From a virus: DNA of 64,000 bases. The DNA lies in IMG/VR virus record IMGVR_UViG_3300034101_003783, positions 1 through 64,000 of that record. The stretch is one strand, 5' to 3'. This document shows positions 1-64,000 of this stretch, piece after piece (position 1 is the first letter of the stretch; each line of letters begins with the position of its first letter). The translations under genes were made by a program, and so were the position numbers. Below the pieces are notes generated by a model. It was not told the DNA's origin and did no database searches. It saw nothing but the letters and a program-made list of their open reading frames with translations.

Positions 1-114
1 TGTCATAACAATCTTGCCATCAGAATTATAATAAAAATCTTTTGGTTGTAATTTCGGACCAAATTCTCTAACATATAATTGTTGTACCCAATCTTTTGAA
101 GCTCCTACGTTCAT
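1..114 (-). CDS. Partial small protein, DUF5522-like (runs off left edge)
   Basis: Manual translation MNVGASKDWVQQLYVREFGPKLQPKDFYYNSDGKIVMT...; DFYY..G..V.T resembles the DUF5522 N-terminus; not in ORF track. Confidence 0.55.
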   Translation of the reverse strand, partial: MNVGASKDWVQQLYVREFGPKLQPKDFYYNSDGKIVMT

Positions 115-136
115 TTTAATTTATTTTTCTAAGATT

Positions 137-174
137 ATATAACGCTAACAATACTTGATATGTTAGCGTTATAT
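137..174 (-). terminator. 14-bp perfect hairpin downstream of nrdJ (terminator or RNA processing/stability element)
   Basis: atataacgctaaca (137-150) / tgttagcgttatat (161-174), 10-nt loop. Confidence 0.6.
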
Positions 175-198
175 TATTACCCCAAGTTACTTTCATTG

Positions 199-2058
199 TT
201 ATACAATTTCACAAGCTCCACCAGCACATGCGGCTTCACCTCTAAGGTCTGTATTATCTTGTAACTCAACTACTTTTGTTAAATCAACATCTTTCAATGT
301 TCCCAATAATCTATCAAAATCTTCTTTCGTACAATCTTCAAATGGTGCTTGTGTGTATGTTCCACCGTTATATGGTAATACAGATAATCCGTTATAGAAT
401 TTACGATTGTTCCACATCCATTCGCCTACCAATTCCCATTCGTCTTCTTTAATTGAAACTGTTGCGGATACGTTATGCGTATTTTGTCCTGTTCTATGTC
501 CGTTTTTAATCCATTCTTGTGCAACTTTTTTAACTCTCTCTAACATTTGAAATACTGATTCATACCTTAAAATTGATCCTTCAGGAGCGTGTTGTGGGAT
601 AGTAATCACTGCAGTGTCATGTGGGCGGAAATACTCATCTTCAACTAATTCTGGGTGATTAATTGCAAGGTATGTGTAAATTGCCTCATTTTTTCCAACA
701 CGGATTCTTCTTAAATAATAGTCATTATGCCAAGCATGAATTCCTGATGAGGTTCCCAAAACTAATGACGAAGTTCCTGATGGTTTTACTGTTGTTGTAC
801 GTGCGGACTTATTTATTCCAATAAGTTCAGCAACTCTTTCATTTTCTTGTTTAACGGCTTCAGCGGCCGCTTTCATATCATACCCCAAAACAACACCAGA
901 ACCAATACCTGTCATACCAACACCAATAAGTGCGTCCTTTTCTGTTGTACGTTTCCATACGTCTCTTAAATAATGAAAATCTGTATATCCCGCTTGTAAA
1001 GTTCCAATAAACGCCGCCCCTTTTACTCTTTGTTCAAAATCCTCTTGTGATTCAATATCTGAAGCATTTACTTCACATAGATTACAGAATTGGTATGGTC
1101 TAAGTGCAATCTCACAACATGGATTAGTTCCCCAATCTTTATCGTTAGAAAGATAAATTCCTGGTTCTCCTGCTCCTGATAATTCAATACGTTTCCAAAG
1201 ATCCATAAAAAACTCTTTAGTAATTTTGTGACGAAGAAGTACCGCTGAATTATTCGCTCTACCTCTTTGTGCGTTTTGTTCCCACCAATTGCCTGATTTA
1301 CAAGAAATCATTTCTTCATCATCCGCAGAAAATAATGATATAAGAGCCGCTCTTCTGATGCCTCCCGCTAATACCGCATCCGCAATATGACAAACAATAT
1401 CATGGGTTTCGATTGGAGTTAGTTTCTCCCCATCATTTTTATTTTCAAATACTTTTGTAATGTTATGAATACAATCTTTTAATGGTTGAGGTCCTGGCGC
1501 TTTGCCCCCTGAAGTTACTAATAATGCTCCTTTCTGACGTACATCAGAATAATCAAAAACAGGAGTTGATGACTTTGATCCCATATAAGATTCAACCAAT
1601 ACTTTAATTGCATCTGCCCATCCTTCAATGGAATCACCAATAAGGTATCTTCTTGTTCTTGTTGGGTTTGGTTTTTTAATTTCTGGTAGTTTATCTACGT
1701 GATGTTTTTGTACCGAAAATCCAACACCTGTACCACCTAAAAGTAGGAACATAGTTTCTGAAAATGCGTCAGTATGATCTACAGGTAAATAAGCACAGTT
1801 GTAAACTCTGTTTGGCGAGATTTCAATTGGTTTACCACCAAACTGTAACGATCTCATAGATGGGAGAATTTTTTTATCGTATACCATTTTATATACTTCT
1901 TCAATCTCATCTTTAATATGTGGGTATTTTTTTTGGTGCATTTCTTTGTTTCTTGTAACCAATTCTTCCCACGTTTCCCTTCTATTTAATTCAGGGACAA
2001 ATTTAGCGTATTTCATATACACTGTAATATCACTTAATATTTTTTGTGAAATATCCAT
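199..2058 (-). CDS. nrdJ: Class II (adenosylcobalamin-dependent) ribonucleotide reductase, monomeric RTPR type
   Basis: YNC, GGxRRxA, TNPCCE catalytic loop, TTVKPSGT, C-terminal CAGGACE redox pair; no beta subunit gene nearby. Confidence 0.93.
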   Translation of the reverse strand: MDISQKILSDITVYMKYAKFVPELNRRETWEELVTRNKEMHQKKYPHIKDEIEEVYKMVYDKKILPSMRSLQFGGKPIEISPNRVYNCAYLPVDHTDAFSETMFLLLGGTGVGFSVQKHHVDKLPEIKKPNPTRTRRYLIGDSIEGWADAIKVLVESYMGSKSSTPVFDYSDVRQKGALLVTSGGKAPGPQPLKDCIHNITKVFENKNDGEKLTPIETHDIVCHIADAVLAGGIRRAALISLFSADDEEMISCKSGNWWEQNAQRGRANNSAVLLRHKITKEFFMDLWKRIELSGAGEPGIYLSNDKDWGTNPCCEIALRPYQFCNLCEVNASDIESQEDFEQRVKGAAFIGTLQAGYTDFHYLRDVWKRTTEKDALIGVGMTGIGSGVVLGYDMKAAAEAVKQENERVAELIGINKSARTTTVKPSGTSSLVLGTSSGIHAWHNDYYLRRIRVGKNEAIYTYLAINHPELVEDEYFRPHDTAVITIPQHAPEGSILRYESVFQMLERVKKVAQEWIKNGHRTGQNTHNVSATVSIKEDEWELVGEWMWNNRKFYNGLSVLPYNGGTYTQAPFEDCTKEDFDRLLGTLKDVDLTKVVELQDNTDLRGEAACAGGACEIV

Positions 2059-2083
2059 TTTATGTAATTTTAATTATTTTTAT

Positions 2084-3472
2084 TTATTCTGATTTTTTTT
2101 GTTGTTCTCGTTCTTTCCTTTTTTCTAACAATTCTTTCACTCTTTGTCTTTGTCTTTCTTCTTTCTGTTCCTCAAGACCTAAGAATGTTGTTGTTGATTC
2201 AGTATCAATGTCTATCATTGCGTTATCAAATTTACAATTTTCAAAAACCACACCATCATCTCCGATACGAGATTTGGTAATTGCAATTGTGGCCAATTTC
2301 ATTTCTTTTTGTTGTAATGTTTTTGCTACTGAAATAATTACGTGACCCACTTGAGCCTTTTTAATAGATCCACCCATTTGATCTGTTGTAACAACTTCTG
2401 ATGATATTGATTGTCTATTACCTTGTGTTGCGGTCCAACCAACAATGTTTAATTCGTGACACATAGCCTCAAACCCTCTCATTACCGATCCCTCACTCTT
2501 CCATTCATCACCTAAGTTCTTATCCGGAACTATACAATCAATATAATCTAAAACCACCATATCAATCTTAGTTCCATCTGCAATCATCTTTCTTATTTCA
2601 TTCTTAATTTGCAACATAGTCTTAGTGTCCGATGGTAGTTTTTTTAAGATTAACTCATTTGGCATTGTTTCCTTAATTTCTTTTACCTTAGTCATCACCT
2701 CATCCTTTTTTTCTGACAATTCGTCAGGGTGAATCTTTGTCCAGAGTGTAAAATGTTTTCTCTGTATCACTTTTGGGTTGTCTTCAAAGAATACTTGAAG
2801 TACGTTAAATCCTAGGTTAAATGCGTGGTTTGAGATCTTTGTTAGAATAGTAGACTTTCCTACACCAGTAGGTGCTAATATTACACCAATTTCCCCTTTT
2901 GCTAATCCTCCTTTTAACAACCTATCAATACCTGGTATTCCCATTGGGATTGGGTGTCTATAGTCATCATCCAAGACTTGGTCTAAGTTTGAGAATACAT
3001 CTAACATTGATGTATCTTTAGAACCTACAAGTAACGCTTCTCTAACCATTTCTTCTAAAGTATCGTAGTTTTCAAATTCACCCCCATCAATAATTTTTTG
3101 GGCCTTTTTCATGACTTTAGTTAACTCTTGTTGTTTACAGAATTTTAGAGCCTTTTCTTGTACAAAAGATACCCCATCAACAGGGGCATCCTTGATTTTC
3201 TTGACCGTATCAAGAACTACTTTAACCGCAGTTTCTTGTTGTAATTCGGATTTTGCGACTTGTTCTAATGTATCAAATGATGGGGTGTGATCATATTTTT
3301 TATAATACTCCTTTATCATTTGAATTATTATCTTAAAGTACTTATTCTCAAAATAATTGTTCTCAATTACATCAATAATTGAATGAGAAAAGTCTTTATC
3401 TAAAATGATTTGATTTAGTAATTGAATCTGAAAATTATTACCGAGATATTCAAAATTTTTATTAGTCGCCAT
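2084..3472 (-). CDS. Replicative DnaB/gp41-like helicase
   Basis: Walker A APTGVGKS, Walker B VVLDYID, WTATQGNR, KSR arginine finger. Confidence 0.92.
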   Translation of the reverse strand: MATNKNFEYLGNNFQIQLLNQIILDKDFSHSIIDVIENNYFENKYFKIIIQMIKEYYKKYDHTPSFDTLEQVAKSELQQETAVKVVLDTVKKIKDAPVDGVSFVQEKALKFCKQQELTKVMKKAQKIIDGGEFENYDTLEEMVREALLVGSKDTSMLDVFSNLDQVLDDDYRHPIPMGIPGIDRLLKGGLAKGEIGVILAPTGVGKSTILTKISNHAFNLGFNVLQVFFEDNPKVIQRKHFTLWTKIHPDELSEKKDEVMTKVKEIKETMPNELILKKLPSDTKTMLQIKNEIRKMIADGTKIDMVVLDYIDCIVPDKNLGDEWKSEGSVMRGFEAMCHELNIVGWTATQGNRQSISSEVVTTDQMGGSIKKAQVGHVIISVAKTLQQKEMKLATIAITKSRIGDDGVVFENCKFDNAMIDIDTESTTTFLGLEEQKEERQRQRVKELLEKRKEREQQKKSE

Positions 3473-3505
3473 ATTTTTTCTTTATGTTAGTAATGATAAA
3501 TACTA

Positions 3506-3961
3506 CTAATTTTGAATAAATTGAGGATAAAAATAATTAAATTTTTTACCTGAAAAAATGTCAGTTAAGTCTGTTAATACTTGTTTTAGTTTTGGGCGTA
3601 GATCCACAGTATATCTTACCTTTGGTGGGTATACTTTTGCATCAAACGACCTCTGACAAATTGTCATGTTTTCTACCTTAATATAAAGGTTAAAATTTTC
3701 TTGACCTTCAGTTATTGATGTGTTCAATACTTCAGGGTTCTCAGTAATTTCATATCTGTTTTCCAACATATAAACTACTGATCTCATTTTTAAATCATAC
3801 TTAAGTTCATTACAAAATGTTTTAATAAAATCGTAAAACTCTTCTGATTTGTGGGCATTTTTATTAAACCCTTTAACATTAAAAAATCTTTGTACTACGA
3901 TGTTATCATTACACATCAACAAAAATTCTAATTTAGTTACTTCTTGTTCTTTCATTTTCAT
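3506..3961 (-). CDS. Hypothetical protein in the replication operon
   Basis: 151-aa ORF coupled to the upstream exonuclease (overlap 3958-3961). Confidence 0.75.
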   Translation of the reverse strand: MKMKEQEVTKLEFLLMCNDNIVVQRFFNVKGFNKNAHKSEEFYDFIKTFCNELKYDLKMRSVVYMLENRYEITENPEVLNTSITEGQENFNLYIKVENMTICQRSFDAKVYPPKVRYTVDLRPKLKQVLTDLTDIFSGKKFNYFYPQFIQN

Positions 3962-4974
3962 TTTTTTGTTCTGTTTCTAAAATTTGTTTTTTCTTTTCTT
4001 GATAATTTTAAAAATGGCTTTAAGAAATTAACCCAAGCATCATCCCCTTTTGGTAAAAATTTAAAGAATCCATCATTCATCATCATTCTAATTAAGTTTC
4101 TATACCCTCTACCGTCAGGATCCAATGACTCAGAATAATATAACCTAACTAATTCTTTTCCTTCTTCACTTATTAATGGTTTTGATAAATCTACTAATTT
4201 ATCATTAATAGTAAAAAACTCATCACCAAATATACCTTCTTTAGTTTTTCCCGTTAAAAGATTTTGTATGGCAACATTCCCTTTTTGTTCTAAAAGTAAC
4301 TTTTCTGCCTTTTTTAAAATATCGGTATAATTGATCTCAGTTTCAAGTATTTCGGGAAATAATTTTAAAAAAGTTTTTTCACCTAAATAAAAAATACCAT
4401 CAATATTATCTGAATTATCTCCTGTTAATATCTTGTAAGTTTTAATATTATAATGTGGTATTTCAGATTCATAAATTTTAATTTTATCCCCATTACGATA
4501 GTACCTCTTCTGTTGTGGGGAATATATTGTAACTTTATCTGAAATTAATTGAGTTAAATCTCTATCTGAAGAAAATATTGTTTTATCTTCATCTTCCGAA
4601 ATTTGACAATAGTATGCAATCAAATCATCGGCTTCAGATTTATCAATCTCAAGTTGTCTTACAAACATTTCCTCAAGATATTCTTTTACTCTATTTTTTT
4701 GATTTGAGAAGGACTGTTCTTTAAAGTCCTCTTCATTTTTTTGTTTTCTATTAAGTTTGTATTTGGGATAGATCAATCTTCTTTCGCTTGATGATGTATC
4801 GCTATCCCAAAATACCACTACCTTATTATAATTACTTTCTTCTAAAAATTTTCTTAAAGTGTTAAGAAAATGCCATGTTCCCCCAACGTGTTCTGTTCCG
4901 TTAAAAAAATCTTTAACACCATGAAAACCAATTTTTAATAAATTATTCCCGTCTACTAATAGGGTTTTAGTCAT
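3958..4974 (-). CDS. 5'-3' exonuclease / flap endonuclease (T4 RNase H / Pol I N-terminal type)
   Basis: LLVDGNN, YPKYKxNR, EADDLIA, SSDRDLTQL, GDNSDNIDGI motifs. Confidence 0.93.
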   Translation of the reverse strand: MTKTLLVDGNNLLKIGFHGVKDFFNGTEHVGGTWHFLNTLRKFLEESNYNKVVVFWDSDTSSSERRLIYPKYKLNRKQKNEEDFKEQSFSNQKNRVKEYLEEMFVRQLEIDKSEADDLIAYYCQISEDEDKTIFSSDRDLTQLISDKVTIYSPQQKRYYRNGDKIKIYESEIPHYNIKTYKILTGDNSDNIDGIFYLGEKTFLKLFPEILETEINYTDILKKAEKLLLEQKGNVAIQNLLTGKTKEGIFGDEFFTINDKLVDLSKPLISEEGKELVRLYYSESLDPDGRGYRNLIRMMMNDGFFKFLPKGDDAWVNFLKPFLKLSRKEKTNFRNRTKK

Positions 4975-4999
4975 TTTCTGTATTATTACAGGGTTGTTA

Positions 5000-6007
5000 C
5001 TATTCTACTTCTTCTTTTTCTGACTTTAATTCAAAGTCACCATCCACTCCAATTATCTCTTTCCAATAATCGGCATATTCTTTTTTATATTGCTCAATAG
5101 ATGCCTTTTCTTCTGTTGTATCTTTTCCAGGTAAAAACCCATGAGGAGTTACTATTATTTTACCATCCTCAAATCCAAGACCATTAATATGGTTTTTTAA
5201 TACAGATACTTTTGTTCTTGATGCAAATTTAACGGTACGTTTGTCTTTAGTTGCGGTTATTTTAGTTGTGCCGGCACCTTTTTGATTTCCAAATAAAAAA
5301 ACTAAAGATGAGTTTAACCAAATTGCTTCTCCACCTTTTGCTTTTATTTTTGGTTGACCAAATGGATTATCAGGTAATTCAACCCAAGGTTGGTTAACAA
5401 TTATTAAAGTATTTTCATACTTTGAGTCCGCCTTTCTTGAACCTGAAATTCTTTGATTGATTCCCATACCAATTTTATCAGCTAAAACACTTGCATTATG
5501 TTGTTTACCACCTTTACCGTCATATGTCATTTTACAAGGTACTGATCCGACTGAATCCCACATAATACATAATGAATAATCCAATTCTCCTTTATCTTGT
5601 GCATCTAATAAATCATTAATATAATCGGTAATTTGTTCAATATAATCAAAGTTATTATTAAATAAGAAAAATCCATCCCATCCAATTTCTCCTGTTTCCT
5701 CATCAACAACTTCTTCACATTCTAACCCCATTAATCTTGAGTGCTCAAAAGACCACTTTTGTTCTGTTATTATAAAAACAGGTAGTATTCCTTTTTTTTG
5801 AGAGTCAACCGCGGTTTTAATAAGTGCTGTTGTTTTACCGGTATCTGAATGACCTAATAACATATTTAGATGCCCAATTGCGGGCCCAGGTAGCCCAACC
5901 GCATCTAAAAACTCAGGTCCAAGATCAAAAAATCTTTGTGGTTTATATTTTGCTGATGTTGAAAATTTTTTCTTTAGTGAACTAAAATCATTCTTTTTAA
6001 TTGCCAT
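5000..6007 (-). CDS. RecA/UvsX-like recombinase
   Basis: Walker A GHSDTGKT, WDSVG, IIVNQ, GGEAI, KNH motifs. Confidence 0.88.
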   Translation of the reverse strand: MAIKKNDFSSLKKKFSTSAKYKPQRFFDLGPEFLDAVGLPGPAIGHLNMLLGHSDTGKTTALIKTAVDSQKKGILPVFIITEQKWSFEHSRLMGLECEEVVDEETGEIGWDGFFLFNNNFDYIEQITDYINDLLDAQDKGELDYSLCIMWDSVGSVPCKMTYDGKGGKQHNASVLADKIGMGINQRISGSRKADSKYENTLIIVNQPWVELPDNPFGQPKIKAKGGEAIWLNSSLVFLFGNQKGAGTTKITATKDKRTVKFASRTKVSVLKNHINGLGFEDGKIIVTPHGFLPGKDTTEEKASIEQYKKEYADYWKEIIGVDGDFELKSEKEEVE

Positions 6008-6008
6008 T

Positions 6009-6293
6009 TTATTCTCCTTTTTGTTTGTTTAAAACTTCTAACATTTCTTCGGTTATTTCAAATTTTTCCTCTTTTTTAATATTGTACTTATAAACAACTT
6101 CCAACATTTCTAATTTATCTTTAGCGTTTGTCATTTTTTCAACAAACTTATCCATTTCTTCTAAATGTTGTGGGTGCTCACCAATACCAACAGGATTATT
6201 AAAATAAATTAAAAGGGTGGCTTCGGCCTCTGCCATTTCAGATCTATACTTTAAGCATAGAGACTCGTACATTTTTTCGCTTATTTTATTCAT
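6009..6293 (-). CDS. Hypothetical small helical phage protein
   Basis: 94-aa ORF with a NPVGIGEHP motif, tightly packed in the operon. Confidence 0.75.
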   Translation of the reverse strand: MNKISEKMYESLCLKYRSEMAEAEATLLIYFNNPVGIGEHPQHLEEMDKFVEKMTNAKDKLEMLEVVYKYNIKKEEKFEITEEMLEVLNKQKGE

Positions 6294-6313
6294 ATTTTTT
6301 AATTTTAAGAAAT

Positions 6314-6351
6314 ATAACTTGGGTGTAAATTTTAATAAACACCCAAGTTAT
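6314..6351 (-). terminator. 13-bp hairpin downstream of the SSB gene
   Basis: ataacttgggtgt / acacccaagttat inverted repeat. Confidence 0.65.
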
Positions 6352-6357
6352 CTAATA

Positions 6358-7221
6358 TTAGAATGGTAATTCCTCATCCACATCATCATTAACTTGTGGA
6401 TCTTCAACTTGATTGATTGTTTTTTTTCCTCCACCAATAGAAACTGATGATTCTTCATCGTTAGAATAAATGTACTTTCCAGCGTCTGAATCCCATCTTG
6501 GGGTTTCTCCTCTTGCTATTGATTCTAAATATTCTGTTGGTTTTTTAGAGTATACATCTTCCCAACCTAATTCATCTGTAATCCATTCAGACATTTTTTC
6601 TTCGTCTGTATGAACAGGTGATGGGTCGTCATACATAACAGTCTGAATAACAGTATAGAAAGCCCCTTTTGGTGTTTTTGCTTTTGTTAATTCAAGAATA
6701 AGGTCTCTTCCTTTTTCGGCGTCAGCAACATCACCTTTAGCTTTGTATATAGGAATAATTTTATCAAAAATTCCTTCTTGTTTGTAGTTGTGTTTGAATC
6801 GCCAAAATTTAGGTCCATCTTGTTCGTTATCACGGTCAATAACTTTAACAATATAAAACTTACGAGGTTTATATTGTTTGGCAAGTTCTTTATCAGATTC
6901 TTTACCCGTTGACATTAACTCATCATAAACCTCACTTAATGGTGATCTTTCATTATCATTTTTTCCTGGATCGTAAAATTTCTGCCATTTACCATCAACC
7001 AAGATTTCATGAAACCAAACTTCTTTAAATGGTGAGGATCCGTCTGATGTAGGTAATATACGGATTCTTTTTTGTGCCTGTTTTTCGTTGTCTTTAAGTA
7101 TTGCGGCAAAATACTTTTTCAATCTTTCTTCTTGTGACATTTTTGAAGTGGAAGAAGTGCCACTTTGTTTTGAGCTTTCATACTGTGCCAAAACTGCATC
7201 TAAAACATTGTTTGTCGCCAT
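6358..7221 (-). CDS. Single-stranded DNA-binding protein, T4 gp32-like
   Basis: RIRILP...PF.E.WFH, VIDR, GRDL motifs; acidic C-terminus ending DEELPF; next to recombinase. Confidence 0.82.
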   Translation of the reverse strand: MATNNVLDAVLAQYESSKQSGTSSTSKMSQEERLKKYFAAILKDNEKQAQKRIRILPTSDGSSPFKEVWFHEILVDGKWQKFYDPGKNDNERSPLSEVYDELMSTGKESDKELAKQYKPRKFYIVKVIDRDNEQDGPKFWRFKHNYKQEGIFDKIIPIYKAKGDVADAEKGRDLILELTKAKTPKGAFYTVIQTVMYDDPSPVHTDEEKMSEWITDELGWEDVYSKKPTEYLESIARGETPRWDSDAGKYIYSNDEESSVSIGGGKKTINQVEDPQVNDDVDEELPF

Positions 7222-7301
7222 ATTATTATATTATTTAAAAGTTTACTATAGAAATATAAGTTATAAAATTGTCGCAGTCAATAAATAAAAATTAAAAAAC
7301 A

Positions 7302-7329
7302 AAAAAGAGATTATTTAAATCCCTTTTTT
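7302..7329 (-). terminator. Imperfect hairpin with A/T tails, probable terminator after the tail/virion operon
   Basis: aaaaaagagatt-attt-aaatcccttttttt just downstream of the 7335 stop. Confidence 0.4.
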
Positions 7330-7334
7330 GTTTA

Positions 7335-8048
7335 TCACATCATATCTTCTTCATCTTGTCCGTACTCATTAAAGGTATCTTCAATTTGATCGGGGGAAAA
7401 TTGTTTTACTTCATCAGAGGTTAAAACATATTCATTTTTTCCTGATCTTTCCATTTCTTCTTGTTTATCAACAAAAAAATCAGATAATTTTTGTTTAAAT
7501 GGTCCTGAATCTAAACTTCTAAGTTCTAATTTTTCTTGTGGAGTTTTAGGTTTATATCTTTCTATTTTATCTTCAATAGACGAAAGTCTATTTGTAAGTC
7601 CATCCATTTCTTTTAATTTACTATCCATTGCCTCTAATTGTTTAAATAGATTTTGGAAGTACTCTTCTTGTTTATCTTCAATGTTTTTTTGTGCGGTCAC
7701 TAGATCTGTAATATCTAATTCTTCTTCTTCACCTTCTCCTTCATCACCAACTTCTTCGACATCAGGATCTGTTTTTGTGTCTATAGGTTGTGGTGCTCCT
7801 CCTTCAGGTGCTCCTCCTGCTGGTGGCGCTCCTCCTTCAGGTGCTCCTCCTGCTGGTGGTGCTCCTCCTGCCATTGGGTCTTCTCCTCCTGCTGGTGGTG
7901 CTCCTCCTGCCATTGGGTCTTCTCCTCCCGCTGGTGGTGCTCCTAAATCAGCTAAAGGGTCCTCACCTGGGGCTCCCTGTTCTATAATATATTTACTAAT
8001 AAATTTAACTCTTTTAATTTCTTCTAAAATTTTTTTATCTATATTCAT
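7335..8048 (-). CDS. Acidic, low-complexity protein with Pro/Ala/Gly repeats and a coiled coil (possible head core/scaffold-type)
   Basis: KKILEE...IIEQ N-terminus, PAGG repeats, EEEELDIT, coiled-coil C-half. Confidence 0.7.
   Translation of the reverse strand: MNIDKKILEEIKRVKFISKYIIEQGAPGEDPLADLGAPPAGGEDPMAGGAPPAGGEDPMAGGAPPAGGAPEGGAPPAGGAPEGGAPQPIDTKTDPDVEEVGDEGEGEEEELDITDLVTAQKNIEDKQEEYFQNLFKQLEAMDSKLKEMDGLTNRLSSIEDKIERYKPKTPQEKLELRSLDSGPFKQKLSDFFVDKQEEMERSGKNEYVLTSDEVKQFSPDQIEDTFNEYGQDEEDMM
7792..7943 (-). repeat. Coding tandem repeats (39-bp and 33-bp units)
   Basis: PAGGEDPMAGGAP x2 and PAGGAPEGGAP x2; locally GC-rich. Confidence 0.9.
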
Positions 8049-8049
8049 T

Positions 8050-8274
8050 TTATCCGTTTAATAAAGTTTTTATTCCAGATTTTGTTTCAACCTGAATTTT
8101 TTTAAATTGTTTCATTGTGTTATCAACTCTTTCAATTAGTCCATCTTTTATTCTAACTGTATAACAGTCGCCAGTATCTAAATCACATACTTCTTTAAAT
8201 CCATTACCAGTATCTTTTTCTGATATTCTTGTATTTTTACCTAAGTAATTATCCAATATTAATTTTGTATTCAT
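8050..8274 (-). CDS. Hypothetical protein
   Basis: 74-aa ORF (CDLDTGDC motif) with a TATTTAT element upstream. Confidence 0.7.
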   Translation of the reverse strand: MNTKLILDNYLGKNTRISEKDTGNGFKEVCDLDTGDCYTVRIKDGLIERVDNTMKQFKKIQVETKSGIKTLLNG

Positions 8275-8322
8275 AGTTATATTATTTTATTTATAAATAT
8301 ATCAATTGGTGTAAATGTTTTT

Positions 8323-11300
8323 TTAACTTCCTAAGTTTAATTGATTTGCAAAATTTATTGCTTCTGTAATTTCTTTAGATAATAAATCTTTGTCGGTTTT
8401 TTGTAATAAATTATATACATCGTCTTTTACTTCATTTGGCCAATATTTAATATAAAGTTTAGCAAAACCTTCTATAACGGATTGTGGTGGAGTTGACGAA
8501 GTTAGTATTGCTTGTGTTAAATTACTTAAGAAAGGGTCTCCTCCATTTGCAAAAGTATAAAATCTATTACTTAAAACTTGTATTGAATCTTTGATTGAAT
8601 TAAATGCTGCAATAGGTTTTGGGCTTCCATTTCCACTGGTTTGACAAAAATAATTTTTAGTAACTTTATTAATATAATCACTATTTGTTATATCATATTT
8701 TTGATCTAAAGGTATGTTACCAAAATTATATGAATTAATTAAAAATTTATTATTTGCTTTGTCACCATTAGAAATGTAACCTATAATAAATGTAAAATAC
8801 CTTAGTGCAATGTTATTGTTACTAACATTATTGTTAAATAAAACATCAACAACACTTTTAATTGTTGTTGCAATACCTGAAGGACTAACCGATGTTGCGG
8901 TAGATGCAGTATATGTAAATACATCAAATGGTGATTTTAATAATTGACCACAATTACTTTGTGTGTTTACTGTATTTTGTGGTCCGCCTATAGTTTCAAC
9001 TTTACTTGTTTGTTGTGCTATTATATTTGTTGATATGTTGGCTGATACTTCAGTCTTAACTTTTGTTAAAAGGGGTGTTACAAAATTTTTATATATTGTT
9101 TGTAAATATGAATCTTGAGTTGATATTTCATAAACAGGTTGTCTTGTTCCTGAAAATGTTGTGGAAAATATTCCTGGAGATATTGTATGAGATACATTTT
9201 GTATTTGATATGGTCCAGAAAACATAGGTACATTTCTTAAATTAAAATACATTTTAGGTTGTATTAAAGCATTTCCCATCATAGACACGTCACAAGTATA
9301 AACTCTATATTTATATAAATTATACATAGACTGACTTTGTGGTGTAACATTTATACCTCCAGCCTGATTAGCGGTATATTCTAACATTTTTATTTCTTCT
9401 GCGGTTTTTTGTCCTGAATTCATATTAACATCAAAACTATTAAAAATACCTTGGTTTTGTCTACCAATATCCATATTAAATGCAACTAACTTATTAGATT
9501 GACCCCAATCTTGTTTTTTACTTTGATTTTCTATCAAAGGATTTTCAGATTGTCTATTTAATTGGAATACGTCGTTTCTAAAATCACTATTTGGTATATC
9601 TAAATTTTTACTTGCCTCATTTGCAAATGTACATACCATTTTAGTTTTAGAATTTCTGTAATCAACATTTAAAAATGTACCAAAAATATCATTAGCAATA
9701 GAAGTAGATCCTTGATTTGATGGGTTTGGTCTAACGGTAACATCATTAACATCATAATAGTTCACATAACCAGCGTAATCCTGTACATTAAAACCTGATG
9801 CCACTATTAAGTCTTTAAGCATCATTAAAAGTTGCATATCAGGATTTTTTAAAATTAATCCTTCAAGTTTATCTTTCCATAAGACAACATCACAATATAC
9901 TTCACCTCCTATGTTTCTTGATGCTCTATCTAAAAATAAAAAATCTTCAAATAAAGAATTTTCTTTGTAGTCGTTTCCAGCAATCCACTTATCATTAACA
10001 CTTTTTATTTTTTCCCAAGTCTCTATTCTTCCTATATTTCCTGTATAGTTTGCCTTATTGGGTACTGGAGTTATAGTTTGTGTTGGTAAGTTTTTAAGTA
10101 CTTCAGGCATTAATGTGTTAATAATATTATTTTTAAATAAATTACAACTTTCAAAATAATTCTTTAGAGATTCTCTTAATTTAAATTCATTAAATGTATT
10201 ATCGTTTAATTTTTGTGTTGCGTAAATTTTAATTATAGGCGCAAAATCTTTTATATTTTCAACAGAAAAAGAAATATCTAAATCAATAAAAAAATCGGTA
10301 ATAAAAGAACCCGTATTACTATATATAAGTTGAGGTATTGTTGAGAATCCTACATATGTTTCTAACGCTCTCCATTCGTCCGGGTAAGCATTTTGAGATT
10401 GAGCTAATGTTGTTGTGCCGTTTATTGATGGTAAAGCATAAGGTGTGTCTAAATTATATGATTTTGGTCTAATTTTATCCACTAAAGGTAAGTCCGTAAA
10501 ACTATAAAAAACTCTTTTATTATAACATGATGGATTACCATTATTAAATAACATGTCATAGTTTATAAATTTATTAACTATATCGTAAATAGAAACAATC
10601 TGTTGTCCTCTAATTTTACTTATAACAATATCACTGTTTGTTTCTCCAATAAATATTGATTCAGGTATTTTAAACATTTCCGTTGCAAGTAATTGGAAAT
10701 TTCTATATTTTATCAATATTGAGTCTTCGGCAGATGGACTTCCTTGTGGTGTTTTAATTATGTTAATATAATCATATTTAGATTTAGAAAAATTTAAAAA
10801 ATGTTCTTCAAACAAATCTAATATACCTCTTTCAAAAACAGAAAAAATCTCATCTATTTTACTATATTTTGTGGTATCTCCATTAATTGAAAAATTCTGT
10901 TGTTTTTCTTTATCTAATAATATTGTTTTTAAATACTCGTCGGGTGAATTTATAGCCAATCTATTATTATCAAAATAACCATAATTAGGTAAAGCCCAAA
11001 ACATTCTTACTGATCCATTAAATACCGCCGGATTATTTTTTACTTCTGTTTTTAATTTTTGTTGACCATCAGGCCCTGTAAAACACTCATATTTAGTTTG
11101 ATTAAAACTTGACCCAAATGAAGGTGTTATAAAATAATTAGATCCATTGTCATCTTTAAGTAAAGTAAAAAATGTAGAAATTTTAAGTGCCCTATTTGGG
11201 TCTGAGTTATCAAAACCAAAGTCATAGTTTAATAAAGAATTATTAGAAAAGTTTAAATATAAATTTTTATTATCTATATTTTCTTGTATTTCTAAATCCG

Positions 11301-14300
11301 TATAATTATCAAACATATTTAATCCATTATAAAAGACATTCATGTCATTTATTAATTTTGGGTAAAACCCTAAATTCATTTGAGTGGCACTTAAAAATCC
11401 TGAAACAACGTCTCTTTGTAATGATATTTCAGTTGGTGCATTTGTTAGGGTTGAGTATCCTGAAATATTATATATTTTAGATATGTTCTGTGTTATTGGG
11501 TCATAATTATTGGTATAATCAAAGTTATCCCAAGGAACGGTCATAAAATCAAATCCAGTTTCTATCCAATTTTTATATCTGTGCCATATTGATCCATATT
11601 TTAAAACCCAAGCATATGGAAGTCTGTGTACTGAACCAAATTTTTTAAATGTTGCAAACATATAATCTAAATCACTAACATTACCTGTAATAAGTGATTT
11701 ATATTTTTCCTTTAATGTTGTTAAAGGTAATGAATTTAAAAAAAGATAAGCGGCTTCTTTATAAGGATATTGATTGTTATTTCTAAAATTATCAACCCCT
11801 TTTGATATTGCATTAACAAAATAAGGTGTATTTAATATTGAAGTTGTTTGGGTATCTATCAATTCATTCTCATATTCCACATAATTTATAGTTCCTTCGG
11901 TTATAAACTGTTTATCATAATTTTCACTTCTTTCTTTATAAAAGTCAAATAGATTTTGTTTTGATAATATGTTTACAGTAGGATCCGGTATTGCACTTGT
12001 ATAAAAATATGTAAAGGGTCTAACAAAATTTTGATTACTACCATCTAAAAAGTTAGCGGTTTGGACTATTGTAGTATTATAAAAAATTGTTTTGTTTGTG
12101 TTAAACGCTTTTTTTATGTCTCCGCTCACTGTTAATGAATTGGCCAAATTATTATTAACCCAATTAACATTAACATACGGATAAGTATCTGTCACATCAA
12201 ATTCATTGTTTTTTGTAGATAAAAGAAAATTACTAACATTAGTTGATCCTCCAACTAAAGGTTGTGTTGGTGGTTCATATGTTGATAAATAAAAGGGATT
12301 TTCAGTAATACTTTTAAGGTATCCAGTATTATAAATTCCTCTTCTAAAATTTTGCCAACTTTCTCCATTACCTTCGTTTGATATGTGTTTTAATATTAAC
12401 TCAAAATTAAGAGCATTAAAGTTATAATTTTTTAATAGTTGTATTAAAAATGGGTTATCTGTTCCTAAACCATTCTTAATGTTTTGTACTTCCATTTCCA
12501 TAATAGAACTAAAAACACTATTATCATTACTTCCTTGCCTATTTAACTTAGAATAAAACGCATATGTTAGTATTCTTTCATAAATTTCATATATAAATTT
12601 AACGTCTTCTGTACTTGAAAATAATTCATATGTTAGTGGGTATTCAATTGTATTTAAAGAAGTATATGGTAAATTTAATTGTTGATTTTGAGTTACAATA
12701 AAATTTGCATTTACGTTTCTTTGTGTAAACCCATACAAATATTCTTCTATAAATTCAACTTCAGGCCAAATATTATAATCATTTGATCCTGTTTCAGACG
12801 GATAATCTCCAGGGTATTTAATCTGATATGTTGTTTTATTAGGGTTTGAATTATCTTCAACAATAAATTGAGGCCAAGGAAAAACAGGGGAATTGGCTCT
12901 TGATATTTTTGGTCTATCTACAGAAGCACTATTTGATATAGAATCTAATATGGCTTTTCTTCTTGTTGGGTCGTCTCTTTTGTTCCACGCATTTTTATGA
13001 ACCTCATCTAATATTCTTAAAAATGCCTCAGCGTTTGCCATAATAACACCAACCATATTTTTTATTGTTGGTTTAAAACCTAAATTTAACTCTAACGTAT
13101 CTTTTAATGCATTAGTTAATTCATTTTCAATTTCAGTTTTTTTAGTTTTTAATTCTTTTTCTAAATCATTTATTTTTTCTATAAACTTTTTACTTCCTTG
13201 ATAAAAACCATCAAAAACAAAATAATCAGGTTTAGTATTTGTTAATTCATTATTAATATCGGTTTTATATTTAACAAAATTAGGGTCTGTATCTCCTGTT
13301 GGTGATGAGTTATAAACAAACTGATATGATTGTTTATAGTCTATAGGGTCTGTAGGTATAATCTGACTATCATTTCTATCAAAATAAAAATCATTTAAAG
13401 ATATATCTACGGGTATTTCTGAATTTGTTTCTTTTCCGGCAATAATATACTTTCCACCATTACCAAAGGTTGCGTTTAATTCTAAATCTTTTAAATTACT
13501 ATTTATTAAATTTTCTAATTCAGTTATTGCGTTAGCCCTTTTTCCGACATCTTTTTGTATTTCTTCTTTAAGTCTAAAATTACTTATAAAACTCACAGAA
13601 TTGGTATTATTAACTGAACTAATAATTAACGGTCCCTGTATGTATAGATTCTTGTTGTACCAAGAATCTTTATCATAATAAATTTTATTTTTAAATTCTG
13701 TAAGTTGATTTAAATATAATTCACAATTTGTTAAAGCACTTAAAGATTCTTGATTTTGATAATTATTTAGTATATCAGTTATAAATGTTTTTAATTTTTC
13801 TTTAAATTCATAAACAGTAAATTCAGGTAAATTTTCGTCTATTAATTTTTTTTTCTTATATTCTTTATAAACTTCTCTTATTTTTTGATAACCTCTTGTT
13901 AGTTTTGATGTTGTTGAAACATTGTTTTGTGTTACAACGTTTGGTGTTGATGTAATAGTTGCATTAGCCTGATACATATGTGGTAATGCTAATGTGTCTG
14001 AAAGACTAATATCTTGTAGTATTGTAAATTGGTAAGGTTGGAATTTTAGGTCTATATTAAAACTTCCTGATTCCGCATCAAACCTACTTTTAAAATCTAA
14101 AAGTTGTAATTTATATTGTATTGCCTTACCATACCAACCCTTAATGGTTAAGGTAAATGGTGGATATGGAAATTGAAAAAAAACCGCATATGGTGAGTTA
14201 TCTGCCAATTCAAATAAAGCTCTACCTCTAATGTCAACTAAAGATACGGAAACTTCTGTCTTAAGACTTAACTGTGTGTTAACTCTTATGCTTCTTATTC

Positions 14301-14733
14301 CTAATAATCCAGTATCTGTTGTTTGATTTTTACCTTCACTTAAAAAAGTTTGATTTAAATAAAATTCATTTGAATTTTTTGGGTTATTCACCGCAGTCTG
14401 ACTTGGTTGATTTACCCCTTGTCCTTGTAAAGTTCCTTTACCTGTTATTTGATCGGTATAAGAGTTATCTAAAAATTTTTTATTTCCAGGATTTAAAAAA
14501 TTAATAGTTGCTATTGATAAATTTTGTAAATCAGTATTATTAGGTGTTGCTCCAATAATTAATTTAGTTCTAGGTAAAACCTTACATTCTAAATTAGCAT
14601 ACATTACTAAATTTTCATGTCTTACTGCTCGTTCTTTAACATTACCATCATTGTCTATAATTTTATTTGGATCTATAATTATTATATTTTGGTAATCAAA
14701 ATCTACTAAAATATTTTCATTTTCAATCGCCAT
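8323..14733 (-). CDS. Very large baseplate hub-like virion protein (gp27/gpD-type fold with long insertions)
   Basis: 2136 aa; N-terminal VSLVDIRG..F..PYPPF.LTIKGWYG; CDVSMMGNALIQP..F.L..VPMFSGPYQI.NVSHTISPG.F.T.F.G.R resembles the gpD/gp27 C-terminus; follows the LysM gene. Confidence 0.65.
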   Translation of the reverse strand: MAIENENILVDFDYQNIIIIDPNKIIDNDGNVKERAVRHENLVMYANLECKVLPRTKLIIGATPNNTDLQNLSIATINFLNPGNKKFLDNSYTDQITGKGTLQGQGVNQPSQTAVNNPKNSNEFYLNQTFLSEGKNQTTDTGLLGIRSIRVNTQLSLKTEVSVSLVDIRGRALFELADNSPYAVFFQFPYPPFTLTIKGWYGKAIQYKLQLLDFKSRFDAESGSFNIDLKFQPYQFTILQDISLSDTLALPHMYQANATITSTPNVVTQNNVSTTSKLTRGYQKIREVYKEYKKKKLIDENLPEFTVYEFKEKLKTFITDILNNYQNQESLSALTNCELYLNQLTEFKNKIYYDKDSWYNKNLYIQGPLIISSVNNTNSVSFISNFRLKEEIQKDVGKRANAITELENLINSNLKDLELNATFGNGGKYIIAGKETNSEIPVDISLNDFYFDRNDSQIIPTDPIDYKQSYQFVYNSSPTGDTDPNFVKYKTDINNELTNTKPDYFVFDGFYQGSKKFIEKINDLEKELKTKKTEIENELTNALKDTLELNLGFKPTIKNMVGVIMANAEAFLRILDEVHKNAWNKRDDPTRRKAILDSISNSASVDRPKISRANSPVFPWPQFIVEDNSNPNKTTYQIKYPGDYPSETGSNDYNIWPEVEFIEEYLYGFTQRNVNANFIVTQNQQLNLPYTSLNTIEYPLTYELFSSTEDVKFIYEIYERILTYAFYSKLNRQGSNDNSVFSSIMEMEVQNIKNGLGTDNPFLIQLLKNYNFNALNFELILKHISNEGNGESWQNFRRGIYNTGYLKSITENPFYLSTYEPPTQPLVGGSTNVSNFLLSTKNNEFDVTDTYPYVNVNWVNNNLANSLTVSGDIKKAFNTNKTIFYNTTIVQTANFLDGSNQNFVRPFTYFYTSAIPDPTVNILSKQNLFDFYKERSENYDKQFITEGTINYVEYENELIDTQTTSILNTPYFVNAISKGVDNFRNNNQYPYKEAAYLFLNSLPLTTLKEKYKSLITGNVSDLDYMFATFKKFGSVHRLPYAWVLKYGSIWHRYKNWIETGFDFMTVPWDNFDYTNNYDPITQNISKIYNISGYSTLTNAPTEISLQRDVVSGFLSATQMNLGFYPKLINDMNVFYNGLNMFDNYTDLEIQENIDNKNLYLNFSNNSLLNYDFGFDNSDPNRALKISTFFTLLKDDNGSNYFITPSFGSSFNQTKYECFTGPDGQQKLKTEVKNNPAVFNGSVRMFWALPNYGYFDNNRLAINSPDEYLKTILLDKEKQQNFSINGDTTKYSKIDEIFSVFERGILDLFEEHFLNFSKSKYDYINIIKTPQGSPSAEDSILIKYRNFQLLATEMFKIPESIFIGETNSDIVISKIRGQQIVSIYDIVNKFINYDMLFNNGNPSCYNKRVFYSFTDLPLVDKIRPKSYNLDTPYALPSINGTTTLAQSQNAYPDEWRALETYVGFSTIPQLIYSNTGSFITDFFIDLDISFSVENIKDFAPIIKIYATQKLNDNTFNEFKLRESLKNYFESCNLFKNNIINTLMPEVLKNLPTQTITPVPNKANYTGNIGRIETWEKIKSVNDKWIAGNDYKENSLFEDFLFLDRASRNIGGEVYCDVVLWKDKLEGLILKNPDMQLLMMLKDLIVASGFNVQDYAGYVNYYDVNDVTVRPNPSNQGSTSIANDIFGTFLNVDYRNSKTKMVCTFANEASKNLDIPNSDFRNDVFQLNRQSENPLIENQSKKQDWGQSNKLVAFNMDIGRQNQGIFNSFDVNMNSGQKTAEEIKMLEYTANQAGGINVTPQSQSMYNLYKYRVYTCDVSMMGNALIQPKMYFNLRNVPMFSGPYQIQNVSHTISPGIFSTTFSGTRQPVYEISTQDSYLQTIYKNFVTPLLTKVKTEVSANISTNIIAQQTSKVETIGGPQNTVNTQSNCGQLLKSPFDVFTYTASTATSVSPSGIATTIKSVVDVLFNNNVSNNNIALRYFTFIIGYISNGDKANNKFLINSYNFGNIPLDQKYDITNSDYINKVTKNYFCQTSGNGSPKPIAAFNSIKDSIQVLSNRFYTFANGGDPFLSNLTQAILTSSTPPQSVIEGFAKLYIKYWPNEVKDDVYNLLQKTDKDLLSKEITEAINFANQLNLGS

Positions 14734-15046
14734 AATAAAAATAATAATTTTCTATTGCATTTTTATAATCTTGTAGTGATCCAACTAATGGAAATGGAAC
14801 ACGTAAAATTGATCCGTCGGGTATATTCCATTCTTCACCACCAAATTGTGGATTTGCCAACAATATTAACCAACCAAAAAATGGTGTTCCATAATATTGT
14901 TGTGAAATTTTATCAAGTCTGGATTGTCCGACTTTATAAATATAGTTCTTATCTGACGGTTTTGTATCTAATTTTACAAAAGGAACAATATTTTGTTCTC
15001 CATTTATTAAAAATTGATTATATCTATTATAATACTGTAGTCCCAT
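14723..15046 (-). CDS. LysM-type baseplate wedge protein (gp53/P2 gpX-like)
   Basis: YKVGQSRLDKISQQYYGTP..GWLILLANP...IPDGSILRVP. Confidence 0.8.
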   Translation of the reverse strand: MGLQYYNRYNQFLINGEQNIVPFVKLDTKPSDKNYIYKVGQSRLDKISQQYYGTPFFGWLILLANPQFGGEEWNIPDGSILRVPFPLVGSLQDYKNAIENYYFYYGD

Positions 15047-15047
15047 T

Positions 15048-18000
15048 TTAATTTAACTTAACTTTACCATTAAAGGTTTTTTTATCGTTATCCCAATTTG
15101 TTTGTCCGTATATCTGAGTTATTTCTTTTTTCTTATCATTAGTTAACCCATCATTACTGTTTAAGGGTTGGGTATTATATAATAGCCTTCTATTAGTACT
15201 ATCTTCTAATTTAAAGGTTTTTAGTTTTAAAAATTCAGTATTATTAGATCCTTCTTTCATTCTTAATTTATCTTTAGAATACGCTTCTTCATATAAAACT
15301 TTTAATGAATCTAATCTAGATGTTAAATCTTCTCTAGCTCCGGGTATTGCCTCTACTTCTGGTGTAGAGACAAACTCAACAAATAATAATTCATATTTAT
15401 CTTTATTTGTAAATGTTTGTGATAGTAAAGTATAAAATCTTTTACCTTCATCTGTAAATATATTAGATAATGAGTATTCTGTAGTTTCAAAACATTTTTC
15501 GTTATCATAAAATTGTGAGGTTGGTGAGGGTACTATTTTAGTTGCGTTTTCTAAGTTGGCATAATCATTTAAAGTTTTTGCGACTGTTAAATATTCTGTG
15601 ATTAATTTATCAAATACCGTAGCGTCTCCTGTTAAATTATAGATTTTAACATTACCATCAGGTAATATTTTACCATCAAGTCCTGTTAATGTTTGTACGT
15701 TACCTAATTTTTTAGTCGTAACTACATTAAGTTTATTAAAAGTTTTTATTAAATTTTGTTCGGTATCCACAATTGTATTTATTGGTTGGGCAATATCTCT
15801 TATTATTTCTTTTTCAACGCTCTCAACATATTTTTTTAATTTTGATTTTGTATCCCTAATTATGTTATCTTTATCCGCTAAAGATGGTATATCTAAAAAT
15901 ATAGTTATTATAGGATTTGTATCATTATTAATGTCTTCTTTTATTTTACTACTTAATTTATTTATTCTTTTTTCAAAATCATTTGGTTTACCATATAATT
16001 TAGTATCAACTAAACTAGCGGTATTTGTTATTGTATTACCTGATTTATAATTTCTTTCATAATTTACTAATTGGAACATGCTATAATTAAACTGATCAAC
16101 TATGGTATTATATTGATTATTGGTTATATTAATAAAGTCTCTTGTTTGATCTGATAATTGAGTATATATTTTTGTATAATCAATATCACCACTCTCAGTT
16201 TCACCACTTTTTATAGTAGTTAAAACAGTTCCTATTGTTTCTCCACCATCATTTGATTGTTCATTATTAACTGTTTGATTAGCAATTGCTTTATCAACTA
16301 ATTCTAAAAGTGCCAAGTTTAACTCAGTTTCCTCAGCCCTTTCATCGTACATTTCTGTATTAGCATAGAAGTTAAATGATAATGCGTTTTGTAAAGTTTC
16401 AACAGGTCTTGCTAATCCGTGTCCTCCAATAAATTTTAAATCTAAACTAACACTTACAATCATGGGTTGAACTCCAATTCCTTCGGGATTTATATCAAAA
16501 AACGGTGCCTCATAAGTTATTGATAGTGCTCCTGGTATTGCTTTAGTATGATAAAAGTCACCCACTCTTATAACCAATACAGGTGGTGCGCCAAATGTTG
16601 TGTTTAACGCATCATCATATTTTGGTCTACCGTCACTACCAATAACAGGTATTGTTTGTCCAGGTCTAACACATTGATTTAAAAATGTTAACCTAGCATT
16701 TAGACCTTCAGGTGTCATTGAGTGAAATGCCGGATTAAAGAATTTTAATTTATCTTTTAATGTTTCAAAAACCATTGGGTCGTTGTCTTTTAATAGTTCA
16801 AAATAATCACATTCGGTTAATAGTCTTCTTATTATTTTTTTACCTATAGCTTGTTTTAATTTATCTTGTATATCTGTATTTGGTTGTGGTTTAACTGCTT
16901 GTGGGTTTTGTTGATCAGGAGAACTTTGGTTTTTATTATTTTCTTCTTCAGGGTCTTTATTTGATAAATCGTCAACTATAGTTATCTTACTTATAATAGC
17001 ACAATTTACCGCCAAATTAGGATAACTATTGTTTTTTTGTTGTTGTGTTAAAGTTGTAACTGATGTTTGTGGTGATACTATAGTTTGATTAGTATTAAAA
17101 GAAGCCCCTGGTTGTGGTTGTGTCGGATTAACATAATTTTTAACCGTATTTTTAGTTAGTGTTCCTCCTATTGTTATTGTTAATTTTTTATTATCTATTT
17201 CTGTTTTTAATTTTTCAGTTAAAAATGTTTTTACTGATTCTGAAAACTGTTGATTTCTTCCTTCAATTTTTAAATCTATTATATTTTTGTTTGATATTAT
17301 GTCTTTTAATCCTCCTATAAACTCATTGTTTATTGCACTATAATTACTTTTTACTATATTATTTATAAAAACAGTTGTATTAGTCTTTTTATAATCTGTT
17401 GCTGATCCCCCTACAACACTACATTCGTCCGGAGAAAGTTGTGTAATTGTGTTAACATCCGATATATATTTATTTATTTGTTGTTCAAAATTTATATTAG
17501 TTGTTGATTCAGGAGAAAAATAAAATCCTATTCCTTCATAATTCAAACTAAAGTTTTTTTCCGCTTCAGGCGTATTACCTATAGTACTAGCATTTTCTGG
17601 TGATGTGTTTTCAGAAGGGATTTCATTTTGTATTTGTTCTAATTCTTCGGGAGTTAACCTTGGGTCATTAAGTAAGTTTTGATACATTTCAAGTTCTCTT
17701 AATGGTAACGTATTAAACTTTGCTGCTAATTCATAAAGGTCATATTTTGTACATCCAGCAATAAATGATTTAACAACCTGATCAAACTTTTCTTTACCTA
17801 ACTTTTCTAATTGTTTGTTCGCTAATAGATTCATTATTGATGGGTGGTCAACAACAATTTTAAAACCTAACTTACCCGATCTACTAGTGTTTTTATATGT
17901 GTATACAGGTTCAGGTCTTCCTAAAAATGATACTTCATCAAAAGAAGCAGAACTACCGTCATTGAATGTGACATCATATGGAGGAAACCACATAATTCTA

Positions 18001-19895
18001 CCTCCATTTGGTCCTCTTTCACATAGCGGTAATTCATCAACCGTAAAACCAGGTCTATCAGAAGTTCTCCAAGCTAAATTTTCAATTGATATCATATATT
18101 TTTTTGCCCCTTTTGAAGTTACATTAGTAGAACCAATCCCCTTTATTGGTGCAATATTTAAATTATATGTTTTATCAAGCACAGAATAAGAAAACCTTCT
18201 ATTTTCTGTTGTCATACCTTCTGACTTTTGTAAATCGTTAAATGTATAATATGGCGTATCTTTAGTAAACAACCTACAATATTCTATACCTGCCTCCTCT
18301 CCTGTTGCATTATCAACATAAGACATTATTTTAGAACCTTTTGTTATTTCTCTATAACCATCATGAAAAACTTTACTTACTTGATTAATAGCATTACCTG
18401 CATGTTTTAATCTTCTCTTACCGAATAGATTATCTGCAGAATTTATTAGTCTTTGTGTATTATCGAGTATTGACCCTTGTTTTAAACCAAAATTTGTTGA
18501 TTCATTAAAAAGATATGATGAACTTATTTGGTTAAACTCTTCATCTATAGTTGCGAGATCTCCACCTTTTTTAACTTTATAACCGGCTGCTTCTTTAAAT
18601 CTTGGTGATGTCCAAACAAATCCTCCGTCAGGTTTTCCTCCGTTCTCCGTTGAGATTCCGTTTAATCCAAAAAATGCCTGTTCCATTCCAGGTCCTTCAT
18701 ATTGATTTCCAACCTCATCGGGACCAAAAACAATTGCGTTTGTTAGCTTACCATAAGAATTAATAGGCACCGCGTTTACTGGTGAAGTTATAAATTCAGG
18801 TCTATTTACATCAGAACCAACATAATAACCTCCACTTAAAGAAGCACCAACAGATTTTAATATAGAGTTAACTCCAGTTAAAACGGCGTTACCCAAACCT
18901 CCTATCTCATATGAAGGTCTATAAATATTTTTATTTAATAATGTATATAATGTCGATATTTGACCTGCTCCTGTTTGTTCTAACAAACCTTTAGATGGTT
19001 GTAAAAGTCTACTTGACCCATCTGCTAAAAGATTAAAAGATCCTGCTGCGGTGTTTTGTAGTACATTAGCAATTTGATTACCTGTTGATGGATTTCTATT
19101 TGAGTCTTCATCAATAAATAATGGTCCAGTTAAAGGCGATCCAGGACTAAAGTCTCCTTTTAATCTATCTAAAAATGTGACATTATTTAATGGTACTGTT
19201 ATTCTATAATCTCTACTTGTACCAACACCACTTCCAGCCAATGCGGATGTTGATGTTAGGTTTGGGGTTGTTTGTCTAAATAATTGTCTTTGTTCTTCTG
19301 CCGCAATAGAAGCATTAAAATTAGTCTCTAATTTTGTTGCAGATAACCTCATTAAGTATGAGTCGCTGGATAATGAACCATCACTACCTATAGGATTATC
19401 TTGAGTGTATAAATTATAAGGATCATACTTAGATGGTGTAAAAAATATTGGGTCAAAATATGGTTGGTGTACTTGATTGGCTATTTGATATTCAGTCACA
19501 TCAAACATTTCATTATATCCACCAATAGGTCCGTACTTATTTTTACTGTATGCAGAATCTATAAAAAATTCATTTACAATATCTAAATTTGTTTCTGAAG
19601 GATCATATTCACCCTCATTTGAAGAATTTATAATAGGGTCTTGTTGTAACCCTATGGCATTTACAAAACCACCATTAGGTCCGTATTTATTTAATGGATA
19701 AAAAGTATCGGCTTCGTTTGTTGATCCAATGTTTGGTAAATTTAAATTTGAATATTCAGATAAATTAATTTCATAATTTTGAGGACCTAAAGGTGAGCTA
19801 AATGCTCCAGACACACTATATGGTGGTAAAGTCCTCGCTATTAATGAATTTCTAAAGCTAGCACTATTTTGAAAACTTAAACTACTCTGTGGCAT
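15048..19895 (-). CDS. Large baseplate / tube-initiator virion protein
   Basis: 1615 aa; tube-like motifs WFPPY...FLGRPEPVYTYKNTSRSGKLGF and APPVLVIRVGDFY...VSLDLKFIG; lies between tape measure and LysM genes. Confidence 0.65.
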   Translation of the reverse strand: MPQSSLSFQNSASFRNSLIARTLPPYSVSGAFSSPLGPQNYEINLSEYSNLNLPNIGSTNEADTFYPLNKYGPNGGFVNAIGLQQDPIINSSNEGEYDPSETNLDIVNEFFIDSAYSKNKYGPIGGYNEMFDVTEYQIANQVHQPYFDPIFFTPSKYDPYNLYTQDNPIGSDGSLSSDSYLMRLSATKLETNFNASIAAEEQRQLFRQTTPNLTSTSALAGSGVGTSRDYRITVPLNNVTFLDRLKGDFSPGSPLTGPLFIDEDSNRNPSTGNQIANVLQNTAAGSFNLLADGSSRLLQPSKGLLEQTGAGQISTLYTLLNKNIYRPSYEIGGLGNAVLTGVNSILKSVGASLSGGYYVGSDVNRPEFITSPVNAVPINSYGKLTNAIVFGPDEVGNQYEGPGMEQAFFGLNGISTENGGKPDGGFVWTSPRFKEAAGYKVKKGGDLATIDEEFNQISSSYLFNESTNFGLKQGSILDNTQRLINSADNLFGKRRLKHAGNAINQVSKVFHDGYREITKGSKIMSYVDNATGEEAGIEYCRLFTKDTPYYTFNDLQKSEGMTTENRRFSYSVLDKTYNLNIAPIKGIGSTNVTSKGAKKYMISIENLAWRTSDRPGFTVDELPLCERGPNGGRIMWFPPYDVTFNDGSSASFDEVSFLGRPEPVYTYKNTSRSGKLGFKIVVDHPSIMNLLANKQLEKLGKEKFDQVVKSFIAGCTKYDLYELAAKFNTLPLRELEMYQNLLNDPRLTPEELEQIQNEIPSENTSPENASTIGNTPEAEKNFSLNYEGIGFYFSPESTTNINFEQQINKYISDVNTITQLSPDECSVVGGSATDYKKTNTTVFINNIVKSNYSAINNEFIGGLKDIISNKNIIDLKIEGRNQQFSESVKTFLTEKLKTEIDNKKLTITIGGTLTKNTVKNYVNPTQPQPGASFNTNQTIVSPQTSVTTLTQQQKNNSYPNLAVNCAIISKITIVDDLSNKDPEEENNKNQSSPDQQNPQAVKPQPNTDIQDKLKQAIGKKIIRRLLTECDYFELLKDNDPMVFETLKDKLKFFNPAFHSMTPEGLNARLTFLNQCVRPGQTIPVIGSDGRPKYDDALNTTFGAPPVLVIRVGDFYHTKAIPGALSITYEAPFFDINPEGIGVQPMIVSVSLDLKFIGGHGLARPVETLQNALSFNFYANTEMYDERAEETELNLALLELVDKAIANQTVNNEQSNDGGETIGTVLTTIKSGETESGDIDYTKIYTQLSDQTRDFINITNNQYNTIVDQFNYSMFQLVNYERNYKSGNTITNTASLVDTKLYGKPNDFEKRINKLSSKIKEDINNDTNPIITIFLDIPSLADKDNIIRDTKSKLKKYVESVEKEIIRDIAQPINTIVDTEQNLIKTFNKLNVVTTKKLGNVQTLTGLDGKILPDGNVKIYNLTGDATVFDKLITEYLTVAKTLNDYANLENATKIVPSPTSQFYDNEKCFETTEYSLSNIFTDEGKRFYTLLSQTFTNKDKYELLFVEFVSTPEVEAIPGAREDLTSRLDSLKVLYEEAYSKDKLRMKEGSNNTEFLKLKTFKLEDSTNRRLLYNTQPLNSNDGLTNDKKKEITQIYGQTNWDNDKKTFNGKVKLN

Positions 19896-19937
19896 TATAT
19901 AAATTTTATTTTATAAATAGAATATAGATTTGTTTTT

Positions 19938-21956
19938 TTAGTAAAAATTAAATCCTTCGATTGATTTCATACCATCTCTTAGTTTGTTTAAAAACTCAGG
20001 TTGTTTAATCGCGGTTTCTAATGTATTTTTTAAATCATTTTGATTCATATTTGTTGGTACATTTTTTAAATCAACAACCAAATCTAATTTATGATTTATA
20101 TCATTTGTTGTTTTTATTTCTTTTGGTGTTGTACTGTTTTCTTTACCTGACATCTGTGTCATCATAATCTCAGTCAAGGCCTTTTCTCTTTGTGAATCCA
20201 TTGCAGATTTAATTCCCATATTTTCCGGAATTAACAATGGTTTTGTTTCAATAGGAGATGAAATAAAAGAGTTTTGTGGCGATTTTAAAATTTCCATCAT
20301 TTTATTAACCTCTTCTTCTGTTTTTGGAAAATCTGTTCCAGCAATAATAGTATCATTTTCATTTACCTCAAAAGTCCCTTCAGGTCCTGTTAACATTCTA
20401 TTATTTCCAGGAAAACTTACAAAGTCATCCGCTTTTTTAATTTTAAAAATATCTATCAATCCATCCATCGCTATTTTAAAAGGACTTGATGTGCTTGTAA
20501 ATGCGTCACTTAAAATAGTTGTTACCGAATCAAAATTTGATGTCGCTATTTTTTGGATCCCTGTGGCTGCAGTATCTATAGTTTTTTTTGCATATTCTGT
20601 CTGTAATTCAATTGTTTTATCAAATGCCTCTCCTATTCTATCTGTGGCCGAATCTAATTTTTCAAATGTTTTTGATGATAATTTATCAATATTTTCACTT
20701 GTAGTTTTAACAAATTCTTCACCTCTGTTTGATCCAGCAATTTGACTTGTCGCAATAGTTCCAATAGCTTCAACCGCCTTAGACATTTTGGTACTAATGT
20801 CCATTTGTTGTTCAACTAATTTTGTTAAATTTTTATCCTCACCAGGTTTGGCGGCAAATGTATTTGTTATTTCTTGATTTTGTTTTTCTAAAAATTTTTG
20901 TAATTCTGTTCTTTCATAAGAATTCATGTCTTCAAGTGCCTTAGTTACTTGTTGACCGTCTTGTTCATATGTAACCTCAAACTTACCATCTTTACCTTTT
21001 GTAAGTAAATTATTAAGTTTCTCTAGTTCTTTTGAGTCTGGTGCAAGATTAAATCCTGACTTACCAATTAATTCTTTCTTTTCGGCTATTTGAGAAAAAG
21101 AAATACCCATTTTTGATAAATCCTCAGCGCCAATTCCCGCCTCTTTTGATATTTCATCTAAGAAATCCATACCAACCGCAGACATTTTTCCTGTTTCATC
21201 AACAAATTTAGATGCCATTTTTGCAATTTCTTCTTGGAGTTTTGCGGGTTCATTTCTCGCTAAAAATCTTACTCTTTCAACATTCATTAATTCTTGAGAA
21301 CCTGTGGCCCCTAATCTTGACAATGTATTAACAAATGATTGAGCCTTTTCAGGACTATATAGATCTTTAGCAGCCTTAAGTGATGTTGCCATATCAACTC
21401 TTAAAACTGCGGATTTTGCCGCCATATCGGAAAGACCCATAACTCCGTCTTTAAAATTAAACCTTTGAAGTTCCTTCATATTAGTACTCACTGACTGAGC
21501 AACTTTTTGTGCATTTACACCAATTAAATTTGCACTTTCCATAATGGAAGCCATCTCAGAATTTGACTCATGTATTGATTTACCTAAATTAGCATAATTA
21601 TCTGACAGTTCCTGTACTTTAATTCCCGTTGCAGTTGTTGTTGCAAATAAATCTGTAGTTGCGTTTTTATTTAAAACTAGTTGTGTTCCAAAAGTATTAT
21701 TTAAAGCTGTTTGTTGTTCAATAATATTAGCAACACTACCACCTAATCTTGTGATTTCTGTAAGACCTTCTGTAAGTGTTTGTTTTAAAAGAAATGCCTG
21801 TTCTCTACCCGCACCTATTGTAACTGCTAATTTTGAGAATTCTTTGTCGATACTCTCGACCATTTCTCTAATACCTGTAACATTCTTTTTTACAGCATCA
21901 GATATTGCCGCAGCATTTGTTAAAAAACTAGTTCCTCCTGTGGTAAAAAACATCAT
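19938..21956 (-). CDS. Tape measure-like protein
   Basis: 672 aa, Ala/Ser/Thr-rich helical composition; canonical position after the tail chaperone. Confidence 0.65.
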   Translation of the reverse strand: MMFFTTGGTSFLTNAAAISDAVKKNVTGIREMVESIDKEFSKLAVTIGAGREQAFLLKQTLTEGLTEITRLGGSVANIIEQQTALNNTFGTQLVLNKNATTDLFATTTATGIKVQELSDNYANLGKSIHESNSEMASIMESANLIGVNAQKVAQSVSTNMKELQRFNFKDGVMGLSDMAAKSAVLRVDMATSLKAAKDLYSPEKAQSFVNTLSRLGATGSQELMNVERVRFLARNEPAKLQEEIAKMASKFVDETGKMSAVGMDFLDEISKEAGIGAEDLSKMGISFSQIAEKKELIGKSGFNLAPDSKELEKLNNLLTKGKDGKFEVTYEQDGQQVTKALEDMNSYERTELQKFLEKQNQEITNTFAAKPGEDKNLTKLVEQQMDISTKMSKAVEAIGTIATSQIAGSNRGEEFVKTTSENIDKLSSKTFEKLDSATDRIGEAFDKTIELQTEYAKKTIDTAATGIQKIATSNFDSVTTILSDAFTSTSSPFKIAMDGLIDIFKIKKADDFVSFPGNNRMLTGPEGTFEVNENDTIIAGTDFPKTEEEVNKMMEILKSPQNSFISSPIETKPLLIPENMGIKSAMDSQREKALTEIMMTQMSGKENSTTPKEIKTTNDINHKLDLVVDLKNVPTNMNQNDLKNTLETAIKQPEFLNKLRDGMKSIEGFNFY

Positions 21957-21986
21957 AGTAATATTATTTTTATATAAATACCTATT

Positions 21987-22148
21987 TTATTGTTTTGGTT
22001 GATTCATTTCAATAACTTTATCTATCATATAATTTCTTTGATATGTAGGTATTTTTAGAAAATCAGAATATGATGTCCTAAGAAATTTTGCAAGAAAAAT
22101 GTACTGATCTAAAAGATATTGCTTATACGTTGAAGAAAGGCCGAAAAA
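21987..22148 (-). CDS. Frameshift extension of the tail assembly chaperone (G-T type), reached by a +1/-2 shift
   Basis: 53-codon open frame FFGLSSTYKQYLLDQYIFLAKFLRTSYSDFLKIPTYQRNYMIDKVIEMNQPKQ overlapping the chaperone end at GAC-TTT-TTT-CGG; no 5' ATG. Confidence 0.7.
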   Translation of the reverse strand, partial: FFGLSSTYKQYLLDQYIFLAKFLRTSYSDFLKIPTYQRNYMIDKVIEMNQPKQ

Positions 22149-22878
22149 AGTCAACCCCAAACGTTATCGAGGTCGACACGTTTTCTCCTGACGGGGCTAT
22201 TGCATTTAATGTTAAGTCCAACCCTGGTTCATTTTCTGATATAAATTTTTTAATATGTTTAGAATCCATTATTGGCATATTTTGTACAAATTCAATAATT
22301 TTACCTTTATCTGTCTCACCATTTAATTCAACAATTTGTTCTTGTAATGTCCATATTGTTGTTGGCGCCACCCTACCTTTAGGGTAACTTGATTCCATAT
22401 TTGTTATTTTTGTTTTTTCACCCAAATTTAAAAGTTTAAGTTTAACTTTAGCTCCACTTCTTGGTAATTCTGTATTAAACGTACCATCTTCATTAGGTGT
22501 TATCTTAGGTGTTTTAAAATTTATTTCATCAATAACAAATGAATGTTGGAACATTCTTCCTGTTGCGGGGTCCATTAAACTTAATGTGTATTCAGGACCA
22601 AAGGAAGTATTTCTAAGAAAAATTAATATTGCTTCAATGTCTCCATCCAATAACTCTTCAGGTTTTAATTCAGGTTCATATAATTTATTTCTTAATAGAG
22701 TGGTTAATAAGTTATTATTTTTAATTCCTGAGCTTAATATGTCTTCATCGGCTGCAGTTAAATAACCAACCTTTACACTAGATTTTTTATTTTTATAATA
22801 TAAACCTTTAGAGGGTAATTCAACCACATCGTGTGGTAAATTAAAATTCATTTGTCCATACAAAATTTCATTTTCCAT
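22123..22878 (-). CDS. Tail assembly chaperone / T4 gp26-like hub assembly protein (likely start MENEILYG at 22878)
   Basis: VELPSKG..Y, LTAADEDIL, GD..AILIFLRNTSFG..Y, duplicated ELP.SG half, FFRPF end; the ORF-track start 22947 lies inside a terminator hairpin. Confidence 0.75.
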   Translation of the reverse strand: MENEILYGQMNFNLPHDVVELPSKGLYYKNKKSSVKVGYLTAADEDILSSGIKNNNLLTTLLRNKLYEPELKPEELLDGDIEAILIFLRNTSFGPEYTLSLMDPATGRMFQHSFVIDEINFKTPKITPNEDGTFNTELPRSGAKVKLKLLNLGEKTKITNMESSYPKGRVAPTTIWTLQEQIVELNGETDKGKIIEFVQNMPIMDSKHIKKFISENEPGLDLTLNAIAPSGENVSTSITFGVDFFRPFFNV

Positions 22879-22926
22879 AATTTGTTTTATTATAAAAATA
22901 CTTTTAAAAAGTTTTTTGTAAATAAA

Positions 22927-22955
22927 AATCCATATTGTACATGACAATATGGATT
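22927..22955 (-). terminator. Rho-independent terminator after the tail tube gene
   Basis: aatccatattgt / acaatatggatt 12-bp stem, followed by a T-run on the minus strand. Confidence 0.75.
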
Positions 22956-22981
22956 AAAATTATTATATTAATAAAGTTTAA

Positions 22982-23470
22982 TTAGTAAACTAGAATCGCT
23001 CTATCCATTTTAAGTGTAATGGAAACCTCAGCAGGACCGTCAGTTCCATACCCTACAGAACCAAAGTCAGCACTTGTCGGAAATGCATTTACCAAAATCC
23101 ATCTTTCGATAACAACTCCTGTTGGATCTAACATTTCTAAATCAACGTTTCTTTTGTACCCTGCGGCATAACCCATACGACCTGTTACTGATTCAGCAAC
23201 CAATCTAACCCATTCCATAACCGCTTGAGTTGTAGAAGGACCGATAGGGTCTAACATTTTAACTGTAATATCCCCCCATGTAAATGAACCTGCAACATAA
23301 GTTTCTGTGTTAAGAAATTTAATGTTATTAGATGTTATTGTAATTTTAGGTCTTGACGCTGTTTGAACGAACCATTCATTGATACCCAAATCTGTAGGAA
23401 ACCTCAAGATAAATCGGTTCTGTTTTTTTGGTTCATACGGTATGGGCATTTTCATTAAAAGATCTGCCAT
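22982..23470 (-). CDS. Tail tube protein (T4 gp19-like)
   Basis: YEPKKQNRF, ASRPKI, W.DIT...DPI, LDPTG.V.ERW.L..AFPT...FG. Confidence 0.88.
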   Translation of the reverse strand: MADLLMKMPIPYEPKKQNRFILRFPTDLGINEWFVQTASRPKITITSNNIKFLNTETYVAGSFTWGDITVKMLDPIGPSTTQAVMEWVRLVAESVTGRMGYAAGYKRNVDLEMLDPTGVVIERWILVNAFPTSADFGSVGYGTDGPAEVSITLKMDRAILVY

Positions 23471-23509
23471 GTTTTCTATTTTTTAGTTTTAGTTTATTTT
23501 TATTTTATT

Positions 23510-23516
23510 ATAAATA
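23510..23516 (-). promoter_or_regulatory. TATTTAT element upstream of the tail tube gene
   Basis: ataaata on the + strand, 40 nt upstream of the start. Confidence 0.55.
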
Positions 23517-23555
23517 TACGATAGAAAAAATTTTTCTATTTACTTCCATCTTTTT

Positions 23556-24458
23556 TTAAAATATTCTTATACTAGACCGGTTTTCATATAATCTTTTTTC
23601 TCCTCCTTTAGTATAATAAACATTTAATTTTTTACCTATATCTGAAAATCTATTTTTAATTGATCTAACATTTCTTTCATCATCATCTGAAAAACCAAAT
23701 GAAGGTTCTTTGAATTTAAATAATCCACTACCTATTGAATTTTTTCCAGTGTCTACGTGATTTACAAATTGAGCTTTTTGGAATTTTTTAGATGACCTAC
23801 TCATTCTGTTGTAAAATCTTAATAACTCATTATATTTTTCTTCTTCAGGGTTAGCAGCAGATCCTTTTCCATAAGATACGGGAGAAAACTGACATCTGTC
23901 CAAGTAATCGTTTATTAACCAATTTTCATTTTCCACTTGTTTTAATCCTGCCAATCTTCTGTATTCTTTTAAATTTCTAACCAACTCACTTTTTTCAATA
24001 CCATGCATATTATTTTCTATAATATGTCTTACCGCCTTTTTAAGAGCCGCTGGGGAATGACCTCTTGCTGTTATGATGGCAAAAACGGAACCATTATTAA
24101 TTGCTTCTTTAAAATCATTCCATACTTCTTCAGATGCGATAGGGGCGTATTTTATATCTTCTAAAAATTTTCTATCTCCTGTAACATTAAAATCTCTAAA
24201 AGGATCCTTATCAAAACTTACTATGGTATGTCCTTCATAATCAAAAGGTTCGGAACCTATATATGTTCTATATTCGGCAAAATCTTCAGTATTCATACCA
24301 ATAACATCACCATCTTCGTCCTTAAGGTATATTAAAGTTGGCATTTGCATTAAATTATCATCCCAGTCAAATGCGTAATATTTAGAAGCGTATTGTGTAT
24401 TTTTCTCATCAACTACCTCTTTAATTATTTTTTTAACTAAAAATTTATAATAATTCAT
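23556..24458 (-). CDS. HAD-superfamily-like protein
   Basis: AFDWDDNL (motif I), IITARG (motif II), K, FSDDD..N (motif IV). Confidence 0.6.
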   Translation of the reverse strand: MNYYKFLVKKIIKEVVDEKNTQYASKYYAFDWDDNLMQMPTLIYLKDEDGDVIGMNTEDFAEYRTYIGSEPFDYEGHTIVSFDKDPFRDFNVTGDRKFLEDIKYAPIASEEVWNDFKEAINNGSVFAIITARGHSPAALKKAVRHIIENNMHGIEKSELVRNLKEYRRLAGLKQVENENWLINDYLDRCQFSPVSYGKGSAANPEEEKYNELLRFYNRMSRSSKKFQKAQFVNHVDTGKNSIGSGLFKFKEPSFGFSDDDERNVRSIKNRFSDIGKKLNVYYTKGGEKRLYENRSSIRIF

Positions 24459-24482
24459 ATCATATAAATATATTAATGTTAT

Positions 24483-24511
24483 AAAAAAAAAGAGGGAATA
24501 AATCCCTCTTT
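24483..24511 (-). terminator. Rho-independent terminator after the tail sheath gene
   Basis: aaagaggga / tccctcttt stem with a poly-T tail on the minus strand. Confidence 0.8.
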
Positions 24512-24531
24512 AACTTTTAATTTAGATTTTA

Positions 24532-27500
24532 TCACACATCTTCAAAAGAAGCTCCTGTTGGTGTGATGTAGAAAGTAATATCAATAAATTCTAAAGACCT
24601 TGTTGGTTTTATATAGATTTTACCTGTTAATTGGTTTCTATCTAAATCTTCAGGATCACTTGATACCGTTACTCTAAAGTCATATAAACCTCTATCTCTT
24701 CTAATTCCATCTAAAATTGGATTGACTGCATTTAAGAAATCTTGTCTTACTTTCTCATCATTTTGATCAAACAACAATCTTACTGAAACCGCTGAAATTA
24801 GTTTTCTTGCTTGTAATAATAATCTTCTTACGTTGATTCTATCAAGAGCCGATTGTCTAACTTGTAAAGTTTTATTACCCCATATTACAGTACCAACATC
24901 AGAGAAAGTGGCAATTGGGTTAATTCTTCCAAGGTAAAGAACGTCTCTATCTTCTTGAGTTAACTTCTTACGTGCTTTAATTGAGTTTACAATACCACGA
25001 GTGTAACCTGCCGCCGCAAACCAAGGGAAAGCAATATTATCTGTAAGTGCTAAGTTTCTTGTAACTTCAGCTGTCGGTGGTAAATAAATTTGAGTATTAT
25101 TTACACTATCACGAGTTAAAACCCAAGGATAATAAGTTGCGGTGTAGTTTGAGTCTATACCTGTTTCATCAAGATTATCAACCGCTTCTTGTGGATAAAT
25201 TAATCCATCAACTCCTGTTGTTGTAGGTAATAATAGGTTATAATCAGGTGTTGTTGTAATATACAATGAATCGGCTCTTTCATTTTCTATCATATCTATA
25301 GTTGCCTCAACTAAATCACTATTATTTACATAATCAATACCTGGTGTTGTAAATACATTAATGTTAACCGCCTCAGGATTAGCGAATGTTCTTATACCTA
25401 ATAAGTAAGCATAATAGTCAGTGTTTGCGTAATCTATTGTACCATCACCAACTGTTATTTGTTTAAACGCCCCCCATCCAATTGCCGATGGGTATCTTGT
25501 GGTTGCACAAGCTCCGTTAAGATATCCTGTTCTACCTAATTGGTATCTATCTGCGTTTGTTCTTCTTTCTCTGTATATATCCCATCCATCAAAACCTCCT
25601 TGTACTAATAAAGTAAATTTACGTGAAAATAATCTATAGTAAGAATTAGTCTCAACTGTTGGTTCACTACTAAAATCCGCATTGCCAACATAAAATCTTG
25701 GAGTACCGCTTGTTGCGAATGCGTTTGCGATTGTAATTCCACTTGCGTTTTTATCCATATGGAAACCTCTTGTTCTATATAACCAAGGAGATGAATCTGT
25801 CGCAAAACATATATTAGAAGGATTTCTCTTACCTTTATATTCGAAGAAACTTGGGTCATATCCATAATCACCGCTTGTAGAAAATCCTAAGAATGTTTTT
25901 CTAATATTATCACCTGAAGATAATCCAGCATCATCAGTGCCTGAAGGGGTACCAAATGGAGGATTGAAAACTAGTTCTCCCGGATAATCATATTTTGTTT
26001 TAAGAATTGGGAATGGTGATTTAGCTCCTGAATATTCTCTAAAGTTATAACCCTCAAAACCACAAGGTAACGAATCGATAGGGGCATCTTCATTCATCTC
26101 AACCATAACATATCTTGACCTTAATTCGTATTCACCATCTAATGTTCCTATTTTTTTAGCAATAAAACTATTTTCGTTTGGATTCATTGTACAGTTTGTA
26201 AATTTCTCAAGAACTACTGGATTTGAGTCTGTATCAAAATAATCTCTAATTAATACTGTAAATGTTTCATTAGCAAATGATATATCTGAAATTGATATTT
26301 TAATTTCAGTGTTTGCACTATTACCATCTGCTATTGTATAAAACTTAAATAAGTTAAAAACTTTAGAACCTCTTACTTCTGAAACCACCCACGGACTCTC
26401 TGGAGATTGGTATTTTTCTAAATACCACGCTATTGATGTAGGGTCTTCACTTTGAGCTTCAGGTAATGATATTAATTGACATTTTAAACCTCTAATATAA
26501 CCTTTATTATAAGACCATCTTAATAAGGATTGGAATCTTTCTTCAACAAATAAAGGAACTACATTTCTAGGTTTACCAAAGTTACTTGTACCAAAAACTT
26601 TTGTTAGATATTCTGAATCTGAATTAGCAAATGAAGTAACAAACGTAAAATTATTACCCAAATAATTAGTGGCGTTAATTGCAAATTTTGCAAAAGGATT
26701 TTTAAGTACATCAACATACTGACCTGAACAATCAATATTTACATCTGTTAATCCTGTTATTTCATATCTTGGGTTAACATCATCACTATAATCGGCAACA
26801 CCTCTTGATCTTAATGTTGCGACAACCATATCATCATATTGTGTGTAAGAGTTACCGGTATAATAATAAATCATACCTATCATTGTCCCTGAATAACAAT
26901 CAAGAATAGTTGTTGTTGTAGTTGTTGTAGGTACAACAGGTGTTGGTGTAACACAAGGATTTGTTGTTGTACTTGTTGTTGTAGGTGCTGAAGTTGTTGT
27001 TGTAATAGGGTTTATTAATGTAAGTCCTGAAACTACAGACCAAAAAGAATAACCAGAATAATTACCATTACCAATATTTTCAAATAACGCATAATACCAT
27101 GTATCATTAAATGGTGATAAGTAATTAGTTAAAGTACTTGATGGTGATGGTACATCAAAAACATTAGTTGATGCGGTATAACCCGATGATAAAATATCAT
27201 AATCTTCACCATCTATTGTACCAAAATAAGCAATAGAAGTACTTTGTGATAATGGATTTAAAATTCTCTCATATGCAAATACTTGTAAATCATTTAACAA
27301 CGTTGATGTATTACCATTAAATTGTTCATATTCATTATTTATTATATTAGCAATTTCTTCAGGAAATGAACTACCGTCAAACCCAAACTCAACACTAGAT
27401 GAACTATTAGTACATCCCGTGAAATTTATTACAAATGGTAATGTTTTTGCTGATACACATATAGGTTCACAAGATCCTGAAGGAGTAACCTCACTTAAAC

Positions 27501-27873
27501 AATAAGGTTCTAATGTTGATGGGTCTAAATTTGCACTTGTTACTATAGACCAAGAAGGTCCCGCATCATAACCTGATAAACCTAAAACTCTTGTTACAAA
27601 AAGTTGATTTGATTGTTGTAAATAAGATTTAGCAATATATGCTGCTTCATATTTTGGTATTTGTGTATTAACAAATTTTTCAGGTGAAGTACCTCCAAAG
27701 TAAGATTGGAACTCATCATAATTCTTTATGAATATAGGTTCAAAAGCCGGTCCCTTTAAAGTTTCTCCAGCAATACCTAAAGTTGTAACACCAACACTTT
27801 GTGCTACAAAACTTAAATCTACTTCTGAAGTATAGACACCAGGTGAAACAAAAATTTTACTGTTAGTTGCCAT
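24532..27873 (-). CDS. Contractile tail sheath protein (gp18-like) with large insertions
   Basis: N-terminal SPGVYTSEVD; C-terminal YYPW, PWFAAAG.RG, INPI, WGNKTL, RINVRRL, KPTRSLEFIDITF. Confidence 0.95.
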   Translation of the reverse strand: MATNSKIFVSPGVYTSEVDLSFVAQSVGVTTLGIAGETLKGPAFEPIFIKNYDEFQSYFGGTSPEKFVNTQIPKYEAAYIAKSYLQQSNQLFVTRVLGLSGYDAGPSWSIVTSANLDPSTLEPYCLSEVTPSGSCEPICVSAKTLPFVINFTGCTNSSSSVEFGFDGSSFPEEIANIINNEYEQFNGNTSTLLNDLQVFAYERILNPLSQSTSIAYFGTIDGEDYDILSSGYTASTNVFDVPSPSSTLTNYLSPFNDTWYYALFENIGNGNYSGYSFWSVVSGLTLINPITTTTSAPTTTSTTTNPCVTPTPVVPTTTTTTTILDCYSGTMIGMIYYYTGNSYTQYDDMVVATLRSRGVADYSDDVNPRYEITGLTDVNIDCSGQYVDVLKNPFAKFAINATNYLGNNFTFVTSFANSDSEYLTKVFGTSNFGKPRNVVPLFVEERFQSLLRWSYNKGYIRGLKCQLISLPEAQSEDPTSIAWYLEKYQSPESPWVVSEVRGSKVFNLFKFYTIADGNSANTEIKISISDISFANETFTVLIRDYFDTDSNPVVLEKFTNCTMNPNENSFIAKKIGTLDGEYELRSRYVMVEMNEDAPIDSLPCGFEGYNFREYSGAKSPFPILKTKYDYPGELVFNPPFGTPSGTDDAGLSSGDNIRKTFLGFSTSGDYGYDPSFFEYKGKRNPSNICFATDSSPWLYRTRGFHMDKNASGITIANAFATSGTPRFYVGNADFSSEPTVETNSYYRLFSRKFTLLVQGGFDGWDIYRERRTNADRYQLGRTGYLNGACATTRYPSAIGWGAFKQITVGDGTIDYANTDYYAYLLGIRTFANPEAVNINVFTTPGIDYVNNSDLVEATIDMIENERADSLYITTTPDYNLLLPTTTGVDGLIYPQEAVDNLDETGIDSNYTATYYPWVLTRDSVNNTQIYLPPTAEVTRNLALTDNIAFPWFAAAGYTRGIVNSIKARKKLTQEDRDVLYLGRINPIATFSDVGTVIWGNKTLQVRQSALDRINVRRLLLQARKLISAVSVRLLFDQNDEKVRQDFLNAVNPILDGIRRDRGLYDFRVTVSSDPEDLDRNQLTGKIYIKPTRSLEFIDITFYITPTGASFEDV

Positions 27874-27911
27874 ATTTTTTTAATGTTAGTTTATTATAAT
27901 TTATTTTTTAT

Positions 27912-27918
27912 ATAAATA
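27912..27918 (-). promoter_or_regulatory. TATTTAT upstream element (putative late promoter) of the tail sheath gene
   Basis: Same heptamer lies ~5-45 nt upstream of many virion genes (see findings). Confidence 0.6.
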
Positions 27919-27997
27919 CTGGTGTTTTAAGCAAAAACTTTACTTATATAAAAGTATTTATATCTTGGTATGATTTTATTCTGCCTTTTTTCTACCT

Positions 27998-28162
27998 ATG
28001 AATAAAGAACCAAAAAAAATAAAAAACTTAAAGATTGATACTGAAGTTCATGAGATATTAAAAAAATATTGCGATAAAAGAGGTATCAAAATGTATAAAT
28101 TTTTAGAGAATCTAATAATTGAGAGATGTAAAGAAAAAAAGGATTTATACGGAGAAATTTAA
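27998..28162 (+). CDS. Small ribbon-helix-helix-like DNA-binding protein (not in ORF track)
   Basis: Manual translation MNKEPKKIKNLKIDTEVHEILKKYCDKRGIKMYKFLENLIIERCKEKKDLYGEI (54 aa); strand-helix-G-helix pattern. Confidence 0.7.
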   Translation: MNKEPKKIKNLKIDTEVHEILKKYCDKRGIKMYKFLENLIIERCKEKKDLYGEI

Positions 28163-29190
28163 ATTAATTTTTGTTGTAAAACTATCTTAGATTCTTTATT
28201 AAAATCATCTTTAACAATTTCAATTTTGATTATGTCACCAGTGTTTATTTGTATATCTATAATGTCATTACCATAAAAATCATCATTTATATAAATACTA
28301 TAAGAATCAATATTTTCAACGGTACTTATTTTCATATCTGAAGTAAAAAATATTTTATCGGTAAAACTATTATTACCTATTTTATAGTTAAAGGTTAAAT
28401 CTAACGGTAATTCATTATTTTTTTTAGGTTTTTTCTTTTTAATTTGACTATCTGTTTCATAAACTTGCATAGTTCTTACTATAGCTGGTTGTACAACAAA
28501 ATCATCCTCATCTAATAAAAATCCCTGTAATGTCATCGGATATTTTTGTATATAGTATTTTCTTTTTTCTAAATCCAAAACAGATTCATCGGCAACGTCT
28601 CCCATTATTATTGGAATATAATGTCCTTTAATTTTTTGATATGCTTGTCTTGAAGCAAAAGTCTCCATTATTACTTTATTAAATTCATTAATTTCTCTCA
28701 TTCTGTTACAAATTATTATTACCGTATAGTTTATTTGTACAGGAATTGGTTGAGGGATTTTATATATATCCATACCGTGTCTTTGACCATCCCATGTTGG
28801 AACTTGTGCGTAATGGTATAATTTTCTATTTGGTATATTATATTTAATTTGTGGGTCACCAAATTTTACTTCAGGTTGTCTTACTACTGTAACAAATGGG
28901 GGTTCGGCATTTTTGTCTATGTTTTGAAAATTCCATGTTTCGGTAAATTGAGACCAATTTTGCGTTGTTACTAAAATATCAACAATAGATATTTTTTTAC
29001 CCTCAATTGATATTGAGAAATTATCTTTTACAAAATCTAAAAATCCTTTATCTAGATCGGCATGTAATAATCCTTTAGGTAAAAATGTACCTTTATCGGC
29101 AATCATGTCGGCCAATTGGTGTCTTCTTTCTAATGGATTTACACCCACTTCTAAAGGTATATATTTTTTTATTTTTTTAGGTAATCCCAT
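28159..29190 (-). CDS. Tail terminator / completion protein (gp15-like)
   Basis: PF.TV.R, IPQPIPVQINYTV, E.R.Y......L.G pattern; between neck and sheath genes. Confidence 0.55.
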   Translation of the reverse strand: MGLPKKIKKYIPLEVGVNPLERRHQLADMIADKGTFLPKGLLHADLDKGFLDFVKDNFSISIEGKKISIVDILVTTQNWSQFTETWNFQNIDKNAEPPFVTVVRQPEVKFGDPQIKYNIPNRKLYHYAQVPTWDGQRHGMDIYKIPQPIPVQINYTVIIICNRMREINEFNKVIMETFASRQAYQKIKGHYIPIIMGDVADESVLDLEKRKYYIQKYPMTLQGFLLDEDDFVVQPAIVRTMQVYETDSQIKKKKPKKNNELPLDLTFNYKIGNNSFTDKIFFTSDMKISTVENIDSYSIYINDDFYGNDIIDIQINTGDIIKIEIVKDDFNKESKIVLQQKLI

Positions 29191-29201
29191 AATATATTAT
29201 T

Positions 29202-29714
29202 TTATAATCCTCTAAATTCATTAGAAGTGACCGGCGCGGCAATTATTGTTCTATAAAAAGGTCTAAATCCTTTATATGTGTGTTTTATATCTGATATAAC
29301 ACGACCATCATTCACAACTGTATAATATCTAACAAAATTTTCTGTATCGTAATACCCAATATAATCCCCAAAACTAATATCAATATTTAATTCCTCCAAA
29401 GTTTTTAAATAAACAGAGATTGTAATATTACCCGCTTCAATTTGATCTATTCTTGTAGATCCCATGAACTTATTTTCAGGTGCGGCAATAGCAACATAGG
29501 CGTTAAATTCTACAGGAGGTAAAAAATTTATACTATCTGAAGTAGTCTCACCATAAACATCATCTGTTTTTGTTTTAGCTCTATCCACCCTATAAAGAAC
29601 ACAAGTATAATTCATGTCACCATATAACCACTCTTGACCCATAGAAATTTCAAGAGAAAAGTCCTTATCCCCAAAAAATTTTCCTAATCTTGTAATAGGT
29701 ACTTTATTACTCAT
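29202..29714 (-). CDS. Neck / head-closure protein (gp14-like)
   Basis: LYRVD...T..DDVYGE, F.PPVE, L.ELNIDI..GD pattern. Confidence 0.6.
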   Translation of the reverse strand: MSNKVPITRLGKFFGDKDFSLEISMGQEWLYGDMNYTCVLYRVDRAKTKTDDVYGETTSDSINFLPPVEFNAYVAIAAPENKFMGSTRIDQIEAGNITISVYLKTLEELNIDISFGDYIGYYDTENFVRYYTVVNDGRVISDIKHTYKGFRPFYRTIIAAPVTSNEFRGL

Positions 29715-29769
29715 TTAAATGTTTTATTGATAAATATCTTTTTTTTTCTTATTTTTATAAAAAAAGGTT

Positions 29770-31533
29770 TTGTCTACTAATAAACAATTAATAGAACATC
29801 AAGCATTAGAACTTTTGGGCACATATAGTGGAGCCAATAATCATATATTATATATTAAATCTAAAAAAGAATCTAACAAAAAATTCTACCCAACAAGAAC
29901 ACAGTCAGAATATATAATTAATTATTACAATACACAACCAAAAGTTGCAAGAAGATGGGTTGATTTAGATACTTATTTTGCTAAAAAATTTTCTGAAGAA
30001 AGATATCTTTTAAAAGTTCCTGAAAAAATCTATGTTGAAAAATTATTAGTTGAGAAAGAAAAGTCTTACCATATTTGGGGTAAATTTTTTGATAATGATC
30101 CTTTGTCTGAATTTTGGGTACCAAAATCTGCATTAATTAAATCACACACAATAGAAGAAGTAAAAATAGATTATTCTAAATACGGGCACAGACCCCCGCT
30201 TTCACACCAAAAGGAAGCAATAGAAAAATTGGTTGGGTCAAGAAGGTTTATTTTGGCCGATGACATGGGTCTTGGTAAAACTACCTCAACAATAATTGCG
30301 GCTTTAGAGACAGGTGCAAAAAAAATATTAATTATATGTCCAGCTTCTCTTAAAATAAATTGGGAGAGAGAAATTGCAAATTATTCAGATAGAAGTTGTT
30401 TCATTGCGGAAGGGAAAAAGTATTCTACAGAATCGGATTTTGTTATAGTTAATTATGACATATTAAAGAATTTTCATGACCCTAAAGATTTAGAAAAATC
30501 ACTTCTTAATAAATCTAATTTTGAGTTGGTTATATTGGATGAAGCTCATATGGTTTCTAATGCTCAAGCCCAAAGAACAAAAATTATTAACAGTTTTGTT
30601 AAAAAAATTAAAAGAGTATGGTTATTAACCGGTACTCCGATGACATCAAGACCTATAAATTATTATAACCTTTTAAATATAATTGAAAGTCCTGTTGCTC
30701 AAAATTGGATGGCCTACGCTATAAGGTACTGTCAAGGATATCAATTTAATGCCGGTAAACGTAAGGTATGGAATGTCACGGGAGCATCTAACTTAGAAGA
30801 ATTAAAGGATAGAACATCTAAACAAATTTTAAGAAGATTAAAAGAAGAAGTTTTAGATTTACCTGATAAAATCATTACTCCGGTATATTTAAGACTAAAG
30901 TCAAAAGAATATGAAGAATTAATGGGAGAATATTATGATTGGTTTGATAAAAACCCAAACGAGTCTTCTTCACTTACAGTACAGTTCTCAAAACTAATGA
31001 AAGTTAGAAAAGTAATTGCAAATGAAAAATCAAAACAAACAATAGAATTTGCTGAAAATATTTTAGAACAAGGTAAAAAAGTTATTATATTTACAAACTT
31101 TACAGATACGTTACAAACAATATATCAACACTTTGGTAAACAAGCGGTTTATTTAGATGGAAGTTGTAATAAAGTACAAAGACAATATGCTGTAGACCAA
31201 TTTCAAGAAAACGATAAAATAAAAGTTTTTGTCGGTAATTTAAAAGCGGCAGGAGTTGGTTTAACTTTAACATCAGCGGAGGCTGTAATAATGAACGATC
31301 TATCATTTGTACCCGCAGAACATTCACAAGCGGAAGATAGAGCTTATAGATATGGTCAAAAAAATAACGTATTAGTATATTACCCATTATTTGATAATAC
31401 AATTGAAGGTGCTATCTATGATATACTAAACCACAAGAAAAAAATAATAGGAACAGTAATGGGAGATGAAATTTCTGAAAATGTTGGTGATGTTGTTGAA
31501 GAGATTTTAAACCTTATTAATAAAAGAAGATAA
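29770..31533 (+). CDS. SNF2-family helicase/translocase (SMARCAL1/HARP-like)
   Basis: LADDMGLGKT, DEAH, LTGTP, LRRLK, GVGLTL, QAEDRAYRYGQ. Confidence 0.93.
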   Translation: MSTNKQLIEHQALELLGTYSGANNHILYIKSKKESNKKFYPTRTQSEYIINYYNTQPKVARRWVDLDTYFAKKFSEERYLLKVPEKIYVEKLLVEKEKSYHIWGKFFDNDPLSEFWVPKSALIKSHTIEEVKIDYSKYGHRPPLSHQKEAIEKLVGSRRFILADDMGLGKTTSTIIAALETGAKKILIICPASLKINWEREIANYSDRSCFIAEGKKYSTESDFVIVNYDILKNFHDPKDLEKSLLNKSNFELVILDEAHMVSNAQAQRTKIINSFVKKIKRVWLLTGTPMTSRPINYYNLLNIIESPVAQNWMAYAIRYCQGYQFNAGKRKVWNVTGASNLEELKDRTSKQILRRLKEEVLDLPDKIITPVYLRLKSKEYEELMGEYYDWFDKNPNESSSLTVQFSKLMKVRKVIANEKSKQTIEFAENILEQGKKVIIFTNFTDTLQTIYQHFGKQAVYLDGSCNKVQRQYAVDQFQENDKIKVFVGNLKAAGVGLTLTSAEAVIMNDLSFVPAEHSQAEDRAYRYGQKNNVLVYYPLFDNTIEGAIYDILNHKKKIIGTVMGDEISENVGDVVEEILNLINKRR

Positions 31534-31572
31534 TTTTTTTTAAAATATAATATATTTATTAATAAAAAAATT

Positions 31573-31890
31573 ATGAATAGATATAATCAAAAAAAAATAG
31601 AAAGTCTTGTTAGAAGAATAGTAAGAGAAGAAGAAGAATCTTTTGATCTTAAAAAAACTGTTATGGATACCGCTCAATTTGAGGAAGAAGATATACCAGC
31701 CGAGTGTACTGATGATCCAAGTAAACCGAGGATTGAAAATATCCAAGCTTGTATTAACAAAATAACTGAAAAATCAACCGCACTTAATAATGCAATTAAA
31801 GCATTATCTGATTCACTTAATAAAGCAAAAACTGAGGCAAGTTCAGTACAGACAGAGTCAAGAAGATATAGAAGTAGATATAGATACTAA
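31573..31890 (+). CDS. Hypothetical protein, possibly head-internal; basic C-terminal tail
   Basis: RRIVREE N-terminal motif, ends TESRRYRSRYRY; TATTTAT upstream. Confidence 0.7.
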   Translation: MNRYNQKKIESLVRRIVREEEESFDLKKTVMDTAQFEEEDIPAECTDDPSKPRIENIQACINKITEKSTALNNAIKALSDSLNKAKTEASSVQTESRRYRSRYRY

Positions 31891-31908
31891 AAAAATATAT
31901 AAATTATT

Positions 31909-31935
31909 AACCCCACTTTATAGGTGGGGTTTTTT
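31909..31935 (+). terminator. Rho-independent terminator
   Basis: aaccccac-tttatag-gtggggtt followed by a T-run. Confidence 0.85.
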
Positions 31936-32006
31936 ATTTATTTTAATTTTATCTAAATTATCTTGTTAAAAGATGAGGTTTAATAAAAATTAAAAAAAAT
32001 AAAGTT

Positions 32007-32378
32007 ATGGAAACAGTTATATTAATATCAGTTTTATCTACTTTGGGTGTGGTTGCGGTTGTAACATCAGTTGTGGTCATGTTTTCAAAGATAAAAGATA
32101 AGGTTGGTAAAAATACTTTTTTTACTGAAGTTAAATCATTTCATGATTATATTGATCATATTGAAAGGGAAAGAAAGCACTCACTTGGTGAGATAAACAA
32201 TCGTATTAATGATCTACATAAAGATTTATCAATTAAATTAAACAACTATAGTGACGAAGTTGATAGACGATTTACAGATTTAGAAAGACTAACTAAATTT
32301 GACATTTCAAATCTATCAAGTCATATAGATTCGCGTTGTGATAAATTAGACGCAAAAATTAAAGAACACAAAAAATAA
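32007..32378 (+). CDS. Membrane-anchored coiled-coil protein
   Basis: Hydrophobic N-terminal helix (VILISVLSTLGVVAVVTSVVVMF), then heptad-rich region. Confidence 0.75.
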   Translation: METVILISVLSTLGVVAVVTSVVVMFSKIKDKVGKNTFFTEVKSFHDYIDHIERERKHSLGEINNRINDLHKDLSIKLNNYSDEVDRRFTDLERLTKFDISNLSSHIDSRCDKLDAKIKEHKK

Positions 32379-32400
32379 AAAAATATAACCTCATCTAAAT

Positions 32401-32429
32401 AAACCCCATTTTAAAAGATGGGGTTTTTT
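32401..32429 (+). terminator. Rho-independent terminator
   Basis: aaaccccat / atggggttt stem plus T-run. Confidence 0.85.
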
Positions 32430-32452
32430 AATTAATTTGATATTTATCTTTA

Positions 32453-34585
32453 ATGAAAGTTACTTTTAAAAATATTGGGGCCAATATAGACACTAAAAAA
32501 AAAGAATTATTAAAAAAATTTTGTAAGTTTTTACAAAAAAATTATGGATTAAAAAATGATTTAACGATTACTTTTGTTGGTGAAAGAATTGGTAGAATGA
32601 CAACAGGTAGTCAGCATAAAGAAAAAGGTATTAAAGTCTTAGTTAACAATAGAATGAATAGAGACATTCTAAGAACTCTGTCACATGAGTGGATTCATTC
32701 TTATCAAAGAAATGTTATTGGCAGAGAAAGAGGTCCAGATATTGGAGGTAAAAATGAAGACGAAGCTAATGCGTTGTCGGGATCTTTAATAAAAAAGTTT
32801 GAAAAGGAAAACCCTGATTTAGAGGATATAATTTTTGAAGGTTTTAAACCAATACATAAAAAATTAGAATTAATTAAAGAAGAAATATTAATACAAGATA
32901 AGAAAAAAATTAAGAGTGATTTTATCTTAGAGATGAAGAAAATAGGTATTGATAAATTACCGTACTCATATTCGGCAATAAAACAATTTGTTGATCCTAA
33001 AACAATGGATATTCACTATAATAAACATTACAAAGGTTATGTAAAAAAATTAAATGATGCCTTATCTAAAAAAAATTATGGTGATTTAGATTTAGAAGAT
33101 ATTATAAAATCAATAAGTAAATACGACGATACTATTAGAAATAATGCAGGGGGAGCATTTAATCACGCATTATTTTGGAAAATGTTATCCCCTAAAAAAC
33201 AAATACCAAAAGGTGAGATCCTTAAAAAAATTACGGGTCAATATGGTAACATAAAAAAAATGAAAGACGAATTTAACGAAGTTGCAAAAAAAAGATTTGG
33301 GTCTGGTTGGGCTTGGTTAATTTTAACAAAAAATAATACTTTAAAAGTCATCTCAACACCAAATCAAGATAATCCACTTATGAATGTAATTAAGGGTGGT
33401 GGTTTTCCACTTTTAGGACTTGATCTTTGGGAACATGCTTATTATTTAAAATACCAAAATAAAAGAGACGAATATATAAAAAAGTTTTGGAATTATGTTA
33501 ATTGGGATTTTGTTAATGATCTTTTTATAAAAAAAACAAATAAAAAACCTTTAGATGAGTCTGTTAAAAATAAAAAATTAATAACTGAAAAAAAAGAAGT
33601 TTTTCCATTAACACCTACATCATTTAAAAATATTATTAATAAAGTTTATCCTATATGTGAAGGGAATACATATATGGATGGATGTTTAGGTAAAATAGAA
33701 ACAGATGATTGTAAAACAGATGAGGGAGTTATTGGTGGTAATTTCACAGAACAAAACTATGGTGGTATCGGTAATTGGTCGATCATAAATAGATTTGACA
33801 CAAATAGTTCTGTACATAAAGAAATACAGAAAATATGGATAGAAGAAACTGATGGTTTAGATAATTTTAGAGGATGGATTTTAAATAATATAAAAGATTT
33901 AGTTGGTAATGAAGGTAGATTTACTGAAAGGTTAGTTAGATTAAATAGTCAGATAATATTAGATGGTAGAGCAAATGAAAATTACGCAAAAAGTGTTTTG
34001 ATACGATCCTTTAAATTAAACCCAGAAGAGGAAAATTTAACTTGGAAAATAAATGAACGGTGTGCTGGTGATACAAGAGATAGAAAATTAGGTCAAGATT
34101 TTGATGTTATTATTGATAACATTTCTTACTTTATTCAAGTAAAACCAACTGTTTATACCTCCATAGAAAAATATGGTTCAGAAAGAGGTTATTATTATAA
34201 GGTACCTTCTTGGCATAATCACAGTAAATACAAAGAACAAAATGTTGATATAATTTTGTATGTTGATAAACAAAATGAAAAATATATAATGTTTAGAAAC
34301 GACTACACAAGAATCCAAACTGTTGCAAATCCATCAACTTTTCCTAAATTTTATGTTATATATTATGAAAACCCATTAAAAAGTAATATGGAATTTGAGG
34401 TAAAATTAGAAAAAGAATCAACAGAAAAAAAACCTAAATTACAAAGAGATGTTGATAAAGAAATTGAGTACTTTAAAGAAAGAATTCAATATTATAAAGA
34501 CAAACTAAAAGAGTTAGGACATTCTGATGAAATAAATGAAATGATTAATCATTATAGAAAAGAATTAAAAGAACTTATTAATTAA
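32453..34585 (+). CDS. Multidomain protein: HEXXH metallopeptidase-like domain + Fe/Mn superoxide dismutase + PD-(D/E)xK-like C-terminal domain
   Basis: RTLSHEWIH..Q and EDEANA; SOD motifs LPYSY, HYNKH, GGAFNHALFW, GSGWAWL, NQD, DLWEHAYY; C-terminal D.D....IQVKP. Confidence 0.85.
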   Translation: MKVTFKNIGANIDTKKKELLKKFCKFLQKNYGLKNDLTITFVGERIGRMTTGSQHKEKGIKVLVNNRMNRDILRTLSHEWIHSYQRNVIGRERGPDIGGKNEDEANALSGSLIKKFEKENPDLEDIIFEGFKPIHKKLELIKEEILIQDKKKIKSDFILEMKKIGIDKLPYSYSAIKQFVDPKTMDIHYNKHYKGYVKKLNDALSKKNYGDLDLEDIIKSISKYDDTIRNNAGGAFNHALFWKMLSPKKQIPKGEILKKITGQYGNIKKMKDEFNEVAKKRFGSGWAWLILTKNNTLKVISTPNQDNPLMNVIKGGGFPLLGLDLWEHAYYLKYQNKRDEYIKKFWNYVNWDFVNDLFIKKTNKKPLDESVKNKKLITEKKEVFPLTPTSFKNIINKVYPICEGNTYMDGCLGKIETDDCKTDEGVIGGNFTEQNYGGIGNWSIINRFDTNSSVHKEIQKIWIEETDGLDNFRGWILNNIKDLVGNEGRFTERLVRLNSQIILDGRANENYAKSVLIRSFKLNPEEENLTWKINERCAGDTRDRKLGQDFDVIIDNISYFIQVKPTVYTSIEKYGSERGYYYKVPSWHNHSKYKEQNVDIILYVDKQNEKYIMFRNDYTRIQTVANPSTFPKFYVIYYENPLKSNMEFEVKLEKESTEKKPKLQRDVDKEIEYFKERIQYYKDKLKELGHSDEINEMINHYRKELKELIN

Positions 34586-34593
34586 ATCTAAGA

Positions 34594-34600
34594 TATTTAT
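34594..34600 (+). promoter_or_regulatory. TATTTAT element upstream of the neck protein gene
   Basis: agaTATTTATata, 15 nt before ATG. Confidence 0.55.
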
Positions 34601-34615
34601 ATAAAAACAATCAAC

Positions 34616-35740
34616 ATGTCAATAATAAGTAACGAAGAAAGAGAAAGGTTATATACAAGAGTTAGACATATCTTGGGAGCTCCATTAAGATCTGTGGAAT
34701 TAGAAGATGAACAACTAGATACTCTTCTTGAATTCTCAATTGAGGATTACTCACAATATGTTCAGGATTGGCTAACTGAAAGTCAATGGTCAAACCTTTG
34801 GGGTTTAAACGTTGAGACTCAATCGTTGTCTAGGGCTTTTATGACAAAAAGTTTAGACTATGAGACAAGATATACATATGCCTATTCAAAAATAGTAGGA
34901 CTACAAGCCGGAGGGGATTGGGTTTTAAAGAAAGACTATATACAATTACAGGCAAAACAACAAATTTATGAAATACCTGCAGGAAGAGAATTAAATGAAT
35001 TACTTTGGTTTACACCACCTGAGATGAATAATTTATTATTTGATCCTTGGGCTTTTGGGGGTATTGCGGGTGGGGGTATTTCAGGACCAGCAGGATACGC
35101 TCAGGTTGGTAATGTATCGGGAAGTTACTTTTTAATGCCGGCATTTGATATGTTATTAAGAATGCAAGAGATAAATATCCAAAGAAGGATAATTGCAGGA
35201 GATCTTACATATAGAGTTACCGCTTTACCTGACGGTAAAAAGGCGATTCATTTAATGAACACTCCTGGTGGTAAATTTGACTTTGGTAACTCAACTTTAA
35301 TGAGAGGTAAAGTTTGGTATTGGTATTATGATACTAATGATGGTGATAGAGATAAATGTTTAAAAGATAATCCTGATATAATTAAATTACCGTCAGATGT
35401 TCCATTTGATAAATTATCTTGGGATGATCTTAATAATCCAGCCCAAATTTGGGTTAGAAGATGGTTCGTTGCTTCGGCAAAAGAATTACTATCAAAGGTT
35501 AGAGGTAAATTTAGTGGTAATCTTAAAACACCTGATGGAGATTTAACTATGGAATATGCAACTTTAGCCACTGAAGGTAAAGATGAAAAGACAAAATTAA
35601 TAGAAGAGTTAACAGGGGCTGAAGGTAAATTAACAAGATTAAGACCTGATAAAGTTATGGAGAGGGAAGCTTTAATTGCCGAAAACCTAAACAAGTCTCT
35701 TAAGTTTAGAGCCATGCCAAGACAAATTTATGTAATATGA
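34616..35740 (+). CDS. Neck / head-tail adaptor protein (gp13-like)
   Basis: LGAP.RSVELEDEQ N-terminus; W.RR...A.AKELL..VRGKF.G...P.G C-terminus. Confidence 0.75.
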   Translation: MSIISNEERERLYTRVRHILGAPLRSVELEDEQLDTLLEFSIEDYSQYVQDWLTESQWSNLWGLNVETQSLSRAFMTKSLDYETRYTYAYSKIVGLQAGGDWVLKKDYIQLQAKQQIYEIPAGRELNELLWFTPPEMNNLLFDPWAFGGIAGGGISGPAGYAQVGNVSGSYFLMPAFDMLLRMQEINIQRRIIAGDLTYRVTALPDGKKAIHLMNTPGGKFDFGNSTLMRGKVWYWYYDTNDGDRDKCLKDNPDIIKLPSDVPFDKLSWDDLNNPAQIWVRRWFVASAKELLSKVRGKFSGNLKTPDGDLTMEYATLATEGKDEKTKLIEELTGAEGKLTRLRPDKVMEREALIAENLNKSLKFRAMPRQIYVI

Positions 35741-36081
35741 CAAATATACCTCAAAGAAAAAATGTTATTAAATATCAAACATCAATTGATATCCCTAAAG
35801 AAAATGATAAAGCGTTGATCATTTCTAAAGAACAATATATAACAAATGATGAAACCTTATTAATTGTAAGATCTGTTAGTAATTCTGAAGTTACATTAAA
35901 TTCTAATGTGACAAAAAGAATAGTTATAAAATCTTTAACCTCAGTTTTAGTTAAACCTGACTTAGGGTCAATTGATGAAGAATGGGATGAATTACTTTTA
36001 GAAAAAGGATCTTGCGTTCAATTCCAATTTGTACAAGGTAATTGGTACATACTTTCATCTGATGGGTTAAAAATGTCTTAA
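35737..36081 (+). CDS. Hypothetical beta-rich virion protein
   Basis: 114 aa, coupled to the neck gene; ends F....WYILSS like fibre/adaptor domains. Confidence 0.65.
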   Translation: MTNIPQRKNVIKYQTSIDIPKENDKALIISKEQYITNDETLLIVRSVSNSEVTLNSNVTKRIVIKSLTSVLVKPDLGSIDEEWDELLLEKGSCVQFQFVQGNWYILSSDGLKMS

Positions 36082-38876
36082 ACCAATTCCTCCCAACCAG
36101 GTTCTGCAAAATTATAAATATAATTAGGGTCAATCCCTACCTTTTCCCAAAACTCAACTTCACCTTCTTCCATTTTCATTAAATGATCATCAAGGTCATC
36201 TTGATCCTTTTCTTCAAAAGGAACCCCATTTATAAGTTCACACTGTTCTTTTGTGAAGAATACTCTATCTTCAGGGTTCTTAGCTAACAAACCATCTCTT
36301 ACTTCTTCTTTAAAAACAATAAGTAAAGGTTCAACCCTTTTATTAAATGTTGCTATCGCTCTTTGTATATTATACTCGCCTAACATGTCAGGATTGTTTT
36401 CAATATCGAACGGGTTTAACATGTAGGAATTTAATTGGATTATTGAATCCCAACTATTGTTAGGGTAAGTACCGTAACTTTCATAATAACTATCTAATTG
36501 TTCTTGTGCCCATCCTTTCTTTGGTTTATTCACTTTTTGTACATCCCCATGTGAAGCCTTTGTTCCATTATTAACATAATAAATAATATCACCAAGATTC
36601 ACATTAAGTCCATCTCGTATCGCAAGTTCCATGTGAGCCTGTCTTGACATAAGAGCACCTGCCTTAGTTGTTTGTTTACTTCTTTTAATGTAGTCGTCTA
36701 TTGTTTGTTTTACTTTTGATTTAGATGCAATCTGAACAAGAGGCACCTTCTGATCAAATATTTTTTGTAGGTATTCATAATAGTACTCAATAAATTCTTG
36801 ACCTTTACCCTCAAGTAATAATCTAATTCCTTTATCTAAAAATAACTCAATATATTTTGGCATTTTTTTAGATTTAATTGAGTTTCCTGTTAATTTAATT
36901 TTACCGTTATGTTCTAATGTCGCATAGTTTTTACGAGCAAGGTTAATACAAGAACTCCATGTACCGTCACAATCAAGACCCATTTCACCTTTCATAAATG
37001 TGTCATTGAACTCTGCAACATCCGCATCATAACCCTTGTATTCCTTACCTTCCTTAACTAACCAATTTAACCCTTTTCCAATATAAATACGATCATCAAC
37101 CCCACTTTCTGGCAATGAAAAGTTCATACCGTCAGTATCACACACAAGTGGTGTGTATCCTCTTTTAACAAAGAATTTTAACATCTGACGTAGATATTGC
37201 CTTCCCGTACACGTAATCTGTTCACCCATATCAATGTCCCCCCACGGAAACACTTGAGGGGCTGACAATGAGCCAAAGAATGCGTTAATAAAGATTTTAA
37301 TAGGTAATTGTTTTCTATCGTAAGATAATGATTTTTTCTTATCAATTCCTTTATATTCTGATGCTAAATTTTTATACATAATACGAGTACTACGAAAATA
37401 CGTAAGCAATCCTTTCATCGCCCCTGTAATGTCACATTCAGGAAATACATCATGTACTAATTGTATTGATGGATAAAGAGAAGAATAGTCAAGTTTTAAT
37501 ACGTCTTTTGAGTACCCTGTTTTTAACAGTCTTGATAATCCGCCAACAAATCTTCTTTGTTCTTTTTTCTTTGGGATTGCAAGCCCAAATTTGTATGACC
37601 ATGCAAGCATTATCATTTTCCATAATGTTGCGGTACCCATAGTTGATACTCTCTCATATGTTGTTGGAACGAGTGATGCTAATAGGAATGTACCTTGATT
37701 GAACTCGTCATCGACAACCAAAGTCTCCTCAAGGTCATCGTCAAGATATCTCTCTACCAAATCATCTCCTGTAGTTTTAATATAAATGTCAGACCTTCTT
37801 TCACATACCTCATCTACTTTTTCACTATCACCAACTCTTTTATATTTACCATTTTCTATGTTTAACCAAAATTCATTTTTTTCGGCGTACATAGGACCAA
37901 TCTTATTGTGGTCAATATAAATACGATCTTTAGCCTCAGCATCAATATATTTTGTAATATATTTCAAACCCGCCTCTTTTATGTTTGAATTAATTGCCTG
38001 AGCTCTACGAACTGAGTGTATAATATCAATCACATTATAACCCCACAACTGAACTTGATTGTATTTCTCAACTTCATTTGCAAGTTTTAACATTGATTCC
38101 TTTTGAGAGATGGTTCTGTTTGGGTTTAATGATTTGGCAATTTTTTTAATATCAAGATTTAAAGCCTTACATCTTTCAAATATCCAATACCAGTCAAAGT
38201 TTGCTGAATTGTATCCTGAAATTATTGATGGTTTTAATTCGTCTATTGTGTTAAAGAACTCAACAAGTCCCCTTCTTTCTTCATCTTCATTTTTACATTC
38301 GATGACTTTAAGAAATCCTTTATTTGTTTTCATTCCAATCATAAAGATACGACCGTCTTTTGGTTCTAATGAGGTCGTCTCAAGGTCAAATCCAAATCTA
38401 GTAATATCGTTATATTCCTCAAACCCTTTAAAAAGTCTTTTTTCTTTAGATATTAAATACTGTTCAACAGGAGGTAACATCAAGAACTTATCTTTTGTTT
38501 TTTCTCCCCAAGGATCTATCCCACCATCACGAAAAAATTGTGTTAGAGCTCGATATCCTTTCATAGATTTAACCATAAAAGTTAATCCCTCTTCTAATCT
38601 TTTATTATTATCTGTTCTAAGTTTATCTATTATAATCCCATACTTAGACATTGCCTCTTTTTGTAAAGCTTTTGATCCTTGGTAAAAATTTAAACCTTTT
38701 AGATCACCAACCCAAGCGAAAGCAATAAGACTATCCCTAACAATTGATTTACCTTTACCTGGAACTTCTTTGATTTTATAAATGTGGTCTGATACGTAAT
38801 CAAACTCAATAGCAACTATGTGCTCTTCAGGATCGTTTCCTTCAAGGAAACTTTTAATTTCTTCTTGTGATATCAT
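36078..38876 (-). CDS. Family B DNA polymerase (likely start MISQEE at 38876)
   Basis: Exo I DLETT, Exo II YNSANFD, Pol A DYSSLYPS, Pol B KIFINAFFG, Pol C DTDG, KNYA. Confidence 0.95.
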   Translation of the reverse strand: MISQEEIKSFLEGNDPEEHIVAIEFDYVSDHIYKIKEVPGKGKSIVRDSLIAFAWVGDLKGLNFYQGSKALQKEAMSKYGIIIDKLRTDNNKRLEEGLTFMVKSMKGYRALTQFFRDGGIDPWGEKTKDKFLMLPPVEQYLISKEKRLFKGFEEYNDITRFGFDLETTSLEPKDGRIFMIGMKTNKGFLKVIECKNEDEERRGLVEFFNTIDELKPSIISGYNSANFDWYWIFERCKALNLDIKKIAKSLNPNRTISQKESMLKLANEVEKYNQVQLWGYNVIDIIHSVRRAQAINSNIKEAGLKYITKYIDAEAKDRIYIDHNKIGPMYAEKNEFWLNIENGKYKRVGDSEKVDEVCERRSDIYIKTTGDDLVERYLDDDLEETLVVDDEFNQGTFLLASLVPTTYERVSTMGTATLWKMIMLAWSYKFGLAIPKKKEQRRFVGGLSRLLKTGYSKDVLKLDYSSLYPSIQLVHDVFPECDITGAMKGLLTYFRSTRIMYKNLASEYKGIDKKKSLSYDRKQLPIKIFINAFFGSLSAPQVFPWGDIDMGEQITCTGRQYLRQMLKFFVKRGYTPLVCDTDGMNFSLPESGVDDRIYIGKGLNWLVKEGKEYKGYDADVAEFNDTFMKGEMGLDCDGTWSSCINLARKNYATLEHNGKIKLTGNSIKSKKMPKYIELFLDKGIRLLLEGKGQEFIEYYYEYLQKIFDQKVPLVQIASKSKVKQTIDDYIKRSKQTTKAGALMSRQAHMELAIRDGLNVNLGDIIYYVNNGTKASHGDVQKVNKPKKGWAQEQLDSYYESYGTYPNNSWDSIIQLNSYMLNPFDIENNPDMLGEYNIQRAIATFNKRVEPLLIVFKEEVRDGLLAKNPEDRVFFTKEQCELINGVPFEEKDQDDLDDHLMKMEEGEVEFWEKVGIDPNYIYNFAEPGWEELV

Positions 38877-38967
38877 ATAATTATTTAAGTTTGGTTTATT
38901 AACTGTCATACAAAGATGACATTTACCTTACTTTTATAAGTATATGTTTTGAAAATATTTAAGTCAA

Positions 38968-39519
38968 TTACCTTTTAGAAATTGGTACTGAATTATATAA
39001 TGTTTTCCCAAAAAAACTTTTATTTTTCATAGAAAATTCATTTCTAATTTTATTAGATTTAAATTTTTTTTCTATGATCATTTGAACAAAGTTATTGGCT
39101 TTATTCGCATCAACTTTATTAAGTTCTTTACCGTCATAACCAACTAATTGTAAGTTTTCTCTTACTTTATTATCAGGGTTTTTAACTTCTCTTGTTCTTA
39201 TTTGATCTATTATTTTTGTAGCAATATCACCCCTTTTTATTTCGGTTTCAAACTCATCTATTTTTTTATAACCGGACTCAATAATATTTTGTAATTCTTC
39301 AGATCTTTTTTTACTTATTTCGTCTTCTTTACCAATTAAAGAATTAAATTCTTTTCTATCCTTATTAAGTTTTTTATTAATATTGTTGTAAGACTTTAAT
39401 TCTTTATTTATTAATTCGTCTATCTCAATAATTACAAGTTCATCAACACCTCTAAATGCAAAAGTAGGGTGTGTTCTTCTTGTTTCTTTCATCTCATCTA
39501 ATCTTATTTTTGCTTCCAT
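38968..39519 (-). CDS. Hypothetical Lys/Glu-rich protein
   Basis: 183-aa ORF, co-directional with the fibre operon. Confidence 0.65.
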   Translation of the reverse strand: MEAKIRLDEMKETRRTHPTFAFRGVDELVIIEIDELINKELKSYNNINKKLNKDRKEFNSLIGKEDEISKKRSEELQNIIESGYKKIDEFETEIKRGDIATKIIDQIRTREVKNPDNKVRENLQLVGYDGKELNKVDANKANNFVQMIIEKKFKSNKIRNEFSMKNKSFFGKTLYNSVPISKR

Positions 39520-39525
39520 AATTTT

Positions 39526-39870
39526 TTAATTATATACTCTTATTTCTATTGATACGTTATCTAATAAACCGTTTGTTTTTACTCCTGAAATGTTTTGAGT
39601 TCCAACATTAATTACATTATCACTTAATCTTCTTATTTTAATGAAAGCAATATCTATTGGTGTTATAAAAAGCATTGTCTTTCCTGAAACAAAATCGTTA
39701 TTTGTTGATGTTAATAAATACTCCCCTGTACTATCATATGTCCAAGTCATAGTAGACACAAAAGTATTATCTAACACAGTTACTGATGGTGGGGATGTTC
39801 CTACTTGACTTAAATTTGCAACATAAGTCTTATATGTATTATTACTTGATGTTATATATTTTGTTGACAT
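39526..39870 (-). CDS. Small beta-sandwich fibre-associated protein
   Basis: YVANLSQVGTSPP..TVLDNT, TGEY, ends IEIRVYN; coupled to the fibre gene. Confidence 0.65.
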   Translation of the reverse strand: MSTKYITSSNNTYKTYVANLSQVGTSPPSVTVLDNTFVSTMTWTYDSTGEYLLTSTNNDFVSGKTMLFITPIDIAFIKIRRLSDNVINVGTQNISGVKTNGLLDNVSIEIRVYN

Positions 39871-42800
39871 TATGAGTTTACGTTTACTATAATTAAATTA
39901 TCAAGAGCATCAAAATAGCTCAATCTATTATTACCTCCAGAATTCTCAAATAAAGTACAATTATATGAATTATATACATGTGTTGCAGGTGAAAAATCAG
40001 TACCCGTAATTTGAGTTTGTGTTATATTATATTGAAAGTTAGGACCAACAATATTTCCTTGGAAGTCATTAAAAATATTATTATTATTAAAATTACTAGC
40101 AATTTGATTTCCTACTATGTGGTCGCCAATTTGATTATCGAAAATATTTGATCCCCATATATTACCAGACACAAAAGGTTGTCCACAAAAATTACCTATT
40201 GTATTGTGTTGGAAATCATTACCTATATTATTACCATAAAAAGAATCATTTGTATGATTAGATGAAAAGTTTGTTCCTACTTCATTAATCCAAGAAAAAT
40301 ACCCAATTCTGTTATCTGTTGCAAAATCAGCAAAAGTATTTAAATTAAAAAAGTACCCAATTTCATTATCAGCAAAATAAGAACCTAAAGTATTTTCATA
40401 AAATATATCAGCAATACGATTAAAATTAAAACCATCTGTGATAGTATTTCTACTACATCCATAACCTATAACATTATTAAAATATCCTAAATCTGATGTA
40501 TTAACTGTTACATTATATGTAAATGACTCACCTATCACATTTTCCGCAAAATTATTTCTTATTATGTTACCACCATCACCGTTATCTACCAAATCAAAAC
40601 CAAAATAATTACCAATAGTGTTTCCTGAAAATTTATCTAAGATAATATTTGATATTCCAGTTGTTTTATAACTACCAAAATTATTTCTAATAAAGTTATT
40701 TTGGAAATATGTACCTATTTGATTATTAATAAAAGTATTACCTATTAAATTATTTTGGGTGAAACCGCTAGCCAATGGCTCAATTGTGTATCCTGTTATA
40801 ACTGCGGATGACCCACTCAAATTATCTATTGTGTCGCCAACAGTTAAATCACCTATAATCAAATTTATTATCATTTCATCAACCCCATTATCACTAACTA
40901 CTTCAGCACTTCCACCAAAACCATCCTCAATTGTTTCACCAATATTAAATGTATTTATATCTGTTATGGTGATAGTCGCATCATTACCTCCTGTCGTTAT
41001 TGTAATAATGTCACCAACAGAATAGTATGTTCCGGCATTACTTATTGTTACACTAATTATAACACCAAAACCATCTGTTGTAATATCAACAGTAAGACCT
41101 ACTCCTGTTCCTCCGTATGTTGTTGGTACTCCTGTGGAATTTGAGTAACCTGATCCACCATTATTTAAGTTTATTGTTGTTGGAATTCCTTTTAATGTCG
41201 AATACCCTACTGTTGTTACAACCCCTATTAAGTTTGCTCCTGTATCAGTTAAACCATCATTTCCAAAATAATTACCAATATGGTTATTTTGGAAAAATCC
41301 ACCAATTATTTGTTTTTCGTTTGTACACCCAAAATAATCCCCAATATCATTTCCTTGAAAATTTGGCCCTACTGTGTTATTAACAAAATAATTTTTTATA
41401 TTATTAAAAATAAAATTGTCATCTATAACATTTTTGTTAAAACCATTACCTATATTGTTATTATATGTATTATTTGATATTTCATTGTCTTGAAAAAAAT
41501 CTCCTATTGTGTTACCTAAAGGTATAACCGAATCAGTCCCAAAGTTATTTCCAATAGTATTAGATTTAAAATTATTACCTATTCTATTATATGAAAAATC
41601 AGAACCATTATCACCTTTTTGTGCATATATTGAATTCCAGGTTGTACCTGAAGGACTTAATAGTGAATTAAAACTACCCTCAACGGCTGAATTATAAATA
41701 CCACCCCCAATATTAGATCTTGTTATTTCTAAAAATCCAGGTATAATAACATCTATTTCAGAACCAAAATCTGTTTTAGTAAATAATAATTTGTTACCTA
41801 TAGGTGTTCCTACAGAATCATATTCTTGTCTTTCGTATTGGAATCCTCCATTATTTATTGACCATTGTTTAAAAATAATTGAAAAGTATCTGTCTGGTAT
41901 GGTATTAACTTTCATTATTAGTTCTTTACCAACTATTAAATCATCTATCGAACCATCTAATGAATCATTAAAGGTTACATAATTTCTATTTGATATAGTA
42001 TTAAAATCACTAAAACCAAAAAAATAATTATTAATAGGAGAGTTTCCAAAAAACCCATCATTAATGACGTTACTACTAAAATTATAACTAAATAAATTTT
42101 TAGTGGCGTTATTTCCAATACTGTTGGAGACAAATCCATCACCTATCGTATTACTAGAAAACTTATTTTTTATTACATTTTCTTTAAACGAATCATCAAT
42201 TATATTTGCAAAAAATCCCTGACCAATGTCATTCCCTTCAAAGACACCATAAATTATATTTTTTGTAAAATCATCATAGATATTATTATTATTAAAATTT
42301 GAAAATAGTCTAATGTTATCAAAATTATCTTTTATTGTGTTAGATGAAAATACAAAATTATTTTTGTTAAAGGCATCCCCTATAATATTGTTAGTAAAAT
42401 AATTACCTATTTGATTATCTGAAAATTGGTTATATATGATATTATTAATAAAATTATTACCTATTTGATTATCTGAAAACGAGGTTGAGTTTTCACCTAA
42501 AAATCTATTCGATTCAAATACATCACCAATAATATTATTGGAAAGATTACAATTTATTATATTATTATTAAAATAATAACCAAAAACACACTCATCGATA
42601 TCATTTGTTGAGACGTTTTCAAAACAATAATCCCCCCAAACGTTATTTTCATTGTCGGTACCAAAAGTATTATTGTAACTATTGTTACCTATTTTATTAT
42701 TATTGTATTCACCCTCTAAAAATAAATTATTTGATAGTAAAAAAATACCTGACCCAATATTTTGATAATTATTAGCATAATCACCAACGTAATTATTAAT

Positions 42801-43670
42801 GGCATAACTATTAAGGATTGCATCACCAAAAGTAGTTTTTTCGTAAAAATCATTAGTTTTAACATTTGTTTGTTTATAACTAAAATAACCATTAGTACCA
42901 TTTGTTTCTTCTATACCTAAATAAAAAGATAAATTGTTACCTGTTGTTATGGTGTCACCAGTTATTGTCATAGAGGTATCATTACTTATATTAACAACCT
43001 CAAAAAAACTAGGATTTATTCCATCAACATATATTACATCACCTAAACTTAAATCTGTAAATTTTGTATTTGTACCTGTAACAACACCACCTAATGCAAT
43101 GTCAATTAAACCATTTAATGGTAAATCAAATCTATAGGTATATAATTTGTATCTCTTAAATAATATGTTTTTATGGTCATAGTCTGTTCTATTATTAAAC
43201 TCATCAATTCTTTCTGTAATTCTCCCAAAAGCAACACCGTTTGTTACTTCAGTTGTAGAAAAAGTCCAATCATATCTTATTCTGTCAAAGGGGTGTGATG
43301 ATTGATAAGCAACTTCACTTATTGTATTAATGCTTGTTGCTAAAACCATAATAGGTTCTACCGGTCCTTGTTTGTAATTTCCTGTTGTTATTGGGTTATT
43401 GTTTACATCAAAATTAGGTTGATCATAACAAGTTCTAAAATTTACAATGTTATAGAAGGCACCAGGTATTAAACTATTATTTGTAATTAAATTTACAAAT
43501 GATGCGTATGTAATAGGGGTCGCACTTAAAACCCAACTTTGGAAATCTATTATTGGTGTGTGTTTTGTGGTTCCTGTTTGTACATCATAATTAACTATTG
43601 GCATAATGTCTGCCGATGTGTACCCTGTATTTCCTACATATGGTAATTGTGATATTCTTTTATTTGCCAT
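39870..43670 (-). CDS. Tail fibre/spike-like protein with long Asn-rich beta-helix repeats
   Basis: 1266 aa; N-terminal KRISQLP; dozens of ~10-aa N.IG..F.. repeats. Confidence 0.75.
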   Translation of the reverse strand: MANKRISQLPYVGNTGYTSADIMPIVNYDVQTGTTKHTPIIDFQSWVLSATPITYASFVNLITNNSLIPGAFYNIVNFRTCYDQPNFDVNNNPITTGNYKQGPVEPIMVLATSINTISEVAYQSSHPFDRIRYDWTFSTTEVTNGVAFGRITERIDEFNNRTDYDHKNILFKRYKLYTYRFDLPLNGLIDIALGGVVTGTNTKFTDLSLGDVIYVDGINPSFFEVVNISNDTSMTITGDTITTGNNLSFYLGIEETNGTNGYFSYKQTNVKTNDFYEKTTFGDAILNSYAINNYVGDYANNYQNIGSGIFLLSNNLFLEGEYNNNKIGNNSYNNTFGTDNENNVWGDYCFENVSTNDIDECVFGYYFNNNIINCNLSNNIIGDVFESNRFLGENSTSFSDNQIGNNFINNIIYNQFSDNQIGNYFTNNIIGDAFNKNNFVFSSNTIKDNFDNIRLFSNFNNNNIYDDFTKNIIYGVFEGNDIGQGFFANIIDDSFKENVIKNKFSSNTIGDGFVSNSIGNNATKNLFSYNFSSNVINDGFFGNSPINNYFFGFSDFNTISNRNYVTFNDSLDGSIDDLIVGKELIMKVNTIPDRYFSIIFKQWSINNGGFQYERQEYDSVGTPIGNKLLFTKTDFGSEIDVIIPGFLEITRSNIGGGIYNSAVEGSFNSLLSPSGTTWNSIYAQKGDNGSDFSYNRIGNNFKSNTIGNNFGTDSVIPLGNTIGDFFQDNEISNNTYNNNIGNGFNKNVIDDNFIFNNIKNYFVNNTVGPNFQGNDIGDYFGCTNEKQIIGGFFQNNHIGNYFGNDGLTDTGANLIGVVTTVGYSTLKGIPTTINLNNGGSGYSNSTGVPTTYGGTGVGLTVDITTDGFGVIISVTISNAGTYYSVGDIITITTGGNDATITITDINTFNIGETIEDGFGGSAEVVSDNGVDEMIINLIIGDLTVGDTIDNLSGSSAVITGYTIEPLASGFTQNNLIGNTFINNQIGTYFQNNFIRNNFGSYKTTGISNIILDKFSGNTIGNYFGFDLVDNGDGGNIIRNNFAENVIGESFTYNVTVNTSDLGYFNNVIGYGCSRNTITDGFNFNRIADIFYENTLGSYFADNEIGYFFNLNTFADFATDNRIGYFSWINEVGTNFSSNHTNDSFYGNNIGNDFQHNTIGNFCGQPFVSGNIWGSNIFDNQIGDHIVGNQIASNFNNNNIFNDFQGNIVGPNFQYNITQTQITGTDFSPATHVYNSYNCTLFENSGGNNRLSYFDALDNLIIVNVNS

Positions 43671-43688
43671 TTTTTTATTTTATAAATA

Positions 43689-44156
43689 TTAGATTATTAA
43701 TAATGTTGTCGTTGTTGTAACAGGTAATGGTGGTTTAGGCCCTACACAACAAGGAAATTCAGAAACGTAACAACTATCGTATGGTAAGTCATCCGCAATA
43801 AAACTTTCTTGTATATTTATATATAATTTATCTCTTATTGGTAATATTAAAACCCCATCACTATTTCTTAAAAGGAATTGACCTTCATACCTACCAACCT
43901 TTCTTGTGTCTTTATTTGTAAATTGATAATAAATATAATATTCAGGATCTGAGTTTGGGTCTATCATTGTTTTAGAAACAAAACCGGCAGGTCTTGTTAT
44001 TATTTTAGGTATACCAGTTTCAATGTCTACCATAGAAAAAAATATTGCAGAATTTTCTATCAATTCCATCATTCTATTATAATCACTACGACCATCTTTT
44101 ACAACCTGCATTTTAAGTAAGGGTAGTGTGGCGTTTTTTTTAATAAAAAATTCCAT
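43689..44156 (-). CDS. BppU-like baseplate/fibre adaptor domain protein with a Cys/Pro/Thr tail
   Basis: FFIKKNATLP.L, YQFT..DT...GRYEGQF; C-terminus PCCVGPKPPLPVTTTTTLLII. Confidence 0.6.
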   Translation of the reverse strand: MEFFIKKNATLPLLKMQVVKDGRSDYNRMMELIENSAIFFSMVDIETGIPKIITRPAGFVSKTMIDPNSDPEYYIYYQFTNKDTRKVGRYEGQFLLRNSDGVLILPIRDKLYINIQESFIADDLPYDSCYVSEFPCCVGPKPPLPVTTTTTLLII

Positions 44157-44184
44157 TAATCTTTTTTATTAATAAATATAACAA

Positions 44185-45855
44185 CTAACATTCTTTTCTT
44201 AATTGGCCATCATAAAAATCAAATCTATTATGTTCAGTTGGGGTTAGGAGTAAAACGGAAGGATTAATATTACCTTTTATTGTTTCTTGATAACAATGGC
44301 TCATTAATGTTTGTTCATAGGGGTTTTGGAATCTTGTTTTTAAATAACATTTATAGTTTCCTTCTTTTGTCATTAGAATTGGCCAATTTGAAAGATATAT
44401 TTCCCCGCTAGCATATGGTACTCCTTTGTGTGACTTTATGTGTTTAAACTCTAAATTAGGAGAGTTTGGGTCTAAACCTTGTTTTGGTAATGTTTTATTA
44501 TTAACCCAATGTATTTCTCTGAAACTTTGTGGTACATTATACCATGACCATTGTTTATCATGACTACCAAAAAATTCCGTAAAATTTAATTTCAAAAAAT
44601 CAAAATTTTCTTTTTTAATAATTTCTTGTGTTATATTAAATAAATTTTTTACATAACGATTAAATCCATTTTTACATAAACTAGATTCTTTATTATAGAA
44701 AGCCATATCATCCTCAAAAAAATAATAAGTAGATAAATCATTTTGTTCATTAAAATGTTCCGCAATAAATTGTCTACCACCAGTAATACCAATATTATTT
44801 TTTTTGATGTGGCTAAATCCGTACATATCACAAATCCTTAAGTATTCTTCTGTTGTTGTTAAATCTGTGGAATTATTTAATAAAAATTTTTTAGTTTTTT
44901 TTATAAACGAAGGATCATAATCCATCATAGACTCAACCAAAACCTCAAACTGTTTTGGGGAATTAAATGTAATAACGTATAAACCAACACCATTATTATC
45001 TATAGTTTGATCTATTTTTTGTCTTTTATTTTCAAATAAAACAATGTTATTTTTTATGTCCTCAAAAAATTTATATAGTAGTCCGTTTGAATCAATTTTT
45101 ACATGATCAATTAAATTAGAATATTTGTATGTTAGAATTGTAAATAAACTTTCTTCAGTTCCCATGTAACCTGATGACAAAGTATCGTACATTAATTGAT
45201 AATACAAACCATTTAATTGTGATATAGTTTCTCTTGTTCCACCAAAAAATCCACCCCTTGCCACCATATTTGGTTTTTTACCAATGTATTCAGACATAGG
45301 TCCTATTGAAAACCCATGTATCTCTGTGTTTGTTTCGTATGGAAAACAAATAAATGTAAATTTATTAAAAGTATTGTTTATTTTTTCTAAAACTTTGTCA
45401 TGGGTGAAATACCCAACATTCACCGTGTTTGTAATTCCCGCATCAACCCAATATAATTTTTCTGAATTAAATGGGTCAAGTAACATGGCATCATGTAGTA
45501 AAAACATTTTAGACATAACAAGTGGGTTATACATATCTAACTTACCTTGTGTTGAATCTTTTAACCAACCTACTTGGTTATACCATTCTGGATTATTTCT
45601 TATATTTTGTATTTTATTATAAAAGTCATTATTTTTAAACCAACTTAAATCTCTTAATATAAATCTTGTTTTGTTTTGATCTCTACCTTGAGATATAACA
45701 AATTTTTGAAGTTCAGGGTCCCCAAAAATTATCATGTTACAATCAATTTTTAATGTTTCTTTAAATCTTTCTAAATAGAAATCGAAATTTCTTGACCAAC
45801 CTTCGGTCATATTACCTCTACCTATATCCCACAAACCTGTAACTAATGTTATCAT
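44185..45855 (-). CDS. Two-domain glycosyltransferase: HtrL/YibB-like N-terminus + GT-A-like C-terminus
   Basis: ITLVTGLWDIGR, YN....SK, YWVDAG, GGFFGG, TEE; second domain NIGITGGRQ, FFEDD. Confidence 0.75.
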   Translation of the reverse strand: MITLVTGLWDIGRGNMTEGWSRNFDFYLERFKETLKIDCNMIIFGDPELQKFVISQGRDQNKTRFILRDLSWFKNNDFYNKIQNIRNNPEWYNQVGWLKDSTQGKLDMYNPLVMSKMFLLHDAMLLDPFNSEKLYWVDAGITNTVNVGYFTHDKVLEKINNTFNKFTFICFPYETNTEIHGFSIGPMSEYIGKKPNMVARGGFFGGTRETISQLNGLYYQLMYDTLSSGYMGTEESLFTILTYKYSNLIDHVKIDSNGLLYKFFEDIKNNIVLFENKRQKIDQTIDNNGVGLYVITFNSPKQFEVLVESMMDYDPSFIKKTKKFLLNNSTDLTTTEEYLRICDMYGFSHIKKNNIGITGGRQFIAEHFNEQNDLSTYYFFEDDMAFYNKESSLCKNGFNRYVKNLFNITQEIIKKENFDFLKLNFTEFFGSHDKQWSWYNVPQSFREIHWVNNKTLPKQGLDPNSPNLEFKHIKSHKGVPYASGEIYLSNWPILMTKEGNYKCYLKTRFQNPYEQTLMSHCYQETIKGNINPSVLLLTPTEHNRFDFYDGQLRKEC

Positions 45856-45863
45856 TTTGTTTT

Positions 45864-46544
45864 TTATTCTTTATTAAGTTTATCATATATAAAATTATGG
45901 TAGTTACCCTGTATCCAAACATCGTAATTAACAGGACCATTAGGTTGTAAAGTTGATACAAACCCAACGGCATGATTTATCATTAAAGGTATTGTAGTTA
46001 GAACTTTAAACCCCTTTGAAGATAATAAACATAGATGGTCATCTATTGCAATATAATCTTTTTTGTAATTAATATTATCAATTAAATGTTCATAAGCTCT
46101 TTTTTTTATTAGATAGGCCCATGAACCAGTACTTTTAGTTACCGAATATAGATTGTCCGTCACATATTTTAAATCTTCCTTTGGGTTACACCCAAGCAAT
46201 ACAACATCCCACTCAACAGATTTTAAATCTAAAACAACTTTTTTTAATACTTCCGTAAATTCTTTTTTTTCTTTTGGGTAATAACAAATATCCTCAATAT
46301 TAAAATCATCTTCCCCCACAAAAATTATTTCTAAATTTTCTTTTTTTGCAATCTTAAATAATTCTAAATGACTTTTAGTACAAGAATAAACTTTTAAATC
46401 ATCTGTTTGGGCAGGAAACCTAAATAAGTTTTTTATCTCATATTTAGAAATCAAACTATTAACATGGATTAACCTATCTACACTACTATCAAGATTTATA
46501 AAAAAACCCTTGTTGGCTAAAACCTCATTTAAAATACTAAACAT
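45864..46544 (-). CDS. Glycosyltransferase family 25-like
   Basis: FINLD...DR, SCTKSH, EDD, S.AYLI, IDD. Confidence 0.8.
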   Translation of the reverse strand: MFSILNEVLANKGFFINLDSSVDRLIHVNSLISKYEIKNLFRFPAQTDDLKVYSCTKSHLELFKIAKKENLEIIFVGEDDFNIEDICYYPKEKKEFTEVLKKVVLDLKSVEWDVVLLGCNPKEDLKYVTDNLYSVTKSTGSWAYLIKKRAYEHLIDNINYKKDYIAIDDHLCLLSSKGFKVLTTIPLMINHAVGFVSTLQPNGPVNYDVWIQGNYHNFIYDKLNKE

Positions 46545-46547
46545 TTT

Positions 46548-47795
46548 TTATAAATTACCCGTTATTCTATTACACCACCCTTTTGATTTAGAGTAAGGCC
46601 AAACAACCCAATACTTTGGTTTTTCTGTTGTATTAAATTCTCTCCATACTTTACAGTATCCATCAGGATCCTTTTTCATTCTAAGGATTTCATTAGTGTC
46701 CGCATCTTGTCTGTGAAGAGTCTCATCCTTACTATTATGAAATGCAACAACCCAAAACTCATAATCATTTTCTGGAACATCGTTAAACGAAACATCAATA
46801 CAATGTTTAAAGATCATTGAAAAACTATTAATCCATTCTTCCTCGTTCTTATATTCATATGGGTTTGGTGGATATTTCTTATCTATTGTATATTGTTGTA
46901 CTGCTCTTTTAGAGAATAAAATACCCGAATATTTTTCATAGTCTTTAATCGTTCTTTCAGACCCCATACCATAAATCCCAATATCCTCATTTAAAGTTTC
47001 ACCGTCAACACCTAAAAGTTTTCTATTTTTAGAATGTGACGAATCATTTTTCTTATACCATTCTTTATCATCATCCCATTGTTTTGTTCTACCTTTTCTT
47101 GTGTATTCATGCCAAATTACAACTTTGTGTGGGTGAAATAAATCATACCCATGGGTATAAGACCTTACCGCAATTGATATTTCTTCTCCATGAAAATAAT
47201 ATTCAGGGTCATGTTGTACTTCTTTTGTAAATTCACCTAATGTAAAACAAAAATGAGCCGAGTAGAATCTTGCAGGAATAGGACCCGTTAAGTCTTTCCA
47301 ATTAGGAATCACTTCGGGTAAAAAGAAAACACAACCTTCAGGTGTAAATCTATCAAACGCCATTCTCCATGGTTCAGTTACTCTACCTTGTGGGTCGTTA
47401 TCAGGATCAAAAGACGAAACATATCCGGTTAATAAAGGTTTTTTATAACCCTTATTCTGTAAATCTGTAATCATACTAATAAGAGTAGAATCCCAACCCT
47501 TCTCAAACCTCATATGAGAATCTATTTGTAATGTGTACTCCTCATTGTCGTATTGTTGTTGTGTAAGATTTCTTGCCCAACAAACTCCTTTTGATTCTAC
47601 GTACGGAATATTTAAAATTTTAAATCTCTTATCATTATCAAACTCAGAAAGATCATCAAATTTATCTTCTTCATTAAATTGTCTTGCAATTGAAAAAACT
47701 AAGTTCTCAGGGTTTTTTGCTTTATCTAAACAATCTTTGATTGTTGGTACTAATTGTGGATCTCTGTAAGACGCAATCTGTATAAAAATTTTCAT
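46548..47795 (-). CDS. GT60-like polypeptide N-acetylhexosaminyltransferase (Pfam 'GlcNAc' type)
   Basis: IFIQIASYRD, G..WAR, LQIDSHMRF (DxH), F.GEE.....R.YTHGYDL.HP, H.Y.R, G.G.ERT..DYE. Confidence 0.85.
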   Translation of the reverse strand: MKIFIQIASYRDPQLVPTIKDCLDKAKNPENLVFSIARQFNEEDKFDDLSEFDNDKRFKILNIPYVESKGVCWARNLTQQQYDNEEYTLQIDSHMRFEKGWDSTLISMITDLQNKGYKKPLLTGYVSSFDPDNDPQGRVTEPWRMAFDRFTPEGCVFFLPEVIPNWKDLTGPIPARFYSAHFCFTLGEFTKEVQHDPEYYFHGEEISIAVRSYTHGYDLFHPHKVVIWHEYTRKGRTKQWDDDKEWYKKNDSSHSKNRKLLGVDGETLNEDIGIYGMGSERTIKDYEKYSGILFSKRAVQQYTIDKKYPPNPYEYKNEEEWINSFSMIFKHCIDVSFNDVPENDYEFWVVAFHNSKDETLHRQDADTNEILRMKKDPDGYCKVWREFNTTEKPKYWVVWPYSKSKGWCNRITGNL

Positions 47796-47843
47796 TTACT
47801 TTTTTTGTAAAAAATAATAAACAAATAAAATAAAATAAATAAT

Positions 47844-48314
47844 TTAAAGACAAAGATTAGAAACACAAGGAGGTCCTGTTACAATATTAACGTTAACTAA
47901 ATTTGTAACGTTTGAAGCACAAAAATATGTTGGCAATATGTGACCTATTGGTACTAATGTATTAATATTACCAAAACAATCTACAAAATCTAACGTTCCA
48001 CCTTCTATCGTTAATGCGATTGCCTCTATACAGTTACATTCCGTAGGTAAAGGGCTTGGGGTTGGTGTGGGTGTTGGTGTAGGGCTTGGTGTAATACATG
48101 TATATAACTCAAACCTATCACAACCTTCCCCATCTATTATTTTAACTAACAAAGATCCTGACGTATTTAATGGTGACGGAACAGTAAAAGTGTAAGACGG
48201 TGGACAAGAAGTAAGTCCCGTTATATAAACACATATTGTATTTGTTATGTCACAAACATAAACATCATAAGGAGATGTACCAGTAATAACGTTTATGGTT
48301 ATTTCATTTGACAT
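47844..48314 (-). CDS. Cys-rich virion protein with a Pro/Thr linker
   Basis: Ig-like N-terminal domain, [17 protein letters not shown], Cys-rich C-terminal domain. Confidence 0.7.
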   Translation of the reverse strand: MSNEITINVITGTSPYDVYVCDITNTICVYITGLTSCPPSYTFTVPSPLNTSGSLLVKIIDGEGCDRFELYTCITPSPTPTPTPTPSPLPTECNCIEAIALTIEGGTLDFVDCFGNINTLVPIGHILPTYFCASNVTNLVNVNIVTGPPCVSNLCL

Positions 48315-48644
48315 TTAATTATTATTGATTATTTGATTGTAAACTAATAAAATCCCCTCACCATAAGAAGGATACTGATTCATTTCATTTTTAGTTTTTA
48401 TAATTTCCACAGATTTTATTTCTCCGTCTAATAAATAAAATTTAACCGTTTCCCAATCACTAATATCTTCAGGATTTTTCACATAAGTTAAATCATTTAT
48501 CATACAAATAAAAAAATCATTTAATAACGTAATTAAATTATTTTGATCATCTAAAAAAAATGTTTCGTTCGGGACTGAGTAAGTGTTGATATTTTTATCA
48601 ACATTATACAACTCCATAAAAAAGTATTTTTGATTGTTTGCCAT
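48315..48644 (-). CDS. Hypothetical protein
   Basis: 109-aa ORF packed in the operon. Confidence 0.6.
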   Translation of the reverse strand: MANNQKYFFMELYNVDKNINTYSVPNETFFLDDQNNLITLLNDFFICMINDLTYVKNPEDISDWETVKFYLLDGEIKSVEIIKTKNEMNQYPSYGEGILLVYNQIINNN

Positions 48645-48648
48645 AATT

Positions 48649-49626
48649 TTAATTTTTTATTATTATTATATATAATTCTCCTTGTCTTGAGTTGCCCGAA
48701 ACCCCAGATACCGCCGCCCCTTGAGCCGCAGTACTTGTATTAACGTACCTAGCCCTAATATCAATTGTATGACTTCCTGCACTTAAATTTAATATAGAAC
48801 TTAATGACCATGTTGTATTAGTAAAGGCCACATTTATAGTGTTTGGGTTCATTGTGTTTATGTGATTAAATCCACCATCTGTTTGTAAAGATCCATCAAC
48901 AAAAATACCAATGTAAGATGTAAATGTATAATTAGACCCATTGGTGTTACCTATACCTCCTATTGAAGACACATAAACAGAACAATTACTAGGGACGGTA
49001 AAGGTTTGGGATAATCCTGGAACAACAAAATATGCTGTAGTTGCATTTGATAAAGGAAGAGATGCGTTACCATATAGTTTATATGTTGTCTGACCTAACC
49101 CAGCAACTAATTTACCTGATGAATCAAAAGATGCTGCTTGATTTGGTGTTCCTGTTGTATTACCTACATTTACTGTAGAAGAACTAAAAGTTGTTGCAAT
49201 TAGTCCTTGTGCGGACGTATTACCGGTTATATTTAAATTTCCATTAACGGTTAAACCTGTTACAGTATTAATTGTTTGAGTTAAATCGGGTTGACCATTA
49301 TTTTGTTTTATTGTGAAAACATTATCACTATATGTAAAACCTGTAACATATGTGTCAGGATCAATTGGTAAATTTTGATATGTTGTTGCCGATATGATAT
49401 TTGTATTTATACCGTTTGTAAAAGAAGTAGATCCGGTAACTGTTCCTCCGCTTAATGGTAAAAAATAGTTATAAGAATCTATTATGACATAATCTTTAAC
49501 ATCATCTATCTTTGTGTTACTTGTGGTTCCTGTCGGATTTAAATAGTTAACAAAAACTAATAAATCAATTGGTGTATAGCCGGTATTTCCGATATAAGGA
49601 AACTGTGATATTTTAACATCAGACAT
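48649..49626 (-). CDS. Short fibre/appendage protein
   Basis: KISQFP N-terminus, LPLSGGTVTG fibre motif, C-terminal beta-sandwich (L.AGSHTI..R). Confidence 0.7.
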   Translation of the reverse strand: MSDVKISQFPYIGNTGYTPIDLLVFVNYLNPTGTTSNTKIDDVKDYVIIDSYNYFLPLSGGTVTGSTSFTNGINTNIISATTYQNLPIDPDTYVTGFTYSDNVFTIKQNNGQPDLTQTINTVTGLTVNGNLNITGNTSAQGLIATTFSSSTVNVGNTTGTPNQAASFDSSGKLVAGLGQTTYKLYGNASLPLSNATTAYFVVPGLSQTFTVPSNCSVYVSSIGGIGNTNGSNYTFTSYIGIFVDGSLQTDGGFNHINTMNPNTINVAFTNTTWSLSSILNLSAGSHTIDIRARYVNTSTAAQGAAVSGVSGNSRQGELYIIIIKN

Positions 49627-49651
49627 TTTTTATTTTTTTATTATAAATAGT

Positions 49652-50320
49652 TTATTCTGCAATTATGTACTGACTTATTTCTGATAGAATTTTATTCCCA
49701 TCTTCACTAACAATATAAAATACGAATGCCGTTACTGTTGGTGTTGGTGTACTAGTAACTGTTGGTGTTGGGGTATTAGTTCCTGTCGGAGTAGGTTTTG
49801 GTGTATTAGTTCCTGTCGGAGTAGGTGTTGGTGTACATCCACAAGGGTTTGTACAAGTTTGAGTTGGTTTAGGTGGTTTAACTGTTGGTGTTGGTGTTGG
49901 GTTATTACAACCACAAGGGTTTGTACAAGTCTCACTTGGTGTTGGTGTTATTGTTGGAGTAACGCTTATTGTTGGAGTAACTGTAGGTGTTGGTGTTGGT
50001 ACTTTACATGGATCCAAAGTTGTTGTAGGAGTATTAGTTGGTGTTGGGGTTGGTGTTTGAGTTCTTGTTGGAGTATTAGTTGGTGTTGGGGTTGGTGTAG
50101 ATCTAGGGACATTAATTATGTTCACACATTTACTACCATTTACTAAAATTGTATATGTTCCGTAAATTTCTCTTGGTGGGTTTAATTCGTTAGGAAAAAA
50201 TACAAAAGGTAATATAACTTGACCTAAATTTATTGTTATTAAATCATTATCCGGTTTAAAAAGTACTGTTACACTTTCTCCACTAAAATTTATACTTTCT
50301 ATTGTAATACTTAAACTCAT
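49652..50320 (-). CDS. Mucin-like Pro/Thr-rich virion protein
   Basis: About 125 aa of PT repeats with CTNPCGC x2; C-terminal IVSEDG..ILSE motif. Confidence 0.75.
49730..50100 (-). repeat. Coding Pro-Thr microrepeats with 30-bp and 42-bp duplications
   Basis: gtattagttcctgtcggagtaggt x2; ggagtattagttggtgttggggttggtgt x2; ccacaagggtttgtacaagt x2. Confidence 0.85.
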
Positions 50321-52503
50321 ATAATAACTGTAGTTGTTGTAGTAATATTATCATTAATTTGATATGTTAAATCATTTGTTGGACAAAATTTAGTATCACA
50401 AACAGGGCAGTCAGGATCAAACAAATCAAATTTATCTTTTAAAATAATAAAATTATGTTTTATTTCATCAGAAGATAAAGGATCAATATACATTCTAAAT
50501 TGAGATATACCACCTTCAAAAGTACCCCCAAAATTTTGTTCTAATAAAATATTTGTGTTTAACCCAGATAAACTAGTTCCACTTAAAATATTATTTGGTA
50601 GACATTCAGGATCTTGTATGTAATTTGATGTTAATGCGGAACAAGAAGAAAATGTTAGGTTCTCATGTAATCCTTGTGTACCACCTCCCCAAGAAATATT
50701 AAATGGTACACCTATTTGTTTTTCTTTATCGGTAAATAAACCTCTAGGTATTACCTCTTCAAAGTCCTCAATGGTATATATCTTTTTCCCATTAACATAA
50801 ATTTTTAATCTACCCAACCTGTATTTTTTTTCGTCTAACCATATATCATTTAAATTAACTAACTCAATTAATTCTCCATCTTTATCTAAATGAGTTAGTG
50901 GAGGTTTTATAAGATCAACAGAATTATTAGATAAAGAATCTAAATATTCAAATTTAGTTATATCCCCTAATCCACCATAAAATTTTAAATCACAGAAATC
51001 AAACCATGAATATCTTTCCCATACAACATTAACTAAAAACCAATGTTCTTCATCTAAGAAGGCTGGATTGACAACCTCACAATATGGGTATATTGGGGGT
51101 GAGCAATACTCATCAATAGTATACCCTGTTACATATGTTTGTCCTGTTGTGCAAGTTCCTGTTGTTTCACATCCACCAGTAAACCTTAAAACTTTAACCC
51201 CAATTTGTGGATTTTTTGGATTTCCACATAATTTAAAAGATATATTATTAGACATAACATCAAACAATGGGTCTGTCTCACAGGTGTATTCCACAGACGT
51301 AAAACCTGTATATTCACAACTTGTACATTCATCACATTTATAACATTTTGTACAACTTGGGGTACATATAGGTGTTTGCACATTACAATTAGGTGTTGGG
51401 CTTGGGGTTGGTGTTGGGGTTGGAGTTGGTATTACCACAGTCTTACAATTATGTATCTGACATTCCCACCCACAAGACTCACAAGGAGATTCGTTACAAC
51501 CACAACCACAAGTTACTGAAACCTCAAGGTTACCATTACATAACCTACAACCATAATTTACATGTGGATCATGTTGATTATTTTTAGATCTAGGAGGGTA
51601 AACATATATACACCTACTATTAGTTACAGTCTTATCACAACAAGCACATGTTGACGGACAACCACTTAGAGATTCTGTAACTCTAGTATATCCTGTCAGA
51701 CAATTTGGGTGTCCGTCAGCATGGTGGTAAAATTTATTTTCCGCTCTTGTACCAAAATAAAAAAAGGTGTTTTTATTTTTTGGGTACAATAAATTTAATG
51801 TGGTTTCATTTGGTAATGGGGAGTATTCATCAACAAGTCTTGGTTTTAATAACATCTCAACGGACCAACCTTTAGATGTTCTTTCTGGTAAAACTTCATA
51901 ATCAAAACCAAATAACTTATAAAAACCTTGATAAAATCCACCATATAGTTCATGGTATTTACCTATAATAGGATCATTTTTACTTACAATTTCGTATAAA
52001 GTATTTTTAGATATTCCTGAAAATCTATTATTATTTTCTGTATATCCCGTTACTTGGAATAACTTAAATCTTCTATCAAAATGTAATCTATCAAATTTTA
52101 AAAAATCATCATATAAACCTTTTGTATAATTTAAAGTCTCTCCGGTCATTTTTTCTACCAACCCATTGTCTACCCCCGTTAATCCAACATCACATAGTGT
52201 TGTTGAGGAAAAACAAGTTAAATCTTCATTATTTGGGTTGTAATAATTTTGTGAAACAAAAACATTGTTTGGATTAAAATTTTTATATGTTAATGTTAAT
52301 CCTGTTTGTGAGGTTAAAGGGTTGTTAATATCAATATTAATTGGTAATTTATTACCATAAGTTTCTGCGATTAAGTATGGTGAAAATACAACTTCTTCTT
52401 TATAGTTTCTTTCATCAGAAGCTAAAGACATATCCATAGATTCAGAAACAAGATTAATTTTGTATTTCTGATACACATATTGATTAATATTTTGTTCCGC
52501 CAT
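50317..52503 (-). CDS. Virion protein with a probable LamG/concanavalin-like fold interrupted by Cys-rich and PT inserts
   Basis: [34 protein letters not shown]; Cys clusters; [13 protein letters not shown]; TTTTTVII end. Confidence 0.65.
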
Positions 52504-52515
52504 TCTTTTTATTTA

Positions 52516-52542
52516 ATAAATACACCAAATCAAAGTATTTAT
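52516..52542. promoter_or_regulatory. Back-to-back divergent TATTTAT elements
   Basis: ataaatac (52516, serving 50317..52503) and gtatttat (52535, serving 52557..53549) in a 53-bp gap. Confidence 0.6.
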
Positions 52543-52556
52543 ATAAAAAACTATTT

Positions 52557-53549
52557 ATGTCACATTTAAATAATTTGTTAAAAGAAGACAAACCAAAAAA
52601 CACTGGATCAATTATTAGTGCCTTAAAAAAATATAAAGATTCTGCGGTTAGTGAACTTAAAGAAACAAGACTACTTGTAAAAATTTTAATAACCACTACT
52701 AAACAATATTTGAAAAATAAAGATTTTGAATTAAGTGACGAAGAAAAAAAATTTATAAAAGACCAATCTTCAGATATATTAAAATTAATACCCATTATTG
52801 TTTTTCAATTAATACCTGGATCAACTATCGCAACTCCATTTATTTTAAAATTAAGTAAAAAATTAGGAATAACATTAAATAGTAAAGTTCCTGAAAAATA
52901 TAAAGAAAATAAAGAAGTTAAAAGTGATGGTGAAATAGAAGAATTAGTCAATGCGGATGGATCCCCAATAGGATCTAATATACCAATGTTAAAACTAAGT
53001 CATCACCCAAGAAAAACTATGGACCAAACCGCGAGGATGTCTAGAGTTAGTCAGTTTCCTTTTATAAGAGTTTATTATGGAGAATCTAAAGAAGATAAAC
53101 TAGTATTAGATGAAGAAGATATGTCTGGTGCTTTTGGTGATGAAGAGACAAAAAATGATAGAACATACGCTGAATGTATGAGAACCATGAAAAAACTTGG
53201 GGTTAAGGAATTTTTAGAAAGAGACGAAAGATGTAAAACTTTTGGATTTGATAAAAATTTAGACAAACAATTAACATTCCAAAAAAGAAAGGGTAAGTGT
53301 AAAAAATGTTTTACTAGAAAAAGATTATCGGAATTGGAGCAAGAAAAAATAGATGTTTTAATTGATGAGATTGTTTTAAATAAAAAATCAAATTCCGAAG
53401 ATATTGTAAAAAAAGAAAAAGAAGATTTAGGGAATGAAAAACCAATTCTAAAAATAATTCAAAGAAATTTACAATCTATAAAAAAAATTGCAGATAAAGA
53501 AAACATAGGAATAAATAAATTAGTGCAAATTTTAAAAAAAGGTGAATAA
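52557..53549 (+). CDS. Hypothetical protein with a LETM1-like hydrophobic segment
   Basis: ELSDEEKKFIKDQSSDILKLIPIIVFQLIPGS...P. Confidence 0.6.
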   Translation: MSHLNNLLKEDKPKNTGSIISALKKYKDSAVSELKETRLLVKILITTTKQYLKNKDFELSDEEKKFIKDQSSDILKLIPIIVFQLIPGSTIATPFILKLSKKLGITLNSKVPEKYKENKEVKSDGEIEELVNADGSPIGSNIPMLKLSHHPRKTMDQTARMSRVSQFPFIRVYYGESKEDKLVLDEEDMSGAFGDEETKNDRTYAECMRTMKKLGVKEFLERDERCKTFGFDKNLDKQLTFQKRKGKCKKCFTRKRLSELEQEKIDVLIDEIVLNKKSNSEDIVKKEKEDLGNEKPILKIIQRNLQSIKKIADKENIGINKLVQILKKGE

Positions 53550-54003
53550 GGATTTATATGATAAAATAATTTATATACCAAAAGAAATGTTGGACCATTT
53601 AACGGTATGTTTTGAACGTGTTCCTAATTCTGATTCTTCTGTCGAGGGTCACAAAAGAAACGAAGAATTAAGAAATTCAAAATACGCAACCTTTCAACAG
53701 TTAGAAAGAATAGATAATTGGTTTAGATATTATAACGGAAATAAGGAAGACGCTCCTTATATTTTAAATGGTGGAGACACTATGAGAAATTGGGTGACTA
53801 ACACAATAAAAGGTTTAAGAGATAATGATGGTTTTACAAAAAAAATACATAACGATTATATGCCTGAAGAACCTATAGATAAAAATTTTTTAAAAGATTT
53901 GGGTCCATTGGCCAGTCAATTTGATCCAGAGGATAATACAGATAATATAAAAATAAAAGAAAACCTTAACAGGATAAATGATTTAATTAAAAAAATAATT
54001 TAA
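53542..54003 (+). CDS. Hypothetical protein
   Basis: 153-aa ORF; LNGG..M.NW motif; ends IKENLNRINDLIKKII. Confidence 0.7.
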   Translation: MNKDLYDKIIYIPKEMLDHLTVCFERVPNSDSSVEGHKRNEELRNSKYATFQQLERIDNWFRYYNGNKEDAPYILNGGDTMRNWVTNTIKGLRDNDGFTKKIHNDYMPEEPIDKNFLKDLGPLASQFDPEDNTDNIKIKENLNRINDLIKKII

Positions 54004-54004
54004 T

Positions 54005-54289
54005 ATGCCAACTTTAGAACCACTTGATTTTAGTCAACCTAACAATTTGTTGTCTAAATATGCAGATCAAGAAAGAAAAAAATTAATACCTAAAAATGAC
54101 TATAAAACAACAAACGAATATTCAGCAACAAATAAAGATGCGTTAAGTGATGGAGACGAAAAAGGTAGAGGTACTGGAACTTTTTTAGATGTAACTAACG
54201 GAGGAACAAAAACAGATATTTTAGAAAGACAATCCGAAATAGTTATAAATAAATACAAACCAACTAACCCATATACTAAACCAACCTAG
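54005..54289 (+). CDS. Hypothetical protein
   Basis: 94-aa ORF (DALSDGDEKGRGTG), coupled to neighbours. Confidence 0.7.
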   Translation: MPTLEPLDFSQPNNLLSKYADQERKKLIPKNDYKTTNEYSATNKDALSDGDEKGRGTGTFLDVTNGGTKTDILERQSEIVINKYKPTNPYTKPT

Positions 54290-54672
54290 TGAAACTTTAC
54301 AATTCTTTTAAAGATATTATTGTTGAGGTAGCATCAATATCCTCAATTGTAGACGCAATTAAAAAAAAACGTCGAGTAATTGTGTATTATGATGGTGATG
54401 AACCAGGAGGTAAAGGTTTGAGAATAATTGAACCTGTTTGTTTTGGATACAGTAAAAAAGGAAATCCAGTATTAAGAGCTTGGGATATGGAGGGAGCCTC
54501 ACATAGGGGATATAAGGGTAAAAAACCATTACCTAGTTGGCGGTTATTTAGGGTTGATAAAATTATTGCTTTAAAACCAACAATGGAAAAATTTAACGAA
54601 CCAAGACCAGATTATAATCCTAATGGTGATAAAAGCATGTCAAGAGTTATAATTAATGCGATTTTTGATTAA
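54289..54672 (+). CDS. Stand-alone WYL-domain protein
   Basis: I.DAI...RV...Y, R.IEP..G, LRAW, WRLFRVDKI. Confidence 0.8.
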   Translation: MKLYNSFKDIIVEVASISSIVDAIKKKRRVIVYYDGDEPGGKGLRIIEPVCFGYSKKGNPVLRAWDMEGASHRGYKGKKPLPSWRLFRVDKIIALKPTMEKFNEPRPDYNPNGDKSMSRVIINAIFD

Positions 54673-54691
54673 AAAATAAAATTTAATAAAT

Positions 54692-55294
54692 ATGAATACA
54701 GAACAGGAGTTATTACAAAAACTACAAATATCAAAAAAAATAATGGAGAGACATAATGATATGGGTAGAAGTTCAGTTAAAGAAAGTATAAATAGAAATG
54801 TGGGTGTTGAGGATTTTGAACCTATTAATGGTAAATATAACATCCCCCAAGATTATTTATCAGAACAAGCCGTAAAACAACAACAAGTACAGTATGAAAA
54901 TACTGAAGATAAAATTTTAAATTCTAGATTACCTGATGAAATAAAAAGATTGATGATTGAGCATCCAATACAACAACCTACAAATAATTTAAATTCTTCT
55001 GTTTTATCTGATGAATTGGTTAATAAGGCAACTAGATTAATGAATGTTGATTCTAAAGGTGACTACATTGGTGAAAATAAACAACAAAGACAAATTATAC
55101 AAAATAAAACAAATCAAATTAATGTTGGGGTTGAGGATATAAGAAATATTGTTAGAGAAACTGTTGAGTCTGTTTTAAAAGAAAATGGTCTACTAACAGA
55201 ATCTGAAAGTAAAACTAATGATATTTTTAAATTTAGGGTTGGTCAACACATTTTTGAGGGTAAATTAACAAAAGTAAAAAAAATTACAAAATAA
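54692..55294 (+). CDS. Hypothetical protein, possibly head-internal
   Basis: SRLPDEIK..M...PI, IRNIVRETV, FRVG.HIFEG. Confidence 0.7.
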   Translation: MNTEQELLQKLQISKKIMERHNDMGRSSVKESINRNVGVEDFEPINGKYNIPQDYLSEQAVKQQQVQYENTEDKILNSRLPDEIKRLMIEHPIQQPTNNLNSSVLSDELVNKATRLMNVDSKGDYIGENKQQRQIIQNKTNQINVGVEDIRNIVRETVESVLKENGLLTESESKTNDIFKFRVGQHIFEGKLTKVKKITK

Positions 55295-55313
55295 TTTATT
55301 AACTATTAAATTT

Positions 55314-55350
55314 AAACCCTCAATAAATTATTGGGGGTTTTTGTTTTTTT
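55314..55350 (+). terminator. Rho-independent terminator
   Basis: aaaccctcaataa / ttattgggggttt stem plus long T-run. Confidence 0.8.
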
Positions 55351-55388
55351 AGGTTGATATTCTTATATTAATACAATATATTTTTACT

Positions 55389-56606
55389 ATGGAAAAAATT
55401 AATGTATTAGTATTACCTTCAGATAAATCTGGTGTTGGTAAGTATAGGTCCGTAGATCCTCATGTTAAACTACAAAACATGTATCCAGATGAGTTTCATG
55501 TTGATATAGATTATCAACCAAACGTAAATGATATAAACTACTTTAAGAAATATCAAATTATCCATTTTCATAGAAGTATTGGTCAAGATTATGAAAAATC
55601 AGTAGAACTTATTAATAAGCTAAAAAGTGAAGGTATTATTGTTATTGGTGATATTGATGATTATTGGTTACCAACAAAAGAGCATCCTATACATCAATTA
55701 ATCGTACAAAATAAAATGCACGAAAAAATTGTATCTAATTTAAAGGCGGCATCTTATGTAACAACTACAACTGAAATTTTTGCAAATGAAATTAGAAAAT
55801 TTAATAAAAATGTTATAGTGTTACCAAACGCAATAGACCCGCAAGATCCTCAATATAATGAACCAACATTACCTTCAGAAAAAATTAGAGTTGGTTGGTT
55901 GGGAGGTTCGTCTCACTTACATGATTTAAAATTATTAGAGGGTATGGTTAGTAAGTTATCTAATCTACAAGAAAAATTACAATTTTATGTTTGTGGGTTT
56001 GACACTAGAGGTGTTGTTACGGAAATAAATAAACAAACAGGTGAAAAAAAACAAAGACCTATTAAACCTGAAGAAACTGTTTGGGTTAAATACGAACAAA
56101 TTTTTACTAACAACTACCAGATAGTATCACCAAAATACAAAGAATTTTTAGATAAATTTAATGATGAAGAATATTTTGGTAGCACAGAAAAAGAAAATTA
56201 CATTAGGGTTTGGACAAGACCGGTTACGTCTTACGCAAAGAACTACTCGAAGTTTGATATATCTTTATCCCCAATTAAAAACCATATTTTTAATAGAATG
56301 AAATCACAATTAAAAGTAATTGAGGCTGGTTTTTATAAAAAAGCGATAATTGCATCTAATGTAGGTCCGTATACTATTGATTTAAAACACGCACTTAAAA
56401 ACGGTCAATTTACTGATGGAAACGCTCTTTTAGTTAATGAAAATAATAACCACAGTGATTGGAGTAAAAATATAAAAAAATTGGTCGAGAACCCTAATAT
56501 GATTACAGACCTTGGGGAAAGATTATATGAATCAGTAAAAGATAAATATGATTTAAATAACGTCACAAAAGAAAGATCTTCATTTTACAAATCACTAATT
56601 AAATAA
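55389..56606 (+). CDS. GT-B fold glycosyltransferase (GT4-like)
   Basis: GVGKYR..P, DIDDYW, LPNAID, VGWLGGSSH..DL, DISLSP, FN..KSQLK.IEAG, IASNVGPY. Confidence 0.85.
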   Translation: MEKINVLVLPSDKSGVGKYRSVDPHVKLQNMYPDEFHVDIDYQPNVNDINYFKKYQIIHFHRSIGQDYEKSVELINKLKSEGIIVIGDIDDYWLPTKEHPIHQLIVQNKMHEKIVSNLKAASYVTTTTEIFANEIRKFNKNVIVLPNAIDPQDPQYNEPTLPSEKIRVGWLGGSSHLHDLKLLEGMVSKLSNLQEKLQFYVCGFDTRGVVTEINKQTGEKKQRPIKPEETVWVKYEQIFTNNYQIVSPKYKEFLDKFNDEEYFGSTEKENYIRVWTRPVTSYAKNYSKFDISLSPIKNHIFNRMKSQLKVIEAGFYKKAIIASNVGPYTIDLKHALKNGQFTDGNALLVNENNNHSDWSKNIKKLVENPNMITDLGERLYESVKDKYDLNNVTKERSSFYKSLIK

Positions 56607-56611
56607 AAAAA

Positions 56612-57343
56612 ATGATTAATATACCAATTACAAAAATTTTATTCTTGGATATTGAAACTGTTGGTGGATGTCCTGATTATGAATCTTGTCAAAAGTTTAG
56701 TCCTGAAATTGCAGACCAATATGTAAAATATTATGATTGGTTTAAAAAAAGATTTCCTGAAGATCATATTGAGGTACCAAAAACAAAAATAGAATCGGAT
56801 AAAAGAATGAATGAGGTCTTTAAAAAAAGAGCGGCTCTTGTACCAGAATTTGCAAAAATTGTTTGTGTTTCAGTGGCCTTTGTTTTAGAAAATGGTGAAA
56901 CTAAAAAACAATCTTTTTACGGTGATGACGAGAAAAAATTATTAAAGGAAGTTAGGACTCTTCTTGACCGTTGTGAAAAACTTGGGTTTTTTCTTTGTGG
57001 TCACAATCTAAAAAATTTTGATATTCCAATGTTAGCAAAAAGAATGATCATAAATGGAATTCGTCCCTCAAAAATTCTTCCATCTTATGATACAAAACCT
57101 TGGGAAATAAAGGCAATTGACACAAAAGAAATTTGGCAATATGGAGCGTATACGTCAATAGGATCTTTAGATTTATTATGTTCTTGTTTAAATATCCCAA
57201 CCCCAAAAGATGGTGAAGTTACAGGATCTTCTGTTCACAAATCATACTGGGAAGACCAAAAAATAAAAGAAATTGCGGAATATTGTGAGAAGGATGTTGA
57301 AGTTTTAATTGACGCAATAATGAAATTAAAAAGTTTAGAATAA
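56612..57343 (+). CDS. Stand-alone DnaQ-like 3'-5' exonuclease (PolB-exo related)
   Basis: FLDIET, GHNLKNFDIP, SLDLL, YCEKDV. Confidence 0.88.
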   Translation: MINIPITKILFLDIETVGGCPDYESCQKFSPEIADQYVKYYDWFKKRFPEDHIEVPKTKIESDKRMNEVFKKRAALVPEFAKIVCVSVAFVLENGETKKQSFYGDDEKKLLKEVRTLLDRCEKLGFFLCGHNLKNFDIPMLAKRMIINGIRPSKILPSYDTKPWEIKAIDTKEIWQYGAYTSIGSLDLLCSCLNIPTPKDGEVTGSSVHKSYWEDQKIKEIAEYCEKDVEVLIDAIMKLKSLE

Positions 57344-57948
57344 TGAATAAAAATGATTTAAATAAAATTTTATCTCAAACAAAAGATCTTGAGAAATTAT
57401 TTGAGGGTACTGAATTAAACGATGATGTTGAGTTAGATGCTCTTATGAATGAGTATGGTATAGATTTAAATGAATTAGAAAAAGTTTTTACTGATGATAT
57501 ACCAAAAGTTAAAATGAATATTAAACTTATCCATAAAGATGCTATATTACCTAAATTTGCTTATGAAACGGACTCCGGTGTTGATTTATATTCCGTTGAT
57601 GAACACATAATACCACCTATGGGAAGGTCATTAATTTCAACAGGAATTGTAATTGATGTTCCTGAAAACCATGAAATTCAGATTAGATCAAAAAGTGGAT
57701 TGGCATTAAACCAAGGTTTATTTGTTTTAAATTCACCTGGAACTGTAGATCAAGGGTATACGGGCGAAATAAAAGTAATACTATTTAACACAAACAATGA
57801 AGAGTTTAAAATTACAAAAGGAATGAAAGTCGCTCAAGCGGTTTTGTGTCCTGTTGTTTGTGGTAAATGGGTAGATATTGTAAAAGTTTCTGAAGTAGAA
57901 AATAAAGATAGGTCTAACAATGGGTTTGGAAGTACAGGATTAATTTAA
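57343..57948 (+). CDS. dut: Trimeric dUTPase with an acidic N-terminal extension
   Basis: SGVDL, RSKSGLA, NSPGTVDQGYTGEI, KVAQAV, R..NGFGSTG. Confidence 0.93.
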   Translation: MNKNDLNKILSQTKDLEKLFEGTELNDDVELDALMNEYGIDLNELEKVFTDDIPKVKMNIKLIHKDAILPKFAYETDSGVDLYSVDEHIIPPMGRSLISTGIVIDVPENHEIQIRSKSGLALNQGLFVLNSPGTVDQGYTGEIKVILFNTNNEEFKITKGMKVAQAVLCPVVCGKWVDIVKVSEVENKDRSNNGFGSTGLI

Positions 57949-57954
57949 ATTTAA

Positions 57955-58650
57955 ATGGTCACAGTTTATACAGTAACTTATAACGAAGAGTTAATTATTG
58001 AGTTTTTTATAAATCACTATAGAGAAAATTTTCCAAACTGTAAAATTGTAATATTTGATAACTATTCAACAGACAAAACTGTAGAAATCGCAAAATCATT
58101 TGGTTGTTGTGTAATATTTTTTGATACTAATAATAAGTTTTCAGATAAAAAACATATTGAAATAAAAAATAGTTGCTGGAAAGATTCTGAAACTGAATGG
58201 GTTGTTGTGTGTGATTGTGATGAACTAATCCAAATTAATGAAGAACAATTAAAAAAAGAACAAAAAAACGGACATACAATCTTCAAATTTAACGGATATA
58301 ATTTAATGAATCATAATGATGGTAACTTAGAAGATATTTCCTATGGGTGGCCTGATGAAGGGTACGACAAAATTTTATTATTTAATAAAACAAAAATTAA
58401 AGAAATAAACTACAATTATGGTTGTCACGAATCAAATCCGGTTGGGATTTTAAACTATTGTAAAAATTATAACATGTTTCACTATAATTTTTTGGGTAAA
58501 AATTATACAATTAATAGATATAAAAATTTTTCAGAAAGACTATCTGAAGAAAATATAGAACTAAGGTTAGGTTATCACTATTTTAGTGATGAACAAGAAA
58601 TTAATAAATTATACGATAATAATAAAGGATTTTTAATTAAGTTAAAATGA
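57955..58650 (+). CDS. GT-A fold glycosyltransferase (GT2-like)
   Basis: YNEE, DNYSTDKT, WVVVCDCDE, GCH. Confidence 0.8.
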   Translation: MVTVYTVTYNEELIIEFFINHYRENFPNCKIVIFDNYSTDKTVEIAKSFGCCVIFFDTNNKFSDKKHIEIKNSCWKDSETEWVVVCDCDELIQINEEQLKKEQKNGHTIFKFNGYNLMNHNDGNLEDISYGWPDEGYDKILLFNKTKIKEINYNYGCHESNPVGILNYCKNYNMFHYNFLGKNYTINRYKNFSERLSEENIELRLGYHYFSDEQEINKLYDNNKGFLIKLK

Positions 58651-60158
58651 TAACAATAATATATTCAACACATAAAGATTTAGAATATAATTCTAAATTT
58701 AAACAACATCTATTACAAACATCTGGAGTTGATGGGATTCAAATATTAGAATATGTCAATTATAACAAATTTTCATTATCTCAGGTATATAATATCGGAA
58801 TTACTGAATCAATACATGATATAATTGTTTGTTGTCATAATGATATTAAATTAGAAAAAAATTGGGGTAAAAAATTATTAAAAGATTATGAAGATAATTT
58901 AGATTACGGAATAATAGGTAAAGCAGGATCTTGTTATTTCCCAAAATCTGGAATCTATTGGGAAAAACTATCTCAAACAATGGTGGGTCAAGTGTATCAT
59001 TTTCCCCCTAAACAGAAAAAATTTTTAAGTAGATATTCTCCAAAATTACCATTTCTAATACCTGTAGTTACTATTGATGGTCTTTTTATTTCTTTTAACA
59101 AAAATAAAATAAAACATAAATTTGATGAAACTTTTGGTAAATTTCATTTTTATGATCATGGATTTTGTATACCAAACTATATAGATGGAGTTAAGATTGG
59201 AGTTACTTCTTCTTTTGAAATTACTCATGAGTCTATTGGACAACCAAATAAAGAATTTTGGGAATCAAAAGATTTATTTTTAAAAAAATGGGGAGATAAA
59301 TTACCAATTGATCTTAAACCAAAATTTATATTTGCACCAAAAATAAAAAGACAAGAATTTAAAAAATTTGGTAAAGTTGCAATTATCATACCAACAAAAA
59401 ATAAATCCGAAATGTTAATTGAATGTTTAGAGTCCTATTTATTAAATTGTGATAATAATGTTTTTGATATTTTTATTGCCGATACAGGTTCATCAGAAGA
59501 GGAAAAAAATAAAATAAAATATTTTATAAAAAATTATAATAATATAAATTTAATTGAGTTTGATTACTATAATTTTGGTAAAATAAACAATGAGGTCGTA
59601 AGAAATGAAATTGGGGACTCATACGAATTTTTATTATTTTCAAATAACGATATTAAAATAATGAACGATGTTATAAGCGGCATGTTACAAATCTTTAAAG
59701 AAAATCCAAGAACAGGGACTGTTGGATGTAGGTTACACTTTGAAGACAATACTATACAACACGACGGCATTTTAATTGCAAAACATAAAAATGATAACAA
59801 ACTACATTTAGGTCATATAAATATGAAAAATTACTATAACTATTTTAACGAAACAAAAGAAGTTATTGGGAATACCGCAGGTCTAATGATGGTAAGAAAA
59901 AATGTCTTTGAAAAAGTTGGGTATTTTAATGAAAACTATGTTTCATGTTTTGAAGATGTTGAATTAAATATAAAATTAATATCTATGGGATTAAAAAATT
60001 TTATTAGTAGTAAATCTGTTGCTTACCATTATGAATCACAAACAAGAAAAGAAGATTTAGATTATGAAAAAAAATTAGTTAACGATTATAACACTACTTT
60101 ATTACCGGTACTTAAAGAAAATATAGAAAAAATAAAAGATAAAATAATTATAGTTTAA
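58647..60158 (+). CDS. Tandem two-domain GT-A glycosyltransferase
   Basis: Domain 1 YN.G, CHND, IDGLF, FHFYD; domain 2 IIIPTKN, DTGS, NND, TAG..MVRK..F..VG.F.E, EDVEL. Confidence 0.85.
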   Translation: MITIIYSTHKDLEYNSKFKQHLLQTSGVDGIQILEYVNYNKFSLSQVYNIGITESIHDIIVCCHNDIKLEKNWGKKLLKDYEDNLDYGIIGKAGSCYFPKSGIYWEKLSQTMVGQVYHFPPKQKKFLSRYSPKLPFLIPVVTIDGLFISFNKNKIKHKFDETFGKFHFYDHGFCIPNYIDGVKIGVTSSFEITHESIGQPNKEFWESKDLFLKKWGDKLPIDLKPKFIFAPKIKRQEFKKFGKVAIIIPTKNKSEMLIECLESYLLNCDNNVFDIFIADTGSSEEEKNKIKYFIKNYNNINLIEFDYYNFGKINNEVVRNEIGDSYEFLLFSNNDIKIMNDVISGMLQIFKENPRTGTVGCRLHFEDNTIQHDGILIAKHKNDNKLHLGHINMKNYYNYFNETKEVIGNTAGLMMVRKNVFEKVGYFNENYVSCFEDVELNIKLISMGLKNFISSKSVAYHYESQTRKEDLDYEKKLVNDYNTTLLPVLKENIEKIKDKIIIV

Positions 60159-60160
60159 AT

Positions 60161-60811
60161 ATGGCAAATGGAATATATAAAATAACAGAAGAGTTTGAGC
60201 AGGCACTTTCTAATTACACTTGTGCCCCTTATGTTATAACAGTTGATAATCAATCTAATGCATTATTTTTGTCGTTATATTATGAAAAAAATATAAAAAA
60301 ATCTATAGATGTAGACACAATTACAATACCATCAAGAACGTACCCATCTGTTCCTTGTGAAATAATTCATGCAGGATTAAATGTTAATTTTAAATCGGTT
60401 GAGGGTAAAACTTTAAAAGGGTCTTACAATTTAGAGGGTAGTAATGTTTGGGATTCGGCATTAAGCTTTACTTATAATATGTATAAACCAAATACACACA
60501 TGTGTGTTTCATTTACTGGCCCCTATAAGCATTTTAAATTATCAAAAGGAGGAGCAATTTTAACTGACGATCATGATGCATATCTTTGGTTTAAAAGAGC
60601 CAGATATAGTGGAAGGAGAGAATGTTCATACCATGATGATAATTTTGATATGTTAGGTTGGAACTTTTATATGATGCCTGAGTTAGCATCAAGAGGTTTG
60701 TTATTAATGAATCAATTTTATAAAGGAGAAACCCCAAAACATAATGAAGATATAGAAATGCCATATCCAGACCTATCTAAATTTGAAATTTATACGAAAA
60801 AAAATATATGA
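60161..60811 (+). CDS. Short DegT/DnrJ/EryC1/StrS-family PLP aminotransferase
   Basis: FE..L..Y, AL.L.L, TY.SV, DSA, SF...K (PLP lysine), GGAILTDD, GWNF.M. Confidence 0.8.
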   Translation: MANGIYKITEEFEQALSNYTCAPYVITVDNQSNALFLSLYYEKNIKKSIDVDTITIPSRTYPSVPCEIIHAGLNVNFKSVEGKTLKGSYNLEGSNVWDSALSFTYNMYKPNTHMCVSFTGPYKHFKLSKGGAILTDDHDAYLWFKRARYSGRRECSYHDDNFDMLGWNFYMMPELASRGLLLMNQFYKGETPKHNEDIEMPYPDLSKFEIYTKKNI

Positions 60812-61566
60812 AGACGTGTATATCAACTAGATTTGATAGATATAATATATTTTTTGATTTGTGGTTAAAAAACTATTTGAATTATAATTTAGATATTATA
60901 ATTTTTTTAGACGGAGAAGTTACTGAGATAGTAAATAAAGTTAATGAATTAAAAAATTTAGGTATTAAAATTTCAGTGATAGAGTTAAAAAATAAAGAAA
61001 ATATCTATAAAATAGATAATATAAAATTTTTTAACGGTATATTTAACATTTTATATAATGATTATAAATATGAAAAAATTATTTATATTGATCCTGACGA
61101 GTTAATATTAGTTGATGATATTAACATTATTTTAAATAACCAAGATGATTTTTTGATTTCAAAAGGATTTGAAATAATTCAATATAAAAATGAAGAGTTT
61201 TATGATTTAAATAAAAATTTTTTAGGTCAAAGAAATTTTGGTAAATGGACTCATGAATATGATAAAGTTTGCGTTTTTAAAAAAAATATTTTTCCCAAAA
61301 GTCAAGGTAGACATGGTTATAACATATCACATGGACCATCTATAATAGAAAAAAAATACATTTATTTAATTAATTTAAGAGAAATTTGTTTTTTAACTTT
61401 ATTAGAAAACAGCGAAATAAATTTAAAAAAATATGCAACAAATCATAAACATCATTCTTTAAGTTCATTTAAAGAAATAAATGATAGGATGGAAAAGTGG
61501 TATTACCCAAATTCAATAGAAATCCCAACAGATATAAAAAAAATTATTATAAAACATAGTATATGA
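60808..61566 (+). CDS. Putative glycosyltransferase, distant paralogue of 57955..58650
   Basis: YIDPDELI (DxDE), GF.I, YDK, GRH motifs in the same order as in the 231-aa GT. Confidence 0.55.
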   Translation: MKTCISTRFDRYNIFFDLWLKNYLNYNLDIIIFLDGEVTEIVNKVNELKNLGIKISVIELKNKENIYKIDNIKFFNGIFNILYNDYKYEKIIYIDPDELILVDDINIILNNQDDFLISKGFEIIQYKNEEFYDLNKNFLGQRNFGKWTHEYDKVCVFKKNIFPKSQGRHGYNISHGPSIIEKKYIYLINLREICFLTLLENSEINLKKYATNHKHHSLSSFKEINDRMEKWYYPNSIEIPTDIKKIIIKHSI

Positions 61567-62267
61567 AAAAAATAGCAATAATGCAACCTTATTTTATGCC
61601 ATACATTGGGTATTTTCAGTTGATAAATTCTGTTGATGAGTTTATAATATATGACAATATCCAATATACAAAAAAGGGTTGGATTAATAGAAATAGAATT
61701 TTATCAAATGGTTCAGATAAGATAATAACTTTACCATTAAAAAATGGGTCAACTTACTCAAATGTAGTTGAGAGGTTTGTATCAGATACTTGGGATGTAG
61801 ATAAACAAAAACTTATTACCCTAATAAATAATAGTTACAAAAAAGCTGATCATTTTTCAGAAGTTTTTGATTTAATTTATAATTGTATAAATTTTAAAGA
61901 AAATAATCTTTTTAATTTCATATATAATAGTATATCTAACATAAATGATTATTTAGATATTAAAACCCCAATAATATTGTCATCTTCATTAGATATAGAC
62001 CATAATTTAAAATCCCAAGAAAAGGTCTTAGCGATTTGTAAAAATAGAAAAACAGAAGTTTATATAAATTCAATAGGAGGAATAAATTTATATGATAAAG
62101 AAACGTTTAAAAAAAATAAAATAGACTTATTATTTATTAAGACAAATCCGATAGATTACAAACAATTTGATAATAAATTTATACCTTGGTTGTCTATAAT
62201 TGACGTACTTATGTTCAATTCAAAAGAAAAAATAAAAAATTTATTAGACGAATATACATTAACTTAA
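61563..62267 (+). CDS. WbqC-family protein (putative glycyl/aminoacyl transferase for amino-sugars)
   Basis: AIMQPYF.PYIGYFQLI, D..QY.K.GW.NRNRI, YIN..GG..LY, Y.Q....F.P.LSIID.L. Confidence 0.9.
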   Translation: MKKIAIMQPYFMPYIGYFQLINSVDEFIIYDNIQYTKKGWINRNRILSNGSDKIITLPLKNGSTYSNVVERFVSDTWDVDKQKLITLINNSYKKADHFSEVFDLIYNCINFKENNLFNFIYNSISNINDYLDIKTPIILSSSLDIDHNLKSQEKVLAICKNRKTEVYINSIGGINLYDKETFKKNKIDLLFIKTNPIDYKQFDNKFIPWLSIIDVLMFNSKEKIKNLLDEYTLT

Positions 62268-62278
62268 AAATAAAAAAA

Positions 62279-62830
62279 ATGGAACATTTTTATCAAAAAA
62301 TTCATGGGTGGTTTACATACCCTAATTTATACTTACATGCGATTGAATCTTCACCTGATAATGGTCATTTTGTTGAGGTTGGGTCATGGAAAGGAAGAAG
62401 CGCGGCTTTTATGGGAGTCGAGATTATAAAATCAGGAAAAAAAATTAAATTAGATTGTATAGATCCTTTTTTAAGTGTTGGTGATGAAATGCCTCAGTAT
62501 AAAATAACACACGAAGAACTAAAGAATGATTTTATTAATAACATGAAACCTTTAGAAAATTATTACAAATTATATACAACAGGTTCTCCAGAGATAACTA
62601 AAATTTACGAAGACAAATCTTTAGACTTTGTCTTTATTGATGGAAGTCATAAATATGATGATGTTGTAAACGACATTAAGGCTTGGTTACCTAAAATTAA
62701 ACATGGAGGTATTTTAGCGGGTCATGACTATATTGATTTTGATGATGTGAAAAGAGCCGTTCATGATGTTTTAGGTGAGAAAGATTATTCTGATCCTTGG
62801 GGTAATAGGTGTTGGATATTAAATTGTTAG
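62279..62830 (+). CDS. Class I SAM-dependent methyltransferase (Methyltransf_24 type)
   Basis: VEVGSWKGRS, ID.F, DFVFIDGSH.Y..V..D, GG.LAGHDY. Confidence 0.88.
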   Translation: MEHFYQKIHGWFTYPNLYLHAIESSPDNGHFVEVGSWKGRSAAFMGVEIIKSGKKIKLDCIDPFLSVGDEMPQYKITHEELKNDFINNMKPLENYYKLYTTGSPEITKIYEDKSLDFVFIDGSHKYDDVVNDIKAWLPKIKHGGILAGHDYIDFDDVKRAVHDVLGEKDYSDPWGNRCWILNC

Positions 62831-62835
62831 TAAAT

Positions 62836-63798
62836 ATGAAATGGAAAAAATTAGGACATATTTTTGATCCCACAACTTGGGATGATGGTATTGATAGGCC
62901 TTGGATGAAAAGTCATTCACAATGTACTCATTCATTAATATTAGACAATATTGTTAGAATTTATTTTTCTTGTAGACCTGAAAATGATGTAAATGGGTTT
63001 GCTAAATCTTATACAACATTTTTAGATTTGGATAAAAACGATTTGACAAAAATCGTAAGAGTTTCGGATAAACCAATACTACCTTTGGGTGATTTAGGTA
63101 CTTTTGATGAATTTGCGGTTTATCCTTCTTGTAATATAAAACATAAAAACAAAATTTTATTTTACTATGCTGGCTGGTCAAGGTGTCAATCTGTACCTTT
63201 TAACACCTCTATAGGATTAGCAATAAGTGAAGATAATGGAGAAACGTTTAAACGAATAGGAAAAGGACCAATACTTTCTGCGAGTGTTAATGAACCTTTT
63301 GTTTTAAGCGGACCAAAAGTTAGGATATTCAACGACAAGTGGTACATGTTTTATTTATCAGGAACAAAATGGATTGATTATAATGGTAAACCAGAAATAA
63401 TATATAAAAATAAATTGGCCTTTTCAGATGACGGTATTAATTGGGTTAAATATAATAAAAATATTATTCCTGATGTTTTAGATGAGAATGAATGTCAAGC
63501 AGGACCCGATGTATTTTTCAAAGACGGTTTATATCACATGTACTTTGTTTATAGGGAAGGTTTAGATTTTAGAACAAAAGAAGGTAGAGGTTATAAAATA
63601 GGTTACGCAACATCATTAGATTTATTAAACTGGGATCGTAAAGATAATGAGTCAGGAATTACATATTCAGAACATGGTTGGGATAGTAAAATGCATCATT
63701 ACCCTCATGTCTTTAATATTGGGAAAGAGTATTATATGACATATAATGGAAATGATTTTGGTAGGTATGGATTTGGGATTGCTAAATTAGAAAAATGA
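62836..63798 (+). CDS. Five-bladed beta-propeller glycoside hydrolase-like protein (GH32/43/130 clan type); likely start MKWKKLG
   Basis: Repeated Asp-box-like S.DNG..F, SDDGINW, S.DL.NW; GTFD, WDS.M.YP, YNGN.FG..G.G.A. Confidence 0.75.
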   Translation: MKWKKLGHIFDPTTWDDGIDRPWMKSHSQCTHSLILDNIVRIYFSCRPENDVNGFAKSYTTFLDLDKNDLTKIVRVSDKPILPLGDLGTFDEFAVYPSCNIKHKNKILFYYAGWSRCQSVPFNTSIGLAISEDNGETFKRIGKGPILSASVNEPFVLSGPKVRIFNDKWYMFYLSGTKWIDYNGKPEIIYKNKLAFSDDGINWVKYNKNIIPDVLDENECQAGPDVFFKDGLYHMYFVYREGLDFRTKEGRGYKIGYATSLDLLNWDRKDNESGITYSEHGWDSKMHHYPHVFNIGKEYYMTYNGNDFGRYGFGIAKLEK

Positions 63799-64000
63799 AT
63801 ATAGAATATAAAATAAATAACTCAACTATAGAGGACATAGTTTATCACCTAACTAATTGTTCTAAACTTTTTGTTCCCGAACTTAACACTTATGTTAATA
63901 TTTTAGAATATTCTAATAAAATTTTTAATAAAAGTGTGAGGTTTGAAGCATATAATGACGGAAATCTAATTGGGTTATTGGCATTATATATTAATGAAGA
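63795..64000 (+). CDS. Partial GNAT-family acetyltransferase (runs off right edge)
   Basis: Manual translation MNIEYKINNSTIEDIVYHLTNCSKLFVPELNTYVNILEYSNKIFNKSVRFEAYNDGNLIGLLALYINE...; ATGA overlap with the upstream gene. Confidence 0.6.
   Translation, partial: MNIEYKINNSTIEDIVYHLTNCSKLFVPELNTYVNILEYSNKIFNKSVRFEAYNDGNLIGLLALYINE

Follow-up and report, generated by a model that had tools for sequence, protein, structure and literature searches.

A probable phage-encoded mucin-type O-glycosylation system: a GT60 enzyme tied to Thr-Pro tract proteins in a jumbo phage

Why should a phage keep glycosyltransferase genes beside genes for proteins with long threonine-proline (PT) tracts? The question is raised by a stretch of 64,000 nucleotides (the window) from an uncultured jumbo T4-like phage, for which the original prediction was that a GT60 enzyme and two further glycosyltransferases decorate Thr-rich virion proteins. 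We find cytoplasmic O-glycosylation of Thr in virion PT and poly-T tracts, by a phage-encoded mucin-type system, to be the best explanation and regard it as moderately probable.

The open reading frames and tracts from which the prediction started all exist, at their predicted places and on the minus strand (Table 1). The middle of w222 is made up of about 125 amino acids of (T-P-T-x) repeats that are interrupted by CxNPCGC spacers; its family is kept in relatives, with tracts of varying length, and it is the prime candidate for an acceptor. The w728 protein has a 13-residue PT linker (residue 359) and a C-terminal TTTTT+VII tag, whose TTTTT occupies residues 721-725, while in relatives its C-terminus is a papain-like C1 module instead (Peptidase_C1 in the L006 and L049 homologues). 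Across clades GT60 has no more constant neighbour than the N-terminal module of w156, of about 70 amino acids, and homologous modules lie beside GT60 in genomes G008, G019, G020 and G033. The tract-free w325 shares the N-terminal motif ISQ(F/L)PY(I/V)GNTGYT with the 1266-residue w1266. Searches of Pfam and PHROG gave no family match for w109, and w325 had no homologue in the PDB or the phage collection; the PT proteins had no recognisable homologue in the PDB, PHROGs or the phage collection, and neither signal peptides nor transmembrane segments were found in them. Thr exceeds Ser 8-10 fold in the tracts at related loci and about 3-fold in the seven tracts of the window, the two residues being equal in the proteome.

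Table 1. Coordinates of the features discussed, numbered from the first base of the window.
Feature	Coordinates	Strand	Remarks
Thr-rich loop of sheath, TTTT...TTTSTTT...TTTTTTT	26905..27009	-	insertion in 1113-aa tail sheath
w1266	39870..43670	-	Asn-rich repeats, fibre-type N-terminus; downstream flank of cassette
Further TATTTAT-like elements	43682-43688, 49643-49649, 52516-52522	-	upstream-motif scan
w155	43689..44156	-	Ig-like (BppU_N-like) anchor domain 1-137, ends CC, then variable tail
TATTTAT late-type promoter element	44172..44178	-	22 nt upstream of w155 start
HtrL/GT2-like two-domain protein	44185..45855	-	556 aa; PF09612, Atlas GT2 clusters
GT25-like glycosyltransferase	45864..46544	-	226 aa; PF01755, PHROG 2835
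GT60-family soluble glycosyltransferase	46548..47795	-	415 aa; PF11397 'GlcNAc' match
Weak TATTTAT-like element upstream of GT60	47835-47841	-	upstream-motif scan
w156	47844..48314	-	14-residue tract at residue 75, between two small Cys-containing domains
w109	48315..48644	-	small acidic ORF inside block, no tract
w325	48649..49626	-	fibre-like, no PT tract; late motif at -23
w222	49652..50320	-	96 tract residues in three blocks inside residues 72-198
w728	50317..52503	-	Cys-rich modular protein, 36 Cys; late motif at -19
Second glycan-gene array, start	55389..64000	+	~16 kb, reaches about base 71,970 of record

HMM and structure searches bore out the GT60/GT27-like call, by sequence and by fold. 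The protein matches PF11397 'GlcNAc' (CAZy GT60) in Pfam with E 3.6e-73 and 247 bits, the cut-off being 21, and every top Foldseek match of its AF2 model (pLDDT 96) is a ppGalNAc-T. Residues D92-x-H94 and H229 are invariant and their spacing agrees with the Mn site offset of GalNAc-T2; the catalytic domain occupies residues 1-328 and is followed by an extra beta-rich domain (~329-415). A search for transmembrane segments in the GT60, HtrL and GT25 proteins found none in any of the three. In all characterised GT60 enzymes the reaction is transfer of alpha-GlcNAc to a hydroxyl of a polypeptide; that of T. cruzi is Mn2+-dependent and accepts KPPTTTTTTTTKPP (PMC8724618, PMC3769586), and the founding member, Gnt1, is cytoplasmic and acts on hydroxyproline (Hyp), after which a bifunctional two-domain glycosyltransferase takes over (PMC8724618). 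The phage enzyme is like those of protists (T. cruzi TcOGNT-2, the Dictyostelium Golgi pp-alphaGlcNAcT and Gnt1 on Skp1) in passing the PF11397 cut-off easily and in having a GT-A fold nearest GT27 with DxH and a distal His; the Thr-rich, Pro-flanked tracts near its gene resemble the T. cruzi acceptor KPPT8KPP and, as with Gnt1, it is soluble and a two-domain extending glycosyltransferase comes next. It is unlike them in being encoded by a phage, with close homologues in many bacteria, in its C-terminal beta-rich domain, in having no prolyl hydroxylase partner, and in being accompanied by HtrL/WlaTC and GT25 rather than GT2/GT74 or GT77. With the animal and apicomplexan GT27 ppGalNAc-transferases, which initiate mucin-type O-GalNAc glycosylation, it shares the metal-site layout and an association with dense Thr/Pro tracts, here candidate acceptors, but at 10-16% identity it falls outside GT27 by sequence, it has no membrane anchor and a ricin-type lectin domain was not detected. 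We propose that it is an initiating polypeptide O-HexNAc transferase whose sugar is probably GlcNAc.

The expectation that enzyme and tracts occur together across phages was confirmed far above controls, and it extends to bacterial phyla. PF11397 was found in 10 of 45 viral records with (PT)7 and in 0 of 42 random records (Fisher p=0.0012); the ten proteins are 29-68% identical to that of the window, six of these records have a PT ORF no more than ~5 kb from GT60, and GT60 is missing from the other 35 of the 45. Here the 17 kb that surround GT60 have a tract density of 5.6 aa/kb, compared with 0.92 for the whole 104-kb record. Beside GT60 in three clades the density is 7.2, 4.2 and 6.8 aa/kb, or 50-90 times the viral background (0.08 at 80 random IMG/VR loci), clades that are not fully independent because all belong to one phage family; within each genome the enrichment is modest, 5-16% (0.05-0.16) of random windows equalling or beating that of GT60. 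Among bacterial GT60 loci, 26 of 66 lie no more than 8 kb from a PT tract, compared with 1 of 66 reversed-sequence controls. Gemmatimonadaceae, Vicinamibacterales, Acidimicrobiaceae, an alphaproteobacterium, Opitutaceae, Sphingomonas and a planctomycete each have a PT ORF, distinct from GT60, that adjoins or overlaps it, and such direct adjacency spans at least six bacterial phyla. GT60 is tied to PT-tract genes both statistically and by synteny, in phages and in bacteria.

Within the phage family the enzyme belongs to a fixed core cassette. GT60, HtrL and w155 occur in the same order in 80 of 80 GT60-anchored loci, at 71-92% identity, and are as conserved as the DNA polymerase; when contigs were anchored on the polymerase, GT60 was present in 21 of 26, the remaining five end on that side, and all 21 that cover the site have the cassette. 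The family is widespread, with genomes of about 270-305 kb. In its member G008 the GT60 is 41% identical and lies 60 kb away from polymerase and w155, and four of the five PT tracts in that genome are found within 3.5 kb of the relocated gene.

The HtrL gene comes after GT60 in every locus of this clade. Its product had been described as HtrL-like with a GT-A domain, and the first half of that description is secure: residues 2-252 match HtrL_YibB PF09612 in Pfam (E 4e-17), although the TIGR02192 score of 66 bits is far under the equivalog cut-off. The second half is borne out in part. In the C-terminal portion (~285-556) E381-D382-D383 is invariant and GT2 accounts for 23 of the 30 look-alike clusters that carry a name in the Atlas (0.97), but alignment to one GT2 protein with hhalign reached only E 0.2. 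The protein probably combines an N-terminal HtrL/WlaTC-family domain with a C-terminal GT2-like GT-A domain, and we propose that it is a bifunctional chain-extending enzyme. The predicted GT25 is also a member of its family, through a weak but passing PF01755 match (E 1.7e-6, 28.4 bits, cut-off 24) and a match to PHROG 2835 'glucosyltransferase'; the system does not include it consistently, for relatives have it at only 9 distinct loci (22 of 80 loci retrieved), in some cases fused or at 27-32% identity, and G033 and G008 lack it. We regard it as an optional extender.

The claim that no such system was described in a large myovirus needs amending. At least two Schiff-positive virion glycoproteins were reported in 2018 for the Xanthomonas jumbo myovirus XacN1 and credited to the phage's own glycosyltransferases; GT60, PT tracts and acceptors are unnamed in that paper (PMC5852040). 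XacN1 encodes homologues of GT60 (ORF334, 45% identity) and of the HtrL-type protein (ORF330, 38% over full length), 4 kb apart and directly past the baseplate (wedge) genes, and its large ORFs hold PT tracts. It represents a separate lineage, with a dissimilar polymerase, no w155, and a cluster that includes a carbamoyltransferase and a GT9.

A second glycan-gene array begins 3 kb from the cassette. Besides five GT2 domains and a GT4-like protein (59-88% identity in relatives) it encodes WbqC, a DegT-like fragment, methyltransferases, GNAT, BKACE, a GH130-like propeller and a hexapeptide acyltransferase, with exonuclease, dUTPase and PhoH genes interspersed. It may supply or extend sugars for the cassette. 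The same large nucleotide-sugar and GT2 operon suits a different reading, in which cassette and operon remodel the LPS/LOS, capsule or S-layer glycan of the host, for instance to hide receptors or keep out superinfecting phages. The PT tracts would then be ordinary linkers, flexible and unmodified, and their adjacency would reflect a shared hypervariable host-interaction region. LPS/LOS synthesis is the best-known role of the HtrL_YibB and GT25 families, PT tracts serve as plain linkers in many proteins and many viruses have them without GT60. A comparison of jumbo phages takes such clusters as capsular-polysaccharide modification systems (PMC7824862), and the GT genes lack the late motif described below. 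We nevertheless consider this reading unlikely: the acceptors of characterised GT60 enzymes are polypeptides and the fold is nearer to ppGalNAc-T than to LPS enzymes, the cassette proteins lack membrane segments, the GT60-PT pairing outlasts loss of HtrL and GT25 (G033, G008) and relocation (G008), it recurs in bacterial operons with overlapping genes, and XacN1 virions stain for glycoprotein.

Are the tract proteins part of the particle? Late-type 8-mers are enriched 14-19 fold upstream of genes, and the motif precedes w155 in 37 of 40 cases, the PT proteins, fibre genes (w1266 at -18, kept in five of five relatives) and known structural genes; upstream of the GT genes it was found in 0 of 42 cases for HtrL, 0 of 9 for GT25 and 14 of 45, at odd distance, for GT60. 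The best fold matches of the w155 N-domain are phage baseplate proteins, with the BppU-like fold tying with generic Ig folds. Its tail in this phage is PKPPLPVTTTTT followed by LLII, with PPLPVTTTTT at the C-terminus, and about a third of its homologues stop just past CC, without a Thr tail, while the glycosyltransferases are kept; w155 is a candidate acceptor and a candidate virion (baseplate-periphery) protein. The tail sheath (PHROG 23, E 2.7e-56) has a Thr-rich loop at residues 289-323, with poly-T at the same site in the G001 sheath, and this loop of a many-copy virion protein is another candidate acceptor. From the late-type motif, the w155 fold and the sheath loop we infer that the PT proteins belong to the virion and their genes to a virion/fibre block. 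GT60 might instead modify PT and poly-T proteins that stay inside the cell, leave it at lysis or are presented on its surface, or its main target might be a host protein, as a takeover modification. Structural homologues of the PT proteins were not found, the bacterial operons are obviously unrelated to virions and some PT-linked modules, such as the C1 domain, are enzymatic. That the tract proteins share their upstream motif with structural genes and lack export signals, that baseplate proteins head the w155 matches, that the sheath itself carries a Thr-rich loop and that in XacN1, whose virions contain glycoproteins, the cassette follows wedge genes makes this alternative rather improbable.

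Two other readings turn on the chemistry of the acceptor. In the first, the glycosyltransferases hypermodify phage DNA, glycosylating hydroxymethylated or hydroxylated bases against restriction; DNA polymerase lies 5-9 kb from GT60 here and in XacN1, phage DNA glycosyltransferases of GT-A fold are known (bioRxiv 10.1101/2023.12.21.572611) and complete relatives have a ThyA-like gene. In the second, Pro in the PT tracts is hydroxylated and then receives GlcNAc as in the Skp1 pathway, whose cytoplasmic Gnt1 and two-domain glycosyltransferase resemble the GT60 and HtrL/GT2 arrangement (PMC8724618). Both are weakened because searches for a prolyl hydroxylase, for Tet/JBP and for a hydroxymethylase found none: PF13640 prolyl 4-hydroxylase is absent from this genome (G000), three relatives that are 91-100% complete and XacN1, with control genomes matching; Tet/JBP gave no hit in four records, in a search without a positive control; and the matches of the ThyA homologues are to canonical thymidylate-synthase equivalogs and to TS structures, not to hydroxymethylases. 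Moreover, the described DNA enzymes are JGT/TarP-like and not GT60/GT27-like (bioRxiv 10.1101/2023.12.21.572611), GT60 is acidic (pI 5.6, net charge about -10) and DNA modification leaves the PT association unexplained, fitting the bacterial operons least, so we think it very improbable. The Hyp reading is fainter still; Pro is scarce or absent in the pure poly-Thr tags and in the Thr-rich loop of the sheath.

We return, then, to O-glycosylation of the virion tracts. According to Freeman et al. 2023, as cited in PMC12619734, mycobacteriophage glycosyltransferases are thought to attach O-glycans to virion proteins at C-terminal stretches rich in Ser/Thr; phage glycosyltransferases here likewise adjoin Thr tracts and C-terminal poly-Thr tags. 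The enzyme family and host phylum described there are different, and the proposed acceptors in our myovirus of about 300 kb are long PT linkers in fibre-like proteins, where those of the mycobacteriophages are capsid and tail-tube tails. Chloroviruses and mimiviruses are also large viruses that decorate capsid or fibril with their own cytoplasmic glycosyltransferases and sugar-nucleotide genes, but they infect eukaryotes and use N-linked or other chemistry and other enzyme families, without PT-tract logic. The original reading is supported in part, by the GT60/GT27 identity, the solubility of the enzyme and the PT co-occurrence.

These observations suggest a pathway in which soluble GT60, with Mn2+ and a UDP-HexNAc (most likely UDP-GlcNAc), would place the first sugar on Thr hydroxyls. 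The acceptors would be Thr-Pro repeats and stretches of poly-Thr in late proteins that the phage itself encodes, namely the modular fibre- or adhesin-like w156, w222 and w728, the w155 tail and probably the sheath loop. The bifunctional HtrL/GT2-like protein, and in this phage the GT25-like enzyme too, would extend the chains. The products would be stiff, protease-resistant and hydrated 'bottle-brush' linkers that keep variable distal modules off the particle. Since the GT60-PT pairing recurs in other phages and in many bacterial phyla, it is probable that this phage coats proteins of its own particle with sugar.

The gene predicted to encode an initiating enzyme of family GT60 is a genuine member of that family. 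Its product scores 247.5 bits with PF11397 (CAZy GT60), for which the cut-off is 21 (E = 3.6e-73), and the match falls in two stretches of the profile, 2-44 and 97-349; a phage glycosyltransferase PHROG is matched too, at E = 1e-166. An AlphaFold model made from 43 homologues (pLDDT 96, pTM 0.91) has a GT-A fold that lies nearest to the catalytic domain of the GT27 polypeptide GalNAc-transferases; the best solved Foldseek matches were polypeptide GalNAc-transferases without exception, and a sequence search of the PDB gave no meaningful match. The assignment of the enzyme to GT60 is solid. No substitution of D92, H94 or H229 occurs among 43 homologues at 34-82% identity, and the structural alignment offset (residue 1 of the model is residue 136 of GalNAc-T2) maps them to D224, H226 and approximately H359; by that offset, D92-x-H94 with H229 would be equivalent to the DxH...H manganese site of GalNAc-T2. 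The protein is acidic, has no hydrophobic segment and possesses an extra beta-rich domain at residues ~329-415. Many GT60 representatives (P0122-P0133 and others) are giant proteins, the largest of 2461 aa, in which two to four GT60-like domains stand in tandem.

GT60 enzymes begin mucin-type O-glycans with alpha-GlcNAc in Dictyostelium and Trypanosoma cruzi, and one of them modifies hydroxyproline in cytoplasmic Skp1, according to PMC8724618. The T. cruzi activity is described in PMC3769586 as Mn2+-dependent and as taking KPPTTTTTTTTKPP, which closely resembles PKPPLPVTTTTT at the end of w155, the product of a gene in the same block. A candidate activity for the phage enzyme would be transfer of alpha-GlcNAc from UDP-GlcNAc to the hydroxyl of threonine or hydroxyproline, to which its genomic link with genes carrying Thr-Pro repeat (PT) tracts points indirectly. 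Hydroxyproline-linked chemistry of the Skp1 kind is unlikely here; we rejected this pathway because PF13640 prolyl 4-hydroxylases are absent from the whole record, from three relatives that are 91-100% complete and from XacN1, a cultured Xanthomonas jumbo myovirus, while control genomes gave matches. We favour, as the probable reading, a phage-encoded cytoplasmic O-glycosylation of threonine in the PT and poly-Thr tracts of virion proteins; its sugar, acceptor residue, extension steps and location on the virion are what we infer. A predicted complex of the enzyme with residues 66-140 of w222 and Mn scored 0.01 in a run without controls, and it is counted neither for nor against.

The record, of which the window is the first 64 kb, measures 104 kb, is 33% complete by CheckV and has ~29% G+C. 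It encodes a T4-type major capsid protein, portal and large terminase together with a 1113-aa tail sheath, a family-B DNA polymerase, helicases and a ribonucleotide reductase, and relatives retrieved through GT60 extend to 272-305 kb at 91-100% completeness; on account of the T4-type genes and the size of these relatives, the record is taken to be a fragment of a jumbo T4-like myovirus. The likely host belongs to the Bacteroidota, judging by enrichment of the Bacteroidota -7 element TAnnTTTG 5' of genes in one complete relative and by the nearest 'bacterial' GT60 matches, which lie on contigs of metagenome-assembled genomes (MAGs) of Saprospiraceae, Chitinophagia and Cytophagaceae. The closest 'bacterial' matches (62-71% identity) are on L576, a 230-kb contig of a Saprospiraceae MAG, and on L574, L575, L577 and L578; the bins are Saprospiraceae, Bacteroidia and Melainabacteria. 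These five contigs may be binned phage contigs of the jumbo phage family, and so both a hint of the host and a flag for contamination. The 'Moraphage' lineage, which may or may not be the same phage family, has four core glycosyltransferase orthogroups without an assigned function (PMC12619734). A megablast search of the phage collection with the 8.8-kb region gave zero matches.

GT60 is a core gene of this phage family. All 80 IMG/VR loci retrieved share the order GT60 - (GT25) - HtrL protein - w155, and in them the identity of GT60 (71-92%) equals the level of conservation of the downstream DNA polymerase. When contigs were retrieved through the polymerase instead, 21 of 26 contained GT60 and the remaining five stopped 1-8.5 kb past the polymerase on the GT60 side, which is why we regard the gene as core; natural relatives without GT60, which would reveal whether the tracts depend on the enzyme, were sought among these 26 contigs and none was found. 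GT60 is exceptionally abundant in metagenomes: it is matched by more than 7000 clusters at 90% identity (E <= 1e-10), not all of them necessarily from this phage family, and by 4626 representatives at 50% identity (E <= 0.001).

The association of GT60 with PT tracts extends well beyond a single locus. We scanned IMG/VR for (PT)7, with a random 14-mer as the control, and searched the resulting records for PF11397: GT60 was present in 10 of 45 PT records and in 0 of 42 random ones (Fisher p=0.0012), as the original prediction of co-occurrence would have it. The ten proteins are 29-68% identical to the enzyme described here, and six of the ten records have a PT-rich ORF within ~5 kb of GT60. Around GT60, PT tracts reach 7.2 aa/kb in the clade of this phage (56/60 loci) and 4.2 and 6.8 aa/kb in two other GT60 clades that were retrieved separately (38/55 and 26/48 loci), against 0.08 aa/kb (3/80) at random viral loci; within four genomes, a random window equals the tract-residue count of the GT60 window in only 5-16% of cases. 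Two genomes of the same phage family, G033 and G008 (capsid 76%, polymerase 62-77%), have a GT60 only 36-41% identical to the one in the window and lack both the HtrL protein and GT25; in G008, GT60 lies 60 kb from the polymerase and w155, and four of the five PT tracts of the genome are within 3.5 kb of it. Among bacterial GT60 loci, 26 of 66 have a PT tract within 8 kb, compared with one of 66 reversed-sequence controls, and a separate PT ORF abuts or overlaps GT60 in Gemmatimonadaceae, Vicinamibacterales, Acidimicrobiaceae, an alphaproteobacterium, Opitutaceae, Sphingomonas and a planctomycete. These abutting ORFs are phylogenetically independent of the phage family, and their arrangement is the strongest evidence that enzymes of the GT60 family act on PT-tract proteins.

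The candidate acceptors themselves have an unusual architecture. The Thr/Pro tracts reported for the window are present as described, and in related loci they consist of 41-45% Thr and 4-6% Ser, whereas Thr equals Ser across the proteome. Hypervariable modular proteins linked by PT repeats are encoded 5' of GT60, and in one relative ~900 residues of a 1526-aa protein are TPT-type repeat. In w155 a conserved Ig-like domain of 137 residues ends in CC; what follows it in relatives is poly-Thr, PT repeats with or without distal modules, or nothing at all. In the BppU_N comparison the w155 fold is nearest to baseplate proteins, tied with Ig domains. In some relatives PT linkers attach a papain-like Peptidase_C1 domain to the w728 family, and in others to the w155 anchor, an arrangement that on sequence grounds is domain shuffling among PT-linked proteins. 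Pfam and PHROG searches detected no homology for w156, w222 or w728, tblastn with w155 and w325 gave no match in the phage collection, and w325 and w728 had no meaningful sequence match in the PDB.

Poly-Thr followed by a short aliphatic C-terminus occurs on three otherwise unrelated ORFs, one ending TTTTTTKLV; w155- and w156-type proteins of relatives end in TTTTTTLFF, TTTTTTTTI or TTTTTTLFIG. Such a tail may be a tethered C-terminal docking strand. Elsewhere a short recurring motif of paired acidic turns, such as ...LTENGDVLNTENNDKIIY and ...FQDGDPFIFMDGTTYEFQ, forms the C-terminus after the PT/poly-T linker.

Coordinates of the glycosylation genes, candidate acceptors and associated features (L-handles denote retrieved loci or contigs)
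Feature	Location	Strand	Remarks
GT60 gene	window 46548-47795	minus	
GT25 gene	window 45864-46544	minus	
HtrL protein gene	window 44185-45855	minus	HtrL domain plus C-terminal half
w155	window 43689-44156	minus	
w156	window 47844-48314	minus	
w222	window 49652-50320	minus	
w325	window 48649-49626		
w728	window 50317-52503	minus	
Tail sheath	window 24532-27873		1113 aa; Cys-containing insertion carries Thr-rich loop
TATTTAT(A/T) examples	window 43682-43688, 44172-44178, 49643-49649, 52516-52522	minus	window-wide and in the related genome G001
Poly-Thr ORF ends	window 43689-43721, 50317-50349; record 90942-91112 (L005:6942-7112)	minus	
Acidic-turn motif	L016, L044, L050, L069, L072; L225:7468-7752, L225:13548-13847, L226:8706-8993		many w155-/w156-type ends; first five are w155 tails
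Peptidase_C1-bearing loci	L006:6119-8974, L049:13156-14220, L067:17159-18262		
HtrL domain alone, G028	L223:5795-6586		263 aa
GT60, G033	L227:9693-10943		
Second glycan-gene array	window 55389-64000, continuing to ~71,970 of record (L004:1-7968)	plus	~16 kb; GT4-like, five GT2 domains, DegT-like 216-aa fragment, WbqC, two methyltransferase domains, GNAT, BKACE, hexapeptide acyltransferase, GH130-like propeller

The main residual doubt about threonine glycosylation of the virion is that the acceptors may not be virion parts, a doubt that arises because the PT proteins have no recognisable homologues. Against it stand a Thr-rich loop in a bona fide sheath protein, which is much longer than the ~660-aa sheath of T4, and a late-type motif 5' of the PT genes. 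In an 8-mer search, TATTTAT(A/T) was enriched 14-19 fold 5' of genes, usually 18-26 nt before the starts of sheath, terminase, capsid-region, fibre-like and PT genes; read on the coding strand, it is the T4 late promoter TATAAATA in reverse complement. The motif precedes w155 in 37 of 40 distinct upstream regions and is conserved before PT and fibre genes too, which gives the candidate acceptors the look of late genes. Conservation is lacking upstream of the HtrL protein (0/42), GT25 (0/9) and the polymerase (2/23) and is weak upstream of GT60 (14/45, at -45 to -51). The presence of the motif on the PT genes and w155 and not on the glycosyltransferase genes neither proves nor excludes co-expression; the latter genes could possibly be reached by read-through from late genes upstream.

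All of the ORFs named in the original prediction exist, and the labels given to the two partner enzymes were borne out in part. The GT25 label is above the cut-off by a narrow margin (28.4 against 24 bits): the protein is a weak member of PF01755 (E = 1.7e-6) that covers profile positions 69-197 only, and an NCBIfam search gave no match. This gene is optional, occurring at nine distinct relatives' loci, which represent 22 of the 80 retrieved. For the protein described as HtrL-like plus GT-A, the N-terminal HtrL/WlaTC domain holds (PF09612, 63.1 bits against a cut-off of 24.1, E = 4e-17, residues 2-252), as a family-level assignment only because the protein scores 66 bits against a YibB equivalog cut-off of 265; the C-terminal half has no significant profile match, including none in Pfam. 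That half (285-556) looks GT2-like from its invariant E381-D382-D383, a beta1/N-STD segment and its language-model look-alikes in the Atlas, 23 of 30 named ones being GT2 clusters. Profile alignment by hhalign to a GT2 protein reached E ~0.2 over the beta1 ... N-STD segment and alignment to the GT60 profile likewise E ~0.2, neither being significant, and a PDB search with the HtrL profile gave no meaningful match. At the same genomic site, the relative G028 has a protein with the HtrL domain alone, and G033 has a GT60 that is only 36% identical, with no HtrL protein. From the sequences, the site in these two genomes is one of xenologous or paralogous replacement in which a GT60-type enzyme was kept in place.

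The partner enzymes could possibly act in remodelling of the host envelope, as could, in particular, a separate 16-kb sugar operon, the second glycan-gene array. In that array a PolB-type exonuclease, a dUTPase and PhoH are interleaved, and the TATTTAT motif does not occur within it. Envelope remodelling leaves unexplained the PT neighbours that GT60 retains after loss of its partners, after relocation and in bacterial operons. The PT association is also left unexplained if the glycosyltransferases glycosylate or hypermodify DNA, and this is unlikely: the ThyA homologues found in relatives are thymidylate synthases of the canonical type, encoded far from the cassette, a search for Tet/JBP domains, made without a positive control, found none, and the DNA-directed GT-A enzymes that have been described are JGT/TarP-like (bioRxiv 10.1101/2023.12.21.572611).

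For glycans on virion proteins that would depend on phage glycosyltransferases, the sole support is indirect and comes from XacN1. Among cultured phages, only four have a GT60 homologue (42-46% identity), all of them jumbo phages that infect Xanthomonas or Stenotrophomonas. ORF334, the GT60 homologue of XacN1, lies 4 kb from ORF330, a full-length homologue of the HtrL protein (38%), with a carbamoyltransferase in between and a GT9 nearby, and the cluster comes immediately after baseplate wedge genes and a 3313-aa ORF with a PT tract. Purified XacN1 virions have at least two Schiff-stained glycoprotein bands, and phage glycosyltransferases were suggested as their makers (PMC5852040, Suppl. Fig. 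S4); the authors left the bands unidentified and discussed neither GT60 nor PT tracts (PMC5852040). The PAS-positive bands and the two enzyme homologues would together be consistent with O-glycosylation of the virion by the phage.

In general terms, virion glycosylation by phage glycosyltransferases is of a known kind, with examples in mycobacteriophages and chloroviruses, and it is hinted at in XacN1. We found no prior description in the literature of GT60/PF11397 in phages or of mucin-like glycosylation of virions; what seems to be new is a GT60-initiated, mucin-type version tied to PT-repeat proteins. Mucin-type O-glycosylation, in which a HexNAc sits on dense Thr/Pro tracts, is presented in teaching as a process of the eukaryotic Golgi, and GT60 as a protist family. 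Here GT60 is a core gene of aquatic phages of ~300 kb, a very common family, and its tie to PT-repeat genes holds in phages as well as in bacterial operons of many phyla. We propose, more tentatively than the chemistry itself, that GT60 and Thr-Pro proteins might constitute a widespread and so far undescribed mucin-type O-glycosylation system of prokaryotes and phages, one that in the abundant freshwater jumbo phages of this family would be a core function providing glycosylated 'mucin stalks' on fibres, baseplate appendages and sheath, and with which the protist GT60 enzymes, and ultimately animal GT27, would share ancestry. XacN1 is a testable case, being cultured, with two of the enzymes and PAS-positive virion bands. 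If the chemistry is true, it would represent a new class of phage virion modification affecting host recognition, particle stability, protease resistance and adhesion, would give a function to thousands of 'PT-linker' proteins and would place a prokaryotic root beneath the initiation step of mucin-type glycosylation.
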